Translations under genes and position numbers: made by a program | IMG/VR virus record: IMGVR_UViG_3300047316_000404 | Span: 1 to 54,000 of that record | Source of the DNA: a virus | Taxonomy: Duplodnaviria; Caudoviricetes | DNA: 54,000 bases | Reading direction: 5' to 3' (one strand) | The notes under the pieces: model-generated | The model's input: the letters and a program-made list of their open reading frames with translations, nothing else | Told to the model about the DNA's origin: nothing | The model's database searches: none | Shown here: positions 1-54,000 of the stretch, piece after piece | How the letters are laid out: the number at the start of each line of letters is the position of its first letter | How positions within the stretch are numbered: the first letter of the stretch is position 1

Positions 1-320
1 AGATTTCCTTCTCCGCAGTTGTAGCAGAAGGAGACGAGGGCGTCGAACTGCCATGGCTCGAGAGGCACTTTGACAAGTTTACGTACAGCTCGCTCAAACG
101 TCCCCATGTCTTCCAGAAACGCTTGATCGCACTCTTCCATCGTCCATCGAGAGTCGGCATTGAACTCTCTCCCGTGATGATGAGTATGGCCCCAACAAAT
201 CGTGAGAACTCCAGCAGGGCAATGGTACGGTTGATAATAATCGCCAACTTTCTTCAAACAGCCTTCGTAGTGCTTGATTAAATTAGCACCCGCAGAACTC
301 AGGCTGCGATCCTCGTTCAT
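1..320 (-). CDS. Phage lysozyme/endolysin, GH24 family (runs off the window edge)
   Basis: Manual translation: MNEDRSLSSAGANLIKHYEGC...YHCPAGVLTICWGHT...PWQFDALVSFCYNCG, with the GH24 motifs EG, TIxWGHT and QFDALVSFxYNxG. Confidence 0.9.
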   Translation of the reverse strand, partial: MNEDRSLSSAGANLIKHYEGCLKKVGDYYQPYHCPAGVLTICWGHTHHHGREFNADSRWTMEECDQAFLEDMGTFERAVRKLVKVPLEPWQFDALVSFCYNCGEGN

Positions 321-592
321 GGATTGATATTCAGCCTCTTGGTCATCACGTCAACGATCCTGTCGATGCTTCCCTTGTTAGCCTTGGTCTGACTCTCCAA
401 TACCGTCAACCGGCTATCGACCGTCACCAAGTGCGGCGAACCGCGAATCTCCAGCGTGCTCACCCGCGCCTCGAGCTCGACCATGTAGGCAGTCATCGAC
501 AATACCGCCGCACCGATCGCCACGCCCTGCGCCACCAGGAAGTAGACCAGCGCCTGGTTATCCGCGAACCATGAGCGGACGCTCGTCATCAT
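317..592 (-). CDS. Small membrane protein, holin candidate
   Basis: One N-terminal hydrophobic helix followed by a coiled-coil; overlaps the lysozyme start. Confidence 0.55.
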   Translation of the reverse strand: MMTSVRSWFADNQALVYFLVAQGVAIGAAVLSMTAYMVELEARVSTLEIRGSPHLVTVDSRLTVLESQTKANKGSIDRIVDVMTKRLNINP

Positions 593-595
593 GGC

Positions 596-757
596 TCACT
601 TCTTGCGCCCCATCTTGGCCTGGCCGCGCTTGTCCTCGGCCTTGTCCTGTGCGGAAGTCTCGTAGTCCTTGAGCGACATGCCCTTGCGCTTGGCGCCGCG
701 CTTGTCCTCGGCCAGGTCTTCCTTACTACCTTCATACGACTTGCGTTTTCCGGCCAT
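596..757 (-). CDS. Small basic hypothetical protein
   Basis: MAGKRKSYEGSKED..., GGAG ribosome-binding site upstream, internal AEDKRG duplication. Confidence 0.6.
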   Translation of the reverse strand: MAGKRKSYEGSKEDLAEDKRGAKRKGMSLKDYETSAQDKAEDKRGQAKMGRKK

Positions 758-1427
758 CGGCATGCTCCGTTGCCCGATAGTTAAAAAACATGGACGCATC
801 ATGATTGCAGGGACCATACCACTGAATTGGTAGTTCCGGATAGCGCGCTTCGACCCGCGCCAGGGTATTAATTTCCCAACTCAGGTTACCTGTCTCCCGC
901 AGATGGCGCTTGCACTCGTCCCTCATCACAGCGGCGAGCGCGGCGGCGTGCTCGTGCGGCACGACCAGGAGGCCCCCGCAGAACCGCCAGCACGGGTAGC
1001 GATCGTCGTATTGGTAGTTCCTCTCCCAGCAGCCCGGGATGGCGATGGCTTCTTCGGCCTCGGCGCGGGCCATGAAATCTTCGATCACGCCGGCGGTCAT
1101 TCCCGGCAGGTGGAAGATGGCGAGATCGATCCAGACGATGACGTCGGCGCCGGGAACCAGATCGGCGGCGTCCGCGATGAGCTCGGACTTCTCCGCCTGT
1201 ACGATGTGGTAGGCGAGCGAGTTCTTGGCCGGGTTGTCGGCGGTCGAGTGGGTCACCGGCCCGTGCCGTTGCAGATGCCGGTAGAGCCAGCACGCCTCGA
1301 GCGCGGTGTCGAGGCGCAGCAACTTGATGTCGGCTGCGGCTAGTTGCGCGCCGAACCTTTCGTAGTCCCGCGCCGGGCGGGGATGGCCGGGGATTGGGAT
1401 AAAGCCGGTGACGGCCAGCACGCTCAT
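732..1427 (-). CDS. Putative glycosyltransferase (HtrL/YibB-like)
   Basis: N-terminal VTGF strand, VWIDLAIFH and WRFCGG motifs; coupled to the upstream GT2 gene. Confidence 0.6.
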   Translation of the reverse strand: MSVLAVTGFIPIPGHPRPARDYERFGAQLAAADIKLLRLDTALEACWLYRHLQRHGPVTHSTADNPAKNSLAYHIVQAEKSELIADAADLVPGADVIVWIDLAIFHLPGMTAGVIEDFMARAEAEEAIAIPGCWERNYQYDDRYPCWRFCGGLLVVPHEHAAALAAVMRDECKRHLRETGNLSWEINTLARVEARYPELPIQWYGPCNHDASMFFNYRATEHADGRKTQVV

Positions 1428-3388
1428 CGCGGCTTCTCGATGAACGCCAGCACGTCGTCGAGACCCATCCTCGCCACCCACGCCTCGCAATCCCGCACGC
1501 CGTAGCTTGCCATCAACTGCCTCCGCTCGGGAAAATACGCCAGGCCGGCCGCGAATTCGATCTGCTTGTCATGGAAATAGAACGGCATGGACATGCCGGT
1601 AACGGCGCCATCAGGCGCATAGCGCACGAACCTGTGGGCATAATAGCGGTTCGGCCGCCCTGGGATCGTGCGCGCCTCGTGTACCAGCGATAAGTACACA
1701 CCGTTAGCTTCTATAACCTGCGAGCCGCCGCTGATCGCCCTGGCGTCAAAACCGGAATCACTTTCGAAAACCACATTACCGTCGTCGTCGACCAAGGTCC
1801 CCTGCCGGTAGACGAACCGCAACTCGTCATTCTTCACCCATGGCTGCCAGTTTTTCTCGTGGTAGCGCTTCTTGGGCAAAATCCGCATCCAAGGCAGGCC
1901 GCGCGCATTGAGCGGGACCAGGATTTGCTCGCACCAGCCTTCCGCGTTGAGCTCGCGCACGTTCGAGATCGTCCACAGGGCGCCCTGCCATTCGAACAAC
2001 CGGCTATCTTCCAGACCGCGTACCGGATGAAACTTCGGTTCCGGCCAATTCTCCGGCAATGGCAGTTCGTCTACCTCGAGGATGTCCAAAGCATCGGATA
2101 AATGCACCAGATAATTGCGGGTATTGATAGGATTGACAAACCAATCAGGACTGCAAGTACCATCCTTACCCCGGATCGCATACACCCCCTCCGGCGTGAT
2201 CGTGTAATTGACAGTACGTAAAACAAGGACAGGCCTTCCTTGATAGTTGATGACCGACGGGTTGGTGGCGGCCCAGCCGTCGTCTAGATCAAATTTCAAC
2301 CATGTAGGCTTGAATGAAGGGACGTGCTCCGGCAGCGGGCGCAGATACCAGAACAGGTTGTTGCGCGCCTGCTCGCTGCCCTCGAGTGCCAGATCGTTGC
2401 AGACCTGCGCGCCGCGGTCGCGGGTTTTACCGCCTGCGTAATACGCACAGATGGAGAACTCCTCGCGCAGACCAGATTTGTAGACGAAGTCGTTGACGAA
2501 GAGCATGTCGTCGGGCTTCTTTATCTGCATGCCCGCTTGTGAGAACAAAAGACTTGCGTGATTGTCACTGCGTTCCCTAAAAAATCTAGCTGCGTCATAC
2601 AGCACTTCAGCCCGCGTTGGGCGCATCTTGTAGGCCTGCAAAATCTCCCAGACAAACTCCGCATCACGGCCCAAGTTGCCGATTGCGTGAGCGTAATGAA
2701 GTTGCGCATTCCACTGCTCTTCATCAAACCCACCAAGCCCGACCCTTATCTTGTAGTGCTCAGCAGCTATTTCCCAATTCTTAGAGTCAAAGTATGATTG
2801 CGCCAAGTAGAAGTGGTATCTTTCCACAAGACCAGGACGCATCTCGGTTTTAAGTGCCTCTTCAAGCAACGCTATATCACGCTGAAACTTTTCCGGCCTG
2901 TTGGCACCATCGGCGTGGTCAATGAAAAACACAGTATCTATCCTGCCAGACGACGCAACATCGAGATATTCGTGCGTGACTCCGCAAAATTCACCTGTCG
3001 CTTCGCAGCTGACAAAACGACGGTTATAATAATCTAGGCTTCCAGCCCGCTGCCGCACATCGTAAGACAGACCACCATTCAACCGTAGCGGCTCTTGAAC
3101 CACCAATTCCATGTCCGCGTCGGCCAATAGCAACCACTCCCATGGCAGTTGACTACGTCGCGCCAACTGTAGCGCAGCATTCCTAGCCTGGGAAAAGTTC
3201 TCGAACGATACACGCTGCAGTTCAAGCGGCTTACCTGCATCTGCGAACAACTTTTCAAGTATCTCGACCGTGTTATCCTTGGACCCGGTATCTACAATAA
3301 TAGCCCCATCTATGTGCGGCATGAGACTGCGCACACATCTTTCGATGATCCGACTTTCGTCCTTAACGATTGCGTTCCACATCAACAT
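1424..3388 (-). CDS. GT2 glycosyltransferase with TPR region and C-terminal beta-propeller/glycosidase-like domain
   Basis: IVKDE, VDTGSKDNT, DADM (DxD), GVTHEY, FYLAQSY TPR, then NPSV/GLEDSRLF/EKNW/IEFAAGL/SYGVRD propeller-type motifs. Confidence 0.85.
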   Translation of the reverse strand: MLMWNAIVKDESRIIERCVRSLMPHIDGAIIVDTGSKDNTVEILEKLFADAGKPLELQRVSFENFSQARNAALQLARRSQLPWEWLLLADADMELVVQEPLRLNGGLSYDVRQRAGSLDYYNRRFVSCEATGEFCGVTHEYLDVASSGRIDTVFFIDHADGANRPEKFQRDIALLEEALKTEMRPGLVERYHFYLAQSYFDSKNWEIAAEHYKIRVGLGGFDEEQWNAQLHYAHAIGNLGRDAEFVWEILQAYKMRPTRAEVLYDAARFFRERSDNHASLLFSQAGMQIKKPDDMLFVNDFVYKSGLREEFSICAYYAGGKTRDRGAQVCNDLALEGSEQARNNLFWYLRPLPEHVPSFKPTWLKFDLDDGWAATNPSVINYQGRPVLVLRTVNYTITPEGVYAIRGKDGTCSPDWFVNPINTRNYLVHLSDALDILEVDELPLPENWPEPKFHPVRGLEDSRLFEWQGALWTISNVRELNAEGWCEQILVPLNARGLPWMRILPKKRYHEKNWQPWVKNDELRFVYRQGTLVDDDGNVVFESDSGFDARAISGGSQVIEANGVYLSLVHEARTIPGRPNRYYAHRFVRYAPDGAVTGMSMPFYFHDKQIEFAAGLAYFPERRQLMASYGVRDCEAWVARMGLDDVLAFIEKPR

Positions 3389-3469
3389 CGCATAACCTAT
3401 ATTAGACGGGCTGAACGGTGCTTGTAACACCGCCCAGCCCTAACCACCAGCCGAGAAGGGACCTCGACC

Positions 3470-4171
3470 ATGGCTAAACTAAAGTACGCTGACTGGCCTG
3501 AAGAACGCAAGGCGCGCCAACGCGAAGCAATCAAGCAATGGAAAATAAAAAATGTAGAACTCGTAAACGAAACCGCTAGAAAAGCCTATGCTAAATGGCG
3601 AGAAACCAACCCTGCGCGCATAAAATTTACGGACGAAGAACTTAAAGCGCGCAAGCGCGAGCAAAATAAAAAATACAAAGAAGCTAACAAAGCGCGCAAC
3701 AAAAAATGGTATTACGCCAATCGCGAACGTGAAAGAGCGCGTAAAAAAGCCTGGCGACTTGCAAATCCTGAAACTTATAAGAAACGCGCTAAAGAAAGGT
3801 CTGCTGAATACAGACTTAGACATCCAGGGCGAGCTAAAGAAGCAACCGCGAAGTACCGCGCGAAACATGCTGAACACGTAAAAAAGTTGATGCATACGCA
3901 CCACATCCAACGTATGTACAAACTAAATGCCACTGACTACGCTGCCATGGTAACAGCGCAAAACAATCGCTGCGCCATATGCAACACAGACAAACCCGGA
4001 AGAAAAAACGGGCATCACTGGTACATAGACCACTGCCACAAGACCAACGCCGTACGGCAGCTTCTGTGCCACCATTGCAACCTTGGTCTTGGGTACTTCA
4101 GAGACAATCCAGCATTTCTACAGCAGGCTGCGGACTATCTGAAGCGTTTCACGCGTGCTTGCGATGCTTGA
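3470..4171 (+). CDS. Endonuclease VII-family homing endonuclease
   Basis: QNNRCAIC...IDHCHKTNAVRQLLCHHCNLGLG; AT-rich and antisense to the surrounding operon. Confidence 0.9.
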   Translation: MAKLKYADWPEERKARQREAIKQWKIKNVELVNETARKAYAKWRETNPARIKFTDEELKARKREQNKKYKEANKARNKKWYYANRERERARKKAWRLANPETYKKRAKERSAEYRLRHPGRAKEATAKYRAKHAEHVKKLMHTHHIQRMYKLNATDYAAMVTAQNNRCAICNTDKPGRKNGHHWYIDHCHKTNAVRQLLCHHCNLGLGYFRDNPAFLQQAADYLKRFTRACDA

Positions 4172-4505
4172 CGATCGCGTCGATGATGTCGCCCTTGTTC
4201 CAATGCTCACTGACTTCGGCACCCTCGCTGGCAGCCACGCTCAGCAGCTCCTCCTTGGTCATGTCGTTGAGCTGCGCCTTGGTCGACCTGGTTTCACCCA
4301 CACCGAATACGCCGCCGGTGGCACCGGTCACGCCCTCGCCGGCGGTGCCGGGCAGCTCGGTGACGGTCAAAACGTCGATCTCGTCGCCCGGAGTAGCGGT
4401 GGCGTTGGCCACGACCTGATGAACGGCATCCTCGCGGTGCAGCGCCTCGATGGTCTCGACGGTGGCGGCGTGGGTAACACGGGATTTGACTTCATAGGAA
4501 GGCAT
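4149..4505 (-). CDS. Hypothetical protein with C-terminal Rho-N/HeH-like motif
   Basis: LNDMTKEELLSVA...NKGDIIDAI. Confidence 0.6.
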   Translation of the reverse strand: MPSYEVKSRVTHAATVETIEALHREDAVHQVVANATATPGDEIDVLTVTELPGTAGEGVTGATGGVFGVGETRSTKAQLNDMTKEELLSVAASEGAEVSEHWNKGDIIDAIVKHRKHA

Positions 4506-4547
4506 CGGACGTACTCCTCTCTGGTTGAACTTTTACCACGGAATTTG

Positions 4548-6863
4548 CTACCCCGGACCACCACCGATTACAGGAGGTGGCGCAGCTGGATTTATCGGCG
4601 CCCTCTGATTCCCCAGTAAATTAACCGACTGAACGGGGGCATGGCTCAATGGCGAGGGCTGGTTTCCTTGCGCCTGGGCGGCCATCTGGGCCATGGAGGC
4701 GCCCGGAGCGCCAGACCCGGGAGCGCCGAGAGGACCCAAAGGCGCGCCACCGGTCAGAGCTGGAAGGATGCCGCGCTGGCCGGCCGGGACACCGGCTTGG
4801 CTCGCCAGCAGGCCGGCGGTTAAGTCGGAGGCGATTTTCTGGACGCCCATTTGCACGCCTTGCTGCACGCCTTGTTCGACCTTCTGGGCGAGGGCCTGCT
4901 GCTCGCCGCCGCCTTGTTGCGCCTGCTGCTGCTTTTCGAGATCGTCGTCGGACGGTACGATTTCGTCACCATCCAATCCGATCGTCTTTGACACGCTTCT
5001 AAGAACCGCGCCGCGGCCTTTAATTCCGATGATATTTTGATCTATCGGATTCGCCGTGCTCTGGAGGAACTCCAACTGTCGTTGCCGTTGCGTTTCTCGC
5101 TGAATTGCTACACCCACTCCCTGGACAAAAATATTTTCTTCACCGCTCAAAAGCCCGGTTGTATCCGACAACAACACCAGATCAAATAGTTGCTGCAATG
5201 CTCCTTCGAATATCTCGCGGTCTACGTTAGAAGCGACGGTCTGGAGAATCTTTGCCGCGTTGTTCATGAGAAGACTCAATCCGGATGCGGTGCGGCCGGC
5301 GCCGCCGGAGGCCTGGCCGCCGATGTATTTCGGGATGGCGGAGACGTCGTCGGACAGATCGAGGAAGGCCTTGAACACGGTCAGCAGGTCCTGCGCGTTC
5401 GACTGTGGCTGGAAGAATTCCACTGGCGGCTTGGCATTGTTGCCGACCGGGTCGGAGGAGGCGTGCCAGCGTTTCCAGGGGTAGAGATCGTCGGTGTTCT
5501 CCTCGGGCCGCACGCGATCGTCGTTGATGACGACCTGCGGGCCTGAGCTGATCGAGAGATTGTTGACCAGGCTGCGCAGCGTTGCGTTGGCAACGTCTTG
5601 TAGATCGGCGATCATGTCGACGAGGCCGTTGCCGACGGGGGTGCCGGGGACTTTCTCGAAGCTGGTCATGTAATAGGAATGTCTTGCTCGCGGCGAGGGG
5701 GAGAGGTTGGCCTTGATGATGTGGCTGCCGATGACGTAGGCGTCGATGTGGTAGTCGCGCAGTTCGTCGGCGACGCCCGGCATGCCGTAGTCTTGCAGGA
5801 GGCGGCCCTGGACGTTGCCGTGGAACTCCATTTGGTTGATGAGGCCGGAGCGGTTCCATGCCGGGTTCTCGCGGCTTTCGAGGACCGAGCGTTCGGCGTC
5901 GGTGGTGTCCCAGTTGTCGTAGAGGCCGCCGCGGCCGTATTCGTCGAGGACGGCACGGACCTCGGCCTGGTCGAAGCCGGGCAGGTCGAGGAGGTCGTTG
6001 AGCTCGGCGCGTGTCAGGCGGGATTTTTCGATGACGTTGGCGTTGGCGATGTCCGCCACGCCCGGCGTAAACCAGATATCGAAGGGGGATATCCGGCTCC
6101 ACACCATCTTCGGGATCTGGCGCACCAGCGGCTGGCCGTTGTTCCACTTGACCTCGGGCATGATCTTGACGGTGGGGCCCTTGATGCAGGCGAACGGGAA
6201 GATGGGGAGATCGACCAGGAATTCCGCCAGGGCCGTATAAAAATGGCCTTCCCTCAAGATCTCATCGATCCTGTCCTCGGCGACCTGGGCCTGGTCGGCG
6301 GCTTTCTTCTTGGCGGCGTCGGAGGCCGACGCCATGAGGGCGGCGCGGCGCATCTGGACGTCCTGCGGGGAAGGGGCCTGACCCATCGTCTGCATGATCA
6401 TCTGCTGCTCGTGGGCCATGAGCGCATCGATCTTCTGGACGATATCGGGCGGGACGTCGGGATCGGCGGGCGGGCGGATCGACCAGGGCCGGTCGGAGCC
6501 GAGATAAATATCGCGCAGGAGGGAGGAGGCGGCGCGGCACTTCTGGGCGGACAGGCGGGCGTAGACTTCCGAGCCGCCAAACTTCTTGACCTCCTGGAAT
6601 TTGGTTGGGGAATACTGGCCGTTGAAGGTGCGCAGAGCCTCGAGCAGGCGATTGGACCAGCCGGCGGCGGTATTGCGGTGATTGCGGAAGATTTCGAACT
6701 GGCCGCGGATGAATCCGGCGAGCTGCGGCGGCGCTGGTTCTGGCGGGGCATTAGCCTGGGCTTTGGCCAATTGTTGCTGCTGGAGATGCGCCTCCAGCGC
6801 GGCCGGAGGAACGACCTGCAGGACGCCTTGCTGGCCGAGTGGGTTGGTTGCCATGCGGGCCAT
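4548..6863 (-). CDS. Portal protein (podovirus/P22-like)
   Basis: 771 aa next to the terminase; RISPFDIW, GNGLVDMIADLQ, RTASGLSLLM motifs and Q-rich C-terminus. Confidence 0.85.
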   Translation of the reverse strand: MARMATNPLGQQGVLQVVPPAALEAHLQQQQLAKAQANAPPEPAPPQLAGFIRGQFEIFRNHRNTAAGWSNRLLEALRTFNGQYSPTKFQEVKKFGGSEVYARLSAQKCRAASSLLRDIYLGSDRPWSIRPPADPDVPPDIVQKIDALMAHEQQMIMQTMGQAPSPQDVQMRRAALMASASDAAKKKAADQAQVAEDRIDEILREGHFYTALAEFLVDLPIFPFACIKGPTVKIMPEVKWNNGQPLVRQIPKMVWSRISPFDIWFTPGVADIANANVIEKSRLTRAELNDLLDLPGFDQAEVRAVLDEYGRGGLYDNWDTTDAERSVLESRENPAWNRSGLINQMEFHGNVQGRLLQDYGMPGVADELRDYHIDAYVIGSHIIKANLSPSPRARHSYYMTSFEKVPGTPVGNGLVDMIADLQDVANATLRSLVNNLSISSGPQVVINDDRVRPEENTDDLYPWKRWHASSDPVGNNAKPPVEFFQPQSNAQDLLTVFKAFLDLSDDVSAIPKYIGGQASGGAGRTASGLSLLMNNAAKILQTVASNVDREIFEGALQQLFDLVLLSDTTGLLSGEENIFVQGVGVAIQRETQRQRQLEFLQSTANPIDQNIIGIKGRGAVLRSVSKTIGLDGDEIVPSDDDLEKQQQAQQGGGEQQALAQKVEQGVQQGVQMGVQKIASDLTAGLLASQAGVPAGQRGILPALTGGAPLGPLGAPGSGAPGASMAQMAAQAQGNQPSPLSHAPVQSVNLLGNQRAPINPAAPPPVIGGGPG

Positions 6864-6900
6864 GCTACCCTACTGGCGGGAAATGTTATAGGGTGCGCGG

Positions 6901-7470
6901 ATGTCCGAGCCCACTGAGCCGCCCGATCAAAATTTAGATGAAGTTGCCATAGCGAAGCTCGCCCGCGAGATGGCGATGGCGATCCGCAGTTATACGGTTA
7001 TTTTCGCGGATTTCGGCATCAGCGAGCCGGACTTCTACGAGATATCCAAGCTGCCGTTCTACAAGCGCGCGTTCGAGCAGTTCACGCTGGAATGGAATTC
7101 GGCGCTGTCGACCAACGAGCGGGTCAAGCTGATCAGCGCGGCCTATCTGGAGCAGGCGCTGCCGCGGCTGGGCGGACGGATGATGAGCGACGAGTCGCTG
7201 TCGGCGGCGACCGAGGTGGCCAAACTGTTCTCGCGCAACGCGGGGCTGGGGGGCGATCCCAAGGAGGCCAAGAGCAACGAAAGATTTGTCATTACGATAA
7301 ACCTGGGCGAGGACGGCGAGGGCAAGCCGGTGGTCGAGAAGTACGACAAGCCGATCGAGAGGATGGGCCCCAAGGACATCGACCTGATTGCCGCCGAGCC
7401 TGCCGCCGAGGTGGTCGTGAAGCGCGGGCCCGGGCGACCGCGGAAAACACCGAGGCAGGAGGAGGACTAG
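6901..7470 (+). CDS. Putative terminase small subunit
   Basis: Upstream of terL; helical, with FVITINLG C-terminal strand and an AT-hook-like RGPGRPRK. Confidence 0.55.
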   Translation: MSEPTEPPDQNLDEVAIAKLAREMAMAIRSYTVIFADFGISEPDFYEISKLPFYKRAFEQFTLEWNSALSTNERVKLISAAYLEQALPRLGGRMMSDESLSAATEVAKLFSRNAGLGGDPKEAKSNERFVITINLGEDGEGKPVVEKYDKPIERMGPKDIDLIAAEPAAEVVVKRGPGRPRKTPRQEED

Positions 7471-7698
7471 ATGGCCAAGCTATCGAGCGGGCAGCGCAAG
7501 CGGCTGCCGTCGTCGGCGTTTGCATTGCCTGGCAAAGGGGAGGGCCCGCAGGGTAAGGGCAGCGGCAGCTACCCGGTGCCCGACAAAAATCACGCCAGAC
7601 TAGCCTTGGCGATGGTCAGCAAGCACGGCTCGAGCGCGGAGAAGGCCAAGGTGCGGGCCAAGGTGAAGGCCAAGTTTCCCGGCATCGGCAAGGACTAG
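7471..7698 (+). CDS. Small basic phage protein (DUF6582-like)
   Basis: RKRLPSSAFALP...YPVPDKNHARLAL motif; strong GGAGG ribosome-binding site. Confidence 0.65.
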   Translation: MAKLSSGQRKRLPSSAFALPGKGEGPQGKGSGSYPVPDKNHARLALAMVSKHGSSAEKAKVRAKVKAKFPGIGKD

Positions 7699-7700
7699 CT

Positions 7701-8045
7701 GTGGCGAAGGCAGAAAGCTTACACGCCCGGTTGGCCCGCGCGCTTGCCCGGCTTGCGGGTTTGTCCTTGCCGGAGGCCGACGCGTTGGCGGCGTTGGAGC
7801 GGGAGGCTGGCAAAATTCAGCATATGGACTGCAAGCCGCTGGTTGAGCCGCCACGTGGGTGGGTTGTCGAGAGCAGCGAGGTTTTGACGCTTGGGTACCT
7901 GAAGCCCCCCATGCACTTGTTCCGGGCTACGGTGCGCAAACCTGACGGGAGCCAGCTTTGCCAGCAGGAGATCGTTGAGCCGGCGGATGTAGAAACAAAG
8001 CAGTACTGGAGGCGCCTCTGGCGGGATTTTGATTCATGTCCCTGA
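7701..8045 (+). CDS. Hypothetical protein
   Basis: Fills the gap between 7698 and terL on the same strand. Confidence 0.45.
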   Translation: MAKAESLHARLARALARLAGLSLPEADALAALEREAGKIQHMDCKPLVEPPRGWVVESSEVLTLGYLKPPMHLFRATVRKPDGSQLCQQEIVEPADVETKQYWRRLWRDFDSCP

Positions 8046-8088
8046 CCTACACGGCGCCGCCGACGCTGGCGCGGTTATGCAGCATAGC

Positions 8089-9546
8089 ATGTCAATAGAA
8101 TATACGGCTCCTCCAACACTATCTAAGTTCATGAGGTCAAACGCCTTTTTCCGACTTGCGGCTGGGCCGGTCGGCAGTGGAAAGACGACCGCATGCATCA
8201 TTGAACTTCTACGCCGGTGCATGACACAGGCGAAAGCGCCAGACGGCATCCGCTATACACGGGTCGCCATAGTGAGACAGACGCTCCGTCAGTTGCGGGA
8301 CACAGTCTTACGCGACGCGCAAATGTGGCTCGCTGGCCTTGGGGAATGGAAGGTCAGTGAAAATACGTTTTATCTTGATTTCAGCGACGTGCGAAGCGAG
8401 TGGGTCTTCATCCCGCTAGAAGACGCCGCAGATCAAGCACGGCTGCTCAGCATGCAACTCTCCATGTGTTGGATCAGCGAGGCTATCGAGTGCAATTTTG
8501 ATATCGTAGCCCCAATCTCCGGACGCATCGGGCGCTATCCTTCCGGCAATCGCGGCACTCCGAGCTTCTATGGAATAATCGCGGACACCAACATGCCGCA
8601 GCTTCTGACAGATTGGCACAAGCTGATGGTTGATCCGCCGGCGGACTTTCAGATTTTCCGGCAGCCGTCGGGGATGGCGGACAATGCGGAAAACCTCAAC
8701 TACTTGGTGCAAAACGTCACGACCAGCAAACTGCCTATCAATCATCCCGATCGCATTGCGGAGGGGCGCAAATACTACGAAAGGTTCGTGCAGTTATATG
8801 GCAGCTCGCACGCTTGGGTTAAGCGGTATGTTTTTGCAGAGTTCGGAGATGACCCCAGCGGGGAGGCGGTCTTCAAGGAAACATTCAAGCCCTCGTTTCA
8901 TGTGGTGGACGATACTTTTTGCATACCAGGTTACAGCCTCCTCGTAGGAATCGACTTCGGACGCAATCCTTGGAGCCTGGTCTGCCAGGTCGATCATCAG
9001 GGGCGATTGCTGGTTCACGAGGAGATTCCGGCGGTCAATATCGGCCTGGAAAAACAGGTCGAGGAAAGAATACGGCCACGGCTGTTCAGCAACAAGTTTG
9101 CCGGCGCGAAGGTGATGATTGTTGGTGATCCGGCGGGTGTGGCCAAGGGAACTATTGCGGAAGAAACTAGCTTTGATGCCTTGAAACGCATGGGTTTGCC
9201 GGCTTTCCCGGCTCCCACCAATGACATTGACGCCCGGTTGCGCGCTGTGGAGACCATGCTTGGGCGGCAAACCAATGGCGGCCCATCGCTGGTGATCAAC
9301 GGACGCGGCTGCCCTATGCTGGTCCGCGCCATGAGCGGCGGCTATCGTTTCAAGCGCCACAAGGAAGGGAGCTTGCGGGCAATCCCGGAGAAGTTCGACG
9401 CCGAGGGGTACTCGCACGTAGTCGATTGCTTGCAATATGTGTGTTTGGTGGCCCAGAATAGAAACCTTGTGCAAGAATATGCCCGCCGATTGGTGCCACG
9501 GAAGCGGCCAGTCGAGCGGCACGTCACCGCGGCGGGATGGACCTGA
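8089..9546 (+). CDS. terL: Terminase large subunit
   Basis: Walker A GPVGSGKTT, Walker B-like CWISEA, nuclease motifs GIDFG and SHVVDCLQY; start could be 8029-8089. Confidence 0.92.
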   Translation: MSIEYTAPPTLSKFMRSNAFFRLAAGPVGSGKTTACIIELLRRCMTQAKAPDGIRYTRVAIVRQTLRQLRDTVLRDAQMWLAGLGEWKVSENTFYLDFSDVRSEWVFIPLEDAADQARLLSMQLSMCWISEAIECNFDIVAPISGRIGRYPSGNRGTPSFYGIIADTNMPQLLTDWHKLMVDPPADFQIFRQPSGMADNAENLNYLVQNVTTSKLPINHPDRIAEGRKYYERFVQLYGSSHAWVKRYVFAEFGDDPSGEAVFKETFKPSFHVVDDTFCIPGYSLLVGIDFGRNPWSLVCQVDHQGRLLVHEEIPAVNIGLEKQVEERIRPRLFSNKFAGAKVMIVGDPAGVAKGTIAEETSFDALKRMGLPAFPAPTNDIDARLRAVETMLGRQTNGGPSLVINGRGCPMLVRAMSGGYRFKRHKEGSLRAIPEKFDAEGYSHVVDCLQYVCLVAQNRNLVQEYARRLVPRKRPVERHVTAAGWT

Positions 9547-9549
9547 GCC

Positions 9550-10317
9550 ATGAGCGATGCACAGCAAGGGGACCTAGTCCCGAACTTTCCGCTTTCTTGG
9601 CTGGAGCGGCTCCATTCCGAGAAGGTGCGGCTGGAGAACCGCAACGCCGACGTCTGGGTGCCGATCCTCGAGCGGGCCAAGGGGGTGGTCGATCATGACG
9701 GGATCGAGCGGGTCACGGCGCAGTCGCTGCTCGACATCCTCAAGGTGCCGATGGGCAAGCGCAAGAACGAGCACTACCAGCGGCTGACCAAGATCATGAT
9801 CGAGCTCGGGTGGTCGTCGCACCGGATCCACGGCATAACGGCGGGCGGCTACCGCGAGCAGGTGCATGGCTTCTGCCGCGATGCCCGGCACAAGAAGCCG
9901 CCGACCGCCGACGAGAAAAGACGGGCCGAGCTGGGGGTGCGGCAGGTGCGGCGGCCGAAGATCGGCTGGCCGGCATTCAAGCGGCAAGTCGTGGAATTGG
10001 TCCGCTCCGGGAAGCATCCGGCCGAACTCGCGGATCAATTCGGGATACCGAAACAAACGATCCGCAATTGGGTCGGCCGGCATAACGAGCTCAACCCCGA
10101 GGCGCCGGTGGTCGTGCCGCAACACAAGCGGGGGGCCCCGGTTCGCAATCCCAATCCGTTCAACACCCCGGTCACCCCGGTCACCCCGGTCACCATGGCG
10201 CCAGCCGAGAAGCCGAGGCCGCAACCGCCACCCGAGCCAGCCGCGAAGCCCTCCAAGGCGGCTTCCGCGCCGTTCGAGTTGCCAGACATACCGGCATTCC
10301 TGCGCCGGGAGAAGTAA
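9550..10317 (+). CDS. DNA-binding protein with a transposase-type HTH and a Pro-rich tail
   Basis: FKRQVVELVRSGKHPAELADQFGIPKQTIRNWV (IS3 OrfA-like HTH); C-terminal PDIPAFLRR. Confidence 0.7.
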   Translation: MSDAQQGDLVPNFPLSWLERLHSEKVRLENRNADVWVPILERAKGVVDHDGIERVTAQSLLDILKVPMGKRKNEHYQRLTKIMIELGWSSHRIHGITAGGYREQVHGFCRDARHKKPPTADEKRRAELGVRQVRRPKIGWPAFKRQVVELVRSGKHPAELADQFGIPKQTIRNWVGRHNELNPEAPVVVPQHKRGAPVRNPNPFNTPVTPVTPVTMAPAEKPRPQPPPEPAAKPSKAASAPFELPDIPAFLRREK

Positions 10318-10399
10318 GTCTAGCGCGAGCGGATCACGTCCTTGTCGGCGCGCATGAAGGCGGCGGCCGGTCCGCCGGCCACCGGCAACGTGCCCTATA

Positions 10400-10920
10400 T
10401 CACTGGAGTAATCCATACCTCTCAGCCGGAACATCTCTTGATAGAAATCAGGCGGAAAGGTCGGCAACCACGGCCTGAGTTCTTTAGCTATGAAGGCCTC
10501 AAGAATACGCGCCAAAGCATCCCTTGCTCGATCGCGCTGAAAGCCTGTGGCCTCATCAACTAACGCGATGATGCCAAGCGTCGCAAATCCATGCTGAAGA
10601 AGCGCCGCTCGCTCTGCCAAGTGCTCCGATCTCTTGGTCAGAACACCCCGCCTGCCAGCTTCAATGAGAACGGCGCAAATATCGGGCAGGATTGTCGCTT
10701 CATAGCCGTCCGCCGGCCGGCCGCCATGCGCGGGAATAAATCGAATAGGCGAATTTGCGCGCTCGATTAAGCCTTTGACATTTATGCCCTTTTGTTCAAT
10801 CCCCTCCATCAAAATGGCAATTTTGCGCGCGCCGCCTCTTCCGCCGCCCTCAGACAGACCAAGGCCGCCCTGCAGACCTCGTTGGGAAAGAACCCGTGTT
10901 TCATCCTCTAGGACGTAAAC
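10400..10920 (-). pseudogene. P63C-domain protein fragment, truncated at both ends
   Basis: YVLEDETRVLSQRG...GYEATILPDIC...GIIALVDEATGFQ...FIAKELRPWLPTFPPDFYQEMFRLRG; flanks of the computed ORF do not look like protein. Confidence 0.75.
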
Positions 10921-11197
10921 GTCAGTTCGTCGGCATCGCAGGGGCCGGAACGGAACGGCTCCCCGCATTGACTATTAAGGGGTTGAGCGCATATGTAGCG
11001 CTTCTAAGCACCCCTCGGGAAACCGCCCGCTCGACGGATACGGGGAACCGAGTCTAACTACCCCGGGGACGCTCTTTTGCGTCCCCGAATCATTTTCGGG
11101 GAAGGGTGCTCTCATGACTGCTGCAGCAGCTTCTATTTCCGAGCCCGGCAACCGTCTCAGGGTTCGAATATTTGTTGATTTCAGGGGCGCGATCGGA

Positions 11198-11503
11198 TCA
11201 CTTTTGATCGTGCTGCGCTATAACGGAATTGGCAGACGGCGGCCCTAGCCGATCCTCCAGGCTCTTGATCCATTTCGCGTCATCGATGCAGGTTTGGCAG
11301 TGATCGAATGGGCAGCCGGCGAAGTGCCAAAGGCGGCGCAAATCGGCCCGCAGTTGCTCGATCTCGGCCTCGCGGTTGCCGATCAGCGCGTGCAACAGCG
11401 CGTTGGCCTTCAGCAGGTCATCGCGTTCGGCCGCCAAGCAGATTGGGCACATTCCATCTGCGACCGCTGCCTCAGATTCCCAATGTGCGTGCCTGCATGG
11501 CAT
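11198..11503 (-). CDS. Hypothetical protein (CxxC motifs, coiled-coil)
   Basis: CPIC and CQTC motifs; part of the leftward small-gene chain. Confidence 0.5.
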   Translation of the reverse strand: MPCRHAHWESEAAVADGMCPICLAAERDDLLKANALLHALIGNREAEIEQLRADLRRLWHFAGCPFDHCQTCIDDAKWIKSLEDRLGPPSANSVIAQHDQK

Positions 11504-11508
11504 TTGAT

Positions 11509-11766
11509 TCAACCCAAATGAACTCTGGCGCACGGCGCCCAGCACCGATCGACGATCTTTCCGGTCGGGTCGAGCAACCTAACTTCGCCCTGTCGTAAGT
11601 CGCGCTTGATCTTATCGAAGACGGGCCGGACTGACGCTTCGTCCGGTCCTACGGCGCGAACCTTGCGGGTATCAGAATAGCGCCCGCCGTGACGATCGAC
11701 GATCCATGGCCCGCCGCTAACGAGTTCAACTTCCGAGAGGTCGTCCTCGTATTTCATTTTGGTCAT
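11509..11766 (-). CDS. Hypothetical protein
   Basis: ATGA overlap with the upstream gene. Confidence 0.55.
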   Translation of the reverse strand: MTKMKYEDDLSEVELVSGGPWIVDRHGGRYSDTRKVRAVGPDEASVRPVFDKIKRDLRQGEVRLLDPTGKIVDRCWAPCARVHLG

Positions 11767-11978
11767 CCAAACAGTTTGACAATCGTGGCACCGAGCGCGA
11801 CGCCGGCCGCCAACAGCGCGGCGCCGGCGGTCATGCCGGCGAATGCGACTTGCCACGGCGCATGCCGCATTTCCTGATGTCGGCGATCGGATTCGGCAAA
11901 GTTGCGATGGATCTCCGTCAGCATCTTGTCGATGCGAACGGTTTGCTCGCGCGCGTCAATCGGATCGATGTCTGCCAT
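11763..11978 (-). CDS. Small protein with C-terminal transmembrane helix
   Basis: AGAGGA ribosome-binding site; hydrophobic C-terminus. Confidence 0.65.
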   Translation of the reverse strand: MADIDPIDAREQTVRIDKMLTEIHRNFAESDRRHQEMRHAPWQVAFAGMTAGAALLAAGVALGATIVKLFG

Positions 11979-11996
11979 TTGGTCCTCTTGGCGCTT

Positions 11997-12197
11997 TCAA
12001 GCAAACATCTTGAACAGGATTGCGCTTGTCATCGCCATGTTGGTGCCGACCATCCATTTCAAGACCGTCAGATCGGTTTCGATCTTGCCGGCCCGATTTT
12101 CATAGCCGGCGGCCTCTTCGGCAGCGGCGCGCGCGATCTCCTCCGGCACGTCGCCGGCCCGCAATGCAGCGTAGAGTTTTGCCATCATGACGGTCAT
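11997..12197 (-). CDS. Coiled-coil membrane-anchored protein (DUF1640/CCDC90-like)
   Basis: KLYAALRAGDVPEEIARAAAE...DLTVLKWMVG. Confidence 0.6.
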   Translation of the reverse strand: MTVMMAKLYAALRAGDVPEEIARAAAEEAAGYENRAGKIETDLTVLKWMVGTNMAMTSAILFKMFA

Positions 12198-12222
12198 TCG
12201 AGCTAGTGCTCCTTGGCGCTGC

Positions 12223-12516
12223 TCATTGGGCAATCCTGAATTGGTCCCAAGGATCGTTCCTGGGCGGGCAACCAATCCCCAGGAACGCGACCGTACACTT
12301 GGCCCGCCATGCCGCTTCGCGTTGCGCGGCGTTGTCCTTGACAAACTGGATTTGCGCCTCGAGGTTGGCAACGTGCTTGTCGTTGGCAGCGTTGACGAAT
12401 TCTATCTGCGCTTCCAGATTGGCGATTTGTTTCTGCTCGGCTGGCGTCAGATCGCCGGCATGGGCGGGTGCCAGCGTGCCGCACAGCACGGCGGTAATTA
12501 TTACAAGTCGTCGCAT
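12223..12516 (-). CDS. Secreted hypothetical protein
   Basis: Signal peptide ending AHA; internal duplication ANLEAQI(E/Q)FV; GAGGA ribosome-binding site. Confidence 0.65.
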   Translation of the reverse strand: MRRLVIITAVLCGTLAPAHAGDLTPAEQKQIANLEAQIEFVNAANDKHVANLEAQIQFVKDNAAQREAAWRAKCTVAFLGIGCPPRNDPWDQFRIAQ

Positions 12517-12749
12517 TGGATTGTCCTCGCTTGTTTGATGGGCGCCCGCCAAGGCCGCCCTGGTTCCGGTAATATTGCCCAGAGCGCCATATGGCGCAAG
12601 AGCGGCGGCCTCTGTTAATGTTTAATCATTCCGTCCGCCGGGCCGGCTGCTTCGGTCCTCGCGGCAGCCAAGGGACACCTGGGTGTCCCGGATGCCCGCG
12701 GAAGGATAGGGCCGGCCGGGACGCCAATCCCGCCGGCCCGCCCCGCCGT

Positions 12750-13064
12750 TTACCAGACTTGCCACCAATTTTTGTCGGATACGGGTGGCTTCAGGCAATC
12801 CGCTATCGATGGCTTGGCAACGCGCTCGACGTAATCGGCCGGAAGTTTTCCGTTTGCGATGAAATACGCGCCGTCCTCCATCGTGCTCCTGTTGGCGGCA
12901 GCGAGGACGTAACAACTGCAATAAGCGTTGTTGTTATTCATTCCCGCCAAACAAGTTGCCATTGCCTCCTTTATAAAGGCGAGCGTGTTCGCCTGGTCCA
13001 GCGGTGTCGCATGCGCCGCAACAGGCAACAATAACGTGCTCGCAAGCAATAATCGTTTCATCAT
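12750..13064 (-). CDS. Secreted Cys-containing hypothetical protein
   Basis: MKRLLLASTLLLPVAAHA signal peptide, YCSC motif, GAGGA ribosome-binding site. Confidence 0.7.
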   Translation of the reverse strand: MMKRLLLASTLLLPVAAHATPLDQANTLAFIKEAMATCLAGMNNNNAYCSCYVLAAANRSTMEDGAYFIANGKLPADYVERVAKPSIADCLKPPVSDKNWWQVW

Positions 13065-13112
13065 GGTCGTTTGTCCTCGCTTGTGTGCCGCGCCATGCGG
13101 CGAGTCGGAACT

Positions 13113-13167
13113 GGACTCATCAGGCGCCGCGTCACGGCGCGACGGGGGTTAGTTCCCCGTTTCATCC
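13113..13167 (-). ncRNA. Type II hammerhead ribozyme (HH1)
   Basis: Minus strand: ggau GAAA cgggg-aacuaac-ccccg UC gcgccg-ugacg-cggcgc CUGAUGA gucc; complete core, GUC triplet. Confidence 0.85.
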
Positions 13168-13343
13168 TTGTGGCTGCGGGCCTCCAGCCAGGCCCGCTCG
13201 AGTCGCGCGATCATGAGGGCGGCGCGCTGGCATAGGTCTGCGGTGGCGGAAGAGCGTCCCGGGTGCGCCTCGGTCAGCTCGCGCGAGATGGCCTCAACCT
13301 CGGCCTGCGTCGGCGGTGTGCTATGGTCGTCGTCTGGCGACAT
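13149..13343 (-). CDS. Hypothetical protein
   Basis: GAGGA ribosome-binding site; stop codon lies in the HH1 stem III loop. Confidence 0.55.
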   Translation of the reverse strand: MSPDDDHSTPPTQAEVEAISRELTEAHPGRSSATADLCQRAALMIARLERAWLEARSHKDETGN

Positions 13344-13488
13344 GGCGTCATTCCTCGTTGGTGGGTTGCTGGAACATTTCGACAATCAGATCAAGATTGG
13401 CCTGTAGCGCGTCATCGGAGAACAGGCCAATGTCGCCACTGTCCTCGCATTTTGGGCGCCCGCCAAGGCGCCGGGTTGGTGGTTATCT

Positions 13489-13547
13489 GGACTCGTCAGG
13501 GCCGGCGATACCGGCCGACCGGGCACAACAAGCGCCCGGTTTCGTCC
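13489..13547 (-). ncRNA. Type II hammerhead ribozyme (HH2)
   Basis: Minus strand: ggac GAAA ccgggcgc-uuguu-gugcccgg UC ggccgg-uaucg-ccggcc CUGACGA gucc. Confidence 0.9.
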
Positions 13548-14009
13548 TTATGCCGCCGATCGATTGCGATCTATCCCCCAGGGCGCGGTCTCGTAATCGG
13601 GAAGCCCATTAATCGCCCGCGACCGGATTGCCGCTATAATCCGGTGCGCGACCGTCTGCCGATAATCGTCGGTCTCGCAAGCCTGATAGTCGAAACAGTC
13701 GCAATTTTTGATGACCCAGACGCAGCGCTTCATGTGCCCCATATGGACGAATGGCTCAAAATACCGGAACGTATAGCCGCTCGCGTCCTCGCCGATCTTG
13801 CCCGGCATGTTGCCAGGGCCGCAATCCGGGTAACGATGGCAGACCGACCGTTCGTTCTCGGCCAATAGTACGCGGCCGATATCAGTCCAATCAAACAATT
13901 CAGCCTTACTCGGCTGAATGTAATAGCCGAACTGGTCTTTCATCCGTTTATCCTTAGCGAACGAAAGTAGCGCGTCGATATGGTCGTGGGAAACTACGAA
14001 AGCGGACAT
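13548..14009 (-). CDS. Hypothetical phage protein
   Basis: MSAFVVSHDHIDALL...IGRVLLAENERSV...CFDYQACE; ribosome-binding site present. Confidence 0.75.
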   Translation of the reverse strand: MSAFVVSHDHIDALLSFAKDKRMKDQFGYYIQPSKAELFDWTDIGRVLLAENERSVCHRYPDCGPGNMPGKIGEDASGYTFRYFEPFVHMGHMKRCVWVIKNCDCFDYQACETDDYRQTVAHRIIAAIRSRAINGLPDYETAPWGIDRNRSAA

Positions 14010-14094
14010 TTGCATTGTCCTCGCTATGTCGACTCTCGCCAAAGAGGCCGGCCTGATCGCCGATCATGGGCACCGAAATGCCCATGGGCTGCAA

Positions 14095-14301
14095 TCAGAT
14101 CGTCAGCTCTGGGTAATGCACTGTCCATGCATATGGAGACGCTGGCGAACAAGCTACTACATCCCATTGCGGAACAAGATCAGGATGCGCCTTGCAGAAT
14201 GCGCAGCTGCAGCCGCCTTCGATTGGTCTACGCAGATCACCAGGAAGTGGCATGAATAGCGTATCACCCCGTTTGGTTACTCTCGTGCCGTTGAAATGCA
14301 T
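14095..14301 (-). CDS. Small Cys-rich hypothetical protein
   Basis: GCSCAFC motif; GAGGA ribosome-binding site. Confidence 0.6.
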   Translation of the reverse strand: MHFNGTRVTKRGDTLFMPLPGDLRRPIEGGCSCAFCKAHPDLVPQWDVVACSPASPYAWTVHYPELTI

Positions 14302-14357
14302 TTGATCGTCCTCGCATGTTGTCGGACACTCGCCAAAGCGCCCGGTTCGTTGTGTCT

Positions 14358-14409
14358 GGTCTCATCAGTGACGGCATTACCGCCAGACGGGCAAAAGCCC
14401 GTTTCGACC
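14358..14409 (-). ncRNA. Type II hammerhead ribozyme (HH3)
   Basis: Minus strand: gguc GAAA cgggc-uuuu-gcccg UC uggcgg-uaaug-ccguca CUGAUGA gacc. Confidence 0.9.
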
Positions 14410-14595
14410 TTAACGCAGAACGTCATCAACAAATTTCGCCTTGCGAATATCATCCTCCTTGGCTATGCGCGCCGCCTCCAAAGCTTCTTTTTTGGTTTCA
14501 TATCCAACATAGGAAACTTCATAGCCTTCGCTATCAATTACCCACCAAAAGCCATCGCGCTTCATGGGAGCGTAGGTCTGATAAATGCGGGTCAT
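14410..14595 (-). CDS. Small hypothetical protein
   Basis: GAGGA ribosome-binding site; first gene after an AT-rich promoter-like tract. Confidence 0.6.
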   Translation of the reverse strand: MTRIYQTYAPMKRDGFWWVIDSEGYEVSYVGYETKKEALEAARIAKEDDIRKAKFVDDVLR

Positions 14596-15025
14596 TTGTT
14601 TGATCCTCGCTTTGCGCCCAAGCCATTCGGGCTTGCAATCAACAACCTATCAAACAAATACAAAAAGAAAACCGTAAAGAACCAGAAAGATCCACACAAA
14701 TCCGCACACGAGCGCGAAAGTTTGTTGCGTCCGCCATGTGCCATTTAGGAAACAAAGAGAGGGGGCTCTCGATTTGTGCCATGGCGCGCCCGAGCCGGGA
14801 AAAGGTCGCTCCATCTGGTAGTTTTAGTGCCATATGGTCTATTTAGTGCCATGATGGAGCGTTTCCAATCCGGCACACCCATCAGGATACCTTTAGGCCG
14901 GTGCGCACAGCACGCGTGAGGGCCGCGAGCGCCTAAGCCGCTGATATCATTACGTTGTGGTAGTGGGGTACGCTGGGATCGATGTTTGGAGCATAGTTCC
15001 AGACCATCTACGACCAGCGGCGAGG

Positions 15026-15355
15026 TCAATCTCCCCCGTCTTTAACGGGAGTTTTCCGGACGAATGCTCCAGGGGCGACTTCCTTGCCCCGAGCGCCGTG
15101 AAATGGATTTGTCCCCATCCTATACGGCCATAACGGGCAGTGGACAGCCGTGCAGCGCCGGACCTCGGATTGCTGGTAGCAGCAGCAGTCCAGACATTTC
15201 GCCCGGATAACCGCCATGATCGAGCGCTTTTGATGCGCTTGCCTTAGGACTTCGGGCGCCAGGTCGTCCGGATGCCGGCCTTCCGTCGAACCGTCCGGAT
15301 GCCGGACAATGAAGGATTCTGATAACGAATTCGGTGCAATATCGTCGATGGGCAT
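15026..15355 (-). CDS. Zn-binding hypothetical phage protein
   Basis: IRAKCLDCC...EVRRC...CPLWPYRMG motif; GAGG ribosome-binding site. Confidence 0.7.
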   Translation of the reverse strand: MPIDDIAPNSLSESFIVRHPDGSTEGRHPDDLAPEVLRQAHQKRSIMAVIRAKCLDCCCYQQSEVRRCTAVHCPLWPYRMGTNPFHGARGKEVAPGAFVRKTPVKDGGD

Positions 15356-15714
15356 GGTGGCCTCTTATCCAGGTTGCTGTGCCAAGTGGCCGGGCGGTGA
15401 CGCAATCACCGTCCGGCTGCGCCTATCGTAGCACAGCTCGCGCCCGCGAACATCCTCACACCCTCCCGCGTAATTTTGTTGCGTCAAGCTACAGTTCTCC
15501 GCGCACCTCGCCCCCATCCGCCCCCCCCGGTACGCCCCCCCCGGACCCCCCCGGTAGGCTGGCCAGGCCACCCCCATCGATCTTCTATATCAGTGCCCCC
15601 CGCATATCTGTCCGCTGTTTTCCCATTTCAACCGTTAGTATAGAATTCGGCTATGGTTCGCCTTGTTGGTTTTAGAACTTCGATTTTGGGTTTCCCTTAT
15701 ATAGGACTAGACCT

Positions 15715-15926
15715 TGTCCTGTCCCAATACCGCGCTCCCCTGCCGGGTATGGATTCCGGCGTGGGCGTTGGGACAAGAGTTGTCCCAGGCTTTTTTGTTG
15801 TCTGGGAATGGGTTGATTGATTTTGGGACAACTGGGACAAAAGCCATTGTCCCAGGCGTAAAAAAAGCGTAAAAAACCTGAAAAGTTTGCTTGGTATTGG
15901 GACACAACCTGTCCCAGATTGTGACA
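15715..15926. repeat. Cluster of TGTCCC/GGGACA iteron-like repeats, putative replication origin
   Basis: Eight exact copies in both orientations (15720, 15770, 15781, 15825, 15834, 15848, 15899, 15910) in an AT-richer non-coding tract downstream of the helicase. Confidence 0.7.
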
Positions 15927-16200
15927 GCCAGAATGGAGGTTGATTTTGGGGCTTTGGCGGGCTTGAGGCGAGGCGCCGAGCCAGCGGCGCTGCCGGGAGG
16001 GTAGGCACCTCCCGGCGCGATGAGCGGCCGTGCCGTGCCCGCCGAATGGGGAGAAACCGCGATGCTATGGATCGCGATTTCTATAGCCATCAGAAAGCAC
16101 CGCGCGAGGCTGGCTATCCGAGTGCGGTGGTTCTGATGTAAAGCCGGAGGGGCGGGCTGGACCCCACCCCTCCACCCCGAAATCTAGGGCGACCGGCCCT

Positions 16201-17619
16201 TTAGAACAAGTTCTTTTGGCCACCGGTATTCTGCTGCCGGTTGAAGCGGAGGACGGCCTGGCGGGCGGCGTCTTTGCCTTCGTCGGTGAGGTGCCACTTA
16301 TTACGGAGCTTGGTTGTTAATTTAGGCTTCTTCTTTTCGAGGTCATTGACGAGGCGTTCGACCTTTTTCCGGTAGGCTTCGCCGCTTTCGGAGACCCATC
16401 CGAGATCGCTTGCCCAGTTGGCGAATGATCCGCCGTGGTCGGCGGGCATGTTGAGCATGGCGGTGAGGACGCGGTCTTCGTCCTCCTCGGCCTTGTCGGA
16501 GTGCTGTTCTTCCTCGCGCTGGGAGATGGGGACGGCGCGCACGGTGGTGATTTGCCTACCTTTTTGGTCGACGAGGGCTGGGGATTTGATGGGCTCGAGC
16601 TTGAAGGACATGGCCTGGAAGCCGGGGCCGCGGATTTTGTTGTAGTGGAGCTCGACCACGTCGTCGGTGGTTCTGGCGAGGGTGAGGTTACCGTCCATTT
16701 CGGCGAGGTATGCGCCGCCGCCGCGTGGGAGTAGTTGGGAAGGGTCGGTGACGTATTTGATGGGGTGGCACAGCACGAGGACGCAGGGTTGGCCTGGCAA
16801 CGTCGTGAGCCTTCGCAGCGTGCGGGCGTAGGCGCCCATCTGGGTATTGCTGAGTTCCTCGTTGCCCAAAAAATACGCCGCGCTGGTATCGACGATGATG
16901 AGGCTGAATTCGCCCACGACCTTGCCGTCGGCCTCGATTGTGGGCCACATCTGCTCGATGTCGAAGACGCCGGGGAGGAAGTAGATGGTGTCCTTGTCGG
17001 GGTTGTCGTTTCGGAAGCTGTTGGCGCCGATGACGCGCATGCGGATATCGTCGGGGTTTTCGCCGACGAAGTAGAGGACGCGGCCTTTTTCGAGGCGGTG
17101 GGAACCGAACATGGCGTTGCGGTCGAGGCAGGCGACGCGCTCGGCGAGGTGGAGGGCGACGGCGGTCTTGGCGTGGCCGGTCTGGCCGGTCAGGGCGTAG
17201 ATGAAGCGGCGTTGGAGGATGCCTTCGACCAGGTAGTCGGGCGGGATGAAGCCCATGATGAATTCGGCCTGGCTGAGGACTTTGCGGGGCGCGGCCGCGG
17301 TCCTGGGGCCGGAGGGTTTGCCCTTGGCGGGGCCGTTGCTGCCTGGTGGGGGCGGCCGCTGGACCCCGGCGAAAGCGGCCGCGATGCGGGTCTGCAGGGC
17401 GTCCTCGCCCAGGTGGGCGACCAGGCCGTGGGCCTGCGCCATCTCGTAGAGGGCATCGATCGCCGTGGCCATGGGGAGGCCGCCCGCGACGTAGCCGGCG
17501 GCGTCCTTGGCAGCCTCGTCGAAGGCCTTGGCGCAGGCCTCGACGTCGCCCTCGCCCAGGCTGGCGAGCACCGCCCGCCAGTTCGCCAAACCTTCCCGGA
17601 AGCGATCGTCGATGGTCAT
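16201..17619 (-). CDS. AAA_25/RepA-family (SF4-like) replicative helicase
   Basis: PPDYLVEGIL, Walker A variant GQTGHAKT, Walker B LIIVDT, VLVLCHP, PRGGGA. Confidence 0.85.
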   Translation of the reverse strand: MTIDDRFREGLANWRAVLASLGEGDVEACAKAFDEAAKDAAGYVAGGLPMATAIDALYEMAQAHGLVAHLGEDALQTRIAAAFAGVQRPPPPGSNGPAKGKPSGPRTAAAPRKVLSQAEFIMGFIPPDYLVEGILQRRFIYALTGQTGHAKTAVALHLAERVACLDRNAMFGSHRLEKGRVLYFVGENPDDIRMRVIGANSFRNDNPDKDTIYFLPGVFDIEQMWPTIEADGKVVGEFSLIIVDTSAAYFLGNEELSNTQMGAYARTLRRLTTLPGQPCVLVLCHPIKYVTDPSQLLPRGGGAYLAEMDGNLTLARTTDDVVELHYNKIRGPGFQAMSFKLEPIKSPALVDQKGRQITTVRAVPISQREEEQHSDKAEEDEDRVLTAMLNMPADHGGSFANWASDLGWVSESGEAYRKKVERLVNDLEKKKPKLTTKLRNKWHLTDEGKDAARQAVLRFNRQQNTGGQKNLF

Positions 17620-18386
17620 GGCCGGTAGACCCTCGCGATATGGCGGGCGAGCGGGGCGGGAATCTTGGCGATCATGGCCGAGGCGAACTTGCGGGTTTTT
17701 CCAATGTGCTGGCGCTTGTCGTCTGCGGTGCGCCGGTATTGCGCGCCCTCGACCATGTGACCGAATTCGCGTGCATTGGCGCAATTGAAGCCGACTTGCG
17801 ATAGGGCGATGGCGAACCAGGAGCCGCCGTTGTTCTTGATGTTGCGCTCGGCGTGCGTATTGAAGGCTTGTCCCGGCCTATGGCGAGGGTCGTCTGGATG
17901 TTTCCAGTCGAGGCCGCCGACCTTCACCGCCTTGGCCGTCACCGGCATCAGGGCCGGCACGTCGCCCCACAGGTAGAACGAGCCGAAGTTCCAGCGCGCC
18001 CGCCCCACCCATTTCTGCGCCCCGCGCACGTTCTCGACGATCATCGGGACATGCCGCCCGGCCGCCGCGCACGCCTCGCGCTGGATGCGGAAGCACGCCT
18101 CGAAAAGGGTGTTGTCGGGCGGCGGCAACGCCTTGGCGCGCTTCCACGGCATCGCCCGGTAGCTGTAGGCCTGGCAGGGGGGACTGGCGACGATGAGCGT
18201 GGCATCGCGGAACTGGCTGCCGTGCAGCGTCAACACGTCCTGGATCACGAGCTGGGCTGGATAGCGGTGCTCGCCGTAGTGGTGCCGCTCGATGTCGAAG
18301 CCCACCACGTCGTAAGCCTCCGCCAGCAGGGCCTCCGTCCAGCCCCCAAGGCCGCAATAGAGGTCGATGGCGAGGGGGCGCTTCAT
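17616..18386 (-). CDS. C5 DNA cytosine methyltransferase (short phage type)
   Basis: Motif I IDLYCGLGG, catalytic ASPPCQ, ENV. Confidence 0.8.
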   Translation of the reverse strand: MKRPLAIDLYCGLGGWTEALLAEAYDVVGFDIERHHYGEHRYPAQLVIQDVLTLHGSQFRDATLIVASPPCQAYSYRAMPWKRAKALPPPDNTLFEACFRIQREACAAAGRHVPMIVENVRGAQKWVGRARWNFGSFYLWGDVPALMPVTAKAVKVGGLDWKHPDDPRHRPGQAFNTHAERNIKNNGGSWFAIALSQVGFNCANAREFGHMVEGAQYRRTADDKRQHIGKTRKFASAMIAKIPAPLARHIARVYRP

Positions 18387-18595
18387 GTCGCGAAATACCT
18401 AGCGAATGGATTGCAGATGATGGCCTCGCAGGCCGCGATGCCCAGCAGGTCGATGAGCCCGGCCCGCCAGGCGTACGCCAGCAGCGGATCGGTCGCCGCG
18501 CCGTAGTCTAATTCATTGCAGCCGTAGAGCAGGGCGCGTGCTTCCGCCCGCGCGCGCAGGACCAGGATCGGTGCAATAAGAGTGGTATCCGACAT
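18383..18595 (-). CDS. Hypothetical protein
   Basis: ATGA coupling to the methyltransferase. Confidence 0.6.
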   Translation of the reverse strand: MSDTTLIAPILVLRARAEARALLYGCNELDYGAATDPLLAYAWRAGLIDLLGIAACEAIICNPFARYFAT

Positions 18596-18691
18596 TGCAT
18601 TTCCGATAAAAAAAATTCAGGCGCCGCCGTCGAGCACGGCGTTGATCAGGCTATGGCCGGTCACGGAGCGAACGGACCACGGACGCCACGG

Positions 18692-18925
18692 TCAGTTGGC
18701 CTCGATCTGCGCATCGAGCGCGTTGACGACGTGCTGCACCTGCGCCCGCCGCTCAGCCAGGATGCCACGCTGCAGGCGCAGCTTCTCCCCAAGCGAGCGC
18801 AGTTCCTCGCCGCTCTGGTCCGCGATGATGTCGATCGCGTCGGGCGTGGCCCTTTGATCGAAGGCGACGTGGACCGCCTCATTGACCGCGCTCGCCGTCA
18901 CATCCTTACTGGGTCTCTTCGACAC
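18692..18925 (-). CDS. Hypothetical protein
   Basis: GAGGAGG ribosome-binding site, GTG start. Confidence 0.55.
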   Translation of the reverse strand: MSKRPSKDVTASAVNEAVHVAFDQRATPDAIDIIADQSGEELRSLGEKLRLQRGILAERRAQVQHVVNALDAQIEAN

Positions 18926-18955
18926 TGGTTGCTCCTCCTCTTTTTGCTCCGGGAC

Positions 18956-19174
18956 TTAATCCCCTCTCGGCGGGAACAGCTTTTTCAACGCATCCACAGC
19001 TCGCTCGTCGTCCTCGTCGACCGCGCGCGTCATCAGCGCAAACACGAACGGCTTCATCGTGTCGCTCGGCTCGGGATAGTCGTGGTCGAATATCCAGCCG
19101 AGGCGGGCTTGGGCGCGGCGCCAATAGGCCAGCGCCTTTTCCTTGGCTTGCTCCAGCTCGAGGTCGTCGGTCAC
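18956..19174 (-). CDS. Hypothetical protein
   Basis: GGAGG ribosome-binding site; C-terminus paralogous to the neighbouring gene. Confidence 0.5.
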   Translation of the reverse strand: MTDDLELEQAKEKALAYWRRAQARLGWIFDHDYPEPSDTMKPFVFALMTRAVDEDDERAVDALKKLFPPRGD

Positions 19175-19211
19175 GCGACCTCCACCTCGTCCGATAATGG
19201 AACAACGTGCT

Positions 19212-19436
19212 TCATATTAAGTCCCTCCCGGCGCGAAACAGCTTTTTCAACATTTCCACAGCTCGCTCGTCGGACAATGGAACAACAACAAAACCCTGGT
19301 CCCACAGCCACGCCAACAGGTGCGTCACGGCGTCATCGGTGTCTTCGGCCGTGTCAAAATGCGAGGCAAAATAGCGCTGCAACGCTTCCTTGGCGCCGTT
19401 GCCGTTTTCGGTCGGTTCTGGTGGCTTAGACATCAT
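19212..19436 (-). CDS. Hypothetical protein
   Basis: GGAGG ribosome-binding site; LLAWLWDQGFVVVPL. Confidence 0.55.
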   Translation of the reverse strand: MMSKPPEPTENGNGAKEALQRYFASHFDTAEDTDDAVTHLLAWLWDQGFVVVPLSDERAVEMLKKLFRAGRDLI

Positions 19437-19963
19437 TGGACCTCCGGCTTGAGGCGCCACACGTCCCAGCAATCGAGTACAAAGATCGCGGCCTCGACGG
19501 TGTCCACGACGGCGTGCGGGATGCGATTTATCTCGCACCACAGCGCGAAGCCGGCCTGGTGCTCCGACAGCCGCCCGCCTTTGCGCTTCAATTCGAGAAA
19601 GTGGATGCCGGGATGCGGGGCGTCGTCCTTCGGTCCGAGCAGCGCGAAGTCCGGCCACCCCGGCCGCACGCCCATCCGCTTCAAGCGCTCGCCCGCGTAA
19701 CTCACCCGCACCCCGTTGCGGAATTCCGCCGGCCGCGCCTCGCCGAAAGGAAGGTGGGTCCACAGCCACGTCGGTTTGGCGCAGCGCCGCAGCAGATCCG
19801 CCACCTCGCATTGCAGTTGGAATTCAGACGGCGAGACATCGACGCGCTGGCCGCGCTGGCGCTTGCCTTTGAACAGGTTGAGTTGGCGCGCGCTGACTTC
19901 GCCGCGCGCGATGGCGAGAGCTTCATCTGCGGCCTTGATCAGCCGCTTGCCGAGCTTGGTCAT
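19433..19963 (-). CDS. VRR-NUC (PD-(D/E)xK) nuclease, putative resolvase
   Basis: SEFQLQ, MGVRPGWPDF, FLELKRKGGRLSEHQ. Confidence 0.85.
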   Translation of the reverse strand: MTKLGKRLIKAADEALAIARGEVSARQLNLFKGKRQRGQRVDVSPSEFQLQCEVADLLRRCAKPTWLWTHLPFGEARPAEFRNGVRVSYAGERLKRMGVRPGWPDFALLGPKDDAPHPGIHFLELKRKGGRLSEHQAGFALWCEINRIPHAVVDTVEAAIFVLDCWDVWRLKPEVQ

Positions 19964-20019
19964 GCGGACGCTCCGTCGCTGTGCTTGACGGTGGTGGTTT
20001 TTGGGGGTACACAAATCGG

Positions 20020-20259
20020 ATGACCGACGATGAAGAGAAGGAATGGAAACAGGAACTGCTCATGGCCGACGTAAATCTGCGGCGAAAACAGGACTTCTGG
20101 GAGACACCGCGCAATATCGCGATCCTGGTCGGCGTAGTGGCGGCGCTCTTCAGCGCCGTCGCCGGCCTGGCTGGATACAAGTTCGGCTCGACACCACAGA
20201 CCATCATCCAGTTGCAGTTGCCGCCTGGAACGACAGTGTCCGAGCCCGCGAAGCCCTGA
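20020..20259 (+). CDS. Small single-pass membrane protein
   Basis: Hydrophobic helix IAILVGVVAALFSAVAGLAG; opposite strand to the operon. Confidence 0.55.
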   Translation: MTDDEEKEWKQELLMADVNLRRKQDFWETPRNIAILVGVVAALFSAVAGLAGYKFGSTPQTIIQLQLPPGTTVSEPAKP

Positions 20260-20266
20260 GCCCACG

Positions 20267-20458
20267 ATGCCCAAAAAAACCCTCACGCCCGTCGTCAATC
20301 GCGGTGGCCGGCCGCGCAAGCCCTTTCCGAAGCTGGCGATCAAGCTTCGCCTCGATCCCGAAGTGCTCGACCATTTCCGAAAGTTCGGCCCGGGCTGGCA
20401 AACCCAGATCAATGCCGTGCTGCGGCGCGCCACCAAACGGCGACTGCCGCGCGCATAG
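20267..20458 (+). CDS. brnA: BrnA antitoxin-family protein (DUF4415)
   Basis: GRP...KLRLDPEVLDHFRKFGPGWQTQINAVLR matches the BrnA C-terminal signature. Confidence 0.85.
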   Translation: MPKKTLTPVVNRGGRPRKPFPKLAIKLRLDPEVLDHFRKFGPGWQTQINAVLRRATKRRLPRA

Positions 20459-20489
20459 CCGGATACCGACGCGATGGTCAGGGCGCGTG

Positions 20490-20792
20490 TCATGCCACTG
20501 CCCTCTTTCCGTGCGTGATGAAGTAGTATCCCGGCTGGTACCGGCAGCCCTCGCGGCGGATTCGCACGCCGCTGCCAGCGAGCAGATCGTTGAGTTGCTG
20601 GATGTGCGACTTGACGGTGTTGCGGTTGCTGCCGCCGGTGCCCCACACTGTGGCGATCAGGTCGTCGACGCCGATCCCGATATCGCCGGCCGCCGTGATC
20701 GCGTCGACAATGCGGCCTTTCAGCTCAGGCAGATAGACGCCGAATCGCTCACGGCGGATCGGTTGGCGGCACCGCGGGCAGCGCATTTCCAT
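20490..20792 (-). CDS. Winged-helix DNA-binding protein with N-terminal CxxC
   Basis: CPRC...DDLIATVWG...NTVKSHIQQLNDLL (OmpR-like winged HTH). Confidence 0.7.
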   Translation of the reverse strand: MEMRCPRCRQPIRRERFGVYLPELKGRIVDAITAAGDIGIGVDDLIATVWGTGGSNRNTVKSHIQQLNDLLAGSGVRIRREGCRYQPGYYFITHGKRAVA

Positions 20793-20820
20793 GGCGCGTC
20801 CTCATCGTCGATGCAGGCTG

Positions 20821-21195
20821 TCATCGTTTCCGAGCCAGGGGGCGATCGCGACCTAGCGCCGCCAGTACCGACGAAAGGTCCGCACGAGCCGCCGCCATCT
20901 CGTCCCTACGAGGGTCCACACCAGTGCGCCGAAGGACGGAGATTTCATGCTGTAGCCTCACCACCTCGGATTCAAGTTCACGGACGACGCGCTCGCGAAG
21001 CGCGTCGCGAAGCCAACCTGAAATTTTCTTAAGGCGCGATCGCTGAAGATTTTCGAGGGTACCAGGCGAGACACCGAGAGACCGAGCAACACGCTGTCGC
21101 GCTAATTGCCGGTCGCCAACCCGTCGATGTTCTTGATTTATCAGAACATCTGTGAGGCTTTTTGCTTCGGCTGCTTCGGCCAACGCATTACTCAT
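20821..21195 (-). CDS. HTH protein in the cII position
   Basis: VARSLGVSPGTLENLQRSRLK; downstream of cro. Confidence 0.65.
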   Translation of the reverse strand: MSNALAEAAEAKSLTDVLINQEHRRVGDRQLARQRVARSLGVSPGTLENLQRSRLKKISGWLRDALRERVVRELESEVVRLQHEISVLRRTGVDPRRDEMAAARADLSSVLAALGRDRPLARKR

Positions 21196-21318
21196 TTGTG
21201 CCTTCCAATGGATGGTTTATCCACATTTGTGGATGAATCTGCCGGATGAGACCGCAATGCTCGGCACATGGAAAATCCCTCGCCCGCGCTGATGGTTCTC
21301 GTGACATCTCGTCCGCGG

Positions 21319-21525
21319 TTATGACGATGCCGTCTGTGCAAGTCCAAAGAAGTCGTTTGGCGTTACGGCACCGTCGGTCACCTCGAAAATTTTCTCCATG
21401 GTGGCTTGATCAGGCATTCGATCACCGGAGCGATATCGGTGCACGGCTTGGCGCGACCGTTCGATCAGCGCGCCGAACTCAGCGTCTGAAAGGTTTCGCT
21501 CGCCCATGAATGCGGAAAGTCGCAT
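21319..21525 (-). CDS. cro: Cro-like repressor
   Basis: Short XRE HTH, AVHRYRSGDRMP...TDGAVTPNDF; divergent from cI. Confidence 0.85.
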   Translation of the reverse strand: MRLSAFMGERNLSDAEFGALIERSRQAVHRYRSGDRMPDQATMEKIFEVTDGAVTPNDFFGLAQTASS

Positions 21526-21536
21526 TCCAGATAATT

Positions 21537-21610
21537 GTCACCATTATGGTGACCCGTCAACCTCTCCGTCACCAAATTGGAGCCTTCACCGCCGTCGCCA
21601 ATACGGTGAC
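21537..21610. promoter_or_regulatory. Three 17-bp operators (OR-like) between cro and cI
   Basis: GTCACCATTATGGTGAC 21537, GTCACCAAATTGGAGCC 21568, GTCGCCAATACGGTGAC 21594; minus-strand TTGACG -35 at 21555-21560. Confidence 0.85.
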
Positions 21611-21619
21611 ATTATAAGG

Positions 21620-22219
21620 ATGGTGCAGATTTACCGAAATGGACTTGCGGCTGCGATGAAGCGGCTCGGCATTGGGCCTACTGCGCTGGCGGCGGAGGTC
21701 GGTACAACAAAGCAAAACATTGACCGATGGGCGCGGGGGGAGCGGAAACTCACCGTGCCTTGGGCCGAAAAGATAGCGCCGGTGCTCCAAACGACTGCGG
21801 GGGAACTGCTGCTTTCCGATGGCGGCGGAATCCAGCGCATTCCTCTACTCGATTGGATACAGGCTGGCAGGCTTACCAACACGAGGAGCCAACTCCCCAT
21901 GGAAGACGTACCGCTTTTGGCCTTTGCAGACTTGGGCCGCGGCGAGTTCTTTGCCTTGAGGGTTCACGGTGCCTCAATGGACCGAGTTTCACCGGACGGA
22001 TCGGTTATCGTCGTGGACAAATCAGACAAGACGCTGCTAGCCGGCAGGTTTTATGTTTTCGCCGTTCGCGGCGCGACGACCTATAAGCGATGGCAGGCCG
22101 GGAAGCCATCGTACCTAGCTGCATTTTCCACCGACCCCGCCGAGGGGCCTATTTTCATCGAAAAGCGCAAGGATTTTGAGGTGGTTGGGCGGGTGCGTCG
22201 GACCATGCTCGACCTATAG
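21620..22219 (+). CDS. cI: CI-like repressor (HTH plus S24 peptidase)
   Basis: N-terminal XRE HTH, IQAG cleavage site, FALRVHGASM (Ser) and TYKR (Lys). Confidence 0.9.
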   Translation: MVQIYRNGLAAAMKRLGIGPTALAAEVGTTKQNIDRWARGERKLTVPWAEKIAPVLQTTAGELLLSDGGGIQRIPLLDWIQAGRLTNTRSQLPMEDVPLLAFADLGRGEFFALRVHGASMDRVSPDGSVIVVDKSDKTLLAGRFYVFAVRGATTYKRWQAGKPSYLAAFSTDPAEGPIFIEKRKDFEVVGRVRRTMLDL

Positions 22220-22243
22220 CCTGGTTGCGGCATAGGAAAAATC

Positions 22244-22297
22244 GTCACCTTTTTGGTGACACGCCTATTGACCAGTCACCAAATTGGTGACAACACT
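22244..22297 (+). promoter_or_regulatory. Two 17-bp operators (OL-like) and a pL-like promoter
   Basis: GTCACCTTTTTGGTGAC 22244-22260 and GTCACCAAATTGGTGAC 22275-22291 flank TTGACC at 22268. Confidence 0.85.
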
Positions 22298-22322
22298 GCT
22301 CCCCACTACAACGGGGAGCCTG

Positions 22323-23282
22323 ATGAAACCGATTGAGCGCGTCGAGATCACCGACACCTACGATTGGTTGGCCGAGCGACAGCGCTACATCGGCGCCAGC
22401 GAAGTCGCCACCGTCTGCGGCGTCGCGGCTTACGGCTCGCTCGCCGAACTCTACGCCGAAAAGAAGGGCCTGCGCCCGCCGATGGTTGATAGCGGCGTGC
22501 TACGCCGCGGCCGCTGGGGAGAATCGGCTGCGTTCCAGGCGCTCGCCGACGAGCGGCCCGAATGGGACGTGCAGCGCGCCCGCGTCCACGTCATCGATCG
22601 CGAGGCGCGGATCGCCTGCACACCGGACGGCTTTGCGACCGCGCCCGATCGGGAAGGCTTCGGCCTCGTCCAGGCCAAGGTCGTGAGCCGCTCGGTCTAT
22701 CGTGCCAAATGGTTGGACGATCCCGAAGGGCCGTTCGACGGGCCGGCGATGCCGCCGGCGCACTTCCGACTGCAGACGGTCTGCGAGCGCATGCTCAACG
22801 CCGACCGCTGCCCGTGGGCCGTGCTCGCGGTGCTGGTAAACGGCGAATACGACTGGTCGTTTCGCCTATTCGACATCGAGCCTGACCCAATCCTCGAGGA
22901 TCGCATCCGCTACGACGTTGCCGCGTTCTGGCGCGACCATCTCGATCCCGGCGTGATGCCCGACTTCGAGCCGCAGCGCGACGAGGCGCTGATCAAGCAA
23001 CTCTTTCCGCAGGACGATGGCAGCGAGATCGATCTGACCACCGACAACCGCGCGCTCGTCGCGGTCGATGAGCTGACCGAGGCGCAGGCGGCCCTTAGTC
23101 GGCTGAAAAAGACCGAGACCGCACTCAAAACCGAACTGACCGCGAAGTTGGGCGCCGCGACCTACGGGCGCCTGGCCGATGGCCGCCGTTTGTCCTGGCG
23201 CCTGCAGCATCGCAAGGGCTACGCGGTTGAACCGGCCGACTTTCGCGTATTCCGAATTCTCAAGCAACAACAGGAGGCATGA
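22323..23282 (+). CDS. YqaJ-like viral recombinase/exonuclease
   Basis: WLAERQRYIGASEVA, LYAEKKG, RGRWGE, ACTPDG; GGGGAG ribosome-binding site. Confidence 0.88.
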   Translation: MKPIERVEITDTYDWLAERQRYIGASEVATVCGVAAYGSLAELYAEKKGLRPPMVDSGVLRRGRWGESAAFQALADERPEWDVQRARVHVIDREARIACTPDGFATAPDREGFGLVQAKVVSRSVYRAKWLDDPEGPFDGPAMPPAHFRLQTVCERMLNADRCPWAVLAVLVNGEYDWSFRLFDIEPDPILEDRIRYDVAAFWRDHLDPGVMPDFEPQRDEALIKQLFPQDDGSEIDLTTDNRALVAVDELTEAQAALSRLKKTETALKTELTAKLGAATYGRLADGRRLSWRLQHRKGYAVEPADFRVFRILKQQQEA

Positions 23283-23292
23283 AATGGTTTCC

Positions 23293-23352
23293 GGCATGGC
23301 ACGGCGCGGCATGGCGAGGCCGGGTGTGGTGAGGCACGGCACGGCGAGGCAG
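23293..23352 (+). repeat. GGY-NN pentamer array A (12 units), putative guide RNA
   Basis: NN = at ac gc at ga cg gt ga ac ac ga ag; ends GGCAGGGA. Confidence 0.9.
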
Positions 23353-23379
23353 GGATTTGTTTGATGGGTTTCCAGTTGC

Positions 23380-23484
23380 GGCGCGGCGGGGCATGGCCCG
23401 GCAAGGCCCGGCTCGGCGTGGCTCGGCGTGGCCGGGCACGGCCCGGCAAGGCGGGGCACGGCACGGCTGGGTAGGGCACGGCAG
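23380..23484 (+). repeat. GGY-NN pentamer array B (21 units), putative guide RNA
   Basis: NN = gc gg at cc aa cc tc gt tc gt cg ac cc aa gg ac ac tg ag ac ag; ends GGCAGGGA. Confidence 0.9.
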
Positions 23485-23507
23485 GGATTTGAACACAGGA
23501 GAGCTTT

Positions 23508-24134
23508 ATGTTGGACAAGCCGAAGTCGAAGAAAATAACCGACGAGCTAATACCATACAGCTCCACAACGATCAAAGCGGCGCGATTGCTGATCGTCGTG
23601 CGGGGGCGCACGCCGCTCTTGACCCACAATCCACAAAGCATGGGCACCGCCCCCGAGGCCGGACGCGGCTCGCGCATCCCGGAAGCCGAGGTCGAGGCCG
23701 AGGCCGGTTGCTACAGGATGGAAGATGGCTCGCTGGCCATCAAGGGCGAGGCATTCCGGGGCTCGATCCTGGGCGCCGCCGGAGCCTGGAAGGTCAAGCG
23801 GGCAACAATGAAATCACGGCTGTCCCACATCGTCGTAATTGAGGATCTGGTGCAGTTGGTCGATTCCAATGACGGCAAGCCGCTCACGTCCTACATCATC
23901 GACTCGCGCCGCGCGATCATCATGGGAAAGGGCATCGTCAGAAGGCGCCCGCGGTTCGACCGCTGGGGCGCGCAGTTCACCGTCGAATACGATCCGGTCT
24001 TGGTCGCCGAGCCAAAATTAATCGTCGATATTTGCGCCGATGCCGGTGGCCGGATTGGTGTTGGTGACTTCAGGCCAGCAAGAAATGGGTGGTTCGGTAG
24101 GTACGATATCGTGTCGTACTTGGTGCTTGAGTGA
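23508..24134 (+). CDS. Cas7/RAMP-like RNA-binding protein associated with the GGY-NN arrays
   Basis: RAMP-like layout: first strand VRGRTPLLTH, IKGEAFRGSI helix, RPRF..W...F strand, C-terminal Gly-rich loop AGGRIGVGDFRP..GWFGRY; AGGAG ribosome-binding site. Confidence 0.75.
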   Translation: MLDKPKSKKITDELIPYSSTTIKAARLLIVVRGRTPLLTHNPQSMGTAPEAGRGSRIPEAEVEAEAGCYRMEDGSLAIKGEAFRGSILGAAGAWKVKRATMKSRLSHIVVIEDLVQLVDSNDGKPLTSYIIDSRRAIIMGKGIVRRRPRFDRWGAQFTVEYDPVLVAEPKLIVDICADAGGRIGVGDFRPARNGWFGRYDIVSYLVLE

Positions 24135-24137
24135 TCT

Positions 24138-24212
24138 GGCGGGGCCAGGCCAGGCAGGGCCGGGCGGGGCGCGGCTAGGTACGGCGGGGCCGGGCGAGGC
24201 GCGGCAAGGCAG
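24138..24212 (+). repeat. GGY-NN pentamer array C (15 units)
   Basis: NN = gg ca ca ag cg gg gc ta ac gg cg ga gc aa ag; ends GGCAGGGA. Confidence 0.9.
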
Positions 24213-24251
24213 GGATTTGTTTGATGATTTTCCTTGATGAGTTTCAGTTCA

Positions 24252-24316
24252 GGCCGGGCAAGGCGGGGTCTGGCTTGGCACGGCGGGGCCCGGCGCGGCT
24301 GGGCGAGGCGAGGCAG
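24252..24316 (+). repeat. GGY-NN pentamer array D (13 units)
   Basis: NN = cg aa gg ct tt ac gg cc gc tg ga ga ag; ends GGCAGGGA. Confidence 0.9.
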
Positions 24317-24346
24317 GGATTATTCGCTTAATCGGAGGAGAATGAG

Positions 24347-25018
24347 ATGGCGAAAGTGGCGATCGACAAAATCAAAATTGATGAATCAATCTATCCGAGA
24401 ACCGGCGTCAATGAGTTTAACGTTGGCCGCTTGGTCTCGGCGCTCAAGACCGGCGTAAAACTGCCGCCGCTTCTAATCGAGGCCAAGACGCATCGACTTG
24501 TCGATGGCCGCCATCGGTTGCAAGCATTTCTGAAGTTAAAGATCGAGCGCATCGACGTTGTTGAAAAGGTGTATGCCAGCGAGGCCGACCTCTACGCCGA
24601 TGCCGTGCGCGCCAACATCGGTCACGGCGAACCGCTCGATCAGTTTTCAATCCGCTCAGCTATCATCCGGCTGGAACAATACGGCTACTCACGCGATCGT
24701 ATTTCAAATGTCGTGCGGCTGCCGGCTGAGATGATCGAAAAGATTGCACGCGGATTTGCAAGCGACGCCGATACCGGTAAGCCGGTCGCACTCAAGGGCG
24801 GGCTCAGTCATTTGGCCGGACAATCCCTGAGCAGCGAACAACAGCAGGTCAACCGGCACTATGGCGGGCCGAAGGCCGTGTTCTATCTGCGCCAACTTTG
24901 CGAAATGATCGAGAAAGATATGTGGCCACGCGACTCCGCGACATTTGTCTTTGAGATGGACCGGCTGGTCGGGTTGTGGTCGGCGATTAAGAGCAGCGGC
25001 AAGAGCGAAGCGGCATAA
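24347..25018 (+). CDS. ParB/Srx N-terminal domain protein
   Basis: IYPR...LPPLLI...LVDGRHRLQA...NIGHG; GGAGG ribosome-binding site. Confidence 0.85.
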   Translation: MAKVAIDKIKIDESIYPRTGVNEFNVGRLVSALKTGVKLPPLLIEAKTHRLVDGRHRLQAFLKLKIERIDVVEKVYASEADLYADAVRANIGHGEPLDQFSIRSAIIRLEQYGYSRDRISNVVRLPAEMIEKIARGFASDADTGKPVALKGGLSHLAGQSLSSEQQQVNRHYGGPKAVFYLRQLCEMIEKDMWPRDSATFVFEMDRLVGLWSAIKSSGKSEAA

Positions 25019-25023
25019 AATTA

Positions 25024-25093
25024 GGCGGGGCAAGGCAGGGCGTGGCGCGGCCAGGCGGGGTCGGGCATGGCACGGCCAGGCAAGGCAAGGCAG
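25024..25093 (+). repeat. GGY-NN pentamer array E (14 units)
   Basis: NN = gg aa ag gt gc ca gg cg at ac ca aa aa ag; ends GGCAGGGA. Confidence 0.9.
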
Positions 25094-25235
25094 GGAGACT
25101 GCGTTCAATGAAAAGCGGTCGCAACGCTACCGATGACTACTCGGGTCCGCTGCAATGCGACCGCCTCGCGCGCCCGGCCTGTTTTCGCCAGTGTTTGGGC
25201 CGGGCGCGCACTCTTAACCCAAAGGAGATTACCCA

Positions 25236-26351
25236 ATGACCAACCCCGACATCGAAGACCGCCGCGGCGCGCTTGCGCAATTCGCCAATGCCGGCGGCCA
25301 GCTCCAGCAGCCCATCCCGTCCGGCCACGGCTTGGTGAGGCCAACCACCGGGCTTGCCGATCGCGTCATCGGCGCGCAGCACGTCGCGGTCTACCGTGAC
25401 GACGCGAAAATATTGCAGAAGCTCTCCGCGCTCGCCGCGGCAGCCGGCACGGACTGGTTTTACCGCTTCCCGGTCAAGTCGAAGGACGGCCGCACCGATT
25501 ACATCGAAGGGCCGAGCATCAAGCTCGCAAACGATGTCGCGCGCATCTTCGGCAACAACGTCAACGAAGTCCGCGAGATCGACAACGGCGACAGTTGGAC
25601 CTTCTACGCGCGCTTCACCGACATCGAGACGGGCTTCTCGATGGAGCGCGCCTACCGGCAGCGCAAGTCGCAGACTTCGATCAAGACCAGGGACGCCGAT
25701 CGCAGTCTCGATCAGACCTACCAAATAGGGCAATCGAAGGCGATCCGAAATTGCATCGTCAACTCGCTTCAGATCTATGCCGACTACGCTTTCGAGCATG
25801 CCCGCAACTCGCTGGTCGATAAGATCGGCAAAGACTTGGCCGGCTACCGCCAGCGCGTCGTCGAGGGCCTCGCGCGCATCCCGGTCGAACTGAACCGCGT
25901 CGAGCGCGTCATCGGCCGTGCCGTCAAGGATTGGCTCGCGCCAGATGTTGCCCAGGTGATCGCGATGATGAAAAGCGTCGCGGACGGCATGGCGTCTGTC
26001 GAAGAAACGTTCCCGCCGATCGAGCAAGTTGCGCAGCCGGCTGCATCGACAGCAAGTGCTACGCCGCCGCCCATGGAGTCAGGACCGGAGGCGGCCGGCG
26101 AGGCGCAGGGCGAGGCCACACCCAATCCACCCCGCCCTGCGCCGACCGCCGATAAGCAATCAGCCGTCGAAGCCGGTGGCCCCGTCGAGGTCGCCTACAA
26201 GCGCGGCGCGGCCTGGCGCACGACTGGCGGGGAGCGCAAAGCCATGCCGCCCGAATACCGTGATCTGAAACATTCGCGCGAGGCGCTCGCATGGGGGGCC
26301 GGTTTTGACGGTAAGCCGATCCCGACATTTTCCGACGAGGGCGAAGCGTGA
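25236..26351 (+). CDS. Phage protein, possible single-strand annealing partner of YqaJ
   Basis: YRFPV...IEGPSIKLA...SKAIRNCI globular domain and a low-complexity tail; function inferred from position. Confidence 0.6.
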   Translation: MTNPDIEDRRGALAQFANAGGQLQQPIPSGHGLVRPTTGLADRVIGAQHVAVYRDDAKILQKLSALAAAAGTDWFYRFPVKSKDGRTDYIEGPSIKLANDVARIFGNNVNEVREIDNGDSWTFYARFTDIETGFSMERAYRQRKSQTSIKTRDADRSLDQTYQIGQSKAIRNCIVNSLQIYADYAFEHARNSLVDKIGKDLAGYRQRVVEGLARIPVELNRVERVIGRAVKDWLAPDVAQVIAMMKSVADGMASVEETFPPIEQVAQPAASTASATPPPMESGPEAAGEAQGEATPNPPRPAPTADKQSAVEAGGPVEVAYKRGAAWRTTGGERKAMPPEYRDLKHSREALAWGAGFDGKPIPTFSDEGEA

Positions 26352-26364
26352 CGGAGCTGCCGCT

Positions 26365-26706
26365 ATGAGGGCGATCTATGCCGTGACCGTCGCCGCCATC
26401 GCGGTGTTGTTGGTGACGGTGTCGATGCGCGGATATGCGACAAAGCCGTCCACCGCCAAGCCGGCGCCGGTGTCGTTGCTCGTCGAGCCGCCGCTGAAGT
26501 CCGATCGGCTATCGGTCCCGAAGCCGCCACCGCCTCCGCCGAAGCCGGTGCCGCCGCCCCCACCGGTCGCCGAACTGATCGAGCCGCTGGCCGCAGTTGC
26601 TGAGGCGCCGCCGCCCAAGCCACACGCCGATCCGGTCTGCGGGGCGCGCGGGCGGACTTGGTACACGCGCGAGAACGGATGGAAGTCCTGGAGATGTAAT
26701 CGATGA
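26365..26706 (+). CDS. Membrane-anchored Pro-rich protein
   Basis: N-terminal hydrophobic helix, KSDRL motif, C-terminal Cys pair. Confidence 0.65.
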   Translation: MRAIYAVTVAAIAVLLVTVSMRGYATKPSTAKPAPVSLLVEPPLKSDRLSVPKPPPPPPKPVPPPPPVAELIEPLAAVAEAPPPKPHADPVCGARGRTWYTRENGWKSWRCNR

Positions 26707-27017
26707 GGACGATCTCGGCGGCGCGGATGAAGGGCAACGGCATGGGGCATACGAACCGCATTCCGCGTGAGGGCACCCATCTGCGCAAGATATGGGACCT
26801 GTTCCAGTCCACGCCAGGAGTTGTCATACCCATGGTCATTCTCGGCAAGAACAAGAACGCCTTGTTTCAGCTCCGCGATTTCTACGGATTGGACATCCGC
26901 TGCATCAGGTACGGCAAATGGTGCCTGTGCGGCGAGTGGGTTGTTGGTGGCGGCTACATCGATTACGTGGCTGCGCGCCATCAGGACGCGGTGGATGGGT
27001 ACAAAGGAGGGCGATGA
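26703..27017 (+). CDS. Hypothetical protein
   Basis: ATGA overlap; QLRDFYGLDIR...GEW...YIDY. Confidence 0.65.
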   Translation: MRTISAARMKGNGMGHTNRIPREGTHLRKIWDLFQSTPGVVIPMVILGKNKNALFQLRDFYGLDIRCIRYGKWCLCGEWVVGGGYIDYVAARHQDAVDGYKGGR

Positions 27018-27070
27018 ACAAACAACCAACTAGGCTGGGAATCAAACCACTTTTTCAACGAGGAAAGCAA

Positions 27071-27835
27071 ATGAAGCGACTACTAGCTACGTCCGCCATC
27101 CTGGCGGCGCTTGCGGTGCCGGCTGCGGCCAGCACCGTCACACTAGGTGGCCAGACCTGGGACACCACCAATTCCGGCAGCCTGAGCCTCGGCGGCGTGG
27201 TGCCCGCCGGGAACCAACCGCAGAACGCCCCGTGCGTCATCTGCGGTGCCAACCAGCCGCAGCAGCCGGCGAACTTCGGCTACAACGACTACCAGAACGG
27301 CGGCAATCTGACGGCGGCTACCGCCTTCTCCGACCAAGGCAATGGTGCTCGGAATACGCTGACCAACAACACCGTCGGGGACGGCTACCAAGTCGGCGCG
27401 GGGAGTGCTTTGCTCGCCTTCCTGCTCGCCAACAACGATACCAGCCTCGGGTTCAGCATCGGCGTGGACGTGAACGACAACGGCAACGCGCAGACGCTCA
27501 ACGCCTTCTACTTCCTCGACTACACCACCCACACCGTGTTGGCCTCCTTCACTGGCGGACTCACCGGCAACGTGCCGTCGGTTCACAACGGCACCGGGCT
27601 TCCGGACTACAGCATCACCGGGAGCCTGCTCAACCTCAACGATGTCCACCTGGGCGACACGATTGGCTTCGTGGCGATCATGACTGGACTAAACGATGGG
27701 CCCGACTCGTTCTTCATCGAGGCGGCACCGGCGGTGGCGCAGACCCCGCTGCCGGCCTCGGCCTTCCTGTTCGGCATCGGCCTCGTCGGCCTCGCCGGGC
27801 TTGTGCGTAAGCGTCAGAGTAATCGTCTTGCGTAA
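27071..27835 (+). CDS. Secreted protein with VPLPA/PEP-CTERM sorting signal
   Basis: Signal peptide MKRLLATSAILAALAVPAAA; C-terminal TPLPA, transmembrane helix, then RKR. Confidence 0.85.
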   Translation: MKRLLATSAILAALAVPAAASTVTLGGQTWDTTNSGSLSLGGVVPAGNQPQNAPCVICGANQPQQPANFGYNDYQNGGNLTAATAFSDQGNGARNTLTNNTVGDGYQVGAGSALLAFLLANNDTSLGFSIGVDVNDNGNAQTLNAFYFLDYTTHTVLASFTGGLTGNVPSVHNGTGLPDYSITGSLLNLNDVHLGDTIGFVAIMTGLNDGPDSFFIEAAPAVAQTPLPASAFLFGIGLVGLAGLVRKRQSNRLA

Positions 27836-28053
27836 TAGCGCGTAGGCTGACGTTGCTTCCCGCTCCGTCAGCGTACAGGCCCGCCGGGTTGATACCGCCA
27901 TCCATCGGCATCCCGCCCGGCGGGCCACCATGACGAGACACCGGCCCAGCAAGAAACGACGCCACACGGTGGTCGCCCATTGGCGGGTCATCCGTAACAA
28001 GAACGGCAGCACCAGACGCATCCGCGTCCGAGGCTCTAAACGAGGCAAATGAG

Positions 28054-28272
28054 ATGGTGCCACCCAACCCCGACGAGATCGCTGGCAGCGTGCCGCGGCG
28101 GCGCATCGAGCGCCTGCGCGACGAGCTGGACGTCATGGACCTCGCCGCGATGCTGGCCACCTCCTACGAGGCCGGTCACATTCAGATCGAGATCGCCGAC
28201 GCGCTAAGGCAGCGGCGCTTGGAACTGAAACTCAGAACGTGGAACCTCGACGGAGAAGAAGCATATGAATAG
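28054..28272 (+). CDS. Hypothetical protein
   Basis: Same-strand gene chain with GAGG ribosome-binding site. Confidence 0.5.
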   Translation: MVPPNPDEIAGSVPRRRIERLRDELDVMDLAAMLATSYEAGHIQIEIADALRQRRLELKLRTWNLDGEEAYE

Positions 28273-28690
28273 CGAGCACGTAAACGGCGTGATGGAGAGC
28301 GACGACATCCTCAAGCGCGGGCAGGATCTGGCGCAGGCCATCGTAGCTGCGGCAGAAAAGCATGTGACCAGGGCGCAGGCCAACCTCGACCGCGCCAAGT
28401 CGGTGGCCGATATCATCCTGGCCCAGACCAACGACGAGGTGCGGCGCATCAACACCAAGACCGCCAACGACAAGGCCGCCACCGAGAAGATCCTGGAGGG
28501 CTACCGCATCATCGAGGAGAGCGGCGAGGAGCCGACCAAGCCAGCTCGGGAGTTGGAGCCGACCGACGCTATCCTGGACGACTTCGCAAATGCTGACCGG
28601 ATCATGGCCGACATGAACTACGGCAAGGAGATTCGCAAGCTCAACTCCACTTCACCATACGACGGCCGCAGGGGCGCAGACAGCAGGTGA
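28265..28690 (+). CDS. Hypothetical coiled-coil protein
   Basis: Overlaps the upstream gene; GC3-rich codons. Confidence 0.6.
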   Translation: MNSEHVNGVMESDDILKRGQDLAQAIVAAAEKHVTRAQANLDRAKSVADIILAQTNDEVRRINTKTANDKAATEKILEGYRIIEESGEEPTKPARELEPTDAILDDFANADRIMADMNYGKEIRKLNSTSPYDGRRGADSR

Positions 28691-28715
28691 GCAAACCGTT
28701 CATGGAGATGAACAA

Positions 28716-28901
28716 ATGATCCGAGGCGAAGGCCCTATTACAAATGACTACTTGCGGCAGACCCTTGAACAGTGCGCGGAGATCATCATTCGCGCTGACG
28801 GAGATCGAGACTACATGAACCACAGCGACCTCACCGTGCAGCAGACTACCTCGATGGCCGCTTTCATGCGGCTGGCTGCTGAGCGCATCCCGATCAGGTG
28901 A
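28716..28901 (+). CDS. Hypothetical protein
   Basis: GGAG ribosome-binding site. Confidence 0.45.
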   Translation: MIRGEGPITNDYLRQTLEQCAEIIIRADGDRDYMNHSDLTVQQTTSMAAFMRLAAERIPIR

Positions 28902-28941
28902 CCCGCTCACGGGAATAGTGGAAACCAGAAAGGACCGATAG

Positions 28942-29151
28942 ATGACCGATCTTGAGATCGCAGAGTGGGTTGGTTTTTACTACGGGCTGCAGCGTGCCGG
29001 CGACATGCATGTCGCTCACACCACAGACGAGGCTGGTAGAACGCTCAATGCCCTGCGCCGGGTGATCCAAGCAGAAATGGACAAGACCAAAGCAAAGCTG
29101 CCGCCTGGGGCCTTGGAGGAATGGCCAAGCGATACGAAAGGCGCAGACTGA
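28942..29151 (+). CDS. Hypothetical protein
   Basis: AAGGA ribosome-binding site. Confidence 0.45.
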   Translation: MTDLEIAEWVGFYYGLQRAGDMHVAHTTDEAGRTLNALRRVIQAEMDKTKAKLPPGALEEWPSDTKGAD

Positions 29152-29183
29152 CCCGCACACGAGAGTTCTGCGCACCAGAGGGG

Positions 29184-29420
29184 ATGAAGATGTGCGAGAG
29201 ATGCGAGGAGCTAGAGGACGCGCTGCATCGGATAGTGCGGTGGTCCGAAGCATATCCACCTGACGTTTTCCACGAACCCTCGCCGGAACAAAGCCACCGA
29301 GCGCACTTGCTGCTGACGGCCAACGGAATGACCTTGGACGCATTTAGCGCAAGCATGGGACGGCATTGTCTCAAAGGCATTGGCGATATCGCGCGGGGCG
29401 CACTTACGGGAATGAGCTAA
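29184..29420 (+). CDS. Hypothetical protein
   Basis: GAGGG ribosome-binding site; WSEAYPPDVF. Confidence 0.5.
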   Translation: MKMCERCEELEDALHRIVRWSEAYPPDVFHEPSPEQSHRAHLLLTANGMTLDAFSASMGRHCLKGIGDIARGALTGMS

Positions 29421-29424
29421 CCGG

Positions 29425-29664
29425 ATGACGGACGAGACCGGCGAGCGCGATACCCTGTACGTCACGGACGCGGAGCTGATCCGGCGCATGGGCGTGCCTG
29501 AGAAGATCGCGCGGGAGGCCATCCGGGCGCTTGACGCGAACCACCGGGTCAGCGGTTTTCCCCAGAAGCAAAAGCTATTCGGGGACCGGAGATATTGGCC
29601 GGCGTGCAAGGCTTACTTTGATCGGGCGAGCGGACTTATCCCCCGGGAGCGCACATCGGCTTGA
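29425..29664 (+). CDS. Putative excisionase/winged-helix protein
   Basis: LYVTDAELIRRMGV...GFP...RRYWPACKAYFD; upstream of the integrase. Confidence 0.6.
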   Translation: MTDETGERDTLYVTDAELIRRMGVPEKIAREAIRALDANHRVSGFPQKQKLFGDRRYWPACKAYFDRASGLIPRERTSA

Positions 29665-29696
29665 CATAAGCGTATGCGCTGATTACATTCGGCAGC

Positions 29697-29906
29697 ATGG
29701 CAATTTATATCCCCGATGAAGAAATTGTTGCGGTCGTAAAGAAGCAGATCGGCCATGGCTCCCAAAAGGAGTGGGCTGAAAAGCACGGGATATCGGCCGC
29801 CTACCTCTCTGACTTTCTGCTCGGCAGGCGCCGCCCCGGTCCGGCCATTCTTCGCGGCGCTGGGTTCTCGGTGACCCCCTATTATCGGAAGCTTTCCCAT
29901 GACTGA
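29697..29906 (+). CDS. Small XRE/Cro-type HTH protein
   Basis: SQKEWAEKHGISAAYLSDFLLGRRRPG; own TTGACA -35 element near 29661. Confidence 0.75.
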   Translation: MAIYIPDEEIVAVVKKQIGHGSQKEWAEKHGISAAYLSDFLLGRRRPGPAILRGAGFSVTPYYRKLSHD

Positions 29907-29933
29907 TCACGCCAAAGGATATCGAGGCCACCC

Positions 29934-30242
29934 ATGACCGATGACGATCTGCGCACGATTTTGCAGGCCGAGCTCGCGCCCGTCCGCGAGCAACTTAAGA
30001 TAATCGAGATAAAAGTCAGCGGTATTCCGCTGATAGCTGAGTCAACCCACGACTTGCGTCGCGACCTGCGAATGGTGAAGGCCGCCATCAACGACATGGC
30101 GCGCGTCAACATCACCGCCGGAGAGGTTGAGGCGCTCCACGAAGAGATCGAGAAGATACAGGCCGAGAATGCAGAGCTTGCGACCCGCCTCGCCACCATC
30201 GAACGGCTGCTCGCCGATACTGGAGCTTCCGATGAGCGATAG
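29934..30242 (+). CDS. Coiled-coil hypothetical protein
   Basis: Heptad pattern; overlaps the integrase start. Confidence 0.55.
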   Translation: MTDDDLRTILQAELAPVREQLKIIEIKVSGIPLIAESTHDLRRDLRMVKAAINDMARVNITAGEVEALHEEIEKIQAENAELATRLATIERLLADTGASDER

Positions 30243-31461
30243 ACCGAAAGTCGCAGACGCCCCCGGCTTGGTGTGGGCGCCCCGTAAATCCGGCTGGGTG
30301 GCCGAATGGCACGCCCGCACCGATCTGATCAAGCGCGGGTTCCTGCCCCAGCGCGCCCGCGTCTGGGCCGGGGAATGGCCTTCGCAGACGGATTGCGCCC
30401 TGATCTCCGACCAGTGCACCCGCCTCCAGACCGAAATGCTGGTCTGGGGCCGCGGCGGCATCCCGGTGATCGCAGACGCCTTCGACGGCACGCTGGGCAG
30501 CCTGATCCGGCTCTACCAGACCGATAAGGATTCCTCGTATCAGGAGCTTCGCTACGCTAGCCGGATGAACGACGACAGCCGGTGCAAGCTGATCGCCAGG
30601 GACTACGGCGACACGCTGCTTTCGGACATCGACGCCCGCATGATCAAGGATTGGTGGCGGGCGTGGACCTCGGACGGCCGGACCCCGTCGGCCCATGGCA
30701 AGGTCGGGCAGCTCCGCACACTCTTCGCGTTCGGCTCCACCTTGGTCGGAAAGCGCGGAGATCCCGAATGCCGGCGGTTGCGCGAGGATGCCGGACTGCT
30801 GCGCTTCAAGATGGGCAAGCCCCGGAAGGAATACATCACGGCAACCCAGGCACTCGCCATCATCGCCAAGGCCCACGAGCTCGGCCGCCACTCGATCGCG
30901 CTCGCCCAGGCGTTCCAGTTCGAATGCACCCTGCGGCAAAAGGACGTGATCGGAGAATGGGTACCGATGGGCGAGCCGGAACTGTCGGATGTCCATGACG
31001 GTCAATGGAAGTGGCTTCGGGGTCTCCGGGGCGAAGAGATCGACGCCAATTTGATCCTGCGCCACATGACCAGCAAACGGCAGAAGCCGGTCGAGGTCGA
31101 TCTGCGCCTGGCCCCGATGGTCATGGCGGAACTGGATCTGGCCGGCAAGTTCCCCGAGAAGGGGCCGCTGATCATTTGCGAGGCAACCGGAGTGGCGTGG
31201 CAAGCCAAGAACTTCCGCGAGAAGTGGCGCAAGGTCGCGACTGCGGCCGGAGTTCCAAACCACGTCTGGAACATGGACAGCCGGGCCGGCGCGATCACGG
31301 AAGGGACGGACGTTGCCGCCATGGATGACGTTCGCCGCACCGCGACCCACAGCAACGTCAGCCAGACCCAAGCCTACTCGAGGGACGACACCAAGGCGAT
31401 CGCCAGGGTCATGAAGGGCCGCGCCGCGAGCCGGAACAAGGCGGGAACGGATGCGTCGTAA
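30232..31461 (+). CDS. int: Tyrosine recombinase (integrase)
   Basis: LRQKD (Arg), TSKR (Lys), MDSRAGAIT (HxxR-equivalent), ATHS...TQAY (Tyr). Confidence 0.85.
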   Translation: MSDRPKVADAPGLVWAPRKSGWVAEWHARTDLIKRGFLPQRARVWAGEWPSQTDCALISDQCTRLQTEMLVWGRGGIPVIADAFDGTLGSLIRLYQTDKDSSYQELRYASRMNDDSRCKLIARDYGDTLLSDIDARMIKDWWRAWTSDGRTPSAHGKVGQLRTLFAFGSTLVGKRGDPECRRLREDAGLLRFKMGKPRKEYITATQALAIIAKAHELGRHSIALAQAFQFECTLRQKDVIGEWVPMGEPELSDVHDGQWKWLRGLRGEEIDANLILRHMTSKRQKPVEVDLRLAPMVMAELDLAGKFPEKGPLIICEATGVAWQAKNFREKWRKVATAAGVPNHVWNMDSRAGAITEGTDVAAMDDVRRTATHSNVSQTQAYSRDDTKAIARVMKGRAASRNKAGTDAS

Positions 31462-31517
31462 ATCACCGTAAACGCAACGCGAACATCGATGACTAGCATA
31501 CACTACCAGGATCTAGC

Positions 31518-31578
31518 GATTTCAATTGGTTAAGGGGTGTTTCCGCTCAGCGCCCAAAAGCGCGGGGCCATTGAAATC
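31518..31578. other. Candidate attP region
   Basis: Non-coding, directly after int; inverted repeat GATTTCAAT (31518) / ATTGAAATC (31570). Confidence 0.4.
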
Positions 31579-31643
31579 ATTGAATGTCAGCAGCGATTGA
31601 ACAGGCAGAGAGACGCAGGAAGCCGCAAGGAGAGGATTGTTGA

Positions 31644-31657
31644 GTTTCACGTGAAAC
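31644..31657. promoter_or_regulatory. parS: parS-like palindrome
   Basis: GTTTCACGTGAAAC, identical to the core of the bacterial chromosomal parS consensus. Confidence 0.75.
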
Positions 31658-31685
31658 CTTTCAGGTGAATGGCAGGAGGCGGAAG

Positions 31686-31913
31686 ATGGCGGACGGAACG
31701 GTTCGATGCTTCATGGACGGCATCGATTGGCAGCACCAACTCGGGGCCGACGCGGACGGAACAGTTCTTTTCCCGAGCGAAGATTCCCTCCGCAAGGCCA
31801 AGGCCTGCCTTGCTGGCGGGTGCGGTGTTGTCGAGGTCGAAGTTCGGCTGATCCGATGGGTTGAACCACAAAATTTGGAATATCACGATGCAGACGGACG
31901 CGACTTTATTTAA
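31686..31913 (+). CDS. Hypothetical protein
   Basis: GGAGG ribosome-binding site; FMDGIDWQHQLG...CGVVEVEV. Confidence 0.6.
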   Translation: MADGTVRCFMDGIDWQHQLGADADGTVLFPSEDSLRKAKACLAGGCGVVEVEVRLIRWVEPQNLEYHDADGRDFI

Positions 31914-32096
31914 GCGCGGCCCACATTGGTGAGCGCACTCATGAATGGTCCCGCAAGAAGCTTCCGAGTGCCACACTCCGCAGATCGATCTGATGTCAAC
32001 CAACGAGAGAGTTTGACCGTCCTTGGCTTTCCCGAGCTATGTGATTCGGGACAGGAACCATTCATCGCCCGTCGGCACTCGGAACTCCTGGGTAAA

Positions 32097-32393
32097 TCAG
32101 GCGCGCGGTTTAATCGCGGGCAATGACTTATCCTTGGTGGTGTTCGACAGCTCGCCAGTTTTGCCAGACTTAGCATAGCTTTGGCGTTCGATATCGGTAG
32201 TGAAAACATTCGGCGTTTTCATGAATCGGCTGGCCTGCGTTTGAATGACCGGCCCGCCCGCAGCATAGCTGGCGGGCATCGGCCCGGTGCCCTTGGTGAA
32301 CTCCCGCCCGACCGATCGCGGGATACCGAGCGTGCTCTTGCCTTTTGCGGCGGCGAACATGGCCTTCCGTTGTGCGTCCGAAACTGCAGGCAT
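32097..32393 (-). CDS. Small basic protein with YAAGG motif
   Basis: [16 protein letters not shown]...[10 protein letters not shown]; AGGAG ribosome-binding site. Confidence 0.7.
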
Positions 32394-32409
32394 GATATTT
32401 TCTCCTGTG

Positions 32410-35400
32410 CTATGGCGCTGCTGCCGCCTGATGCTCCGCGTTCCACTGTCTTTTGGTGGCGGCTGAAGCGTGTGGCAGATACCGCGGAATTTCGTCCGGA
32501 GCGGCTTGGTTCAGAATAGCCATCTGGTGCTGCTGCGGCAGCCGCTGGAACATGTACTGGTCGCCCGCTTCCTTCCCGATGGCGGCGACGGACTTCGGCT
32601 TCATCCCTGCCTTAATGGCTGCGGCCCTGGCGGCACTGAGTGCTTGCGGGTCCTTGTTCTGCTTGGCCAGCAATATCTGGTTACGGGCCACCTGCTGATC
32701 ATGCGTGGTGGCGTCGTCCTGATATGGCTTCGCCCCGGGGGAAACATAGTTCTGGTAGAGGTAGCCGATCCGGTTTTGGATCGCCGTCCTCGCGGCATAG
32801 GCTGGCGCCGGCCCAAACCCGAGATAGGCCAGCGGGGTCTCGATCGGGCGGCCGCCAGTTTCCTTGGCGTGCTCGGCGCCGGTTACCGACATCGGCGAGA
32901 GTTGCTGGCCGAACGTATGCCGAACCGCCTGGGCAATCTTTTGATATCCAGGAGCATTGGTGTCCCAGACCTCGCGGCCGAAATAGTCCCTGTTCTCCAC
33001 CAACTCTCTGATCGGCTGGAACAGCGTCTTGTTCCACAGCATGCTCATGGCGCCGCCCAGCATGCCGCCGGGGCCGCCGCCCTGCTCCTGGACGTGCTTC
33101 TGTAGCATCGGTATTTCGCGGAGATAGAACATCGTTGTGAGACGCCGCGGCGAGCCGTCCGGATTGAGACCGCCGACTCGCGGGAAAATATAGTCGTTCG
33201 TGTCCTGCGGATTTTCGCCGGTGAACATCTTGGTCATGATGCCGCCAATCATCGCGGCCGTGCCCATGTAGATGCTGGCGAATTTGATCTTGTTGGTCGC
33301 ATCGCGAATGATTTGCCGTTCTGCGCTGGGGGCCATGCCGGGTATGAATTTGCCGGCCGGGCGGGTAGCGGCCTCTATGGCCGCACCACCGAATTCGCGC
33401 GCAAAGCCCAGGTTCCAACCCAGTGACAACAACGAGCCGGTGCCAAGATCCTTGGTCATCTTGTTCCAGAACAGCCCGTTGTAAAACATCTCGCCATAGC
33501 GGTTGTCGGTGCTTTTGCCGAGCGCACGCAGCGCAATGCCGCGCGCCTCGTCGTTATTAACGAGGTCGGGCCTGCGCTTCATGAGTGCAGCGGCATCGTT
33601 GAGATATGACGCTATTTTCACCCGTGGTATCCACATATCGAAGATCGGCGCTTGAATGCGTCGGACCAGTTCCTGGGGCGCATAATAAGCCAGCTTGAAC
33701 GGATTTCCGGCCTGCCAGGCCTCGCTCAGCCTTTGCTCGGCGGCGCTGCGGAATTGCTCCGGCGCTCTCGGTATAACGCCGCCTTCCTCCATGTACTGGA
33801 CGGCGAGTTTGCCTTCGGGCGTGCGAGCATTCTCACCGAGAAGCCATTGGTTCTGGACTTCCTTGGCCGAGATCGGCTTTCCGCCCACCTCGGCCGCCGG
33901 GCGGAAAGTCGTCGTCACCGCCTGCTTTGCGCTCTTGATGGCGCCATTGATGTCTCCCGCAATCGCCTGGTCGGCGGCGCGCGCGAGGTTGCTGGACATA
34001 TTAATGTGAGCGACGTGGAGGGGGTGGAACGCGCTGACGGCGAGCTTGATCGGCACCCACGCAGACTTGAATTGCATCCAGCCGCGAAAGACGTCGCCGG
34101 CAACCCCTGGATTGCCCCATAGCCCTCTTTGCGCAACGACGTTGTTCCATATCGGCTGGATCTCGGGCGAGATCAGCCACTGCTCCCGATCAGGTGCATT
34201 GACCTTCTGCCAGCCTTGTTTGGCCAACGTGGCGGCCTGTGCGTCGTTCTTGACCTTGCCGGCCAACTGCATTTTCTCCAACCCGCCGAGCATTTCCATG
34301 GTCATGCGCATGTCGGCGCCGGCCAGAAGGCGAGAGCGGACGGCGGCATAGGGGTTGGTGTTCTTGAGCTTGTAGCCGCCGGCAAGTCCTTGCTCGATCA
34401 GATCGATGGTGCGTGCCTTCTGAAATCCGGTCTGGCCAAGCGTCTGGGTCAAATATTCCATGAGCGGCGGTTGACCCGGTCTCGGTGCCTCCCATTCGTG
34501 CGGGAAATAATCGTCTCGATAAGCCGCCTTTGAGCCCCACTGCTTTTCCAGCTTGTCGGTTTCATCAAGCATTCGCCTGATGTGCTGGGCATCCGCCTTC
34601 ACTTCCGGCTTTACAGTCCGGCCATTTTCGACGTCGGATAGAAAAGAAAAGCGATCCGCCTCGGGTATCTTGTTCCACCTCGCTTCGCCCTCCTGGGTTT
34701 CATGGAATATCCGATCATGCTCGCCCGATTGCGCCGATTTCATCTTGGCGAATACCGGCTCGGCCCGGAGCGCGTTTGAGCTGATGGTCTCCGGCTGGAA
34801 CGTCTCCTGCCAGGTGCGCAGGAGCTTGCTCAGGAACGGGAAGCGCGCAGGCGGGGTGGGTGCCGGGCGTTGCGTGGGTGGCGTGCCGCCGAGGGGCGGC
34901 GGGGCTCCGGTGGGCGGCGTTCCACCAGGCGGTTGCCGCGGCGGCTGTTGCCGTTGCTGCTGCTGCTGCTGCTGTTGCTGGCTACGCTCGATCGCATCCG
35001 CGCCTTGCTCGAGCTGTCGCGCGCGTCCTTCCTGGCCCTGCGCCCGGTACATGGCCGCAGTCTCGCGCAGGTGTGCGGCTGTGTTGGGGACGTCAGCAGC
35101 CGTGTTGACCCGTTGCTGCAGGAGCTCATTACGCCCGCCGGTAAACAGGTTTTCCTGCAGATGCGTGTCGCCGAACAGTCCTTCGTCCGCCGGCCGTTGC
35201 GGGGCTGTCGGTTTCAGACGTTGGTCGGCCTGCCGTTGCGCGAGCTCGGCTGCGCCGATGCGCTCGGCCCCTGGGATGACGCCTTGAGGTTTTCCCTCAG
35301 CGCCCATTTCGACAGTGCCGCGTGGTGCTTCGCCAGCATCTGGCGGCGCTGGAGGTCCTGCGGGCTCAGGTCCGGCCGCGGCTTCGCGTACACCTCGGCC

Positions 35401-37491
35401 ATCGCCGCGTGCTGCCGCGGCGTCATCAGCATCCCACCCTTCAATGTGTCCAACGGTGACGTGCTGGTCTTGGGTGTCTTTTTCATACTGGTTGGCATGC
35501 TCCATTAGGGCCCGCTCATAAGCCACATCTGGATCGGAAACGCCCTCCTTCTCCATGATCTCGACAGTACGATCATATATTTTAGGGTCTATCGCGCCAA
35601 GTCCGGCATCATGAGAAAAACCGTCAACGGCACGTTGGATTGCAACGCGGTTAAGCTCAGCCGCGCGCCCACGCTCGCCTGCGGTCGTCGTGCCTTCGCT
35701 GCCTACCCGATACTGTCTGGCTCCGCGGGCCTCTTTGTCGATCAAATCCAGCAGATCAGAGGTGGTCGTCTTGGCCACTCGGCCTTCGAAGTCGCTGGCG
35801 TCGTTGAGATATCTGCCTTCGCGTGTGGCCTTGAGCCACGCCTGATCGAGCGACATGCCGTTCTGACGCAGCAAGTTGCCAAATCCGGGGATCAGACGGT
35901 TTTCCCCCCCGAATATGTCCTTCAACTCCGGAATGTCTTTCTGTAGGCCGCCATTGTGCGCCAGATACTCGAGCAGGCTGTAGAGCTGCTCGTTCTTGGC
36001 GCGTGGCCCCCGCACGGCGGCTGGCGGCTGGACCGGCGGTGCAGGCTCTTGTGTCTCTACCGGTGCAGCCGGGCGCGCTGGCGGCTCGCCGGGCGCGGGC
36101 GCAAACTCTTCGTCGGCGGGTCGCGCCATCCCGGCACCCTTGGCGGCCCGGTTCATGCCCACCATCGCTTGACCGAGATTGGGGTGCTCACTGAGAACGT
36201 CGCCCCCGCGCTTGACCACCCAGCCGGGCTTGGCGTCGTCCTTCTCGATATAAATATCGCCTACCCGCCGGGACGCAGGGATGTTCGCGGGTACCGGCTG
36301 CGGTTGGGCGGCGGGAGGCGGTTCGGCTGGCGGCTCCTCCGGCCGCAGCGGACGTGCCTGCTCCTCGGCGTTGGGCACCCGCGGGAAGTCGCGGGTGACC
36401 GCTTCCTCCCAGGGCCCGGCCGGTGCGGCTTGCTGCTCAGGCGGTGCCTCAGGCTGCACCTTGGCGTCGATCGCCGCCTTGAGCGTGGGGTCCACACCCG
36501 GTTCTGCGGCAGCGGCAGGAGGCTCTTCGTCTACAGGCGCCTTGCCGTAGTCCTCCGCGCCGCCTCTGTCCCCAGCCGGAGCCGTGGTCTCGGGCGTGGC
36601 TGCGGCAGCGCCACCCTCTCCCGGCGTTCCGGCTGCGGGCGGCGGCTGCTCCTTGGCGGTGCCGGCCGCCGCGTCGGATCCCGGGCTGCCGTGTGGCGTG
36701 CCGCTGATCCGCGCTCCCAGCCTGGCGCCTGCCGCTTCGGCCGGGTTGAGGAAGGCACGCTGCTGTGGGAAGGCCGCGCCCACGCCCGCGCTCAACGCAA
36801 TCGCCGCAGGGTCGATCGGCTGGCCCTGACCGTATTCGGACCCTGCTTCGGTGATGCCCGCCAGACCCCCGGAGAACGCCCGCTGTCCAAGCGTTGCGAT
36901 CCTGGCGCCAGTGCCGAAGGGAACCACAGCCGGAAGCACGCTGCCTAATAGCGCCGATTTGGGGTTGGTCTGGGCGTTGGCGGTCCGCAGCAGATCGTCG
37001 TCGAGACCCAGCGCCTTGGCGCCTATGTCCTGCGCCTTGCCTGCCGCATAGCCGGCGATGCCGCCAGTCACGATACCGGCAGCTCCACCGATCAGCGTGC
37101 CACCAAGGGTGCCTAGACCAGGCAGTCCCAGGGTTCCCGCCGCTGCCCCATAACCGCCCATAGTGGCAGCGCCAGTCGCCGCGCCCGCAACCATGGGACC
37201 AACGCCGTGAGCGAACTCACGCAGCGCCGTCCAGAACGGACTCTCAGCCTTCGGTTGCTGTTGTTGATCCGGCTGTTGTTGCCTGGTGCGAAACGCCGCC
37301 CATTCGTCGCCAGCCGCGCGGGATGTCTGCGGCTGACGGAACGCTGCCCATTCGTCGGTCGGTCTGGAGGGCTGCGTCGCAGGCTGCGTGCGGAATGCAG
37401 ACCAGTCGTCTGCTCCGGCGTCCGCTACCTGTGACGGCTGTTCCGACTGAACGTCATCATCGGGTTCATCGTCGTCGTCATCTTCGGCCAT
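32410..37491 (-). CDS. Large internal virion/DNA-ejection protein
   Basis: 1693 aa, last of three coupled large genes; N-terminal D(D/E)WxAFR repeats, Gly/Ala hydrophobic segment, helical C-terminal region. Confidence 0.65.
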
Positions 37492-39512
37492 CAGGGTACT
37501 TGTCCCGGCGATCCGTCAGGTAGAGTTATCAGCGTGCCGCTCGGCAACTTACGTGCTTCCGCGATTGAGCCAACCTTGACTCGCGGTTGGCTACCTGCAG
37601 GCGCCCCCCCACCACCCGATTGGCGCTGAAGCTCCAGGGTGCGACGGACATGCTCATCCCGCAACGCCTTCTCGTCCGGCGTCAACGTATCTTCTCCTTG
37701 GGAATTTGCCTTGGTGTATATGCTCTTAATTAGATCTTGTTTTCCCTTGCTGAATGTATTCAGCGCAGCATCGGCAGATTTCTGCTGGTTGACCCGACGC
37801 GTCTCCTGAATTTTGTAGGCTTCGTTCGTGAACATTCGCTGCGCGTTTGGATCGCTGGTTTCTTTTGCCCGCCGCAGCAGATCCTGAACAGGGTCCGCAA
37901 GAACAGGATTGTTCAATATTTCGCTTGCAGTACGCGCAGGCGCCTCACGCTGCCGCGCACCGAGAGGCGTCTCCATGACCTTTCCGGTCTTGGTGTCGGT
38001 AACGCGCAACAGTCCCGTCTCGGACCCAGGACCGGTAAGACCGATACGCGCAGGAGCCACAGGAGCCACAGGAGCTGTAGGAGCAGCAGCGTAGCCGGTG
38101 CCCACGGTAGCATCGCCACTCGGAGCGACAGTGTCAGGGATTGCATTCTGCGCGCCCACGGGAGCGTTCAAGCTCGGGTTCTGCTCGGCGACTGCCCGCT
38201 GCACGGTTTCGGGGACAGTCAAGCCGGGATTTTGCTCGGCGACGCCTTGCAGCGTGCCGTCTACTTCCTGCGGAGACGCTGCATTGGCGCCGTTAATGTA
38301 ATCAGCGAGACTTTTCTTGGTCGATCCCCACGCCCCGGATACAGCCCCGGATACGGCGCCTGGAACGTCAGCAGACTCCGGAGCATTCGCTTTGCTCCTC
38401 GCCCATTTTTCCTCGGCGGCCCTCTTCAGCAACGTAGCCATGGAGCTGTCGGCTGTAACGGGCTCGGGCGGTGAAGGAGGAGGCAACTGATGTAGATTGA
38501 CACCCTGATTATCATCAGGTGACTGAGTGATGACTTGATCGACAGGCTCTGCAGTATATTGCTGCCAATCATCACCGCCATCGACCTTGCCGCCGTTCGC
38601 GTATCCACGCACCGGACCGCCACCTGCATAACCAGTCGGCGCCTGCTGTTGGCCGACCCGGTGCAATCCGAACATCTTGCGGGTATGCTGCAGCACCTGC
38701 CGCACCTTGTGGATCGGATCGGCGGGATGTTCCGGCACGCGCGGCTGTTTCTGACCGGAGGCGATAGCAAGGTTGTGCCCCACACTGTTGTCAATCACAT
38801 GATCGAAGCTGGTCGCCGGACCCACCAGATAATGATGGAACTGCTGCGGCGTCATGACGTGCTGGCTATGCACGCCGGCACGCGAGCTGACCGTAGCGCC
38901 GACGTTGCCGTCGGGCGTGGGCTGCATCGACAGGCTCTTGCCGTCCGGCACCATGTCGTGGGCCTTGCCGGCGAGATGCGCGGCGGTCCTGATGTCGCCG
39001 TGGGCATGCGCGCCCTGTGCCATGCCAATCATAGCGTCGTAGCGCTTGCGCAGTCCGGCCAGAAGGGCGGCGCGCCTGTTCATGTCGGCACTGGGCTGAA
39101 CAGCCCCACCAGCCGCATAGCCTGCCGAAGCATCAAGCAACCCTTGCTCGGGCGTTAAATAATCCCACTTCGGCGCCGTCGTTGGATACACCGTGTCGTC
39201 ATCTTGCTCGGCGTCCTCGACAGGGCCACCGCGCGCATAACCTAAATTTGTTGGGCCAAATCCTGCATTGGTGCCAAAGTCTGAATTGGTTTGGTTAAAC
39301 CCAGGTTTTGGCGCCTGTCTGCGCACAGTTCGTGGCCTTGAACCCGCGCTACGGCCTACTACACCAGTGTTTACACTGCCTTCACCTGTATCGGGCTCCA
39401 TGCCTGGTTCCGTATCTGGCTCCATGCCAGGTTCGTTATCCGGCTCCGTACCGGGCTCCATGCCAGGCAGGACGTTATTCGCGTAGCCGGGCTTCAATCT
39501 TGCTCTAGCCAT
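37491..39512 (-). CDS. Putative internal virion/ejection protein
   Basis: 673 aa with four GYAxGG motifs; C-terminal LPSGTLITLPDG. Confidence 0.55.
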   Translation of the reverse strand: MARARLKPGYANNVLPGMEPGTEPDNEPGMEPDTEPGMEPDTGEGSVNTGVVGRSAGSRPRTVRRQAPKPGFNQTNSDFGTNAGFGPTNLGYARGGPVEDAEQDDDTVYPTTAPKWDYLTPEQGLLDASAGYAAGGAVQPSADMNRRAALLAGLRKRYDAMIGMAQGAHAHGDIRTAAHLAGKAHDMVPDGKSLSMQPTPDGNVGATVSSRAGVHSQHVMTPQQFHHYLVGPATSFDHVIDNSVGHNLAIASGQKQPRVPEHPADPIHKVRQVLQHTRKMFGLHRVGQQQAPTGYAGGGPVRGYANGGKVDGGDDWQQYTAEPVDQVITQSPDDNQGVNLHQLPPPSPPEPVTADSSMATLLKRAAEEKWARSKANAPESADVPGAVSGAVSGAWGSTKKSLADYINGANAASPQEVDGTLQGVAEQNPGLTVPETVQRAVAEQNPSLNAPVGAQNAIPDTVAPSGDATVGTGYAAAPTAPVAPVAPARIGLTGPGSETGLLRVTDTKTGKVMETPLGARQREAPARTASEILNNPVLADPVQDLLRRAKETSDPNAQRMFTNEAYKIQETRRVNQQKSADAALNTFSKGKQDLIKSIYTKANSQGEDTLTPDEKALRDEHVRRTLELQRQSGGGGAPAGSQPRVKVGSIAEARKLPSGTLITLPDGSPGQVP
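39388..39467 (-). repeat. Coding tandem repeat (12/24-bp units, PGME-PDTE)
   Basis: PGMEPGTEPDNEPGMEPDTEPGMEPDT. Confidence 0.7.
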
Positions 39513-40576
39513 CAGCTTGCTCCATAACCGACTTGAGCGCCGTCACTGCCTGCCGTTGCACGAGCTTTACGTGCTTGTGCCATAAGTTTATAGAAGTGGG
39601 CTTGGCCAAGCCATTGAGTTACATCGCGAGGCACAACAAATTCCCCGGCATTAAGCCGGGCGCTCACGTCGTCAACTTGTTGTCCATTGGACGGACTGTC
39701 AGTATACGAAACATCGCCACCAGGCTGATACCCGATCGAGTTATCCGGCACCGCGCCACCTGCCGCCATTGCGGTATGGTAAAAAATACCTGTACCGGTA
39801 TCCAGTCGGTTACTGTAGCTGCCGCCACCGCTGCCGCCGCTGCCGCCGCTCATGCCGAAGCTGGACCCAGACGACGCCGAGGAGCCAGACGATTCCTGTC
39901 CCAACGGCGCGTATTTCAAACTACTGGCGGTCCCAAGCAGCGCGTTCGCCGCATTGGCCGCGCCATAACCGGTATTGACGTTCTGCAAGCTGGACGCAAT
40001 CGCCTGGTTCTGCATGGCGTTTCCGGTGGCAACGTCGGCCATGCGCTGCTGGTTACCGGCGCCCGCTGCACTAGCGCCTGCCTGTACTCGCGCAGCTTGA
40101 TCCAGCCCGGCATAGCGTCCAGCCGAAGGATCGATGCCATAGCTCTGCAGATCGCTGAGCGCGCTCTGCCGGCCGGCCTCGGACGCCTGCTGCACCCCTG
40201 CCTCGGCCTGTCCCATGTCGACCGCTTGCCGTTGCGGCGACGCATATGACAAGGCATTGCGCATCATGCTGTCGATGTTGCCCTGGTTCTTGTTGTATTG
40301 ATCCATGCCCCATTGATAGACCTGCGGGGCCATGTTCTGAGCTTGTTTGGCAATGCTCTCCAGGATCGGTGTTTCGGAATAATCGGGGATGAACGACATG
40401 CTCTGTTGAGCGCTTTGCGCCTGATTGGCGCTGGTGTTCATGCCAAGCCCACCGAGACCATACATCTTCGCTTGTAGCGCGCTCTGCAGCAAAGGCGACA
40501 TGCCGGATGGGTAACCAGGAATTTGCCCGCCAACAGGCTCCGCAGCCTGCAGTAGTTCATTAGGATCAAAAGCCAT
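39512..40576 (-). CDS. Putative internal virion/ejection protein
   Basis: Ala/Gln/Gly/Ser-rich; DDVSARLNAGEFVVP motif. Confidence 0.6.
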   Translation of the reverse strand: MAFDPNELLQAAEPVGGQIPGYPSGMSPLLQSALQAKMYGLGGLGMNTSANQAQSAQQSMSFIPDYSETPILESIAKQAQNMAPQVYQWGMDQYNKNQGNIDSMMRNALSYASPQRQAVDMGQAEAGVQQASEAGRQSALSDLQSYGIDPSAGRYAGLDQAARVQAGASAAGAGNQQRMADVATGNAMQNQAIASSLQNVNTGYGAANAANALLGTASSLKYAPLGQESSGSSASSGSSFGMSGGSGGSGGGSYSNRLDTGTGIFYHTAMAAGGAVPDNSIGYQPGGDVSYTDSPSNGQQVDDVSARLNAGEFVVPRDVTQWLGQAHFYKLMAQARKARATAGSDGAQVGYGAS

Positions 40577-40579
40577 CGA

Positions 40580-41896
40580 TCAACTCCTGATTTTAAGCCT
40601 TGGCCGCGACCGGCTAACAGCCGTCGCGGTTGGATCATCCGGCACCCCGTGCAAGCTGGGGTCCGGCTTGTAGGGCTCGATCAATCCGGTTGGACTGAAG
40701 TGTCCAACAAACCCGGTATTACGACCGGCAATCCAGTCCTTCGTCCCGTGCAACAGAATTTCCGGCGACCTGCCCAATATAGCGTGCGTCTTCTCTGGAG
40801 ACTCTGGCTCTCCCGAAGCGGTGACGAAAGCACGGCGGATTTCCGTATTGCCGGTATCCAACGTAAGACCGGTAAAAATCTGCAGTTCCGCCATGATGGC
40901 GTGCTTGTTGCTAACTGTACCACGGGATTGGGTAAGTATTTCCGAACTACCGGGAACCCACAATGGGCTGGCCGGAATGGGCCCGTAGCCCATGGAAGCT
41001 GTCGCCGCGCTTCCAAACTGGCCGGTATAAGGTGATCGCTGATCGGGGTCGTAAATCAGACTGGCTATGTGCATGATTTGGCTGCAAGCAACCACATTCG
41101 GGTCGCCCATCCCATCGTGTATTCCTATCCACGATGCCGGTAAATCCGGCCCACTCTTGTTTGCGTCATCGAATGCACAAAAGAACGTGCTGGTGGTAGA
41201 TACTCTCCCGGCGTAAGGCTGATTTGCAAAAAAATCGTTCACCGTCATGCTATGGCTTGACTCCGCGCCCAACCCCCACGAAATCAGCAAATGATGCCAT
41301 TGATCAGGCGCGACATCGACACTGCCGCCAAACGGACCGTGCTGACCAGCATGGGAATTACCTACGGCGCCTTCCTGCATCCCGTCGTCCGTGTAGGACG
41401 CATCGGAAACCACCGGTACCACAGCTATAAAACCGGAACCCGGCGCGATCTCGATCGGCGGATAGGCGCAAGAAAACCCTGGGCCAATGTTACCGCTTGA
41501 ATTGACGCACGACACCCCATTATTTGGTTGAATGTGAACATACAAACTTGGGGATTGCCCCGGCCTACATTGAACCCCTATGCACGATTGTTGAACCGGA
41601 CAACGGTGTGACCCGCTGACGTAAGCTAGACTATCGGTAAACGGATGGTCAGGTACACCTGGATTAGGGCACGATACTTCCGGAGTTTCGAACTCCCAAA
41701 TAGTAGCTGTTTGTTGCGTGCCGAACATGATAAGCGGAACAACGAAGGCCATCACTTCGCAATCTTCACTAGACGTCAGTAGCGAAGCATCACGATCCTG
41801 CACAGCGAACACCGCATCGGATGGCAGCAAGAACCACAACGAAATAGTGGCCTTGTTCATACTCAAATCTGACATATCGCCAGTCAGATAGCTCAT
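40580..41896 (-). CDS. Virion protein with LamG/ConA-like motifs
   Basis: ATISLWF, DQWHHLLISW, MAELQIF. Confidence 0.55.
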   Translation of the reverse strand: MSYLTGDMSDLSMNKATISLWFLLPSDAVFAVQDRDASLLTSSEDCEVMAFVVPLIMFGTQQTATIWEFETPEVSCPNPGVPDHPFTDSLAYVSGSHRCPVQQSCIGVQCRPGQSPSLYVHIQPNNGVSCVNSSGNIGPGFSCAYPPIEIAPGSGFIAVVPVVSDASYTDDGMQEGAVGNSHAGQHGPFGGSVDVAPDQWHHLLISWGLGAESSHSMTVNDFFANQPYAGRVSTTSTFFCAFDDANKSGPDLPASWIGIHDGMGDPNVVACSQIMHIASLIYDPDQRSPYTGQFGSAATASMGYGPIPASPLWVPGSSEILTQSRGTVSNKHAIMAELQIFTGLTLDTGNTEIRRAFVTASGEPESPEKTHAILGRSPEILLHGTKDWIAGRNTGFVGHFSPTGLIEPYKPDPSLHGVPDDPTATAVSRSRPRLKIRS

Positions 41897-42078
41897 CAGT
41901 CCTCCCCGTCGAAAAATTCCACCGCAAGCCCGAATTTATCTTTGTCTTTGTCCACCGGCTCGCGCCAATGCACGCCGACGATACGCTGAAAGAAATCCTC
42001 CCCATAGGCTGGCAATTTGCCGCCGCCTTCCGCGTACATGTATGGGTTTGGCCCAGGCATCAGTAATTCCACTGCCAC
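41896..42078 (-). CDS. Small hypothetical protein
   Basis: Coupled to both neighbours. Confidence 0.45.
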   Translation of the reverse strand: MAVELLMPGPNPYMYAEGGGKLPAYGEDFFQRIVGVHWREPVDKDKDKFGLAVEFFDGED

Positions 42079-42389
42079 AAGCCGTTGGTCAGTTGATCCT
42101 GGAACGTCAGTTGCGCTATGCGTTCGACGTCAACCCACTGCTGATCATCGTTGGGATTGAAAATCCGCACAGGCGTCACAACGCGGTTTACTTCCTGCCA
42201 TTGCGGAATGCCGGTGGGATTGAGTATGTAAATGATCTGATTGATGGCGCGAATGGCCGACGGCAGGTCGACCGGACGCGGTATGGCCACCGACGCACGC
42301 TGTGCCGCAGGCGTCTGTGAACGTGACGTAGGGCAGACGGGAGCCAAGCTTCCGTTCGCGAACGTCATGGGTCTGAGAGGTCTGTTCAT
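42060..42389 (-). CDS. Hypothetical virion-module protein
   Basis: AGGAG ribosome-binding site; VRIFNPNDDQQWVDVERI. Confidence 0.55.
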   Translation of the reverse strand: MNRPLRPMTFANGSLAPVCPTSRSQTPAAQRASVAIPRPVDLPSAIRAINQIIYILNPTGIPQWQEVNRVVTPVRIFNPNDDQQWVDVERIAQLTFQDQLTNGLWQWNY

Positions 42390-42403
42390 CTGCATGTCTC
42401 CTG

Positions 42404-44668
42404 CTAAATCGTCCCCAGCTCTTTGACCGACGTCGCAACTTGCCAATTACTGACCTGAACGCGGCCCTCAATTTCGAACTGCCAAGCCTCGACCTTCTCG
42501 CCGGAGTAAATGCGCAACAACTCGCCGCTCCTGCGCAGCTCGCGTGTCGTGTAAAGCTCGTCATCTGCATAAACCCGCACGATCCCGTACTGATCAGGAG
42601 CCAGCACCGGCTGTGGGTCGCTGGTATCCCGGTCGCCCTGTGCCGGCGTAGTCTCCGGAACAGTGAACCATAGTTTCATAGCAGCAAAATTCTTCGCGCT
42701 CATTTGTTGGTAAATCTTGGACCGCCACTTGTACGGTACGATGACCGGGTTCAAATCCGTGAAATCGTAAAACCAAATACCACCGTCCTGCACCAAAAGA
42801 CCGACGCCGGTCCACGGATCAAGCAGCACGTTGTCGATATCGAACCCGTTGGGCGAGTTCAGCTGCGAGAACCCAAGCCTGTGGCCACCAGGCTGGGGCC
42901 ATACGGTGAAGGAAGTCTGGTCCTGCGCCGACAGCTCGACCGTATATCCGTCACGCGCAAACGAAACATCGGCGCCGGCTACCGTTCCAAACGCGAAGTA
43001 AGACGTCGCATGCTTGATCGCCCGCACATGCTGCTGCGGCGTAAGTGCCTGCCAACGCTCGCGCGTAATCCAACCTTCGGTGACATTGGCGCCGGCTCCC
43101 GATTGGCTGATCTGAATCAAGCCGTTCTGACTTACATACAGCACTGTCGTGTCGGTGGAGACGATCGACCCCCTGTGCAGGCACGGCTCCGGCAGGTTGA
43201 CCTTGATCATCGACATGGAAGCCGGGTTGACGCCGGTGATGACATACGGCGTGCTCTGCGTGCAGACCACGATCGCCTGCCCGCACACACCAATCCCAAC
43301 GATGGGAAACTCGGTCGTCAACACGTAGTTGGGCGGCCAAGCATGCGGACGATAGGGCTCGGAAAACCAAATTTCGTTGTCTTTCCAGCCAATCGCGATG
43401 CCGTTGGGAAACACCACGAACCCCTGCAAATCGACTGGTGGCCCAAACCAATAAAGCGACTCCAGCTGTGAATTGAGCGCCACAGTAGCGTCGTCGATGG
43501 TGTCGACATAGACCGCCTGGGTCACCGGGATTTCCGCAACCAGAAAATAAGTGCCCTGCCCAGACAGGTTGGTGATGGACCGATAGATGCGGGTATGAGT
43601 GATGTTGCGATCCACTCCCATGTCGGCAGGTGTCGGCGTAAACAGGCTTACGGTCCAGGTCGCATTCGACCAGCCGTTGACGACCGACGGATCGGAAGGC
43701 GGACCTTCCTCGCCATAAGCCGTCACCCAGGTGTAGACATAAGCCCTGGCTGTGAAGACCGACGCCCCCAGCAAGTCGCCCCACATCTGCCAGACCGGGC
43801 CCCCGCCCGTCGTCGACACAGGATCGGGCGGTCCGTTGGAATAGGTATTGATGGATGTGCGTCCGTTGCTGACGCGCGTATCCGCAATCGACAAATAGAA
43901 CGGATTGTCGTGTGCAATCCCCACCCAATATGTCGTATTTGAAATGACGCTGACGCCGTTTGTAATCCCACTGCTGGCCGCAACTCCAGATGAAATGCCG
44001 GTGACCTGATTGCCAACACCCAGCAATTGATCCGGCGCACCGTTGAGATCGCTGTAGACCACAGCCTGGTAATTCAACGCCCCGTCGGTGGACGCCGGCA
44101 TGAAACTGACGCTCTGAACCAGCATGCTGCCGTCAGGGACGATTGGGGTCAGAAAAATATCGTTGCCGGGCCGATAGTTGGTCAGACCAGCGGCGGCAGG
44201 CAGCACCGTCACATTGCCCACCTGGCTCGTGTCGCCACCGCCATCCACCGTCACACCAGGCGGGCACCCAGATGCCGGCACTCCCAACAGCCAGGCCGGA
44301 TCACCGTTGAGAATACGATCGTAGGTGTTGTACTTCGGCGGCGTGGAAGGCGAAGACCAGTAATAGCGTTGGAAACTATCGTCTACCACGGGCGAACGAA
44401 TAACGCGCGTGTCGGCATCCTCTGCCTCAAACCAAAAGCCATCGTTTGCAGTAATGGATGTGTTATTCGTCGCTCTATTGGGGATTCTATAAGCGTATTT
44501 TGAAGCACTATTTTTTAACGTATAGAGTAATTTCGGTTGGCGCCAGCCCTGCAACTCGCCGGAAAAGAGGTAGGCGTTTAGAGAGTATGCGCTTTGGCCA
44601 TCGGGGAGTAATCGGTCCGACCAAGCCGGGAGCATTCCGCCGAAACGATCCAACTTTATTGCAGACAA
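42404..44668 (-). CDS. Tail tubular/stabilisation (nozzle-like) protein
   Basis: FGGMLP N-terminus, AYVYTWVTAYGEEGPPS, WFSEPYRPHAWP, YKWRSK; TTG start. Confidence 0.7.
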   Translation of the reverse strand: MSAIKLDRFGGMLPAWSDRLLPDGQSAYSLNAYLFSGELQGWRQPKLLYTLKNSASKYAYRIPNRATNNTSITANDGFWFEAEDADTRVIRSPVVDDSFQRYYWSSPSTPPKYNTYDRILNGDPAWLLGVPASGCPPGVTVDGGGDTSQVGNVTVLPAAAGLTNYRPGNDIFLTPIVPDGSMLVQSVSFMPASTDGALNYQAVVYSDLNGAPDQLLGVGNQVTGISSGVAASSGITNGVSVISNTTYWVGIAHDNPFYLSIADTRVSNGRTSINTYSNGPPDPVSTTGGGPVWQMWGDLLGASVFTARAYVYTWVTAYGEEGPPSDPSVVNGWSNATWTVSLFTPTPADMGVDRNITHTRIYRSITNLSGQGTYFLVAEIPVTQAVYVDTIDDATVALNSQLESLYWFGPPVDLQGFVVFPNGIAIGWKDNEIWFSEPYRPHAWPPNYVLTTEFPIVGIGVCGQAIVVCTQSTPYVITGVNPASMSMIKVNLPEPCLHRGSIVSTDTTVLYVSQNGLIQISQSGAGANVTEGWITRERWQALTPQQHVRAIKHATSYFAFGTVAGADVSFARDGYTVELSAQDQTSFTVWPQPGGHRLGFSQLNSPNGFDIDNVLLDPWTGVGLLVQDGGIWFYDFTDLNPVIVPYKWRSKIYQQMSAKNFAAMKLWFTVPETTPAQGDRDTSDPQPVLAPDQYGIVRVYADDELYTTRELRRSGELLRIYSGEKVEAWQFEIEGRVQVSNWQVATSVKELGTI

Positions 44669-44752
44669 CCTGCTCTCCTGCTAAAGTGCGCAGCGAGGTG
44701 GCGCTATCAACGCCATCTCGCCACTTGACCCTCGAACCGTAGGAGCGGATCG

Positions 44753-45259
44753 ATGCCCAAAGCGATTGATATCACAGGGCAGCGTGTTGGTCGCCTGGTT
44801 GCTATCCAACCAACCCGCAAACGTGCCCACGGTAAAGTGCTGTGGCTTTGCCTTTGTGAATGTGGGAAACGTACACTTGTACCTGCAGGTGCCTTTCGAC
44901 GTGGTAGAATACACGCCTGCAAACATCACAAAAGCGGAACGAATAACCCTAACTATCGACACGGCTTTGCTGACAGTAAAAATCAAAAAGCGCATCCGCT
45001 CTATGAAGCTTGGTGTCAAATGCACCAACGCTGCCGAAATCCGTCGCACCCACGATTTAAAGACTATGGAGGGCGAGGTATTAACGTATACAAACGATGG
45101 AACAACTTCGCTGCATATCTTGCTTATGTTGGAGAACGTCCTCATCCTAGCCTCTCATTAGACCGTATCGATAACAATAAAGGCTATTTTCCTGGAAACG
45201 TTCGCTGGGCTACTAGCAAAGAACAACGAGCTAACAGTCGCTCTCCACGTAAAAAATAG
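44753..45259 (+). CDS. HNH homing endonuclease
   Basis: WLCLCECG, WCQMHQRC, YGGRGI, SLDRIDNNKGYFPGNVRWAT; AT-rich and antisense to the operon. Confidence 0.9.
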   Translation: MPKAIDITGQRVGRLVAIQPTRKRAHGKVLWLCLCECGKRTLVPAGAFRRGRIHACKHHKSGTNNPNYRHGFADSKNQKAHPLYEAWCQMHQRCRNPSHPRFKDYGGRGINVYKRWNNFAAYLAYVGERPHPSLSLDRIDNNKGYFPGNVRWATSKEQRANSRSPRKK

Positions 45260-45314
45260 CCGTCATTTTCTCACGCCAACTGTTGCCACTTGTCCGTCTT
45301 AATTGCAGACATAG

Positions 45315-45551
45315 TTACCGCTGCCCTGCCTTGCGCCGGTTCTCCACATCCTCGGGACTGCCGCACCACGGCACACCCGGAGCAGCCCCGCCCACATCGC
45401 CATGCGCCGCGCACTGTGTAGAGCCAGGTGGGGCTGACTCGAACTCCGGCGGCGATACCGCACCGCCATCCGCATAACCCTTACGCAACAACGAACTGTC
45501 ACCGGTCTTGCCGAACTTCAAATGCACGGGATTGGAATGCTTGTACGTCAT
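45315..45551 (-). CDS. Small hypothetical protein with YADGG motif
   Basis: AAGGA ribosome-binding site. Confidence 0.55.
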   Translation of the reverse strand: MTYKHSNPVHLKFGKTGDSSLLRKGYADGGAVSPPEFESAPPGSTQCAAHGDVGGAAPGVPWCGSPEDVENRRKAGQR

Positions 45552-45574
45552 TTGCTTTCCTTCTTCGGCTGTCG

Positions 45575-46075
45575 TCATTTTCTCACGCCGAGTGTCGCTC
45601 CTGATGTAGGGAACACGTCGCCTTGGGATGGGTTAGGTGCATAGACCGGCGTCATGGTGCCGGCCCGTTCCCGTTCGTCGGCCGCGATCTTCCGCTGGAC
45701 TTCGCGGTTGCGCTCGATTTCCGCCTCGGCCTTCGCCACCATGGCTCGCCCCATCGCGACCTCGGCATCGTATTCCGCCTGCTGCCGCGGCGTGCGATGC
45801 GGTGCCGGAGTGATCTCGACCGGCTTCTCCTCGCGCATTTGCCGGATACGCTCGAGCAACTGATCGCGCGTTGCAGGCTCGAGGTTCACGTTCGAACTCG
45901 CCTGCTTGAGGTCGTCCTCCTCGATCAGGCGAGCCGCCACCTCCTGGGAGGCGCGATGGGCTTTTTGCCTTGTTTCGGCTTCGGATCTCTCGAGAGCGAT
46001 GCGCGCGGATTCGTCGCGAATTTTGGCGACCCGTTCTTCCGCCTTGATGATCGAGTCGGTTTTTTGCTGAGCCAT
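45575..46075 (-). CDS. Coiled-coil hypothetical protein
   Basis: GGAG ribosome-binding site; charged helical composition. Confidence 0.65.
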   Translation of the reverse strand: MAQQKTDSIIKAEERVAKIRDESARIALERSEAETRQKAHRASQEVAARLIEEDDLKQASSNVNLEPATRDQLLERIRQMREEKPVEITPAPHRTPRQQAEYDAEVAMGRAMVAKAEAEIERNREVQRKIAADERERAGTMTPVYAPNPSQGDVFPTSGATLGVRK

Positions 46076-46076
46076 C

Positions 46077-46283
46077 TTATGCAGCTCCGGTAGCTAGCGC
46101 AGCGCAAACCCCGCCAGCCGCACGTTGATCGAGTGTCGGAGAGCCACAGACGACGCGCAGCTGCTCCCACGCACCGCCAGCCGCATACTGATTGTACGTA
46201 GTACCCGGACCCTGAGCATCAGCATCCGATATTTGCTTGAAAACACCGCCTGCATTGTACTGGTTGAACACGATAACAGCCAT
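46077..46283 (-). CDS. Small protein with three (N/D)QxxAGG repeats
   Basis: NQYNAGG, NQYAAGG, DQRAAGG; AGGAGG ribosome-binding site. Confidence 0.6.
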   Translation of the reverse strand: MAVIVFNQYNAGGVFKQISDADAQGPGTTYNQYAAGGAWEQLRVVCGSPTLDQRAAGGVCAALATGAA

Positions 46284-46292
46284 GTTGTCCTC

Positions 46293-46571
46293 CTATGGTG
46301 CCACCACCGTAAAGGCTATCGAATCGTTTTTGATATTTCCGAGATTGTCAGTCATCACCAACGACAACATCACCTGCTCGTTGACGATGCCGCCGGACAG
46401 GAAGAACACAATCTCACGGCCCATGATCGAAATGTTGCCGACAGTGCAGGTAGCCGAATTCGATGTTATGTCGATCTGCTCGACCGTCGCGGAATTAGCC
46501 AACCAATAGTCATAATTGACTACCCAACGAATGACGTCGCCAGCTGTATGTGCCCTACTGCCCAAAATCAT
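46293..46571 (-). CDS. Putative fibre-tail adaptor protein
   Basis: VNYDYWL...VFFLSGG beta-rich pattern next to fibre genes. Confidence 0.55.
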   Translation of the reverse strand: MILGSRAHTAGDVIRWVVNYDYWLANSATVEQIDITSNSATCTVGNISIMGREIVFFLSGGIVNEQVMLSLVMTDNLGNIKNDSIAFTVVAP

Positions 46572-46679
46572 CGTCGTACGCCTCTATGATCCTACGTTCT
46601 CCCGGCACCACGATCACACGTTCTTCGTCGTACACCAGCACTATCCTGTCCTGCTTCGGCACGACGATCGTATCCTCGC

Positions 46680-47984
46680 TCACAGCAACGCTCCATAGAA
46701 CGTCGTGACGAAATTGACCGCAGCCACCGTCGTCGTAGTGGCGGAAGGCGAGAAACAATAGCACTCGTAGTAGTCGGTACCGTTGGCTTGATCGATCGTA
46801 TCCACCTGAGTATACGCCGAATTCGACGTTGATTGCGCGCCATTTTGCACGATGCAGGCGCCGTTCTTGAAGAGCATGACCTGCGGAAACACGTTGTTCC
46901 GAACACCCGCCGAGAAAAACAACCCAGCCCCGAGATGCACGATCCCTGCTGCTGGCGTCCATCGAGAATTGGTCGCGTCGTACTTGTTATTGACGTCGAA
47001 CACCTTGCTGGTGAACTTCATCTTGGTGTTGGTGCTGTCGGGAATGCCGGTCTGGTTCGTTGCCAGCTTGGCCCGAAATGCATCTTTCGTGGCCGGCGAC
47101 GTACCAGCCGGTCCCGTGATGCCGGTCGGACCCGTCAAACCGACAGGACCGGTAAAACCAGTCGGCCCGATCTGCCCGACTTGCCCCGTCGGCCCGATAT
47201 TGCCGGTCGGGCCCGTAGCGCCCAGGCCCGTAGGACCAATGCCAAACGGACCGGTATTGCCGGTCGGCCCGGTAAGACCAAGCGGCCCTGTGGGCCCAGT
47301 TCGGCCAATCGGCCCGGTATAGCCGGTCGGCCCGTCGACGCCGTTGTAGCCATCAACACCGCGAGGCCCGGTGGCGCCGACGCCAGGACCCGTGGGACCG
47401 GTGGCGCCGGTTGTCGACGCAAATCCCGCCGGTCCTGTCGCTCCGAGGCCCGTCGGTCCGGTGGCTCCTGTCGACCCCAACGCACCTGTCAGTCCGGTCG
47501 GTCCCGTCGAGCCCACGATGCCCTGCGGTCCCGCTATTCCCGCAATGCCTTGCGGTCCCTGCGGCCCCACCACACCCTGCACCCCGGCCAGTCCCGACGC
47601 ACCAGTCGGCCCCGTAAAGCTCGCCCCGGCAGGGCCAGGTGGACCGTTGGCGCCCACGAACCCGATCGGCCCTTGCGGTCCTGTAGAACCAGTCGCGCCT
47701 TGCAGCGCTGCCTGACCAGGCGCGCCCGTGGGACCGGACGGCCCAATGAGTCCGGCAGGGCCCGTAGCACCGGTTGCCGATGCGGTGCCGGGAGCACCCG
47801 TCGGTCCGATCGGGCCCACGTCACCGAGAGCGCCAAGCGCTCCCGTAGCACCAGCAGGGCCGGTCGGGCCGCCAGCAGGACCGGTCGGACCCGGACCACC
47901 CGCCGGACCGGACGGGCCCGCAGGCCCCGACACCACCACGACAGGGCGGGTCGCGATCGGAGCTGCGGGAGCCGGGTTGGCCAT
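46680..47984 (-). CDS. Collagen-like fibre with C-terminal C1q-like domain
   Basis: Long G-X-T/GPT repeat; AFRAK...[22 protein letters not shown] head. Confidence 0.85.
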
Positions 47985-47985
47985 G

Positions 47986-48450
47986 TCAGCCTATTCTCCA
48001 AGCCGTTCCGTCGGCAAACACCGGCACCTTGTTGCTGCCACCACCAACGACGACGCTGCTGAATGTCGTAACAGTGGCGTCTGTAACAAAGTTACGGTCT
48101 CCCACCGTACTCGCTGCCGGCAAACTAGACACCGTATTAGGTCCGCCGATCGTTCCGGTCGGACCAGTCGCTCCGATGGCTCCAGTCGGCCCAGCGACAA
48201 CCGACGGCGAGCCGATCCCCGGCGGTCCGGTGTTTCCCGTCGGTCCTGTGAACGCACCAGCGCCCTGAGCACCCGTTATTCCGGTTGGCCCGGTATGACC
48301 TGTGAGCCCCTGCGGACCCGTCACGCCGGTACCTTGCGGACCAATCAAACCCGTCGGCCCGGTCGGGCCACCGGAGGGACCGGTGTGACCGCCGATGACG
48401 ACGACCGGCCGAGTCTGAATTGGCGCAGGAACGCTGGGCTGTGATGTCAT
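47986..48450 (-). CDS. Short collagen-like fibre protein
   Basis: [13 protein letters not shown] start, GPT repeats, FVTDAT...[13 protein letters not shown] head. Confidence 0.8.
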
Positions 48451-50261
48451 GACAATACCACCATCGGGTCCAAATAGTAGGTCGTGCTCGGCTTGGCGGC
48501 CCGCACCCGCGCGTGCAGATAACCCGCCATGCCGGGCTGCGGCACGGACAGCGTGGCGGTGAGCTTGAACGGCAGCCAACCTGCACCACTGCCACCACCG
48601 TTCCACGTCGAACTGTCCGACGCCACCGCAGCATTCGCTGCCAGCAAATTCGATTTGGTCGTGCTGACGATCGTGCCAATCGGGGTCAGCGATGATCCGA
48701 GATACTCGATCTCCAACCAAATATCATCATTGTTCGGCAACGCACCCGCGTTAATCGTCCCGCACACCGTCACGACGATATTGGCGCCCGTCGTCGGGTT
48801 CCAGATGGCGTAGGGCTCGGCCTTGAACGGACGTAGCCATTGTGAATTGACCGTAGTAACGATCTTGCGGGACTGCGCCTGCCCAGTCGGGTCGGACGCA
48901 CCGCCAACGCGCGTGATCGCCGTCTCGGTCGTCTCGGTGCCCTCGTAGGCGTAGCGGGCAGATTTGTAGCCGGTGCCGCCGCTGTCGGAACGAACGAGCT
49001 GAATAGTCTGCCCGAAAGCCAGCGGCGTCGGGATCGTCATCGAGGCGTTGAGCTTGCAGTCCTTGATCAGCCAATTGCCCATCTCATAGCTGATCGGAAG
49101 CTGAATTAAGTTACCCGTCAATTGGCTGAGATCGAGCCCTTCCAAGATGACATTGCATAGACGTCCAGTTGCCGCTTGCCCGATGAAAGCCGTAGGAACC
49201 GCAGAGCCGCTTACCAGTACCGGACCGGTGTTTCGCCAGGAGAAATCCGTTACCCCGACTTCAAGGTAGTTGTTGACGTGGCCGAAGCTCACCGTGCAAT
49301 TATTCCAGATGACGACACCGGCAATAGTAGTGTTGAGCTGTATTGTCGTCGCCGTTGCTGCCGTGTTTGCAACCTTGAAAATACAGTTGTCGAAATAATA
49401 AAACGCGTTGCCGGGGGTAATTATAATAAACGAAGAGCCGGATGATTGACCTGCTCCGGCTATGAACGAGATACCGTAGATATAAATCGACCCGAGCGTC
49501 GAGTTGAAGGTCAGGCTCACTGCGCCGGTCGTCGATATCGTCGCAGTCGTCCGCAAATCCGTTGACGCAGGCGGATAGCTGCCGGAATGATTGTGGCAGA
49601 TGATCCGCCCCACGGTTGCAACGCTGAGGGTCGGAGCTATCGTGATCGCCGTCGCCTGCGACTCGGCGTGGTTGTCGCCGACGTAGATCGTGTTGCCGGC
49701 CGCAAACCAGGTCGTCACGCCAGCATTGCCCAGCCGCGCGTGCGGGGCTTGACCGCCAGTGAAGTTGCCCACCACACCAAGGCAAGTCCATGTGACCGTG
49801 CTGTCCGTCTGTGTTGTGCCAGCAGTGTTGTTCGCCCAAGCTGGCTCTGATGCGCCCGTGCTCCCCGCTGTGCTGCATATCCAGTAGCTCGCGCCGTTGT
49901 TGCGCTGGATGATCGCGCCCAGCGTGACGGCAGAGTTTATTGCTTTGGCCGCCGCCCAGGTCGGTGTGTTGGTCAGATCGCCATTGACCGCCGACGCGCC
50001 GGTGCATTCCTGCCACGTGGCGGTTCCGTCCGTCGTCTTGGCGCCACGGGTCAGCACCCAAGTCGCGTCGGTGACGTTCCCGGTCGTGCCCGCAGCGACA
50101 CAAACAAACACCCGCTCGCTACCGACCGCAGGGGCCGTGAACTGGCGGACCAATTGACCTGCTGCTACTGCGGCATTCTGCGGACGCTTAGCAACGGCGT
50201 AGTGACCGGTTGTTGATTGGTCACCTGCGTTGCAGTACCAGCACTGATCATAGAAGGCCAC
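48447..50261 (-). CDS. Tail fibre/spike-like protein
   Basis: Two C..AG.TG..W..DG/STxTW modules followed by a beta-helix-like region. Confidence 0.65.
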
Positions 50262-50264
50262 AAC

Positions 50265-50585
50265 CTAACCCCTCATTCTCTGAACGAAATCCGCCATCGA
50301 CAGCGGCGGCGCGCCCTCCTGCGCTCTTATCCGGTTCTCATGGTCGTAGAGCACGGTCGTTTGCGGATCGGCTTGTGGTGGCGGTGGCTCTGGCTCCGGC
50401 ACCGGCTCTGGTTCCGGCGGCGGCGTGTAAACACCATCAATGTATGTTCCGCCGATTGCCATCGGCTCGCCCGTTTCCTCGACAAGGACATGACCTGCCG
50501 GCGGTTCCCATTGTGCCGGATCGTCCAGCACGATCCGATTGTCGATGATGCCGGTCGCTTGCTCGATTACGACATAGATGCCCAT
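50265..50585 (-). CDS. Fibre-associated/assembly protein
   Basis: YVVIE...IDNRIV...W.PP...IGGTYIDGVYTPP. Confidence 0.6.
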   Translation of the reverse strand: MGIYVVIEQATGIIDNRIVLDDPAQWEPPAGHVLVEETGEPMAIGGTYIDGVYTPPPEPEPVPEPEPPPPQADPQTTVLYDHENRIRAQEGAPPLSMADFVQRMRG

Positions 50586-50597
50586 GCGGCGCTGTCC

Positions 50598-51632
50598 CTA
50601 AAATTCCGTGATCATGACGACGCCGTTGCCGCCATTGCCGCCGCCGACGGCGCCGCTGGCTTGTCCGATCGAGCCACCGCTGCCGCCGCCGCCGGCGCCG
50701 AGGGCATTGAATCCGGTGGCAAATGTTGCAGTCCATTGCTGCTGCATGGCTCCCGGCCCCAGCAAACTATTGCCGCCGGCGCCTCCGGTGAAAACGGTGC
50801 CGCCCTGGGCTGCTTGAACGCCGAATTGCCCTGGACTGCCGGGGGCGGTGAAGTCCCCGACGCAGCCGGCCAGGACGGCGCCACCACCGGGAGCCAAGCC
50901 GCTGCCGTTCGATGGGGCGCCCTTGGCGACGCAGAGCACGCCGACGCTGCTATCGCCGCCGGCAGAGCCGGCGCTGTTCGTAGTGCCGGGGCCGCCGGTG
51001 CCGCCGCCGCCCACGGTAACGGCTTGTGAGGCGCCGATCTGGGCTGCGGTGCACAATCTACGTGCATATGCTCCTGATCCGCCGCCGCCGCCGATGTCAT
51101 TATAGCCGCTTTGCGCTGCGTAACCGTTGCCGCCGGCGCCGGCACCAACCATTTCGATGATGCAAGTGGTCATGCCAGCGGTAGGGGTGTAAGTGCCGCT
51201 GGCGTTGAACATTCTGATCGCCCGCACCGAGGGGTGGCTTGCGACTGCGGCCGTGACGAACGCGGTGCTCGCGGCCTGTGTTGTGTTGGTTGCGGGCGCT
51301 GCGGTCGGTACGGTTGGGGTTCCGGTCAAGGCCGGCGATGCGAGGGGCGCGCGAGATGTATCGCTTGGATGAACGTGATCCTCGCGCGAATAGGCAGTCG
51401 CCACACCAGGAGCGGCAATATTGTCCATAAGTGGATTGATACTACTTGGCGTCGACGGTCCTGTAGGACCAACAGAACCAGCTGCACCAGACGGCCCCGT
51501 CGATCCTGTAGGACCGGCCGGACCTCCACCAAGCGTTACCCACATGCCATGCGACGTAAACGTGTAGGTCACACCTAAAAACGTGTAGGTCTGGCCAATC
51601 GTCGGATTTGCTGGGAAATCGATGCTGGCCAT
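50598..51632 (-). CDS. Tail fibre protein with glycine-rich C-terminal domain
   Basis: SREDHVHP, APLASPALTGTPT..T..ASTAFV fibre motifs; SGTYTP...GGNGVVMITEF. Confidence 0.75.
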   Translation of the reverse strand: MASIDFPANPTIGQTYTFLGVTYTFTSHGMWVTLGGGPAGPTGSTGPSGAAGSVGPTGPSTPSSINPLMDNIAAPGVATAYSREDHVHPSDTSRAPLASPALTGTPTVPTAAPATNTTQAASTAFVTAAVASHPSVRAIRMFNASGTYTPTAGMTTCIIEMVGAGAGGNGYAAQSGYNDIGGGGGSGAYARRLCTAAQIGASQAVTVGGGGTGGPGTTNSAGSAGGDSSVGVLCVAKGAPSNGSGLAPGGGAVLAGCVGDFTAPGSPGQFGVQAAQGGTVFTGGAGGNSLLGPGAMQQQWTATFATGFNALGAGGGGSGGSIGQASGAVGGGNGGNGVVMITEF

Positions 51633-52243
51633 CACACCCACCATCCAGGACAAAGCAACGTCACTGCCGCCATTGGACCTGTCGATCCAACCGGTCCCGT
51701 CGGTCCAAGCGAACCAGCCGTTCCCGTTGCTCCTGCCATTCCAGTCGGCCCAGCCAACGACGGCGCCACCTGCACCCACTGCGAAGAGCTGGTAGTAGCA
51801 ACATAGACCGCCAGCACACCCCCCGTGAGATCATACCAGAAATAGCCCGGCGGCACCGACGTTGGTGGAGGTGGCACCGATGCGGTGTAACCAACTCCCA
51901 TTGCACCCGTAATTCCCGTCGATCCGGTAGGACCCGTGCTTCCAACTGCGCCTGGCGCACCGACACCTCCCGGCGACCCAGCAGCTCCCGTCGGACCTGT
52001 TGCGCCCGCGCCGCCCGTACCAGCCCCACCTGTGCCCGCCGGGCCGGCAGCTCCCGTCGGACCTGTCGGTCCCAATCCTCCAGGCCCGGTAGGACCTGAC
52101 ACACCAGTAGGACCGGAAGGCCCAGGCGGACCAGATGTCACCTGCACCACCCACACACCTCGTGATGTGTAGGTATAGGTCACGCTATTGTACGTGTAAG
52201 TCTGGCCAATGGATGGAGAGTTGGGGAAATCGATGTTAGCCAT
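51632..52243 (-). CDS. Collagen-like fibre protein
   Basis: IDFPNSPSIGQTY start, GPT repeats, FWYD...QWV module. Confidence 0.8.
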   Translation of the reverse strand: MANIDFPNSPSIGQTYTYNSVTYTYTSRGVWVVQVTSGPPGPSGPTGVSGPTGPGGLGPTGPTGAAGPAGTGGAGTGGAGATGPTGAAGSPGGVGAPGAVGSTGPTGSTGITGAMGVGYTASVPPPPTSVPPGYFWYDLTGGVLAVYVATTSSSQWVQVAPSLAGPTGMAGATGTAGSLGPTGPVGSTGPMAAVTLLCPGWWV

Positions 52244-53055
52244 CAGACCACCCACCCGCCCAAGAGCAACGTCACCGCCCCACCGCTACCGCCAATCCCA
52301 GCCGGCCCCGTCGGCCCAGCCAGCGGCGGCGCCACCTGCACCCACTGCGTGGAATTGCCATCGTCGACCCAGATCGACAGGATGCCGGTCGTCAGATCGT
52401 ACCAAAGATAGCCAGGCGTCGGCGATGCCGGCGGCGTGCTCGAGCCCGTGTAACCACCGCCGCCGCTGCCACCACCGCTTCCCGCGGCTCCTGTAGGGCC
52501 CGTGGCGCCAGTGTTGGCAGCCGATCCGCCAGGGCCCGCAGGACCTACCGGCCCTTGTGCTCCCGCCGACCCGGGAAGGCCCGTCGGCCCAATAGGACCC
52601 GTCGTACCAGCCGCACCCGCCGGCCCGGTCGCGCCCGTGTTGACGGCAGATCCAGAAACACCGGTTGGCCCAGTCTGACCCACGCGCCCTGTCGGACCAG
52701 TGGCGCCTGTCGCACCGGTCGCAGACGCCGTACCCGGCGCGCCCGTAGGGCCCGTAGAGCCCGTGAGCCCAAGCCCGCTGGCACCCGTGGCGCCCGTCGG
52801 CCCAAGCGTTCCAACACCCACCGGGCCCGTAACGCCGATCGATCCCGTCGGGCCTGTGATTGCTAGCCCGGTCGGCCCGATTGATCCGGTCGGTCCAGTG
52901 AACGCGCCTAGTCCGGTAGGCCCGGTAGCTGCCGCTCCAGTAGGGCCTGTCGGACCGGTGCCGCCTGTGGGACCACCAGCCGGGCCCGTATGCCCACCCA
53001 CGACCACAACGGGGCGTGTCGACACGATAGCCGGTTCGTTCTTTATAACCGCCAC
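52243..53055 (-). CDS. Collagen-like fibre protein
   Basis: [13 protein letters not shown] start, GPT repeats, LWYD...QWV module. Confidence 0.8.
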
Positions 53056-53067
53056 CGTGTCACCTCG

Positions 53068-53442
53068 TCAGGGGTACGTAATTCCTTGTACGATTTTTAC
53101 GGTTCCGTGCATGAACGGCCAACGGACCCCATAAGAATCAATCATCACGAGATCGTAGAAGTAAGTTCCAGGATCGAGACTGTCCTGGATGTCAGCAGCG
53201 GTTACGTTGAAGTGTATGACCCGCTGTACGACGTCATCGGTTATGATCCGCCCGTTGGCGGTCGTGAGCGACAGCAACGGTGTCTTGTCGTAAGCGTTCA
53301 GCTGCACGTCCATCTCAAATGTGCAGCCAGTAAGTGTCCACGTCAGATCGTCGGGATCGTCGAACTGGTAGGCGTCGCTCCAACTGCCGTTGTTGTCGAC
53401 GACCATGGGCTCATATGCCGAAGTAACGCTATGCTTGTTCAT
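53068..53442 (-). CDS. BppU/LtfC-like beta-sandwich fibre adaptor
   Basis: LTGCTFEMDV...LTTANGRI...YFYDL...GTVKIVQGIT. Confidence 0.6.
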   Translation of the reverse strand: MNKHSVTSAYEPMVVDNNGSWSDAYQFDDPDDLTWTLTGCTFEMDVQLNAYDKTPLLSLTTANGRIITDDVVQRVIHFNVTAADIQDSLDPGTYFYDLVMIDSYGVRWPFMHGTVKIVQGITYP

Positions 53443-53446
53443 GGCG

Positions 53447-54000
53447 CTATCTCAACGGCGTTGGTGTCGGATTGACGTTGTACGTGCTCATGCCGCGCTT
53501 CTGACCCGTCACCCGGAACTGCTGCGGATAGGCCCAGGCCTGCGAGCCAACGGTATTCGCCCGCATCATCGCCACCCGCGCCCGCGCGATCTTATCGCGG
53601 AACCTGGTCAGATGGAATTGCGCCAACGTAGGGTTGGAATAGCTCTGCCCCGGCTGCAGCATCATGTTGCCGAGAATGCCGTTGAGAATCGCCTGACCGT
53701 GCGCTGGCAGCACCCAATCCGGAATATGCGGCGGCACGCATTCCAGCGGATCGGTCACGTTCTTGACGACGATGGCCGTCATCGGCTGTGTGTTCGTATA
53801 CGGATAAAGAAAATGCACCGTCCCGATCACCGGCATGACCGCAGATTGCGGTACGTTGTTCTGATCCAGTACACCGTACAGCCGCAATATCCGGCCAGTC
53901 GACGGATGCAGCGGATAGTCCAGCAACTCCGGTATCACCGTTATGCCGATGTTCTCCTGCCAGCAATTCGAGTCATTGAAAAATTCATCCAGCACATCGA
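53447..54000 (-). CDS. Head-tail adaptor-like protein (starts outside the window)
   Basis: EFFNDSNCWQE...AILNGILGNMMLQPGQSYSNP.LA. Confidence 0.55.
   Translation of the reverse strand, partial: DVLDEFFNDSNCWQENIGITVIPELLDYPLHPSTGRILRLYGVLDQNNVPQSAVMPVIGTVHFLYPYTNTQPMTAIVVKNVTDPLECVPPHIPDWVLPAHGQAILNGILGNMMLQPGQSYSNPTLAQFHLTRFRDKIARARVAMMRANTVGSQAWAYPQQFRVTGQKRGMSTYNVNPTPTPLR

Follow-up and report, generated by a model that had tools for sequence, protein, structure and literature searches.

Three clustered type II hammerhead ribozymes predicted in a small-gene run of an uncultured tailed phage, and their probable role as insulators

The gene run and its three ribozymes

The window considered here (the whole stretch of DNA that was analysed, 54 kb) belongs to an IMG/VR virus record, 86% complete according to CheckV, whose gene content includes a portal protein, an AAA_25 helicase-like protein, a C5 DNA methylase and a YqaJ-type recombinase. 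It derives from an uncultured tailed phage. Judged by the portal protein, the nearest isolated phage is Rhizobium phage RHph_TM27A (57% identity), so the host is probably a Rhizobium-like alphaproteobacterium. RHph_TM27A itself yielded no hammerhead with a second covariance model, R1, a run made without a positive control, so that its empty answer shows little. Within a leftward (minus-strand) run of genes lie three predicted hammerhead ribozymes, here termed HH3, HH2 and HH1 in the order of transcription, with genes and ribozymes all on one strand. The region gave no match to isolated phages by blastn, and HH1 used alone gave chance-level matches only. From upstream to downstream along the minus strand, the features are as follows.

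14595-14410, minus strand: 61-aa gene, whose TAA at 14410 adjoins HH3; no homologue in five relatives
14409-14358, minus strand: HH3, GUC at 14388-14386, predicted cut between 14386 and 14385
14306..14357, minus strand: leader after HH3, consisting of a 9-bp hairpin and then the shared ribosome-binding motif GCGAGGAC
14301-14095, minus strand: 68-aa gene, the first gene of the predicted 869-nt HH3-HH2 fragment; no homologue in five relatives
14015-13548 (ORF 13548..14042), minus strand: 155-aa gene, whose TAA at 13548 adjoins HH2
13547-13489, minus strand: HH2, GUC at 13519-13517, predicted cut between 13517 and 13516
13343-13149 (ORF 13149..13385), minus strand: 64-aa gene, within the predicted 376-nt HH2-HH1 fragment, its C-terminal residues coming from HH1
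13167-13113, minus strand: HH1, GUC at 13143-13141, predicted cut between 13141 and 13140
13064-12750, minus strand: 104-aa gene, the first to lie past the HH1 cut, from which its start codon is separated by 76 nt

Searches of Pfam and PHROGs gave nothing useful for the five small genes lying between 14600 and 12700 on the minus strand. The 155-aa protein is encoded by ten viral contigs (77-93% identity), and all of its homologues are unnamed metagenome proteins; among genome contigs, no relative of it was confirmed. It is predicted to be all-helical (pLDDT 90.5), and the model has no solved look-alike, as there was no Foldseek match at E<=0.001; nor did the sequence match any PDB entry below E 0.07. 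The 104-aa protein has an N-terminal hydrophobic segment that, by eye, resembles a signal peptide. A scan for promoters and terminators revealed no convincing minus-strand terminator between the genes, allowed no promoter to be placed, and gave no usable operon boundaries. A look-up of RNA runs for positions 12700-14700 listed none containing this DNA.

The three ribozymes share one minus-strand order: 5' strand of stem II, GAAA, stem III hairpin, GUC, stem I hairpin, CUGANGA, and 3' strand of stem II. The conserved core (CUGANGA, GAAA and a UH cleavage triplet, here GUC) is present in every copy. HH3 combines the core CUGAUGA/GAAA with stem II GGUC/GACC, a 6-bp stem III looped by UUUU, and a 17-nt stem I hairpin, while HH2 combines CUGACGA/GAAA with stem II GGAC/GUCC, a 9-bp stem III and, again, a 17-nt stem I hairpin. 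In HH1 stem II is GGAU/GUCC, the innermost pair being a G-U wobble. The pairs adjoining the core (A15.1-U16.1, 10.1-11.1 and 1.1-2.1) are otherwise standard: an A-U pair closes stem III in all three copies, and the core-adjacent pair of stem II is G-C in HH2 and HH3. The HH1 wobble reflects a synonymous change from GAC to GAU relative to the corresponding copy in a related contig, L127. A G-U wobble at this position may make HH1 a slower ribozyme. Minimum-energy folding reproduced the three-helix layout for HH3 and HH2, with stems I and III looped and stem II open to the flanks; for HH1 it formed stems I and III and placed the stem II strands elsewhere. The first-pass annotation had put the cuts 3' of positions 13141, 13517 and 14386, and the minus-strand positions of the GUC triplets bear this out.

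The relation of the ribozymes to stop codons is close, and was also correctly described in that annotation, which had HH2 and HH3 beginning immediately after a TAA and HH1 lying over the end of a gene. The stops at 13548 and 14410 do end one base ahead of stem II of HH2 and HH3, and HH1 overlaps the last seven codons of the 64-aa gene, with the TAA stop (13151-13149) inside loop III and the predicted cut 8 nt past it. By tblastn, the 64-aa protein aligns to contigs L125, L126 and L132 as far as residue 57 and no further, which argues that its last residues are dictated by the ribozyme, and not vice versa. The same association with gene ends recurs among 90 distinct hammerhead copies. An upstream ORF of at least 40 codons ends near the ribozyme in 86 of them; in 66 the distance from the end of the stop to stem II is between -3 and +1 nt (a spacing that has no chance control), and in four the stop falls inside loop III, HH1 and its L127 counterpart included; and the median distance from the cut to the next start codon is 54 nt. 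Tight packing of genes may explain the spacing of the stops.

Model searches, covariation and the wider subclass

How readily might such elements arise by chance? The bare core pattern occurs three times against 0.12 expected, and none of 100 shuffles reached three. A stricter scan, with a minimum of four pairs for stems I and III and of two for stem II, returned exactly HH1, HH2 and HH3, all on the minus strand, with four pairs in stem II, six to nine in stem III and seven in stem I. A covariance model, R2, made from 80 hammerheads of other viral contigs, with the window and its relatives left out, scored HH3, HH2 and HH1 at 66.8, 64.6 and 58.6 bits (E 2.5e-16 to 4.6e-14), and no fourth or degenerate copy was found in the window, the best other match reaching 10.9 bits with R1 and 12.5 bits with R2. 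The earlier description of three complete type II hammerheads on the minus strand is thus upheld by sequence, by the structural scan and by R2. The search with hammerhead models that had been proposed as a check gave a divided answer, in that R2 finds all three copies strongly whereas the Rfam model RF02276 stays below its cut-off with two and misses HH1: it gave HH2 32.4 and HH3 30.6 bits, under the 37-bit gathering cut-off, and did not report HH1 at E<=10, so that Rfam at its gathering threshold had no match anywhere in the window. That threshold is a curated score and not a biochemical criterion. By sequence and structure, then, HH1-HH3 are to be classed as real type II hammerheads rather than products of chance.

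The stems differ from copy to copy but co-vary, as the first-pass annotation had it, and here the relatives of the phage provide the clearest view. An alignment of the three window copies with 11 distinct copies from close relatives has standard pairs in all 208 of its 208 stem cells, and eight of the 16 pairs change on both sides. Its covariation score is 0.505, compared with 0.137 after shuffling and at most 0.099 when the pairing partners were slid. Loop I is closed by an invariant U-G, and there are further G-U pairs; because of these, only RNA of the minus strand can adopt the fold. The 80 independent copies have 98.8% of their cells paired and compensatory changes at 12 of the 16 pairs, in an alignment that was fitted to the model structure and so leans towards it. 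The fold of these elements is under selection.

Nine of the ten relatives that encode the 155-aa protein have two to four hammerheads at matching places, with different stem sequences. An identical copy of HH2 is found in L126, and L127 has a counterpart of HH1 with the same overlap of the stop. In L134 there are no hammerheads, and the 155-aa gene ends in a stop that overlaps the start of the gene after it; one copy in L125 has GAGA in place of GAAA, and one in L126 has CCGAUGA in place of CUGAUGA. The ribozymes are therefore dispensable in some relatives.

The elements of the window belong to a subclass that is rich in phages and common in phage contigs. A search of 100 other viral loci gave 80 model matches, with up to 11 in one 5-kb stretch (L018). 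Stem II of the subclass has 4 bp (GGNC/GNCC) and stem III is variable. Of 88 distinct copies, 82 have an A just ahead of stem II, and AG usually comes next after the stem, though the AG is partly imposed by the search pattern. The stem I hairpin has 17 nt in 58 of the 88, its far end then being G-U-N-A-N-G-C (U in all 58, A in 48). In cellular genomes, a real copy of the same build was present in six of 80 loci searched (of 120 fetched); the cellular pattern matches are mostly due to chance, and no host was assigned from them. Only three of about 55 copies of this build, in 16 related or similar loci, passed the Rfam cut-off, and since the subclass mostly lies under that cut-off, routine annotation undercounts such elements.

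A pseudoknot between loop I and the 3' tail was sought in 77 copies, where the mean longest complementary run was 2.88, against 2.89 after shuffling; a pseudoknot between loops I and III likewise gave no signal. With these pseudoknots absent, another tertiary contact would have to hold stems I and II together, and fast cleavage at cellular Mg2+ would need such a putative contact. Perhaps it is made by the conserved bases of loop I with the A and AG that flank stem II.

Self-cleavage, insulation and the alternatives

What might three ribozymes within 1.3 kb, each bounding one or two genes, do for the phage? We think it probable, by analogy with clusters known to cleave and with the type II hammerheads that are cleaved in vivo in D. 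vulgaris, that they are functional type II hammerheads that cut a polycistronic RNA and so uncouple neighbouring genes, each acting as an insulator. That the transcript cuts itself into gene units, as the first-pass annotation supposed, is a published hypothesis and a plausible one here; cleavage in vivo, co-transcription of the genes and an insulating or stabilizing effect are what we infer from the arrangement. During synthesis of the polycistronic RNA, stems III and I would fold as local hairpins, the 4-bp stem II would close, and the core would cut 3' of the C in GUC, so that the upstream piece ended in a 2',3'-cyclic phosphate and the downstream piece began with a 5'-OH. After the cut the four base pairs of the short stem II would be all that held the pieces together, and these would then separate. 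The predicted products are an upstream message ending just past the TAA of the 61-aa gene, a piece of 869 nt with the 68-aa and 155-aa genes, a 376-nt piece with the 64-aa gene, and a downstream message beginning 76 nt ahead of the 104-aa gene. The GC-rich stem III hairpin would come to stand at the 3' end of each upstream piece, and the GC-rich stem I hairpin at the 5' end of each downstream piece. It is this consequence of the type II topology, the provision of a fixed, hairpin-capped end for each gene, that would uncouple neighbours in decay and translation and make the ribozyme an insulator. Unmasking of ribosome-binding sites by cleavage was considered and set aside, as the predicted folds are unchanged across the cut: the sites are equally open before and after it, and no translational switch is evident.

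Besides the ribozymes there is a second recurrent element. A leader consisting of a hairpin followed by GCGAGGAC is common to five small genes, and its history can be compared across the relatives. The block 14410-14306, comprising HH3 and its leader, is 85-90% identical in four relatives, and both genes that flank it in the window (those for the 61-aa and 68-aa proteins) are without homologues in the five relatives compared. Similarly, the 3' half of HH1 with its leader (13146-13061) precedes a different gene in L125, L126 and L127, and a deletion ending at the leader took away the front of a 60-aa gene. As the HH3 and HH1 blocks have been kept while the genes beside them differ, the non-coding junction outlasts the genes. 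One hypothesis, from a sample of one lineage, is that it works either as an insulator that is portable or as a site of recombination.

In the first form of that hypothesis, which we offer tentatively and think rather unlikely, ribozyme and leader would together be a portable, self-trimming junction for the exchange of small accessory genes among phages. Selection would then keep the hammerhead together with the shared leader, and a gene inserted between two junctions would be released, regardless of what flanks it, with one standard set of hairpin-capped ends and one standard ribosome-binding site, in what would amount to a gene-cassette system at the level of RNA. Bolder still would be the addition that the 376-nt HH2-HH1 piece also exists as a circle. 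The persistence of ribozyme and leader beyond the genes around them is a testable lead on why phages keep these ribozymes.

The second form, which we judge less probable again, differs in making the ribozyme and leader mainly a site of recombination, with cleavage secondary or serving only to insulate newly arrived genes. It would account for the conserved HH3 block between unrelated neighbours, for the half of HH1 that stands before different genes, for the single leader ending in GCGAGGAC shared by five genes and for the deletion with its end at the leader. However, recombination needs sequence identity alone, and retention of the core and of compensatory stems across unrelated phages would be left unexplained; moreover, the comparison of junctions involves five relatives of a single lineage, and the boundaries of mosaic blocks are intergenic in most phages anyway.

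It is much less likely that cleavage reports on translation, in the sense that a ribosome terminating at the upstream stop would unfold stem II and the core, so that only poorly translated messages were cut. This reading invokes the size of the ribosome footprint, and would draw on the position of the stops, which abut the ribozyme in HH2 and HH3 and lie within it in HH1, as well as on their spacing in the larger set of copies (66 of 90 close to stem II, four of 90 in loop III). But the close packing of phage genes would give the same spacing with no sensing at all, and relatives do well with an overlapping stop and start and no ribozyme, as in L134.

We give slightly less credence still to the proposal that fragments bounded by two ribozymes are circularised, or their flanks spliced, by the reverse hammerhead reaction or a host ligase. 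Circularisation of such fragments had been suggested in the first-pass annotation and is not supported; only the 376-nt piece has matching ends. These could rebuild a hammerhead, because the GUCC of HH2 is the same as that of HH1 and pairs with the GGAU of HH1; and the ends left by cleavage have the chemistry needed for ligation, according to the account of such ends in Olzog et al. (2021; PMC8782182). In the 869-nt HH3-HH2 fragment, on the other hand, an A-A mismatch would fall in the middle of the 4-bp stem II. Four base pairs are also all that would join any such ends, the genes between the ribozymes are furnished with ordinary stops and leaders, and Perreault et al. (2011; PMC3088659), who looked in clusters of this kind, detected neither circular nor spliced products. 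Circles from this locus are thus unlikely. Least credible of all is that the elements are chance look-alikes or dead relics without activity, for although the unmet Rfam cut-off, the mutated cores in two relatives and the wobble pair adjoining the core of HH1 would suit such a view, it is contradicted by the threefold occurrence of a core pattern expected 0.12 times, by scores of 58-67 bits with an independent model (R2), and by the complete pairing of 208 stem cells with compensatory changes.

The locus adds no new principle. It does offer a compact test case, in which three ribozymes would yield four defined fragments and one of the copies is also read as the end of a coding sequence, and the natural relatives are informative in that some keep the ribozymes, some have mutated cores and one is without any.

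Relation to known systems

Functional analogies are provided by the cutting of the messages of T7-like phages between early genes by RNase III, and by RiboJ, a synthetic ribozyme insulator. The likeness is one of function only: a long message is cut between genes, leaving hairpin-capped ends and expression of each gene independent of the others. The difference from the T7-like system is that the RNA of the window is predicted to cut itself.

The closest parallel is with the clustered hammerheads that flank single genes in prophages, described by Perreault et al. (2011; PMC3088659). In the results given there, three triple arrangements from other bacteria were active in vitro, and one was active in E. 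coli; segmentation of mRNA and formation of circles were both proposed, and the same results include no detectable circular or spliced products. The window resembles those clusters in its type II topology and full consensus core, and in the crowding of several copies into about 1.3 kb of a phage's coding strand, where they flank small genes; the processing and circle hypotheses of that paper match those of the first-pass annotation. It differs in having a loop I of only 5 nt with no pseudoknot to the 3' tail, whereas the paper's description of the class has this pseudoknot in most type II hammerheads, though not all, and the paper's data show it to matter for fast cleavage. Stem II has 4 bp in the window, and the paper's remarks on this helix call 'as few as two' common for the class. 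Further differences are that one copy in the window overlaps a coding end and that cleavage in the window is predicted. The pseudoknot-free build may already be represented in the supplementary alignments of Perreault et al.

The Rfam family RF02276 (Hammerhead_II) has the same core, the same order of helices and the same A and AG flanks of stem II, and HH2 and HH3 align to it over 66 of 66 positions; the departure lies in the scores, which are below the 37-bit cut-off for these two, and in HH1 going unreported. A further comparison is with Desulfovibrio vulgaris, in which three type II hammerheads cleaved both in vivo and in vitro, according to the cleavage results of Olzog et al. (2021; PMC8782182). 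They are of the same type and stand in a phage-like gene context, two of them near each other; the window differs in its host and flanking genes, and cleavage there is inferred from sequence.

The segmentation hypothesis is also in print in PMC6765202, and a review (PMC6155905), in its treatment of bacterial hammerheads, mentions small non-conserved ORFs flanked by hammerheads, and a link with phages, with the role given as unknown; the relevant parts of both treat the role of hammerheads in bacteria and phages as an open question. [quoted passage not shown]

The leader shared by the small genes

Five small genes of the leftward operon have a leader in common, in which a GC-rich hairpin is followed by an invariant ribosome-binding motif, GCGAGGAC. 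The stem sequences of the hairpins vary between copies, and the loop is close to UUGGCG. Against an expectation of 3.15, the window contains 11 copies of the motif, most of them within the operon. This leader may be bound by a regulator of translation, or its hairpin may have a stabilising role.

Copies of the shared leader in the window
14306-14349, minus strand, leader copy
14017-14066, minus strand, leader copy
13438-13485, minus strand, leader copy
13066-13112, minus strand, leader copy
12523-12567, minus strand, leader copy

Directly after the hammerhead HH2 and its adjoining leader is a 28-codon open frame (13348-13431, minus strand) that has no ordinary start codon. Its match is a 60-aa gene, over the C-terminal half; this gene is complete in three viral contigs closely related to the window (L125, L126 and L134). 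Compared with these relatives, c. 400 nt have been lost from the window here, through a deletion that stops at the common leader motif.

Loci compared for the 60-aa gene
L125, 2895-3380
L126, 3799-4005
L134, 3420-3638

Hammerheads in other contigs

Two of these relatives carry hammerheads that are intact except for one core element, GAGA replacing GAAA in L125 (2780-2844) and CCGAUGA replacing CUGAUGA in L126 (4626-4683); these natural core mutants could serve as negative controls without further engineering, or they may reflect decay. An array far denser than that of the window is present in an unrelated viral contig, L018, in which 11 hammerheads of the same build (the subclass with a 4-bp stem II) lie within c. 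5 kb (170-5158, minus strand), or about one per small gene.

The ribozyme-bounded protein and a neighbouring Rfam match

The 155-aa protein encoded between ribozymes (13548-14015, minus strand) is one of a family of unnamed metagenome proteins with at least 124 members, in which H12, C113 and E114 are invariant and the motif C-x-C-F-D-Y-Q-A-C-E is conserved. Its predicted structure is confidently all-helical (pLDDT 90.5), and no look-alike of the model was found among solved structures.

PtaRNA1, the Rfam model of a plasmid antisense RNA, matches weakly at 15349-15424 (+ strand), with 29.1 bits against a cut-off of 47 and an E-value of 0.0057 for the 3.5 kb searched. The match overlaps the start of a minus-strand 109-aa gene and is probably due to chance.

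The gap with no hammerhead

Only one intergenic gap of the stretch, that between the 68-aa and 155-aa genes, has no hammerhead. A long imperfect hairpin, with a stop codon inside it, is predicted there (14050-14100, minus strand), and the fold of 13995-14100 has a z-score of -3.0, equalled in one of 200 shuffles. We speculate that this hairpin may be a processing site for a protein nuclease such as RNase III, doing the same job as the hammerheads, an idea that comes from the biology of T7.

What the first reader, a model, noticed from the sequence alone, without database searches (positions are those of the whole stretch)
22323..23352. Array A decodes, skipping every third base, to the start of the phage's own yqaJ gene
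Array A NNs (at ac gc at ga cg gt ga ac ac ga) align with codons ATG AAA CCG ATT GAG CGC GTC GAG ATC ACC GAC at 22323-22355. Eight of 11 dinucleotides and 19 of 22 nt are identical, and the skipped base is always the wobble position. A rough uniform-composition estimate gives about 3e-4 such matches by chance per array over both strands of the window. The NNs equal the sense strand, so the RNA would pair with template DNA rather than mRNA. The site lies just downstream of the pL-like promoter. Inference: either autoregulation of this operon, or targeting of a related phage's homologue (about MTAIERVETTD) with three mismatches sparing self. Skipping wobble bases would resist synonymous escape.
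Basis: partly seen in the sequence, partly recalled or inferred. Interest (0 to 1): 0.95.

Follow-up and report, generated by a model that had tools for sequence, protein, structure and literature searches.

The report
Phage VIPR guide RNA aimed at yqaJ
The repeat array is a guide RNA of a recently described phage system (VIPR) that reads DNA two bases out of every three, and it is aimed at the start of the yqaJ exonuclease gene of sibling phages, with the phage's own copy being a slightly worse match.

Summary
The array A dinucleotides, read with one skipped base, match window 22323-22355 at 19 of 22 positions. The next best site in the window scores 16. No NN-order shuffle out of 2000 reached 19, and 2 of 2000 pooled draws did.

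This is not a new kind of system. The five GGCNN arrays, the 208-aa gene at 23508-24134 and a ParB-like gene form a VIPR locus, described in three 2026 bioRxiv preprints. Those preprints report the same "1-nt skip" code with the wobble base skipped. The 208-aa protein family matches the solved SUSP1 Vipr protein (PDB 36pp) at E=2.8e-18, and the GGY-binding residues are conserved.

The whole cassette (23265-25111) is missing from sibling phages with 90% identical yqaJ. Some natural yqaJ alleles start MTAIERVEIT instead of the window's MKPIERVEIT. One such allele shares a metagenome run with this phage. It matches the 11 hypervariable guide units at 21 of 22 positions, against 18 of 22 for self.

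The best reading is an anti-sibling silencing guide that partly spares self. Self still scores 0.81-0.86, above the published 0.8 target threshold, so autoregulation remains possible. It is a new member of a known kind.

The parts
21506..22219 (+). CI/LexA-like repressor gene (HTH + Peptidase_S24), upstream of the early operon
   Evidence: Pfam PF00717 E=3.5e-13 and phrog_4 E=5.6e-21
22244..22291 (+). Putative early promoter region. It holds two inverted-repeat operators GTCACC-N5-GGTGAC (22244-22260 and 22275-22291) flanking a -35-like TTGACC (22268-22273).
   Evidence: Read directly. The consensus sigma-70 scan did not call it, so this is an inference.
22320..22358 (+). Near-cognate self target of vrRNA A. 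It comprises the triplet before the ATG plus codons 1-12 of yqaJ. The NNs equal the + (coding) strand, so the RNA would pair with the template strand.
   Evidence: 19/22 (11 units), 20/24, 21/26; in frame with the wobble base skipped
22323..23282 (+). yqaJ / RecE-like recombination exonuclease, first gene of the early operon
   Evidence: PF09588 E=2.5e-7 and phrog_434 E=1.5e-43
23265..25111 (+). VIPR cassette (arrays A-E, vipr, ParB-like vap). It is present here and absent from sibling phages L088-L090, where 21 bp stand in its place.
   Evidence: blastn of window against L088: 22297-23264 matches 3975-4942 and 25112-26329 matches 4964-6157
23290..23355 (+). vrRNA A: 13 YNNGG units (NN = CC AT AC GC AT GA CG GT GA AC AC GA AG) ending in the constant CAGGGA
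   Evidence: The last two NNs are semi-constant across the clade.
23356..23376 (+). Short conserved linker/tail between vrRNA A and B (TTTGTTTGATGGGTTTCCAGT). A similar linker follows array C.
   Evidence: no significant fold (z=0.17)
23377..23487 (+). vrRNA B: 22 YNNGG units. This is longer than the published 9-16. No target was found.
23508..24134 (+). vipr gene: 208-aa RAMP-family protein, homologue of SUSP1 Vipr
   Evidence: PDB 36pp_D 'SUSP1 Vipr protein' E=2.5e-4 for the single sequence and E=2.8e-18 for the family profile. H40, R147, D187 and R189 are invariant. phrog_4652.
24135..24215 (+). vrRNA C: 16 units, no target found
24249..24319 (+). vrRNA D: 14 units. The only lead is a weak partial match (14/16 block, 17/26 overall) to the RBS/start of the yqaJ of relative L091.
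24347..25018 (+). ParB-like gene, the candidate vipr-accessory (vap) gene
   Evidence: phrog_1033 E=2e-10. It lies directly downstream of vipr in 10 of 10 loci that hold both.
25021..25096 (+). vrRNA E: 15 units. It has a partial in-frame match to a 109-aa gene that exists only in the cassette-less siblings.
   Evidence: 18/20 block (0 of 60 shuffles), 20/26-20/28 overall
25236..26351 (+). Next early-operon gene (phrog_3657, unknown function). It follows yqaJ directly in siblings that lack the cassette.

Best explanation
The five GGCNN arrays, the 208-aa gene and the ParB-like gene are a VIPR (Viral Interference Programmable Repeat) cassette inserted in the early recombination operon of a temperate soil phage.

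By analogy with the SUSP1 system, the arrays would be transcribed and cut into vrRNAs. Vipr protomers would bind one GGY per repeat and expose the NN pairs. The filament would then pair those NNs with two of every three bases of one strand of double-stranded DNA, and block transcription there.

vrRNA A is aimed at the first dozen codons of the yqaJ-type exonuclease gene. This is the promoter-proximal first gene of the early operon in sibling phages that compete for the same hosts. Its best natural match is the MTAIERVEIT allele, which co-occurs with this phage in at least one of the four metagenome runs laid.

The phage's own MKPIERVEIT copy is a near-cognate site with mismatches at codons 2, 3 and 9. 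I infer that it is spared or only weakly bound.

Shown here: the match, its statistics, family membership, cassette presence and absence, the alleles and their co-occurrence.
Inferred: expression, processing, binding, repression, and discrimination of self from non-self.
For: (1) The self match is 19/22, 20/24 or 21/26, in frame with the wobble base skipped. Shuffles reaching it: 0/2000, 1/1000 and 0/1000.

(2) System identity. The Vipr family profile hits PDB 36pp 'SUSP1 Vipr protein' at E=2.8e-18 over 21-199 against 4-191. The published GGY-contact residues H17, R138, D177, W178 and R179 align with window H40, R147, D187, F188 and R189. Four of these are invariant in 25 homologues. The arrays fit the GGY/NN definition and flank vipr.

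(3) Published rule. A 1-nt skip, wobble alignment, either strand, no PAM, repression at promoter-proximal sites, and targets in competing phages.

(4) Alleles. Of the 15 listed members (of 26) of the 90% yqaJ cluster, 5 start MTAIERVEITPS and 7 start MKPIERVEIT. Scoring the 120 homologues at protein level, best case, ranks the MTA alleles first: 21/24 and 20/24.

(5) Co-occurrence. In run X12, contigs identical to the window (22200-22432 and 23240-25169, 0 differences) sit beside a deeper contig. That contig reads CCC ATG ACC G before window place 22330. It matches the 11 hypervariable units at 21/22, against 18/22 for self.

(6) The last two NNs (GA, AG) are semi-constant in the clade. Position -1 is AG in 128/167 arrays and position -2 is AA or GA in 112/167. 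Entropies are 1.2 and 2.5 bits, against 3.6-3.9 bits further in.

(7) Siblings L088-L090 lack the cassette but keep the target gene.

(8) The rule works in this clade. Among 290 unique arrays scanned against 1.9 Mb of loci, 15 arrays (39 hits) reach 18/20, against 3 arrays (6 hits) after shuffling.

(9) The published pattern is that self-match scores are lower than non-self scores.
Against: Counted over all 13 units, self (21/26 = 0.81) and the X12 allele (22/26 = 0.85) differ little.

The SUSP1 filament assembles on DNA from the 3' end of the vrRNA. In the 3' units self matches better (units 8-13: 10/12) than the MTA...PT or MTA...PS alleles (8-9/12).

No perfect target exists in IMG/VR contigs or in 185,579 species genomes. 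No MTA-allele DNA was found in IMG/VR.

The X12 allele is read from a contig table that lists 26 of its 29 differences, so up to 3 are unseen.

The TA/KP difference coincides with a break in upstream homology. It may therefore be a mosaic junction rather than selected escape.

Arrays B, C and D have no identified target.
Confidence: 0.6

Rival explanations
1. Autoregulation. vrRNA A with Vipr binds the phage's own yqaJ start and throttles or times its own early operon. Because that operon also carries vipr and the arrays, the result would be a negative feedback loop.
For: Self identity is 0.81-0.86, above the 0.8 level that both target-prediction papers use to call natural targets. The site lies just downstream of the operator/-35 region, at the first gene of the operon that contains the cassette. 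Self matches best in the 3' units, where SUSP1 filament assembly on DNA begins (counts).
Against: Published surveys found no self hit at or above 0.8, and found self scores consistently below non-self scores. In 236 arrays of 86 loci of this clade, no other array reaches even 18/22 on its own locus, and the mean best score (15.08) equals the shuffle mean (14.96). Self-targeting is therefore not a habit of the family. A co-occurring non-self allele fits the hypervariable units better, 21/22 against 18/22. The yqaJ start has the same sequence in siblings without the cassette, so it did not co-evolve with the guide.
Confidence: 0.22
2. Inherited, now idle guide. The cassette arrived by recombination from a donor phage whose guide A was aimed at this yqaJ lineage. 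The self match is then an accident of homology with no present function, either because it is not bound or because the RNA is not made.
For: The cassette is a clean 1.85-kb insertion relative to siblings. VIPR cassettes sit downstream of yqaJ-type genes in several other loci (L008, L029, L055, L077, L083), so exchange between such operons is plausible. No perfect target is known.
Against: All arrays keep intact GGY scaffolds. vipr is an intact ORF with invariant RNA-binding residues. A 21/22 target co-occurs with the phage in nature.
Confidence: 0.12
3. Chance resemblance, or the arrays are something other than guide RNAs (small repeat-peptide genes or DNA protein-binding repeats).
For: ORFs run through the arrays (for example MVSGMARRGMARPG...). 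Arrays B-D have no target.
Against: Shuffle controls give 0/2000. The hit is in frame, at the start codon of the adjacent gene. An independent natural allele of the same gene scores 21/22. GGC is kept in all three codon phases, which points to a nucleotide-level constraint rather than a peptide one. The adjacent protein is a Vipr homologue.
Confidence: 0.02

Closest known systems
Type II VIPR of Escherichia phage SUSP1 (Vipr + vrRNAs + vap1); bioRxiv 10.64898/2026.04.26.720920 and 10.64898/2026.04.26.720927; PDB 36pp
   Same: It has a small Vipr RAMP protein of about 200 aa with the same GGY-contact residues. It has tandem GGY/NN vrRNAs in the intergenic regions on both sides of vipr and one accessory gene after vipr. 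It uses the 1-nt skip code with the wobble base skipped, and the target lies in another mobile element's coding sequence.
   Different: The window's system sits in a temperate soil phage of about 60% GC, inside the early recombination operon. The accessory gene is ParB-like. The tail or linker is only about 27 nt with no significant fold, in place of the ~40-nt pseudoknot tail. One array has 22 units. One guide has a site at or above 0.8 identity on its own genome, which the papers report they did not see. Which of the seven published types it belongs to could not be checked, because the supplements are closed.
Pseudomonas fulva prophage VIPR clade (same preprints)
   Same: It is prophage-borne, and its vrRNAs are aimed at other resident prophages, often at early or regulatory genes.
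   Different: Those guides concentrate on lysis-lysogeny regulators. Here the identified target is the 5' end of the first early-operon gene (yqaJ exonuclease) of sibling phages. No self hit at or above 0.8 was found in that clade.
Solo vrRNAs and vrRNA-against-VIPR conflicts in SUSP1-family phages and F5 satellites; bioRxiv 10.64898/2026.10.15.759431
   Same: Guides are directed at close relatives, target sites lie in early codons of a gene, and self scores are lower than non-self scores.
   Different: Those targets are vipr, vrRNA loci, a satellite recombinase and host REP decoys in Enterobacteriaceae. Here the target is a recombination exonuclease gene, and self is only marginally worse than non-self when all units are counted.
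Class 1 CRISPR-Cas effector (Cas7 backbone on crRNA) and dCas9 CRISPRi
   Same: A RAMP filament on a guide RNA with periodically flipped bases, and repression by blocking transcription (paper text).
   Different: There are no CRISPR repeats or spacers, no cas1/cas2 and no PAM. The guide information is non-contiguous (2 of 5 RNA bases, 2 of 3 DNA bases). This locus is not a member of that family.

Membership tests
VIPR system | Vipr protein: homologue of the SUSP1/P. fulva Vipr RAMP (about 20 kDa) | tested here: met
   Window 23508-24134 (208 aa) hits PDB 36pp_D 'SUSP1 Vipr protein' at E=2.5e-4. A profile of 25 family members gives E=2.8e-18, covering 21-199 against 4-191.
VIPR system | Residues that hold the GGY motif (SUSP1 H17, R138, D177, W178, R179: RRM sheet, thumb, G-loop) | tested here: met
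   In one search they align with window H40, R147, D187, F188 (aromatic) and R189. H40, R147, D187 and R189 are invariant in alignment A1. The residue roles come from the text read.
VIPR system | RAMP three-dimensional fold (RRM core, G-loop, thumb, alpha-bundle) | not testable with these tools
Only sequence-profile evidence is available.
VIPR system | vrRNA genes: tandem YNNGG / GGY-NN repeats (at least 4, typically 9-16) in intergenic DNA flanking vipr, with a conserved GGY and hypervariable NN | tested here: met
   There are five arrays of 13-22 units, all on the + strand and intergenic. The (GGCNN)x4 pattern gives 64 matches against 1.9 expected, and 62 of the 64 lie inside the arrays. Across 167 arrays of the clade, NN entropy is 3.6-3.9 bits at internal positions. 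Array B (22 units) exceeds the usual range.
VIPR system | Invariant structured 3' tail (a pseudoknot in the SUSP1 clade) | tested here: inconclusive
   The constant 3' end is CAGGGA plus a ~27-nt linker conserved between arrays and related loci. Five tails fold no better than shuffles (z = 0.17, -0.35, 2.13, 0.06, -1.2). Pseudoknots were not modelled.
VIPR system | Accessory vap gene next to vipr with a predicted DNA-interacting function | tested here: met
   A ParB-like gene (phrog_1033, E=2e-10) lies directly downstream of vipr in 10 of 10 loci that hold both. Whether it equals one of the published vap1-6 could not be checked (supplements closed; 'ParB' occurs 0 times in the main text).
VIPR system | Guides match natural targets by the 1-nt skip rule at 80% or more of NN positions, mostly in coding DNA with the skip at the wobble position | tested here: met
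   Array A scores 0.81-0.86 on its own yqaJ. On the co-occurring MTA allele it scores 0.85 over all units and 0.95 over the hypervariable units. Both hits are in frame. Clade-wide enrichment is 15 arrays against 3 after shuffling. No target at or above 0.8 was found for B-E.
VIPR system | vrRNAs are expressed, co-purify with Vipr, and the complex binds or represses the gapped target | not testable with these tools
   This needs sRNA-seq, pull-down, EMSA or a reporter assay.
CRISPR-Cas (class 1) | CRISPR array of direct repeats with contiguous spacers, plus cas genes | tested here: not met
   The tandem-repeat and repeat-pattern scans show only 5-nt-period arrays. There are no cas-family hits among the five flanking proteins.

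The most novel reading that the evidence does not exclude
vrRNA A is a genuine self-targeting guide. Its Vipr filament binds the phage's own yqaJ start at 0.81-0.86 identity, with the best match in the 3' units where filament assembly starts. It would act as a built-in negative-feedback brake or timer on the early operon that encodes it. This would be a regulatory use of VIPR by a phage on itself, in addition to attacking siblings. The published surveys looked for self hits and did not find any.
Probability: 0.2. Interest if true: 0.7.

Novelty: new member of a known kind. Interest (0 to 1): 0.4.

Why it matters
The code itself is therefore not new.

The locus is still useful as a natural test case. 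One guide sits beside a graded series of real targets:
- its own gene, at 0.81-0.86 identity;
- siblings, at 0.69-0.75;
- co-occurring alleles, at 0.85-0.95.

The published work has not described how many mismatches a Vipr filament tolerates, or at which positions, and so how a phage avoids silencing itself. The two papers searched for the word held nothing on guide-target mismatch tolerance. This locus makes that question directly testable with ordinary reporter assays.

The locus also extends VIPR to a soil temperate phage with a ParB-like accessory gene and a short, apparently unstructured tail.

Tried and rejected
Other decodings. Skips of 0, 2 and 3 bases give nothing above 15-16/22.

Self-targeting as a family habit. 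In 236 arrays of 86 loci, only window A stands out. I rejected this idea.

yqaJ starts as a general VIPR target. I scanned 290 arrays against 12 yqaJ start regions. Only window A (15/16) and window D (14/16) exceed the shuffle maximum of 13. It is not general.

Perfect target search. It also gave 0 at up to 3 mismatches in five sibling records.

Back-translated MTAIERVEIT gave 0 hits. A shorter MTAIERV[DE] pattern gave 5 hits, all one unrelated low-GC phage family hitting inside a long ORF of unrelated sequence (not annotated here), which I take as chance.

An array E block pattern gave 0 hits.

DNA of the MTA allele was not in IMG/VR or the metagenome contig collection.

Targets of arrays B, C and D were not found in the window or in siblings G002, G004 and G005. 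None exceeded shuffles.

Rfam gave only one sub-threshold chance match.

Tail folding gave no significant structure.

The consensus promoter scan called neither the presumed early promoter nor any promoter inside the cassette.

Small ORFs through the arrays were rejected as coding, because GGC is conserved in all three phases.

Joints between arrays in the laid contigs (table 5) have sides under 31 letters or lie between repeats. I did not use them as evidence.

I did not see the supplements of the three preprints. The type assignment, target tables and self-target tables there may bear on the claims about vap identity and about self-targeting being unreported.

I searched for prior descriptions.
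Full report
OBSERVATION

The region 23293-25096 holds five arrays of GGCNN pentamers, all on the + strand and all intergenic. A (GGCNN)x4 pattern with at most one mismatch matches 64 times against 1.9 expected, and 62 of the 64 matches lie in these arrays.

Array A reads AT AC GC AT GA CG GT GA AC AC GA AG. With one skipped base between dinucleotides, the first 11 units match 22323-22355 at 19/22. That site is the ATG and first codons of the yqaJ ORF, in frame, so every skipped base is a wobble position. The next best site in the window scores 16. Skips of 0, 2 or 3 bases give at most 15-16, apart from the array itself.

Controls:
- 0 of 2000 NN-order shuffles reach 19.
- 2 of 2000 pooled NN draws reach 19.
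- Parsed as YNNGG, each array has one further 5' unit (T-NN-GG). Array A then scores 21/26 (0 of 1000 shuffles), or 20/24 without the constant AG (1 of 1000).
- Arrays B-E have no such site in the window; their best is 0.57-0.67, which is shuffle level.

WHAT IT IS

[quoted passage not shown] I read the Results, Discussion and Methods sections 18, 20, 26 and 27.

The paper describes VIPR systems. These are phage-encoded and consist of a ~20-kDa ancestral RAMP protein (Vipr), an accessory gene (vap) and vrRNAs. The vrRNAs are made of 9-16 YNNGG repeats plus a 3' tail. The NN dinucleotides recognise double-stranded DNA by a "1 nt skip rule": the skipped base usually falls on the codon wobble position, either strand can be targeted, and there is no PAM. 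The outcome is CRISPRi-like repression, and natural targets lie in competing phages and satellites.

Two companion preprints add detail:
- 10.64898/2026.04.26.720927 (Results read). It gives the filament structure and the residues that hold GGY. It also shows that the filament assembles on DNA from the 3' end of the vrRNA toward the 5' end.
- 10.64898/2026.10.15.759431 (sections 8 and 17 and passages read). It uses an identity threshold of 0.8 and reports that guides score lower on self than on rivals.

MEMBERSHIP

The 208-aa ORF at 23508-24134 has no Pfam family. It hits the PDB chain 36pp_D, "SUSP1 Vipr protein", at E=2.5e-4 on its own. As a profile of 25 homologues it hits at E=2.8e-18 over nearly the full length.

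The published GGY-binding residues H17, R138, D177, W178 and R179 align with H40, R147, D187, F188 and R189. Four of these five are invariant in the family alignment.

A ParB-like gene (phrog_1033) follows vipr directly in 10 of 10 loci that hold both.

The fold itself could not be predicted because the tool was off. The tails are short and fold no better than shuffles. Rfam has no family for them.

THE TARGET

Sibling phages L088-L090 have yqaJ 90% identical at the protein level. They carry the same MKPIERVEIT start but lack the entire cassette. Window 23265-25111 replaces 21 bp of the sibling sequence. The target sequence therefore does not depend on the guide.

Among 120 listed yqaJ homologues, I scored N-termini against the array A code at protein level, best case. 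The closest relatives rank first: P0001 (MTAIERVEITPS) at 21/24, P0013 at 20/24, and the window at 20/24.

In the 90% cluster, of the 15 listed members (of 26):
- 5 start MTA;
- 7 start MKP;
- 1 has a different start;
- 2 are fragments.

Two protein pairs on different backbones differ only at residues 2-3, TA against KP. The guide's mismatches to self at units AC and GC are exactly these two codons.

I laid Logan contigs of four soil and rhizosphere runs on 22200-25300. Run X12 holds contigs identical to the window, covering 22200-22432 and 23240-25169 with 0 differences. It also holds a deeper contig (depth 46) that aligns from 22330 and reads ...CCC ATG ACC G before it. That is the MTA allele at DNA level, continuing ...ATC ACG CCT ACC. 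None of its 26 listed differences (of 29) lies in 22332-22351. A run X15 contig shows ACG CCT AGC (TPS).

WHICH UNITS COUNT

I examined 167 unique arrays from loci L001-L087:
- The last NN is AG in 128. This count is partly biased by my search pattern.
- The penultimate NN is AA or GA in 112 (2.5 bits).
- Positions further in carry 3.6-3.9 bits.

Array A ends GA AG, so these two units look like part of the handle.

Match counts for the X12 allele and for self:
- Over the 11 hypervariable units (CC AT AC GC AT GA CG GT GA AC AC): X12 allele 21/22, self 18/22.
- Over all 13 units: X12 allele 22/26, self 21/26.
- In the 3' units 8-13, where SUSP1 assembly starts: self 10/12, MTA alleles 8-9/12.

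So the direction of discrimination depends on rules that the papers I read do not give. The words "mismatch" and "seed" occur 0 times in the structural paper.

CLADE-WIDE CHECKS

A pattern scan of IMG/VR found 87 stretches with such arrays.
- Self-targeting is not general. Of 236 arrays with at least 11 units, only window A reaches 18/22 or more on its own locus. The mean best score is 15.08 against 14.96 for shuffles.
- The skip rule is informative in this clade. Against 1.9 Mb of loci, 15 of 290 unique arrays (39 hits) reach 18/20, compared with 3 arrays (6 hits) after shuffling.
- Array E has an 18/20 block (0 of 60 shuffles; 20/26-20/28 overall). It is in frame in a 109-aa gene that exists only in the cassette-less siblings.
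- Array D has a 14/16 block on the RBS and start of L091's yqaJ, but only 17/26 overall.
- No perfect target of A exists in IMG/VR or the species genomes.

MECHANISM AND VERDICT

The most likely reading (0.6) is that vrRNA A is an anti-sibling guide. It would silence the early operon of competing phages at its first gene, and the phage's own copy would be a near-cognate site that is spared or weakly bound.

Autoregulation of its own operon (0.22) stays open, because self is above the published 0.8 threshold and is well matched at the 3' end. An idle inherited guide (0.12) and chance or a non-guide function (0.02) are less likely.

Expression, processing and binding are all inferred from the SUSP1 and P. 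fulva work. Nothing here shows them for this phage.

The system is known, so this locus is a new member of a known kind. Its added value is a natural mismatch series, together with a self site at or above 0.8 that the published surveys say they did not encounter.

LIMITS

- The supplements of the preprints were not seen.
- Collection scans accept only exact patterns.
- The contigs laid cannot show rare variants or RNA ends.

Noticed in passing
window 25021-25096; L088 6392-6433 (gene 6173-6502): Array E has an in-frame 18/20 block (20/28 overall) in a 109-aa gene of unknown function. That gene is present in the cassette-less siblings L088-L090 and absent from the window, where 21 bp stand in its place. 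This is a possible second anti-sibling guide, but it is below the 0.8 threshold.
   Followed up: partly
window 24249-24319; L091 about 539-577: Array D units 5-12 match 14/16 across the RBS and start codon of the yqaJ gene of relative L091. The overall match is only 17/26.
   Followed up: partly
window 23377-23487: Array B has 22 YNNGG units, beyond the 9-16 reported for vrRNAs. It may be two fused guides or one long guide. No target was found.
   Followed up: no
all five arrays; loci L001-L087: Every window array is preceded by T-NN, giving an extra 5' YNNGG unit. Across 167 arrays of the clade the last NN is mostly AG and the penultimate NN is mostly AA or GA. The 3' two units therefore look like handle rather than guide.
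   Followed up: yes
proteins P0123/P0124 and P0013/P0135 (yqaJ homologues): Two pairs of otherwise identical yqaJ proteins differ only at residues 2-3 (TA versus KP), which are the codons where guide A mismatches self. This could be escape from targeting. It could also be a mosaic junction, since upstream homology also breaks there in the laid contig.
   Followed up: partly
L036 3552 (14 units) against L014 about 6785 and L031 about 6809: An array in one viral contig matches sites in two other contigs at 20/20 in all five 10-unit blocks. This is a near-perfect inter-phage target pair in the same clade.
   Followed up: no
L008, L029, L055, L077, L083: VIPR cassettes with a ParB-like gene recur downstream of yqaJ-type exonuclease genes (30-64% identical to the window's) in other viral contigs. 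This suggests a preferred home in early recombination operons.
   Followed up: partly
phage records, e.g. Mycobacterium phage BobaPhett 38222-38824: tblastn of the window's Vipr finds 150 phage records (76 Escherichia, 27 Mycobacterium, 17 Salmonella, Gordonia and others). In the 30 rows listed, 29 are annotated hypothetical protein and one as an HTH transcriptional regulator.
   Followed up: no
window 23284-23364 and 23357-23842 (+): ORFs with good-looking starts run through the arrays and give five-residue periodic peptides (MVSGMARRGMARPG...). GGC is kept in all three codon phases, so these are by-products of the repeat and not genes.
   Followed up: yes
window 22244-22319: Two 17-bp inverted-repeat operators (GTCACC-N5-GGTGAC) bracket a TTGACC hexamer. 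A hairpin that includes the RBS (22298-22319) lies just before the yqaJ ATG. Siblings L088-L090 have different operators (TTACC...GGTAA) but the same hairpin and start, so they are presumably heteroimmune relatives.
   Followed up: partly

Follow-up and report, generated by a model that had tools for sequence, protein, structure and literature searches.

The window analysed here is a stretch of 54,000 nucleotides from a virus of the Caudoviricetes (positions 1 to 54,000 of IMG/VR record IMGVR_UViG_3300047316_000404). Downstream of a CI-like repressor gene, which indicates a temperate-phage setting, the first gene after an operator-like region codes for a YqaJ/RecE-like exonuclease (22323-23282, + strand; PF09588, phrog_434), and a cassette of 1.85 kb (23283..25111, +) is located between the stop codon of this gene and the next early gene. 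The cassette contains five pentamer arrays, A to E, a gene for a minimal RAMP (Cas7-like) protein of 208 aa, vipr (23508..24134, +), and a ParB-like gene (24347..25018, +; 223 aa) taken as the candidate accessory gene (vap); the neighbours other than vipr are the exonuclease gene, the ParB-like gene and a phrog_3657 member. The ParB-like product matches phrog_1033, 'ParB-like partition protein' (E 2e-10), and gave no match in Pfam or in a sequence search of the PDB.

Among protein families, the vipr product has a match in PHROGs (phrog_4652) and none in Pfam. A profile built from 39 homologues recovered PDB entry 36pp_D, 'SUSP1 Vipr protein' (E 1.1e-18, profile positions 26-203), which was also reached by the single sequence with phmmer (E 2.5e-4), and tblastn found a Felixounavirus homologue (E 3e-5, ~22% identity) that is likewise flanked by arrays, of GGTNN type. 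The AlphaFold2 model (pLDDT 89.4, pTM 0.82) had Csm3/Cas7 chains as its best Foldseek matches (8do6_E, E 3.4e-6; 6ifn_F). This predicted resemblance to Csm3 chains of type III-A (TM 0.5, E 3e-6 to 1e-4) recalls Class 1 CRISPR-Cas, where a protein filament also forms on a guide RNA and a thumb interrupts pairing periodically; here, however, the guide would be read at 2/5 of its bases against 2/3 of the target and not at 5/6, and Tandem Repeats Finder and a scan of the neighbouring genes revealed no CRISPR repeat-spacer array (25-40-nt repeats), no cas genes and no second Cas7-like gene next to vipr.

Scanning with the pattern (GGCNN)4GGC and at most one mismatch gave 55 matches between 23293 and 25096, all on the + strand, where shuffles are expected to give 0.05. 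Parsing in register delimits array A (23293-23357), array B (23380-23487; GGYNN 21 times, then GGA), array C (24138-24217), array D (24252-24321) and array E (25024-25098), all on the + strand. They have 12 to 21 units each, stand directly before and after vipr, carry GGT in place of GGC in a few places and all end with GGCAG-GGA. Arrays B to E had been described in an earlier note made from the letters alone; the pattern scan and the register parse agree that they are GGY-NN pentamer arrays, and the dinucleotide strings given there for the four are exact, only the conserved last AG unit having been left off.

VIPR (Viral Interference Programmable Repeat) is a phage-borne, RNA-guided DNA silencing first described in 2026 (bioRxiv 10.64898/2026.04.26.720920). 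With a Vipr homologue between arrays and with arrays of canonical GGY/NN form, the features by which membership is mainly tested, the cassette is, as judged from its sequence, almost certainly a member of these systems. The arrays are very probably the guide parts of five vrRNAs, which would place a VIPR system in a soil/rhizosphere podovirus-like phage. Predicted vrRNA A (23293..23379, +) comprises 11 guide units, the conserved AG unit and a 3' stretch beginning GGATTTGTTTGATG; vrRNA B (23380..23507, +) has 20 guide units and the AG unit, its array ending 20 nt before the start of vipr; vrRNA C (24138..24251, +) has 14 guide units and AG, with a 3' stretch; vrRNA D (24252..24346, +), with 12 guide units and AG, ends just before the ParB-like gene; and vrRNA E (25024..25111, +), with 13 guide units and AG, follows that gene. 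Only GGCAGGGA is common to all five 3' stretches, those of A and C having ~15 further bases in common beyond GGCAG-GGA. None of the five folded better than shuffles (z -0.6 to +1.3), no Rfam family was matched at gathering score, and an exact gapped scan of species genomes for an array with the GGCAGGGATTTG end gave 0 matches. A sigma-70-like promoter was looked for in 22100-25400 and none was found; since no promoter-like site lies within the cassette, the vrRNAs would probably be cut from the early-operon transcript.

In other phages, this array type travels with Vipr, because a Vipr-profile match was found in 60 of the 87 IMG/VR loci picked by the array pattern and because the nearest array was on the same strand as vipr in 30/30 tblastn matches, at a median distance of 34.5 bp. 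In species genomes the Vipr pattern gave 199 stretches, 0 of them confirmed, and the metagenome scan gave one distant locus only. The NN-skip-NN target code that the earlier note had read from the variable dinucleotides is the published '1 nt skip rule' of vrRNAs, reported there from an E. coli genome search, in vitro binding and GFP repression (bioRxiv 10.64898/2026.04.26.720920). The rule holds in the clade of array-bearing loci: for 231 arrays, matches of at least 80% numbered 50 with skip 1 versus 24, 30 and 36 with skips 0, 2 and 3, and the seven top-ranked matches were all of skip 1.

That the arrays code instead for Gly/Ala/Arg-rich pentapeptide-repeat proteins (G-x-A-R-x), starting at an ATG of the 3' stretch before them (e.g. 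23365, 24224) and AGGGA as ribosome-binding site, is barely credible: open frames with an ATG start do span arrays A, B and D, and GGCNN arrays are almost stop-free in any frame, but GGY is kept at every unit regardless of codon phase, so that the constraint acts on nucleotides, unit numbers over 388 arrays show no bias to multiples of three, and the arrays stand beside a Vipr homologue and have dinucleotides that fit foreign genes best under skip 1. It is also very improbable that they are DNA-level repeats without RNA guidance, serving as ParB-like binding sites or as microhomology linkers for module exchange. The ParB-like gene within the cassette, the position of the arrays at gene borders of a mosaic early region and the metagenome contigs that break and rejoin at them would suit such a role, but the transcribed strand carries every array (55/55 matches here, 30/30 next to vipr elsewhere), a ParB-like homologue accompanies 9/87 array-bearing IMG/VR loci versus 60/87 for Vipr, and breaks of contigs at repeats are an assembly effect. 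Sites for a TRAP-like ring protein, G-quadruplexes, Chi-like or Rho-related repeats and recombination linkers were further ideas dropped for the arrays.

As guide parts of vrRNAs, the arrays would act by the mechanism described for the systems of SUSP1 and P. fulva (bioRxiv 10.64898/2026.04.26.720920, 10.64898/2026.04.26.720927 and 2026.10.15.759431). By this analogy, Vipr protomers would polymerise along each vrRNA, gripping each GGY and leaving the NN dinucleotides exposed, and these would pair with double-stranded DNA with every third target base skipped, giving a filament that would silence transcription. A VIPR system is also expected to express its vrRNAs as RNAs of ~100 nt that co-purify with Vipr. 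With the type II VIPR of SUSP1 the cassette shares a homologous Vipr, same-strand GGY/NN arrays before and after vipr, a candidate accessory gene nearby and the phage-borne setting, and, going by what those papers report, guides that fit coding DNA in frame, the skipped base being the wobble base, and a satellite-like element among the candidate targets. It differs from it in having GGC units where SUSP1 has mostly GGT, in the ~22% identity of its Vipr to the Felixounavirus homologue, and in its 3' stretches, which have only the short motif in common and folded no better than shuffles, against a structured tail of ~40 nt with a pseudoknot. The 20-21 units of vrRNA B likewise contrast with the 9-16 repeats given for SUSP1-type vrRNAs. 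The candidate accessory gene is ParB-like here, a word with 0 occurrences in the main text of bioRxiv 10.64898/2026.04.26.720920, and the locus raises the question of what such a protein does. The prophage VIPR clade of P. fulva, as presented in the same paper, resembles the cassette in its temperate setting and in guides aimed at genes of related phages, the early region included; targets there are mostly lysis-lysogeny regulators, whereas the candidate list here comprises the start of an exonuclease gene, an early gene of 109 aa, a gene in scaffold position and one of 76 aa. The cassette adds a well-delimited natural example of VIPR outside enterobacteria and Pseudomonas.

The cassette is missing from otherwise syntenic sibling phages. 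In the sibling L090, positions 9975-10942 align to 22297-23264 of the window and positions 10964-12157 to 25112-26329, and since these two flanking alignments leave no counterpart for the stretch between them, the cassette is absent from that phage. Arrays of at least five units were found in 0/5 sibling loci (L090-L094) and were absent from 4/5 whole sibling records. Contigs that carry the junction without the cassette were found in soil/rhizosphere runs shared with the present phage (X11, X14 and X19).

The targets of the guides were searched with a score counting the NN bases that agree under one skipped base, unit-permuted guides serving as the null. Within the window, the best matches on both strands were 23/40 for B, 18/28 for C, 15/24 for D and 17/26 for E, and 187, 197, 200 and 149 of 200 permuted guides, respectively, did as well; masking of the arrays left this picture unchanged. 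The window therefore holds no B-E target above the permuted background, as the earlier note had reported by eye. It had also pointed to a match of the last six units of B at 6808-6824 and suspected chance. The match itself is genuine (12/12 bases), yet it is due to chance, because the whole of B reaches only 18/42 in that register and a perfect match over six units turned up somewhere in the window for 37/100 permuted guide sets. Tried against the window, 1/179 foreign arrays reached 80%, versus 0/179 after permutation, a difference without significance.

In related DNA, candidates for the gapped targets predicted for B to E were found for C and E, and for B on a family of 76-aa genes, while D gave none. 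Guide C has its best natural match (23/28, 82%) at L154:2959, in frame; this score exceeds those of skips 0, 2 and 3, and 2/200 permutations were as good in the 1.88-Mb set. Over 31 alleles, L154 was followed by L149 with 22/28, by 20 alleles with 21/28 and by 9 alleles with at most 19, and 21/28 was reached at one site in 5/5 whole sibling records. Guide C would thereby be directed to the conserved C-terminal motif of the siblings' scaffold-position gene (phrog_13678), a shortened copy of which is carried by a satellite-like element of 17 kb that has terminal repeats. Guide E scored 20/26 in L090-L092 and 21/26 (81%), its best natural match, at the homologous site of seven loci (L099-L104 and L112). 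The score of 21/26 exceeds those of skips 0, 2 and 3, and the permutations reaching the score of E were 0/200 in the 396-kb sibling set and 2/200 in the 1.88-Mb set. Within ORF L090:12173-12502 the site is in frame and covers those residues of the 109-aa product that are best conserved, and E would recognise a conserved site in an early gene of the VIPR-less siblings that is absent from the present phage. Related phages thus hold matches of C and E that few shuffled guides equal.

The case for B is built on its first eight units and on the fit to protein, not on the whole-guide DNA score. Units 1-8 match 16/16 bases in frame at L154:2098, in the 76-aa gene of the 17-kb element, a perfect eight-unit run that 2/100 permuted guides equalled. 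At the protein level, where Ser and Arg may stand for either of their codon families, B fits 15/20 codons of allele P0168 (permuted maximum 9, 0/100). When units 9-20 were held out and the register was kept fixed, they fit 7/12 (permuted maximum 6, 0/1000). On DNA, the guide as a whole does not rise above background: it scores 26/40 at L154:2098, and its best overall score, found among array-bearing loci, is 27/40, which 30/200 permuted guides equalled. In the 17-kb record the B and C sites share a strand and are separated by ~860 bp, and B would be aimed at a 76-aa gene that ends ~250 bp upstream of the shortened phrog_13678 copy. Exact gapped scans for units 1-10 and 11-20 of B in IMG/VR and for a spaced 11-unit B pattern in 185,579 species genomes gave 0 matches, as did B with at most three mismatches on 5 sibling records. 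Guide D reached 17/24 at best, with 200/200 permutations as good in the 1.88-Mb set, and stayed at background in everything searched; exact gapped scans for its units 3-11 in IMG/VR and 2-11 in species genomes, and a search with at most three mismatches on 5 further records, also gave 0 matches.

At the published cut for a guide match, 80% of the NN positions (bioRxiv 10.64898/2026.04.26.720920), A, C and E pass, whereas B (26-27/40 on DNA) and D (17/24) are below. No perfect or near-perfect target was found for any guide, the best being at 81-86%, and exact searches with 9-11 guide units in IMG/VR and the 185,579 species genomes returned nothing. A reading in which VIPR is genuine, but the matches of B, C and E are chance hits or distant cousins of real targets that lie outside the collections searched, is therefore to be weighed, and it is somewhat unlikely. 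It would account for matches of only 65-82%, for the empty exact searches and for permuted guides that equal the scores of C and E in 2/200 cases and the B total in 30/200. The sets with the best C and E scores were fetched after a first, weaker match, so that many alleles of one gene gave repeated tries, an advantage that the permuted guides had equally. It accords poorly, on the other hand, with the placing of the three sites: each is read in frame, the skip falling on wobble bases, and covers the best conserved residues of a gene that is absent from the window. It also accords poorly with the ~860 bp between B and C in one record and with held-out units of B that follow the 76-aa gene family (0/1000).

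The window lacks homologues of all three target genes. On the favoured reading, three of the four guides, B, C and E, are probably aimed at genes of rival phages and of a satellite-like element and not at the present phage, each of the three assigned gene families being on its own reasonably probable. The 17-kb element may parasitise the siblings and not the present phage, since the latter is without the head module that the element seems to mimic. The cassette is found in one soil phage and is absent from near-identical siblings of the same samples, and the genes that its guides fit are confined to the siblings and to the satellite-like element, as one would expect if phages in competition used it as a weapon. 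Natural matches of 81-86% also raise the question of how far the VIPR filament tolerates mismatches.

Array A behaves differently from the other four, since the enrichment near start codons that had been proposed as a check on B to E is seen in none of them and array A alone has such a site. Its guide matches 19/22 bases (86%) of the phage's own DNA at 22323-22354 (+), the first 11 codons of the exonuclease gene, in frame from the ATG, and this score exceeds those of skips 0, 2 and 3. An exact gapped scan of IMG/VR for all of A gave 0 matches. A filament of vrRNA A on the exonuclease start would sit at the start of the phage's own early operon, which carries the VIPR cassette too, and the match therefore raises the question of a regulatory role. 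That vrRNA A and Vipr form an RNA-guided autoregulator, or confer repressor-like immunity by closing down the same operon in superinfecting siblings as well, is a tentative and rather unlikely reading. If true, VIPR would here be directed at its own phage, whereas the first paper reports no self match of at least 80% in the sets that it tested (bioRxiv 10.64898/2026.04.26.720920). At the same operon start in L090-L092, vrRNA A matches 18/22 bases.

Fifty-five matches to (GGCNN)4GGC with at most one mismatch lie in the window, all on the + strand between 23293 and 25096, where shuffles lead one to expect 0.05, and parsing in register resolved five arrays of GGYNN pentamers on that strand, A (23293-23357), B (23380-23487), C (24138-24217), D (24252-24321) and E (25024-25098), with the common terminus GGCAG-GGA. 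The dinucleotide strings that the earlier note had read for B-E were recovered exactly by this parse, and its code is the 1-nt skip rule published for VIPR (Viral Interference Programmable Repeat) systems (bioRxiv 10.64898/2026.04.26.720920). Both the observation and the reading are correct, and the locus belongs to VIPR, a system published in 2026. VIPR systems are described in that preprint with a minimal, phage-encoded RAMP protein, Vipr, and a guide RNA, the vrRNA, made of GGY/NN repeats and a 3' tail, whose NN dinucleotides base-pair to double-stranded DNA and leave out every third target base, usually the codon wobble; either strand is recognised, no PAM is needed, and transcription of the competing phages and satellites is silenced. 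In the cryo-EM companion (10.64898/2026.04.26.720927) each GGY is clamped by Vipr protomers and NN is exposed, a phage-satellite contest is shown in 2026.10.15.759431, and metagenomes yielded 99 VIPR-like clusters (2026.10.21.760802).

The Vipr homologue is a protein of 208 aa encoded between arrays B and C (23508-24134, + strand), which matches phrog_4652 and no Pfam family. Its homologues (112 at E of 1e-3 or better, from 285 candidates) are almost all unnamed metagenome proteins. A profile built from 39 of them matched PDB 36pp_D, 'SUSP1 Vipr protein', at E 1.1e-18, and the lone sequence did so at E 2.5e-4. The structures nearest to its AlphaFold2 model (pLDDT 89.4, pTM 0.82) are Csm3/Cas7 chains of type III-A complexes, among them 8do6_E (E 3.4e-6, TM 0.53) and 6ifn_F. 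By tblastn, Felixounavirus phages carry a homologue of about 22% identity, which in phage adrianh is flanked by GGTNN arrays, and the nearest array was on the same strand in all 30 tblastn matches, at a median distance of 34.5 bp. The pattern (GGCNN)6GGCAGGGA was found in 87 IMG/VR stretches, with 388 arrays of at least six units between them, and a Vipr-profile match was present in 60 of these stretches. The other 27 (among L001-L087, the array-bearing loci) had no such match in the available DNA; loci cut short, or 'solo' vrRNAs of the type described in 2026.10.15.759431, may account for them. Two features may set the locus apart from the SUSP1 exemplar. The 3' stretches of its arrays have only GGCAGGGA in common, and their folding was not better than that of shuffles. 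The candidate accessory gene near vipr is ParB-like (phrog_1033), and 'ParB' does not occur in the main text of 10.64898/2026.04.26.720920.

As the earlier note had supposed, full targets of B-E are absent from the window, where the best scores on both strands, two bases being read and one skipped, all fell within the background of guides with the same units permuted: 23/40 for B (equalled by 187/200 permuted guides), 18/28 for C (197/200), 15/24 for D (200/200) and 17/26 for E (149/200), an outcome unchanged by masking of the arrays. The match of the last six units of B to 6808-6824, already suspected of being due to chance, does exist (12/12); the whole guide scored only 18/42 in that register, with no extension, and the match is ascribed to chance because 37 of 100 permuted guide sets gave at least one perfect six-unit match in the window.

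Since exact gapped-pattern scans for guide targets gave zero matches, the relatives that had been fetched were scanned with mismatch tolerance. Guide E scored 20/26 in three sibling phage loci (L090-L092), in frame in a 109-aa ORF within a 330-bp insert that is absent from the window, and 21/26 at the same site in seven alleles from 18 further loci with this gene, the allele sets for E and C having been fetched after a first match. The site spans invariant residues of the family, and 21/26 was reached by 0/200 permuted guides in the 396-kb sibling set and by 2/200 in the 1.88 Mb of all fetched DNA. At a position common to the five whole sibling records, guide C scored 21/28. This site is in frame, close to the C-terminal end of a phrog_13678 gene (352 aa) directly upstream of the major head gene, the usual position of the scaffold gene. 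Across 31 alleles, C reached 23/28 in L154, 22/28 in another related locus (L149), 21/28 in 20 and 19 or less in nine, and the score of 23 was attained by 2/200 permutations.

Units 1-8 of guide B matched 16/16 at position 2098 of L154, in frame in a 76-aa ORF, and such an eight-unit run was given by 2/100 permuted guides; the whole guide scored 26/40 there, and its DNA score is within background (27/40 at best, reached by 30/200 permuted guides). Among 55 representatives of the 76-aa family, P0168 fits 15 of the 20 codons of B when read at the protein level (permuted maximum 9, 0/100 reaching 15), and the twelve units that had no part in finding the family fit 7/12 (permuted maximum 6, 0/1000 reaching 7). 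In the representative library, this domain is repeated 7-8 times in P0141 (877 aa) and P0167 (1223 aa). The best score of D, 17/24, never exceeded background, being reached by 200/200 permutations.

L154 is part of a 17,075-bp record (L161 in G006, 1-17075) with direct terminal repeats. Beside the 76-aa gene it carries a 192-aa truncated homologue of phrog_13678, the gene in scaffold position in the siblings; genes for a serine recombinase, a primase-helicase, a methyltransferase, an HNH endonuclease, a replication initiator and a repressor are also present. No virion genes were found among its scanned ORFs, and from its gene content the record appears satellite-like, a candidate phage satellite. 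On this record the B and C sites share a strand and are separated by about 860 bp. The window holds no homologue of any of the three candidate target genes, and its phage has no counterpart of the head module apparently mimicked by the 17-kb element. Guide matches are imperfect throughout (65-86%); the locus has three candidate target genes, one guide (D) without a target and one unusual self match (A).

This self match pairs A (23293-23347) with the first 11 codons of the exonuclease gene (22323-22354), in frame from the ATG, at 19/22 (86%), a score reached by 0/200, 1/200 and 2/200 permuted guides in three separate scans; the siblings L090-L092 gave 18/22. For the tested sets of 10.64898/2026.04.26.720920, no self match of 80% or more is reported in the preprint. 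Either the phage would be protected by the three mismatches, or A would regulate its own operon. The exonuclease N-terminus is variable among siblings, and the code of A resembles a further allele. The interval from the CI-like repressor gene (21506-22219) to the start of the exonuclease holds two GTCACC...GGTGAC inverted repeats (22240-22300) that resemble operators of the early promoter; one of them was also called as a minus-strand hairpin of terminator-like form.

The sibling exonuclease is 86-91% identical to that of the window, and synteny holds on both sides of the cassette; in the siblings the exonuclease stop is joined straight to the homologue of window 25112. No arrays were found in the five sibling loci, nor in four of the five whole sibling records, the exception being G005 (the record of L103), whose 34204-36690 carries twelve arrays of its own in a layout unlike that of the window. 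Many of these are back to back, and the final G of the GGCAG of one array doubles as the first G of the next vrRNA, an overlap of the kind named 'staggered' in 10.64898/2026.04.26.720920. VIPR-less junction contigs are present in sequencing runs X11, X14 and X19, in which pieces of the cassette occur too. In run X18, one contig, from a near variant with 15 differences over 635 bases of vipr, passes straight from where array A ends into the vipr leader and lacks array B (window 23356-23492). With only 24 letters on the short side of the joint, it hints no more than weakly that guide repertoires may differ between close variants.
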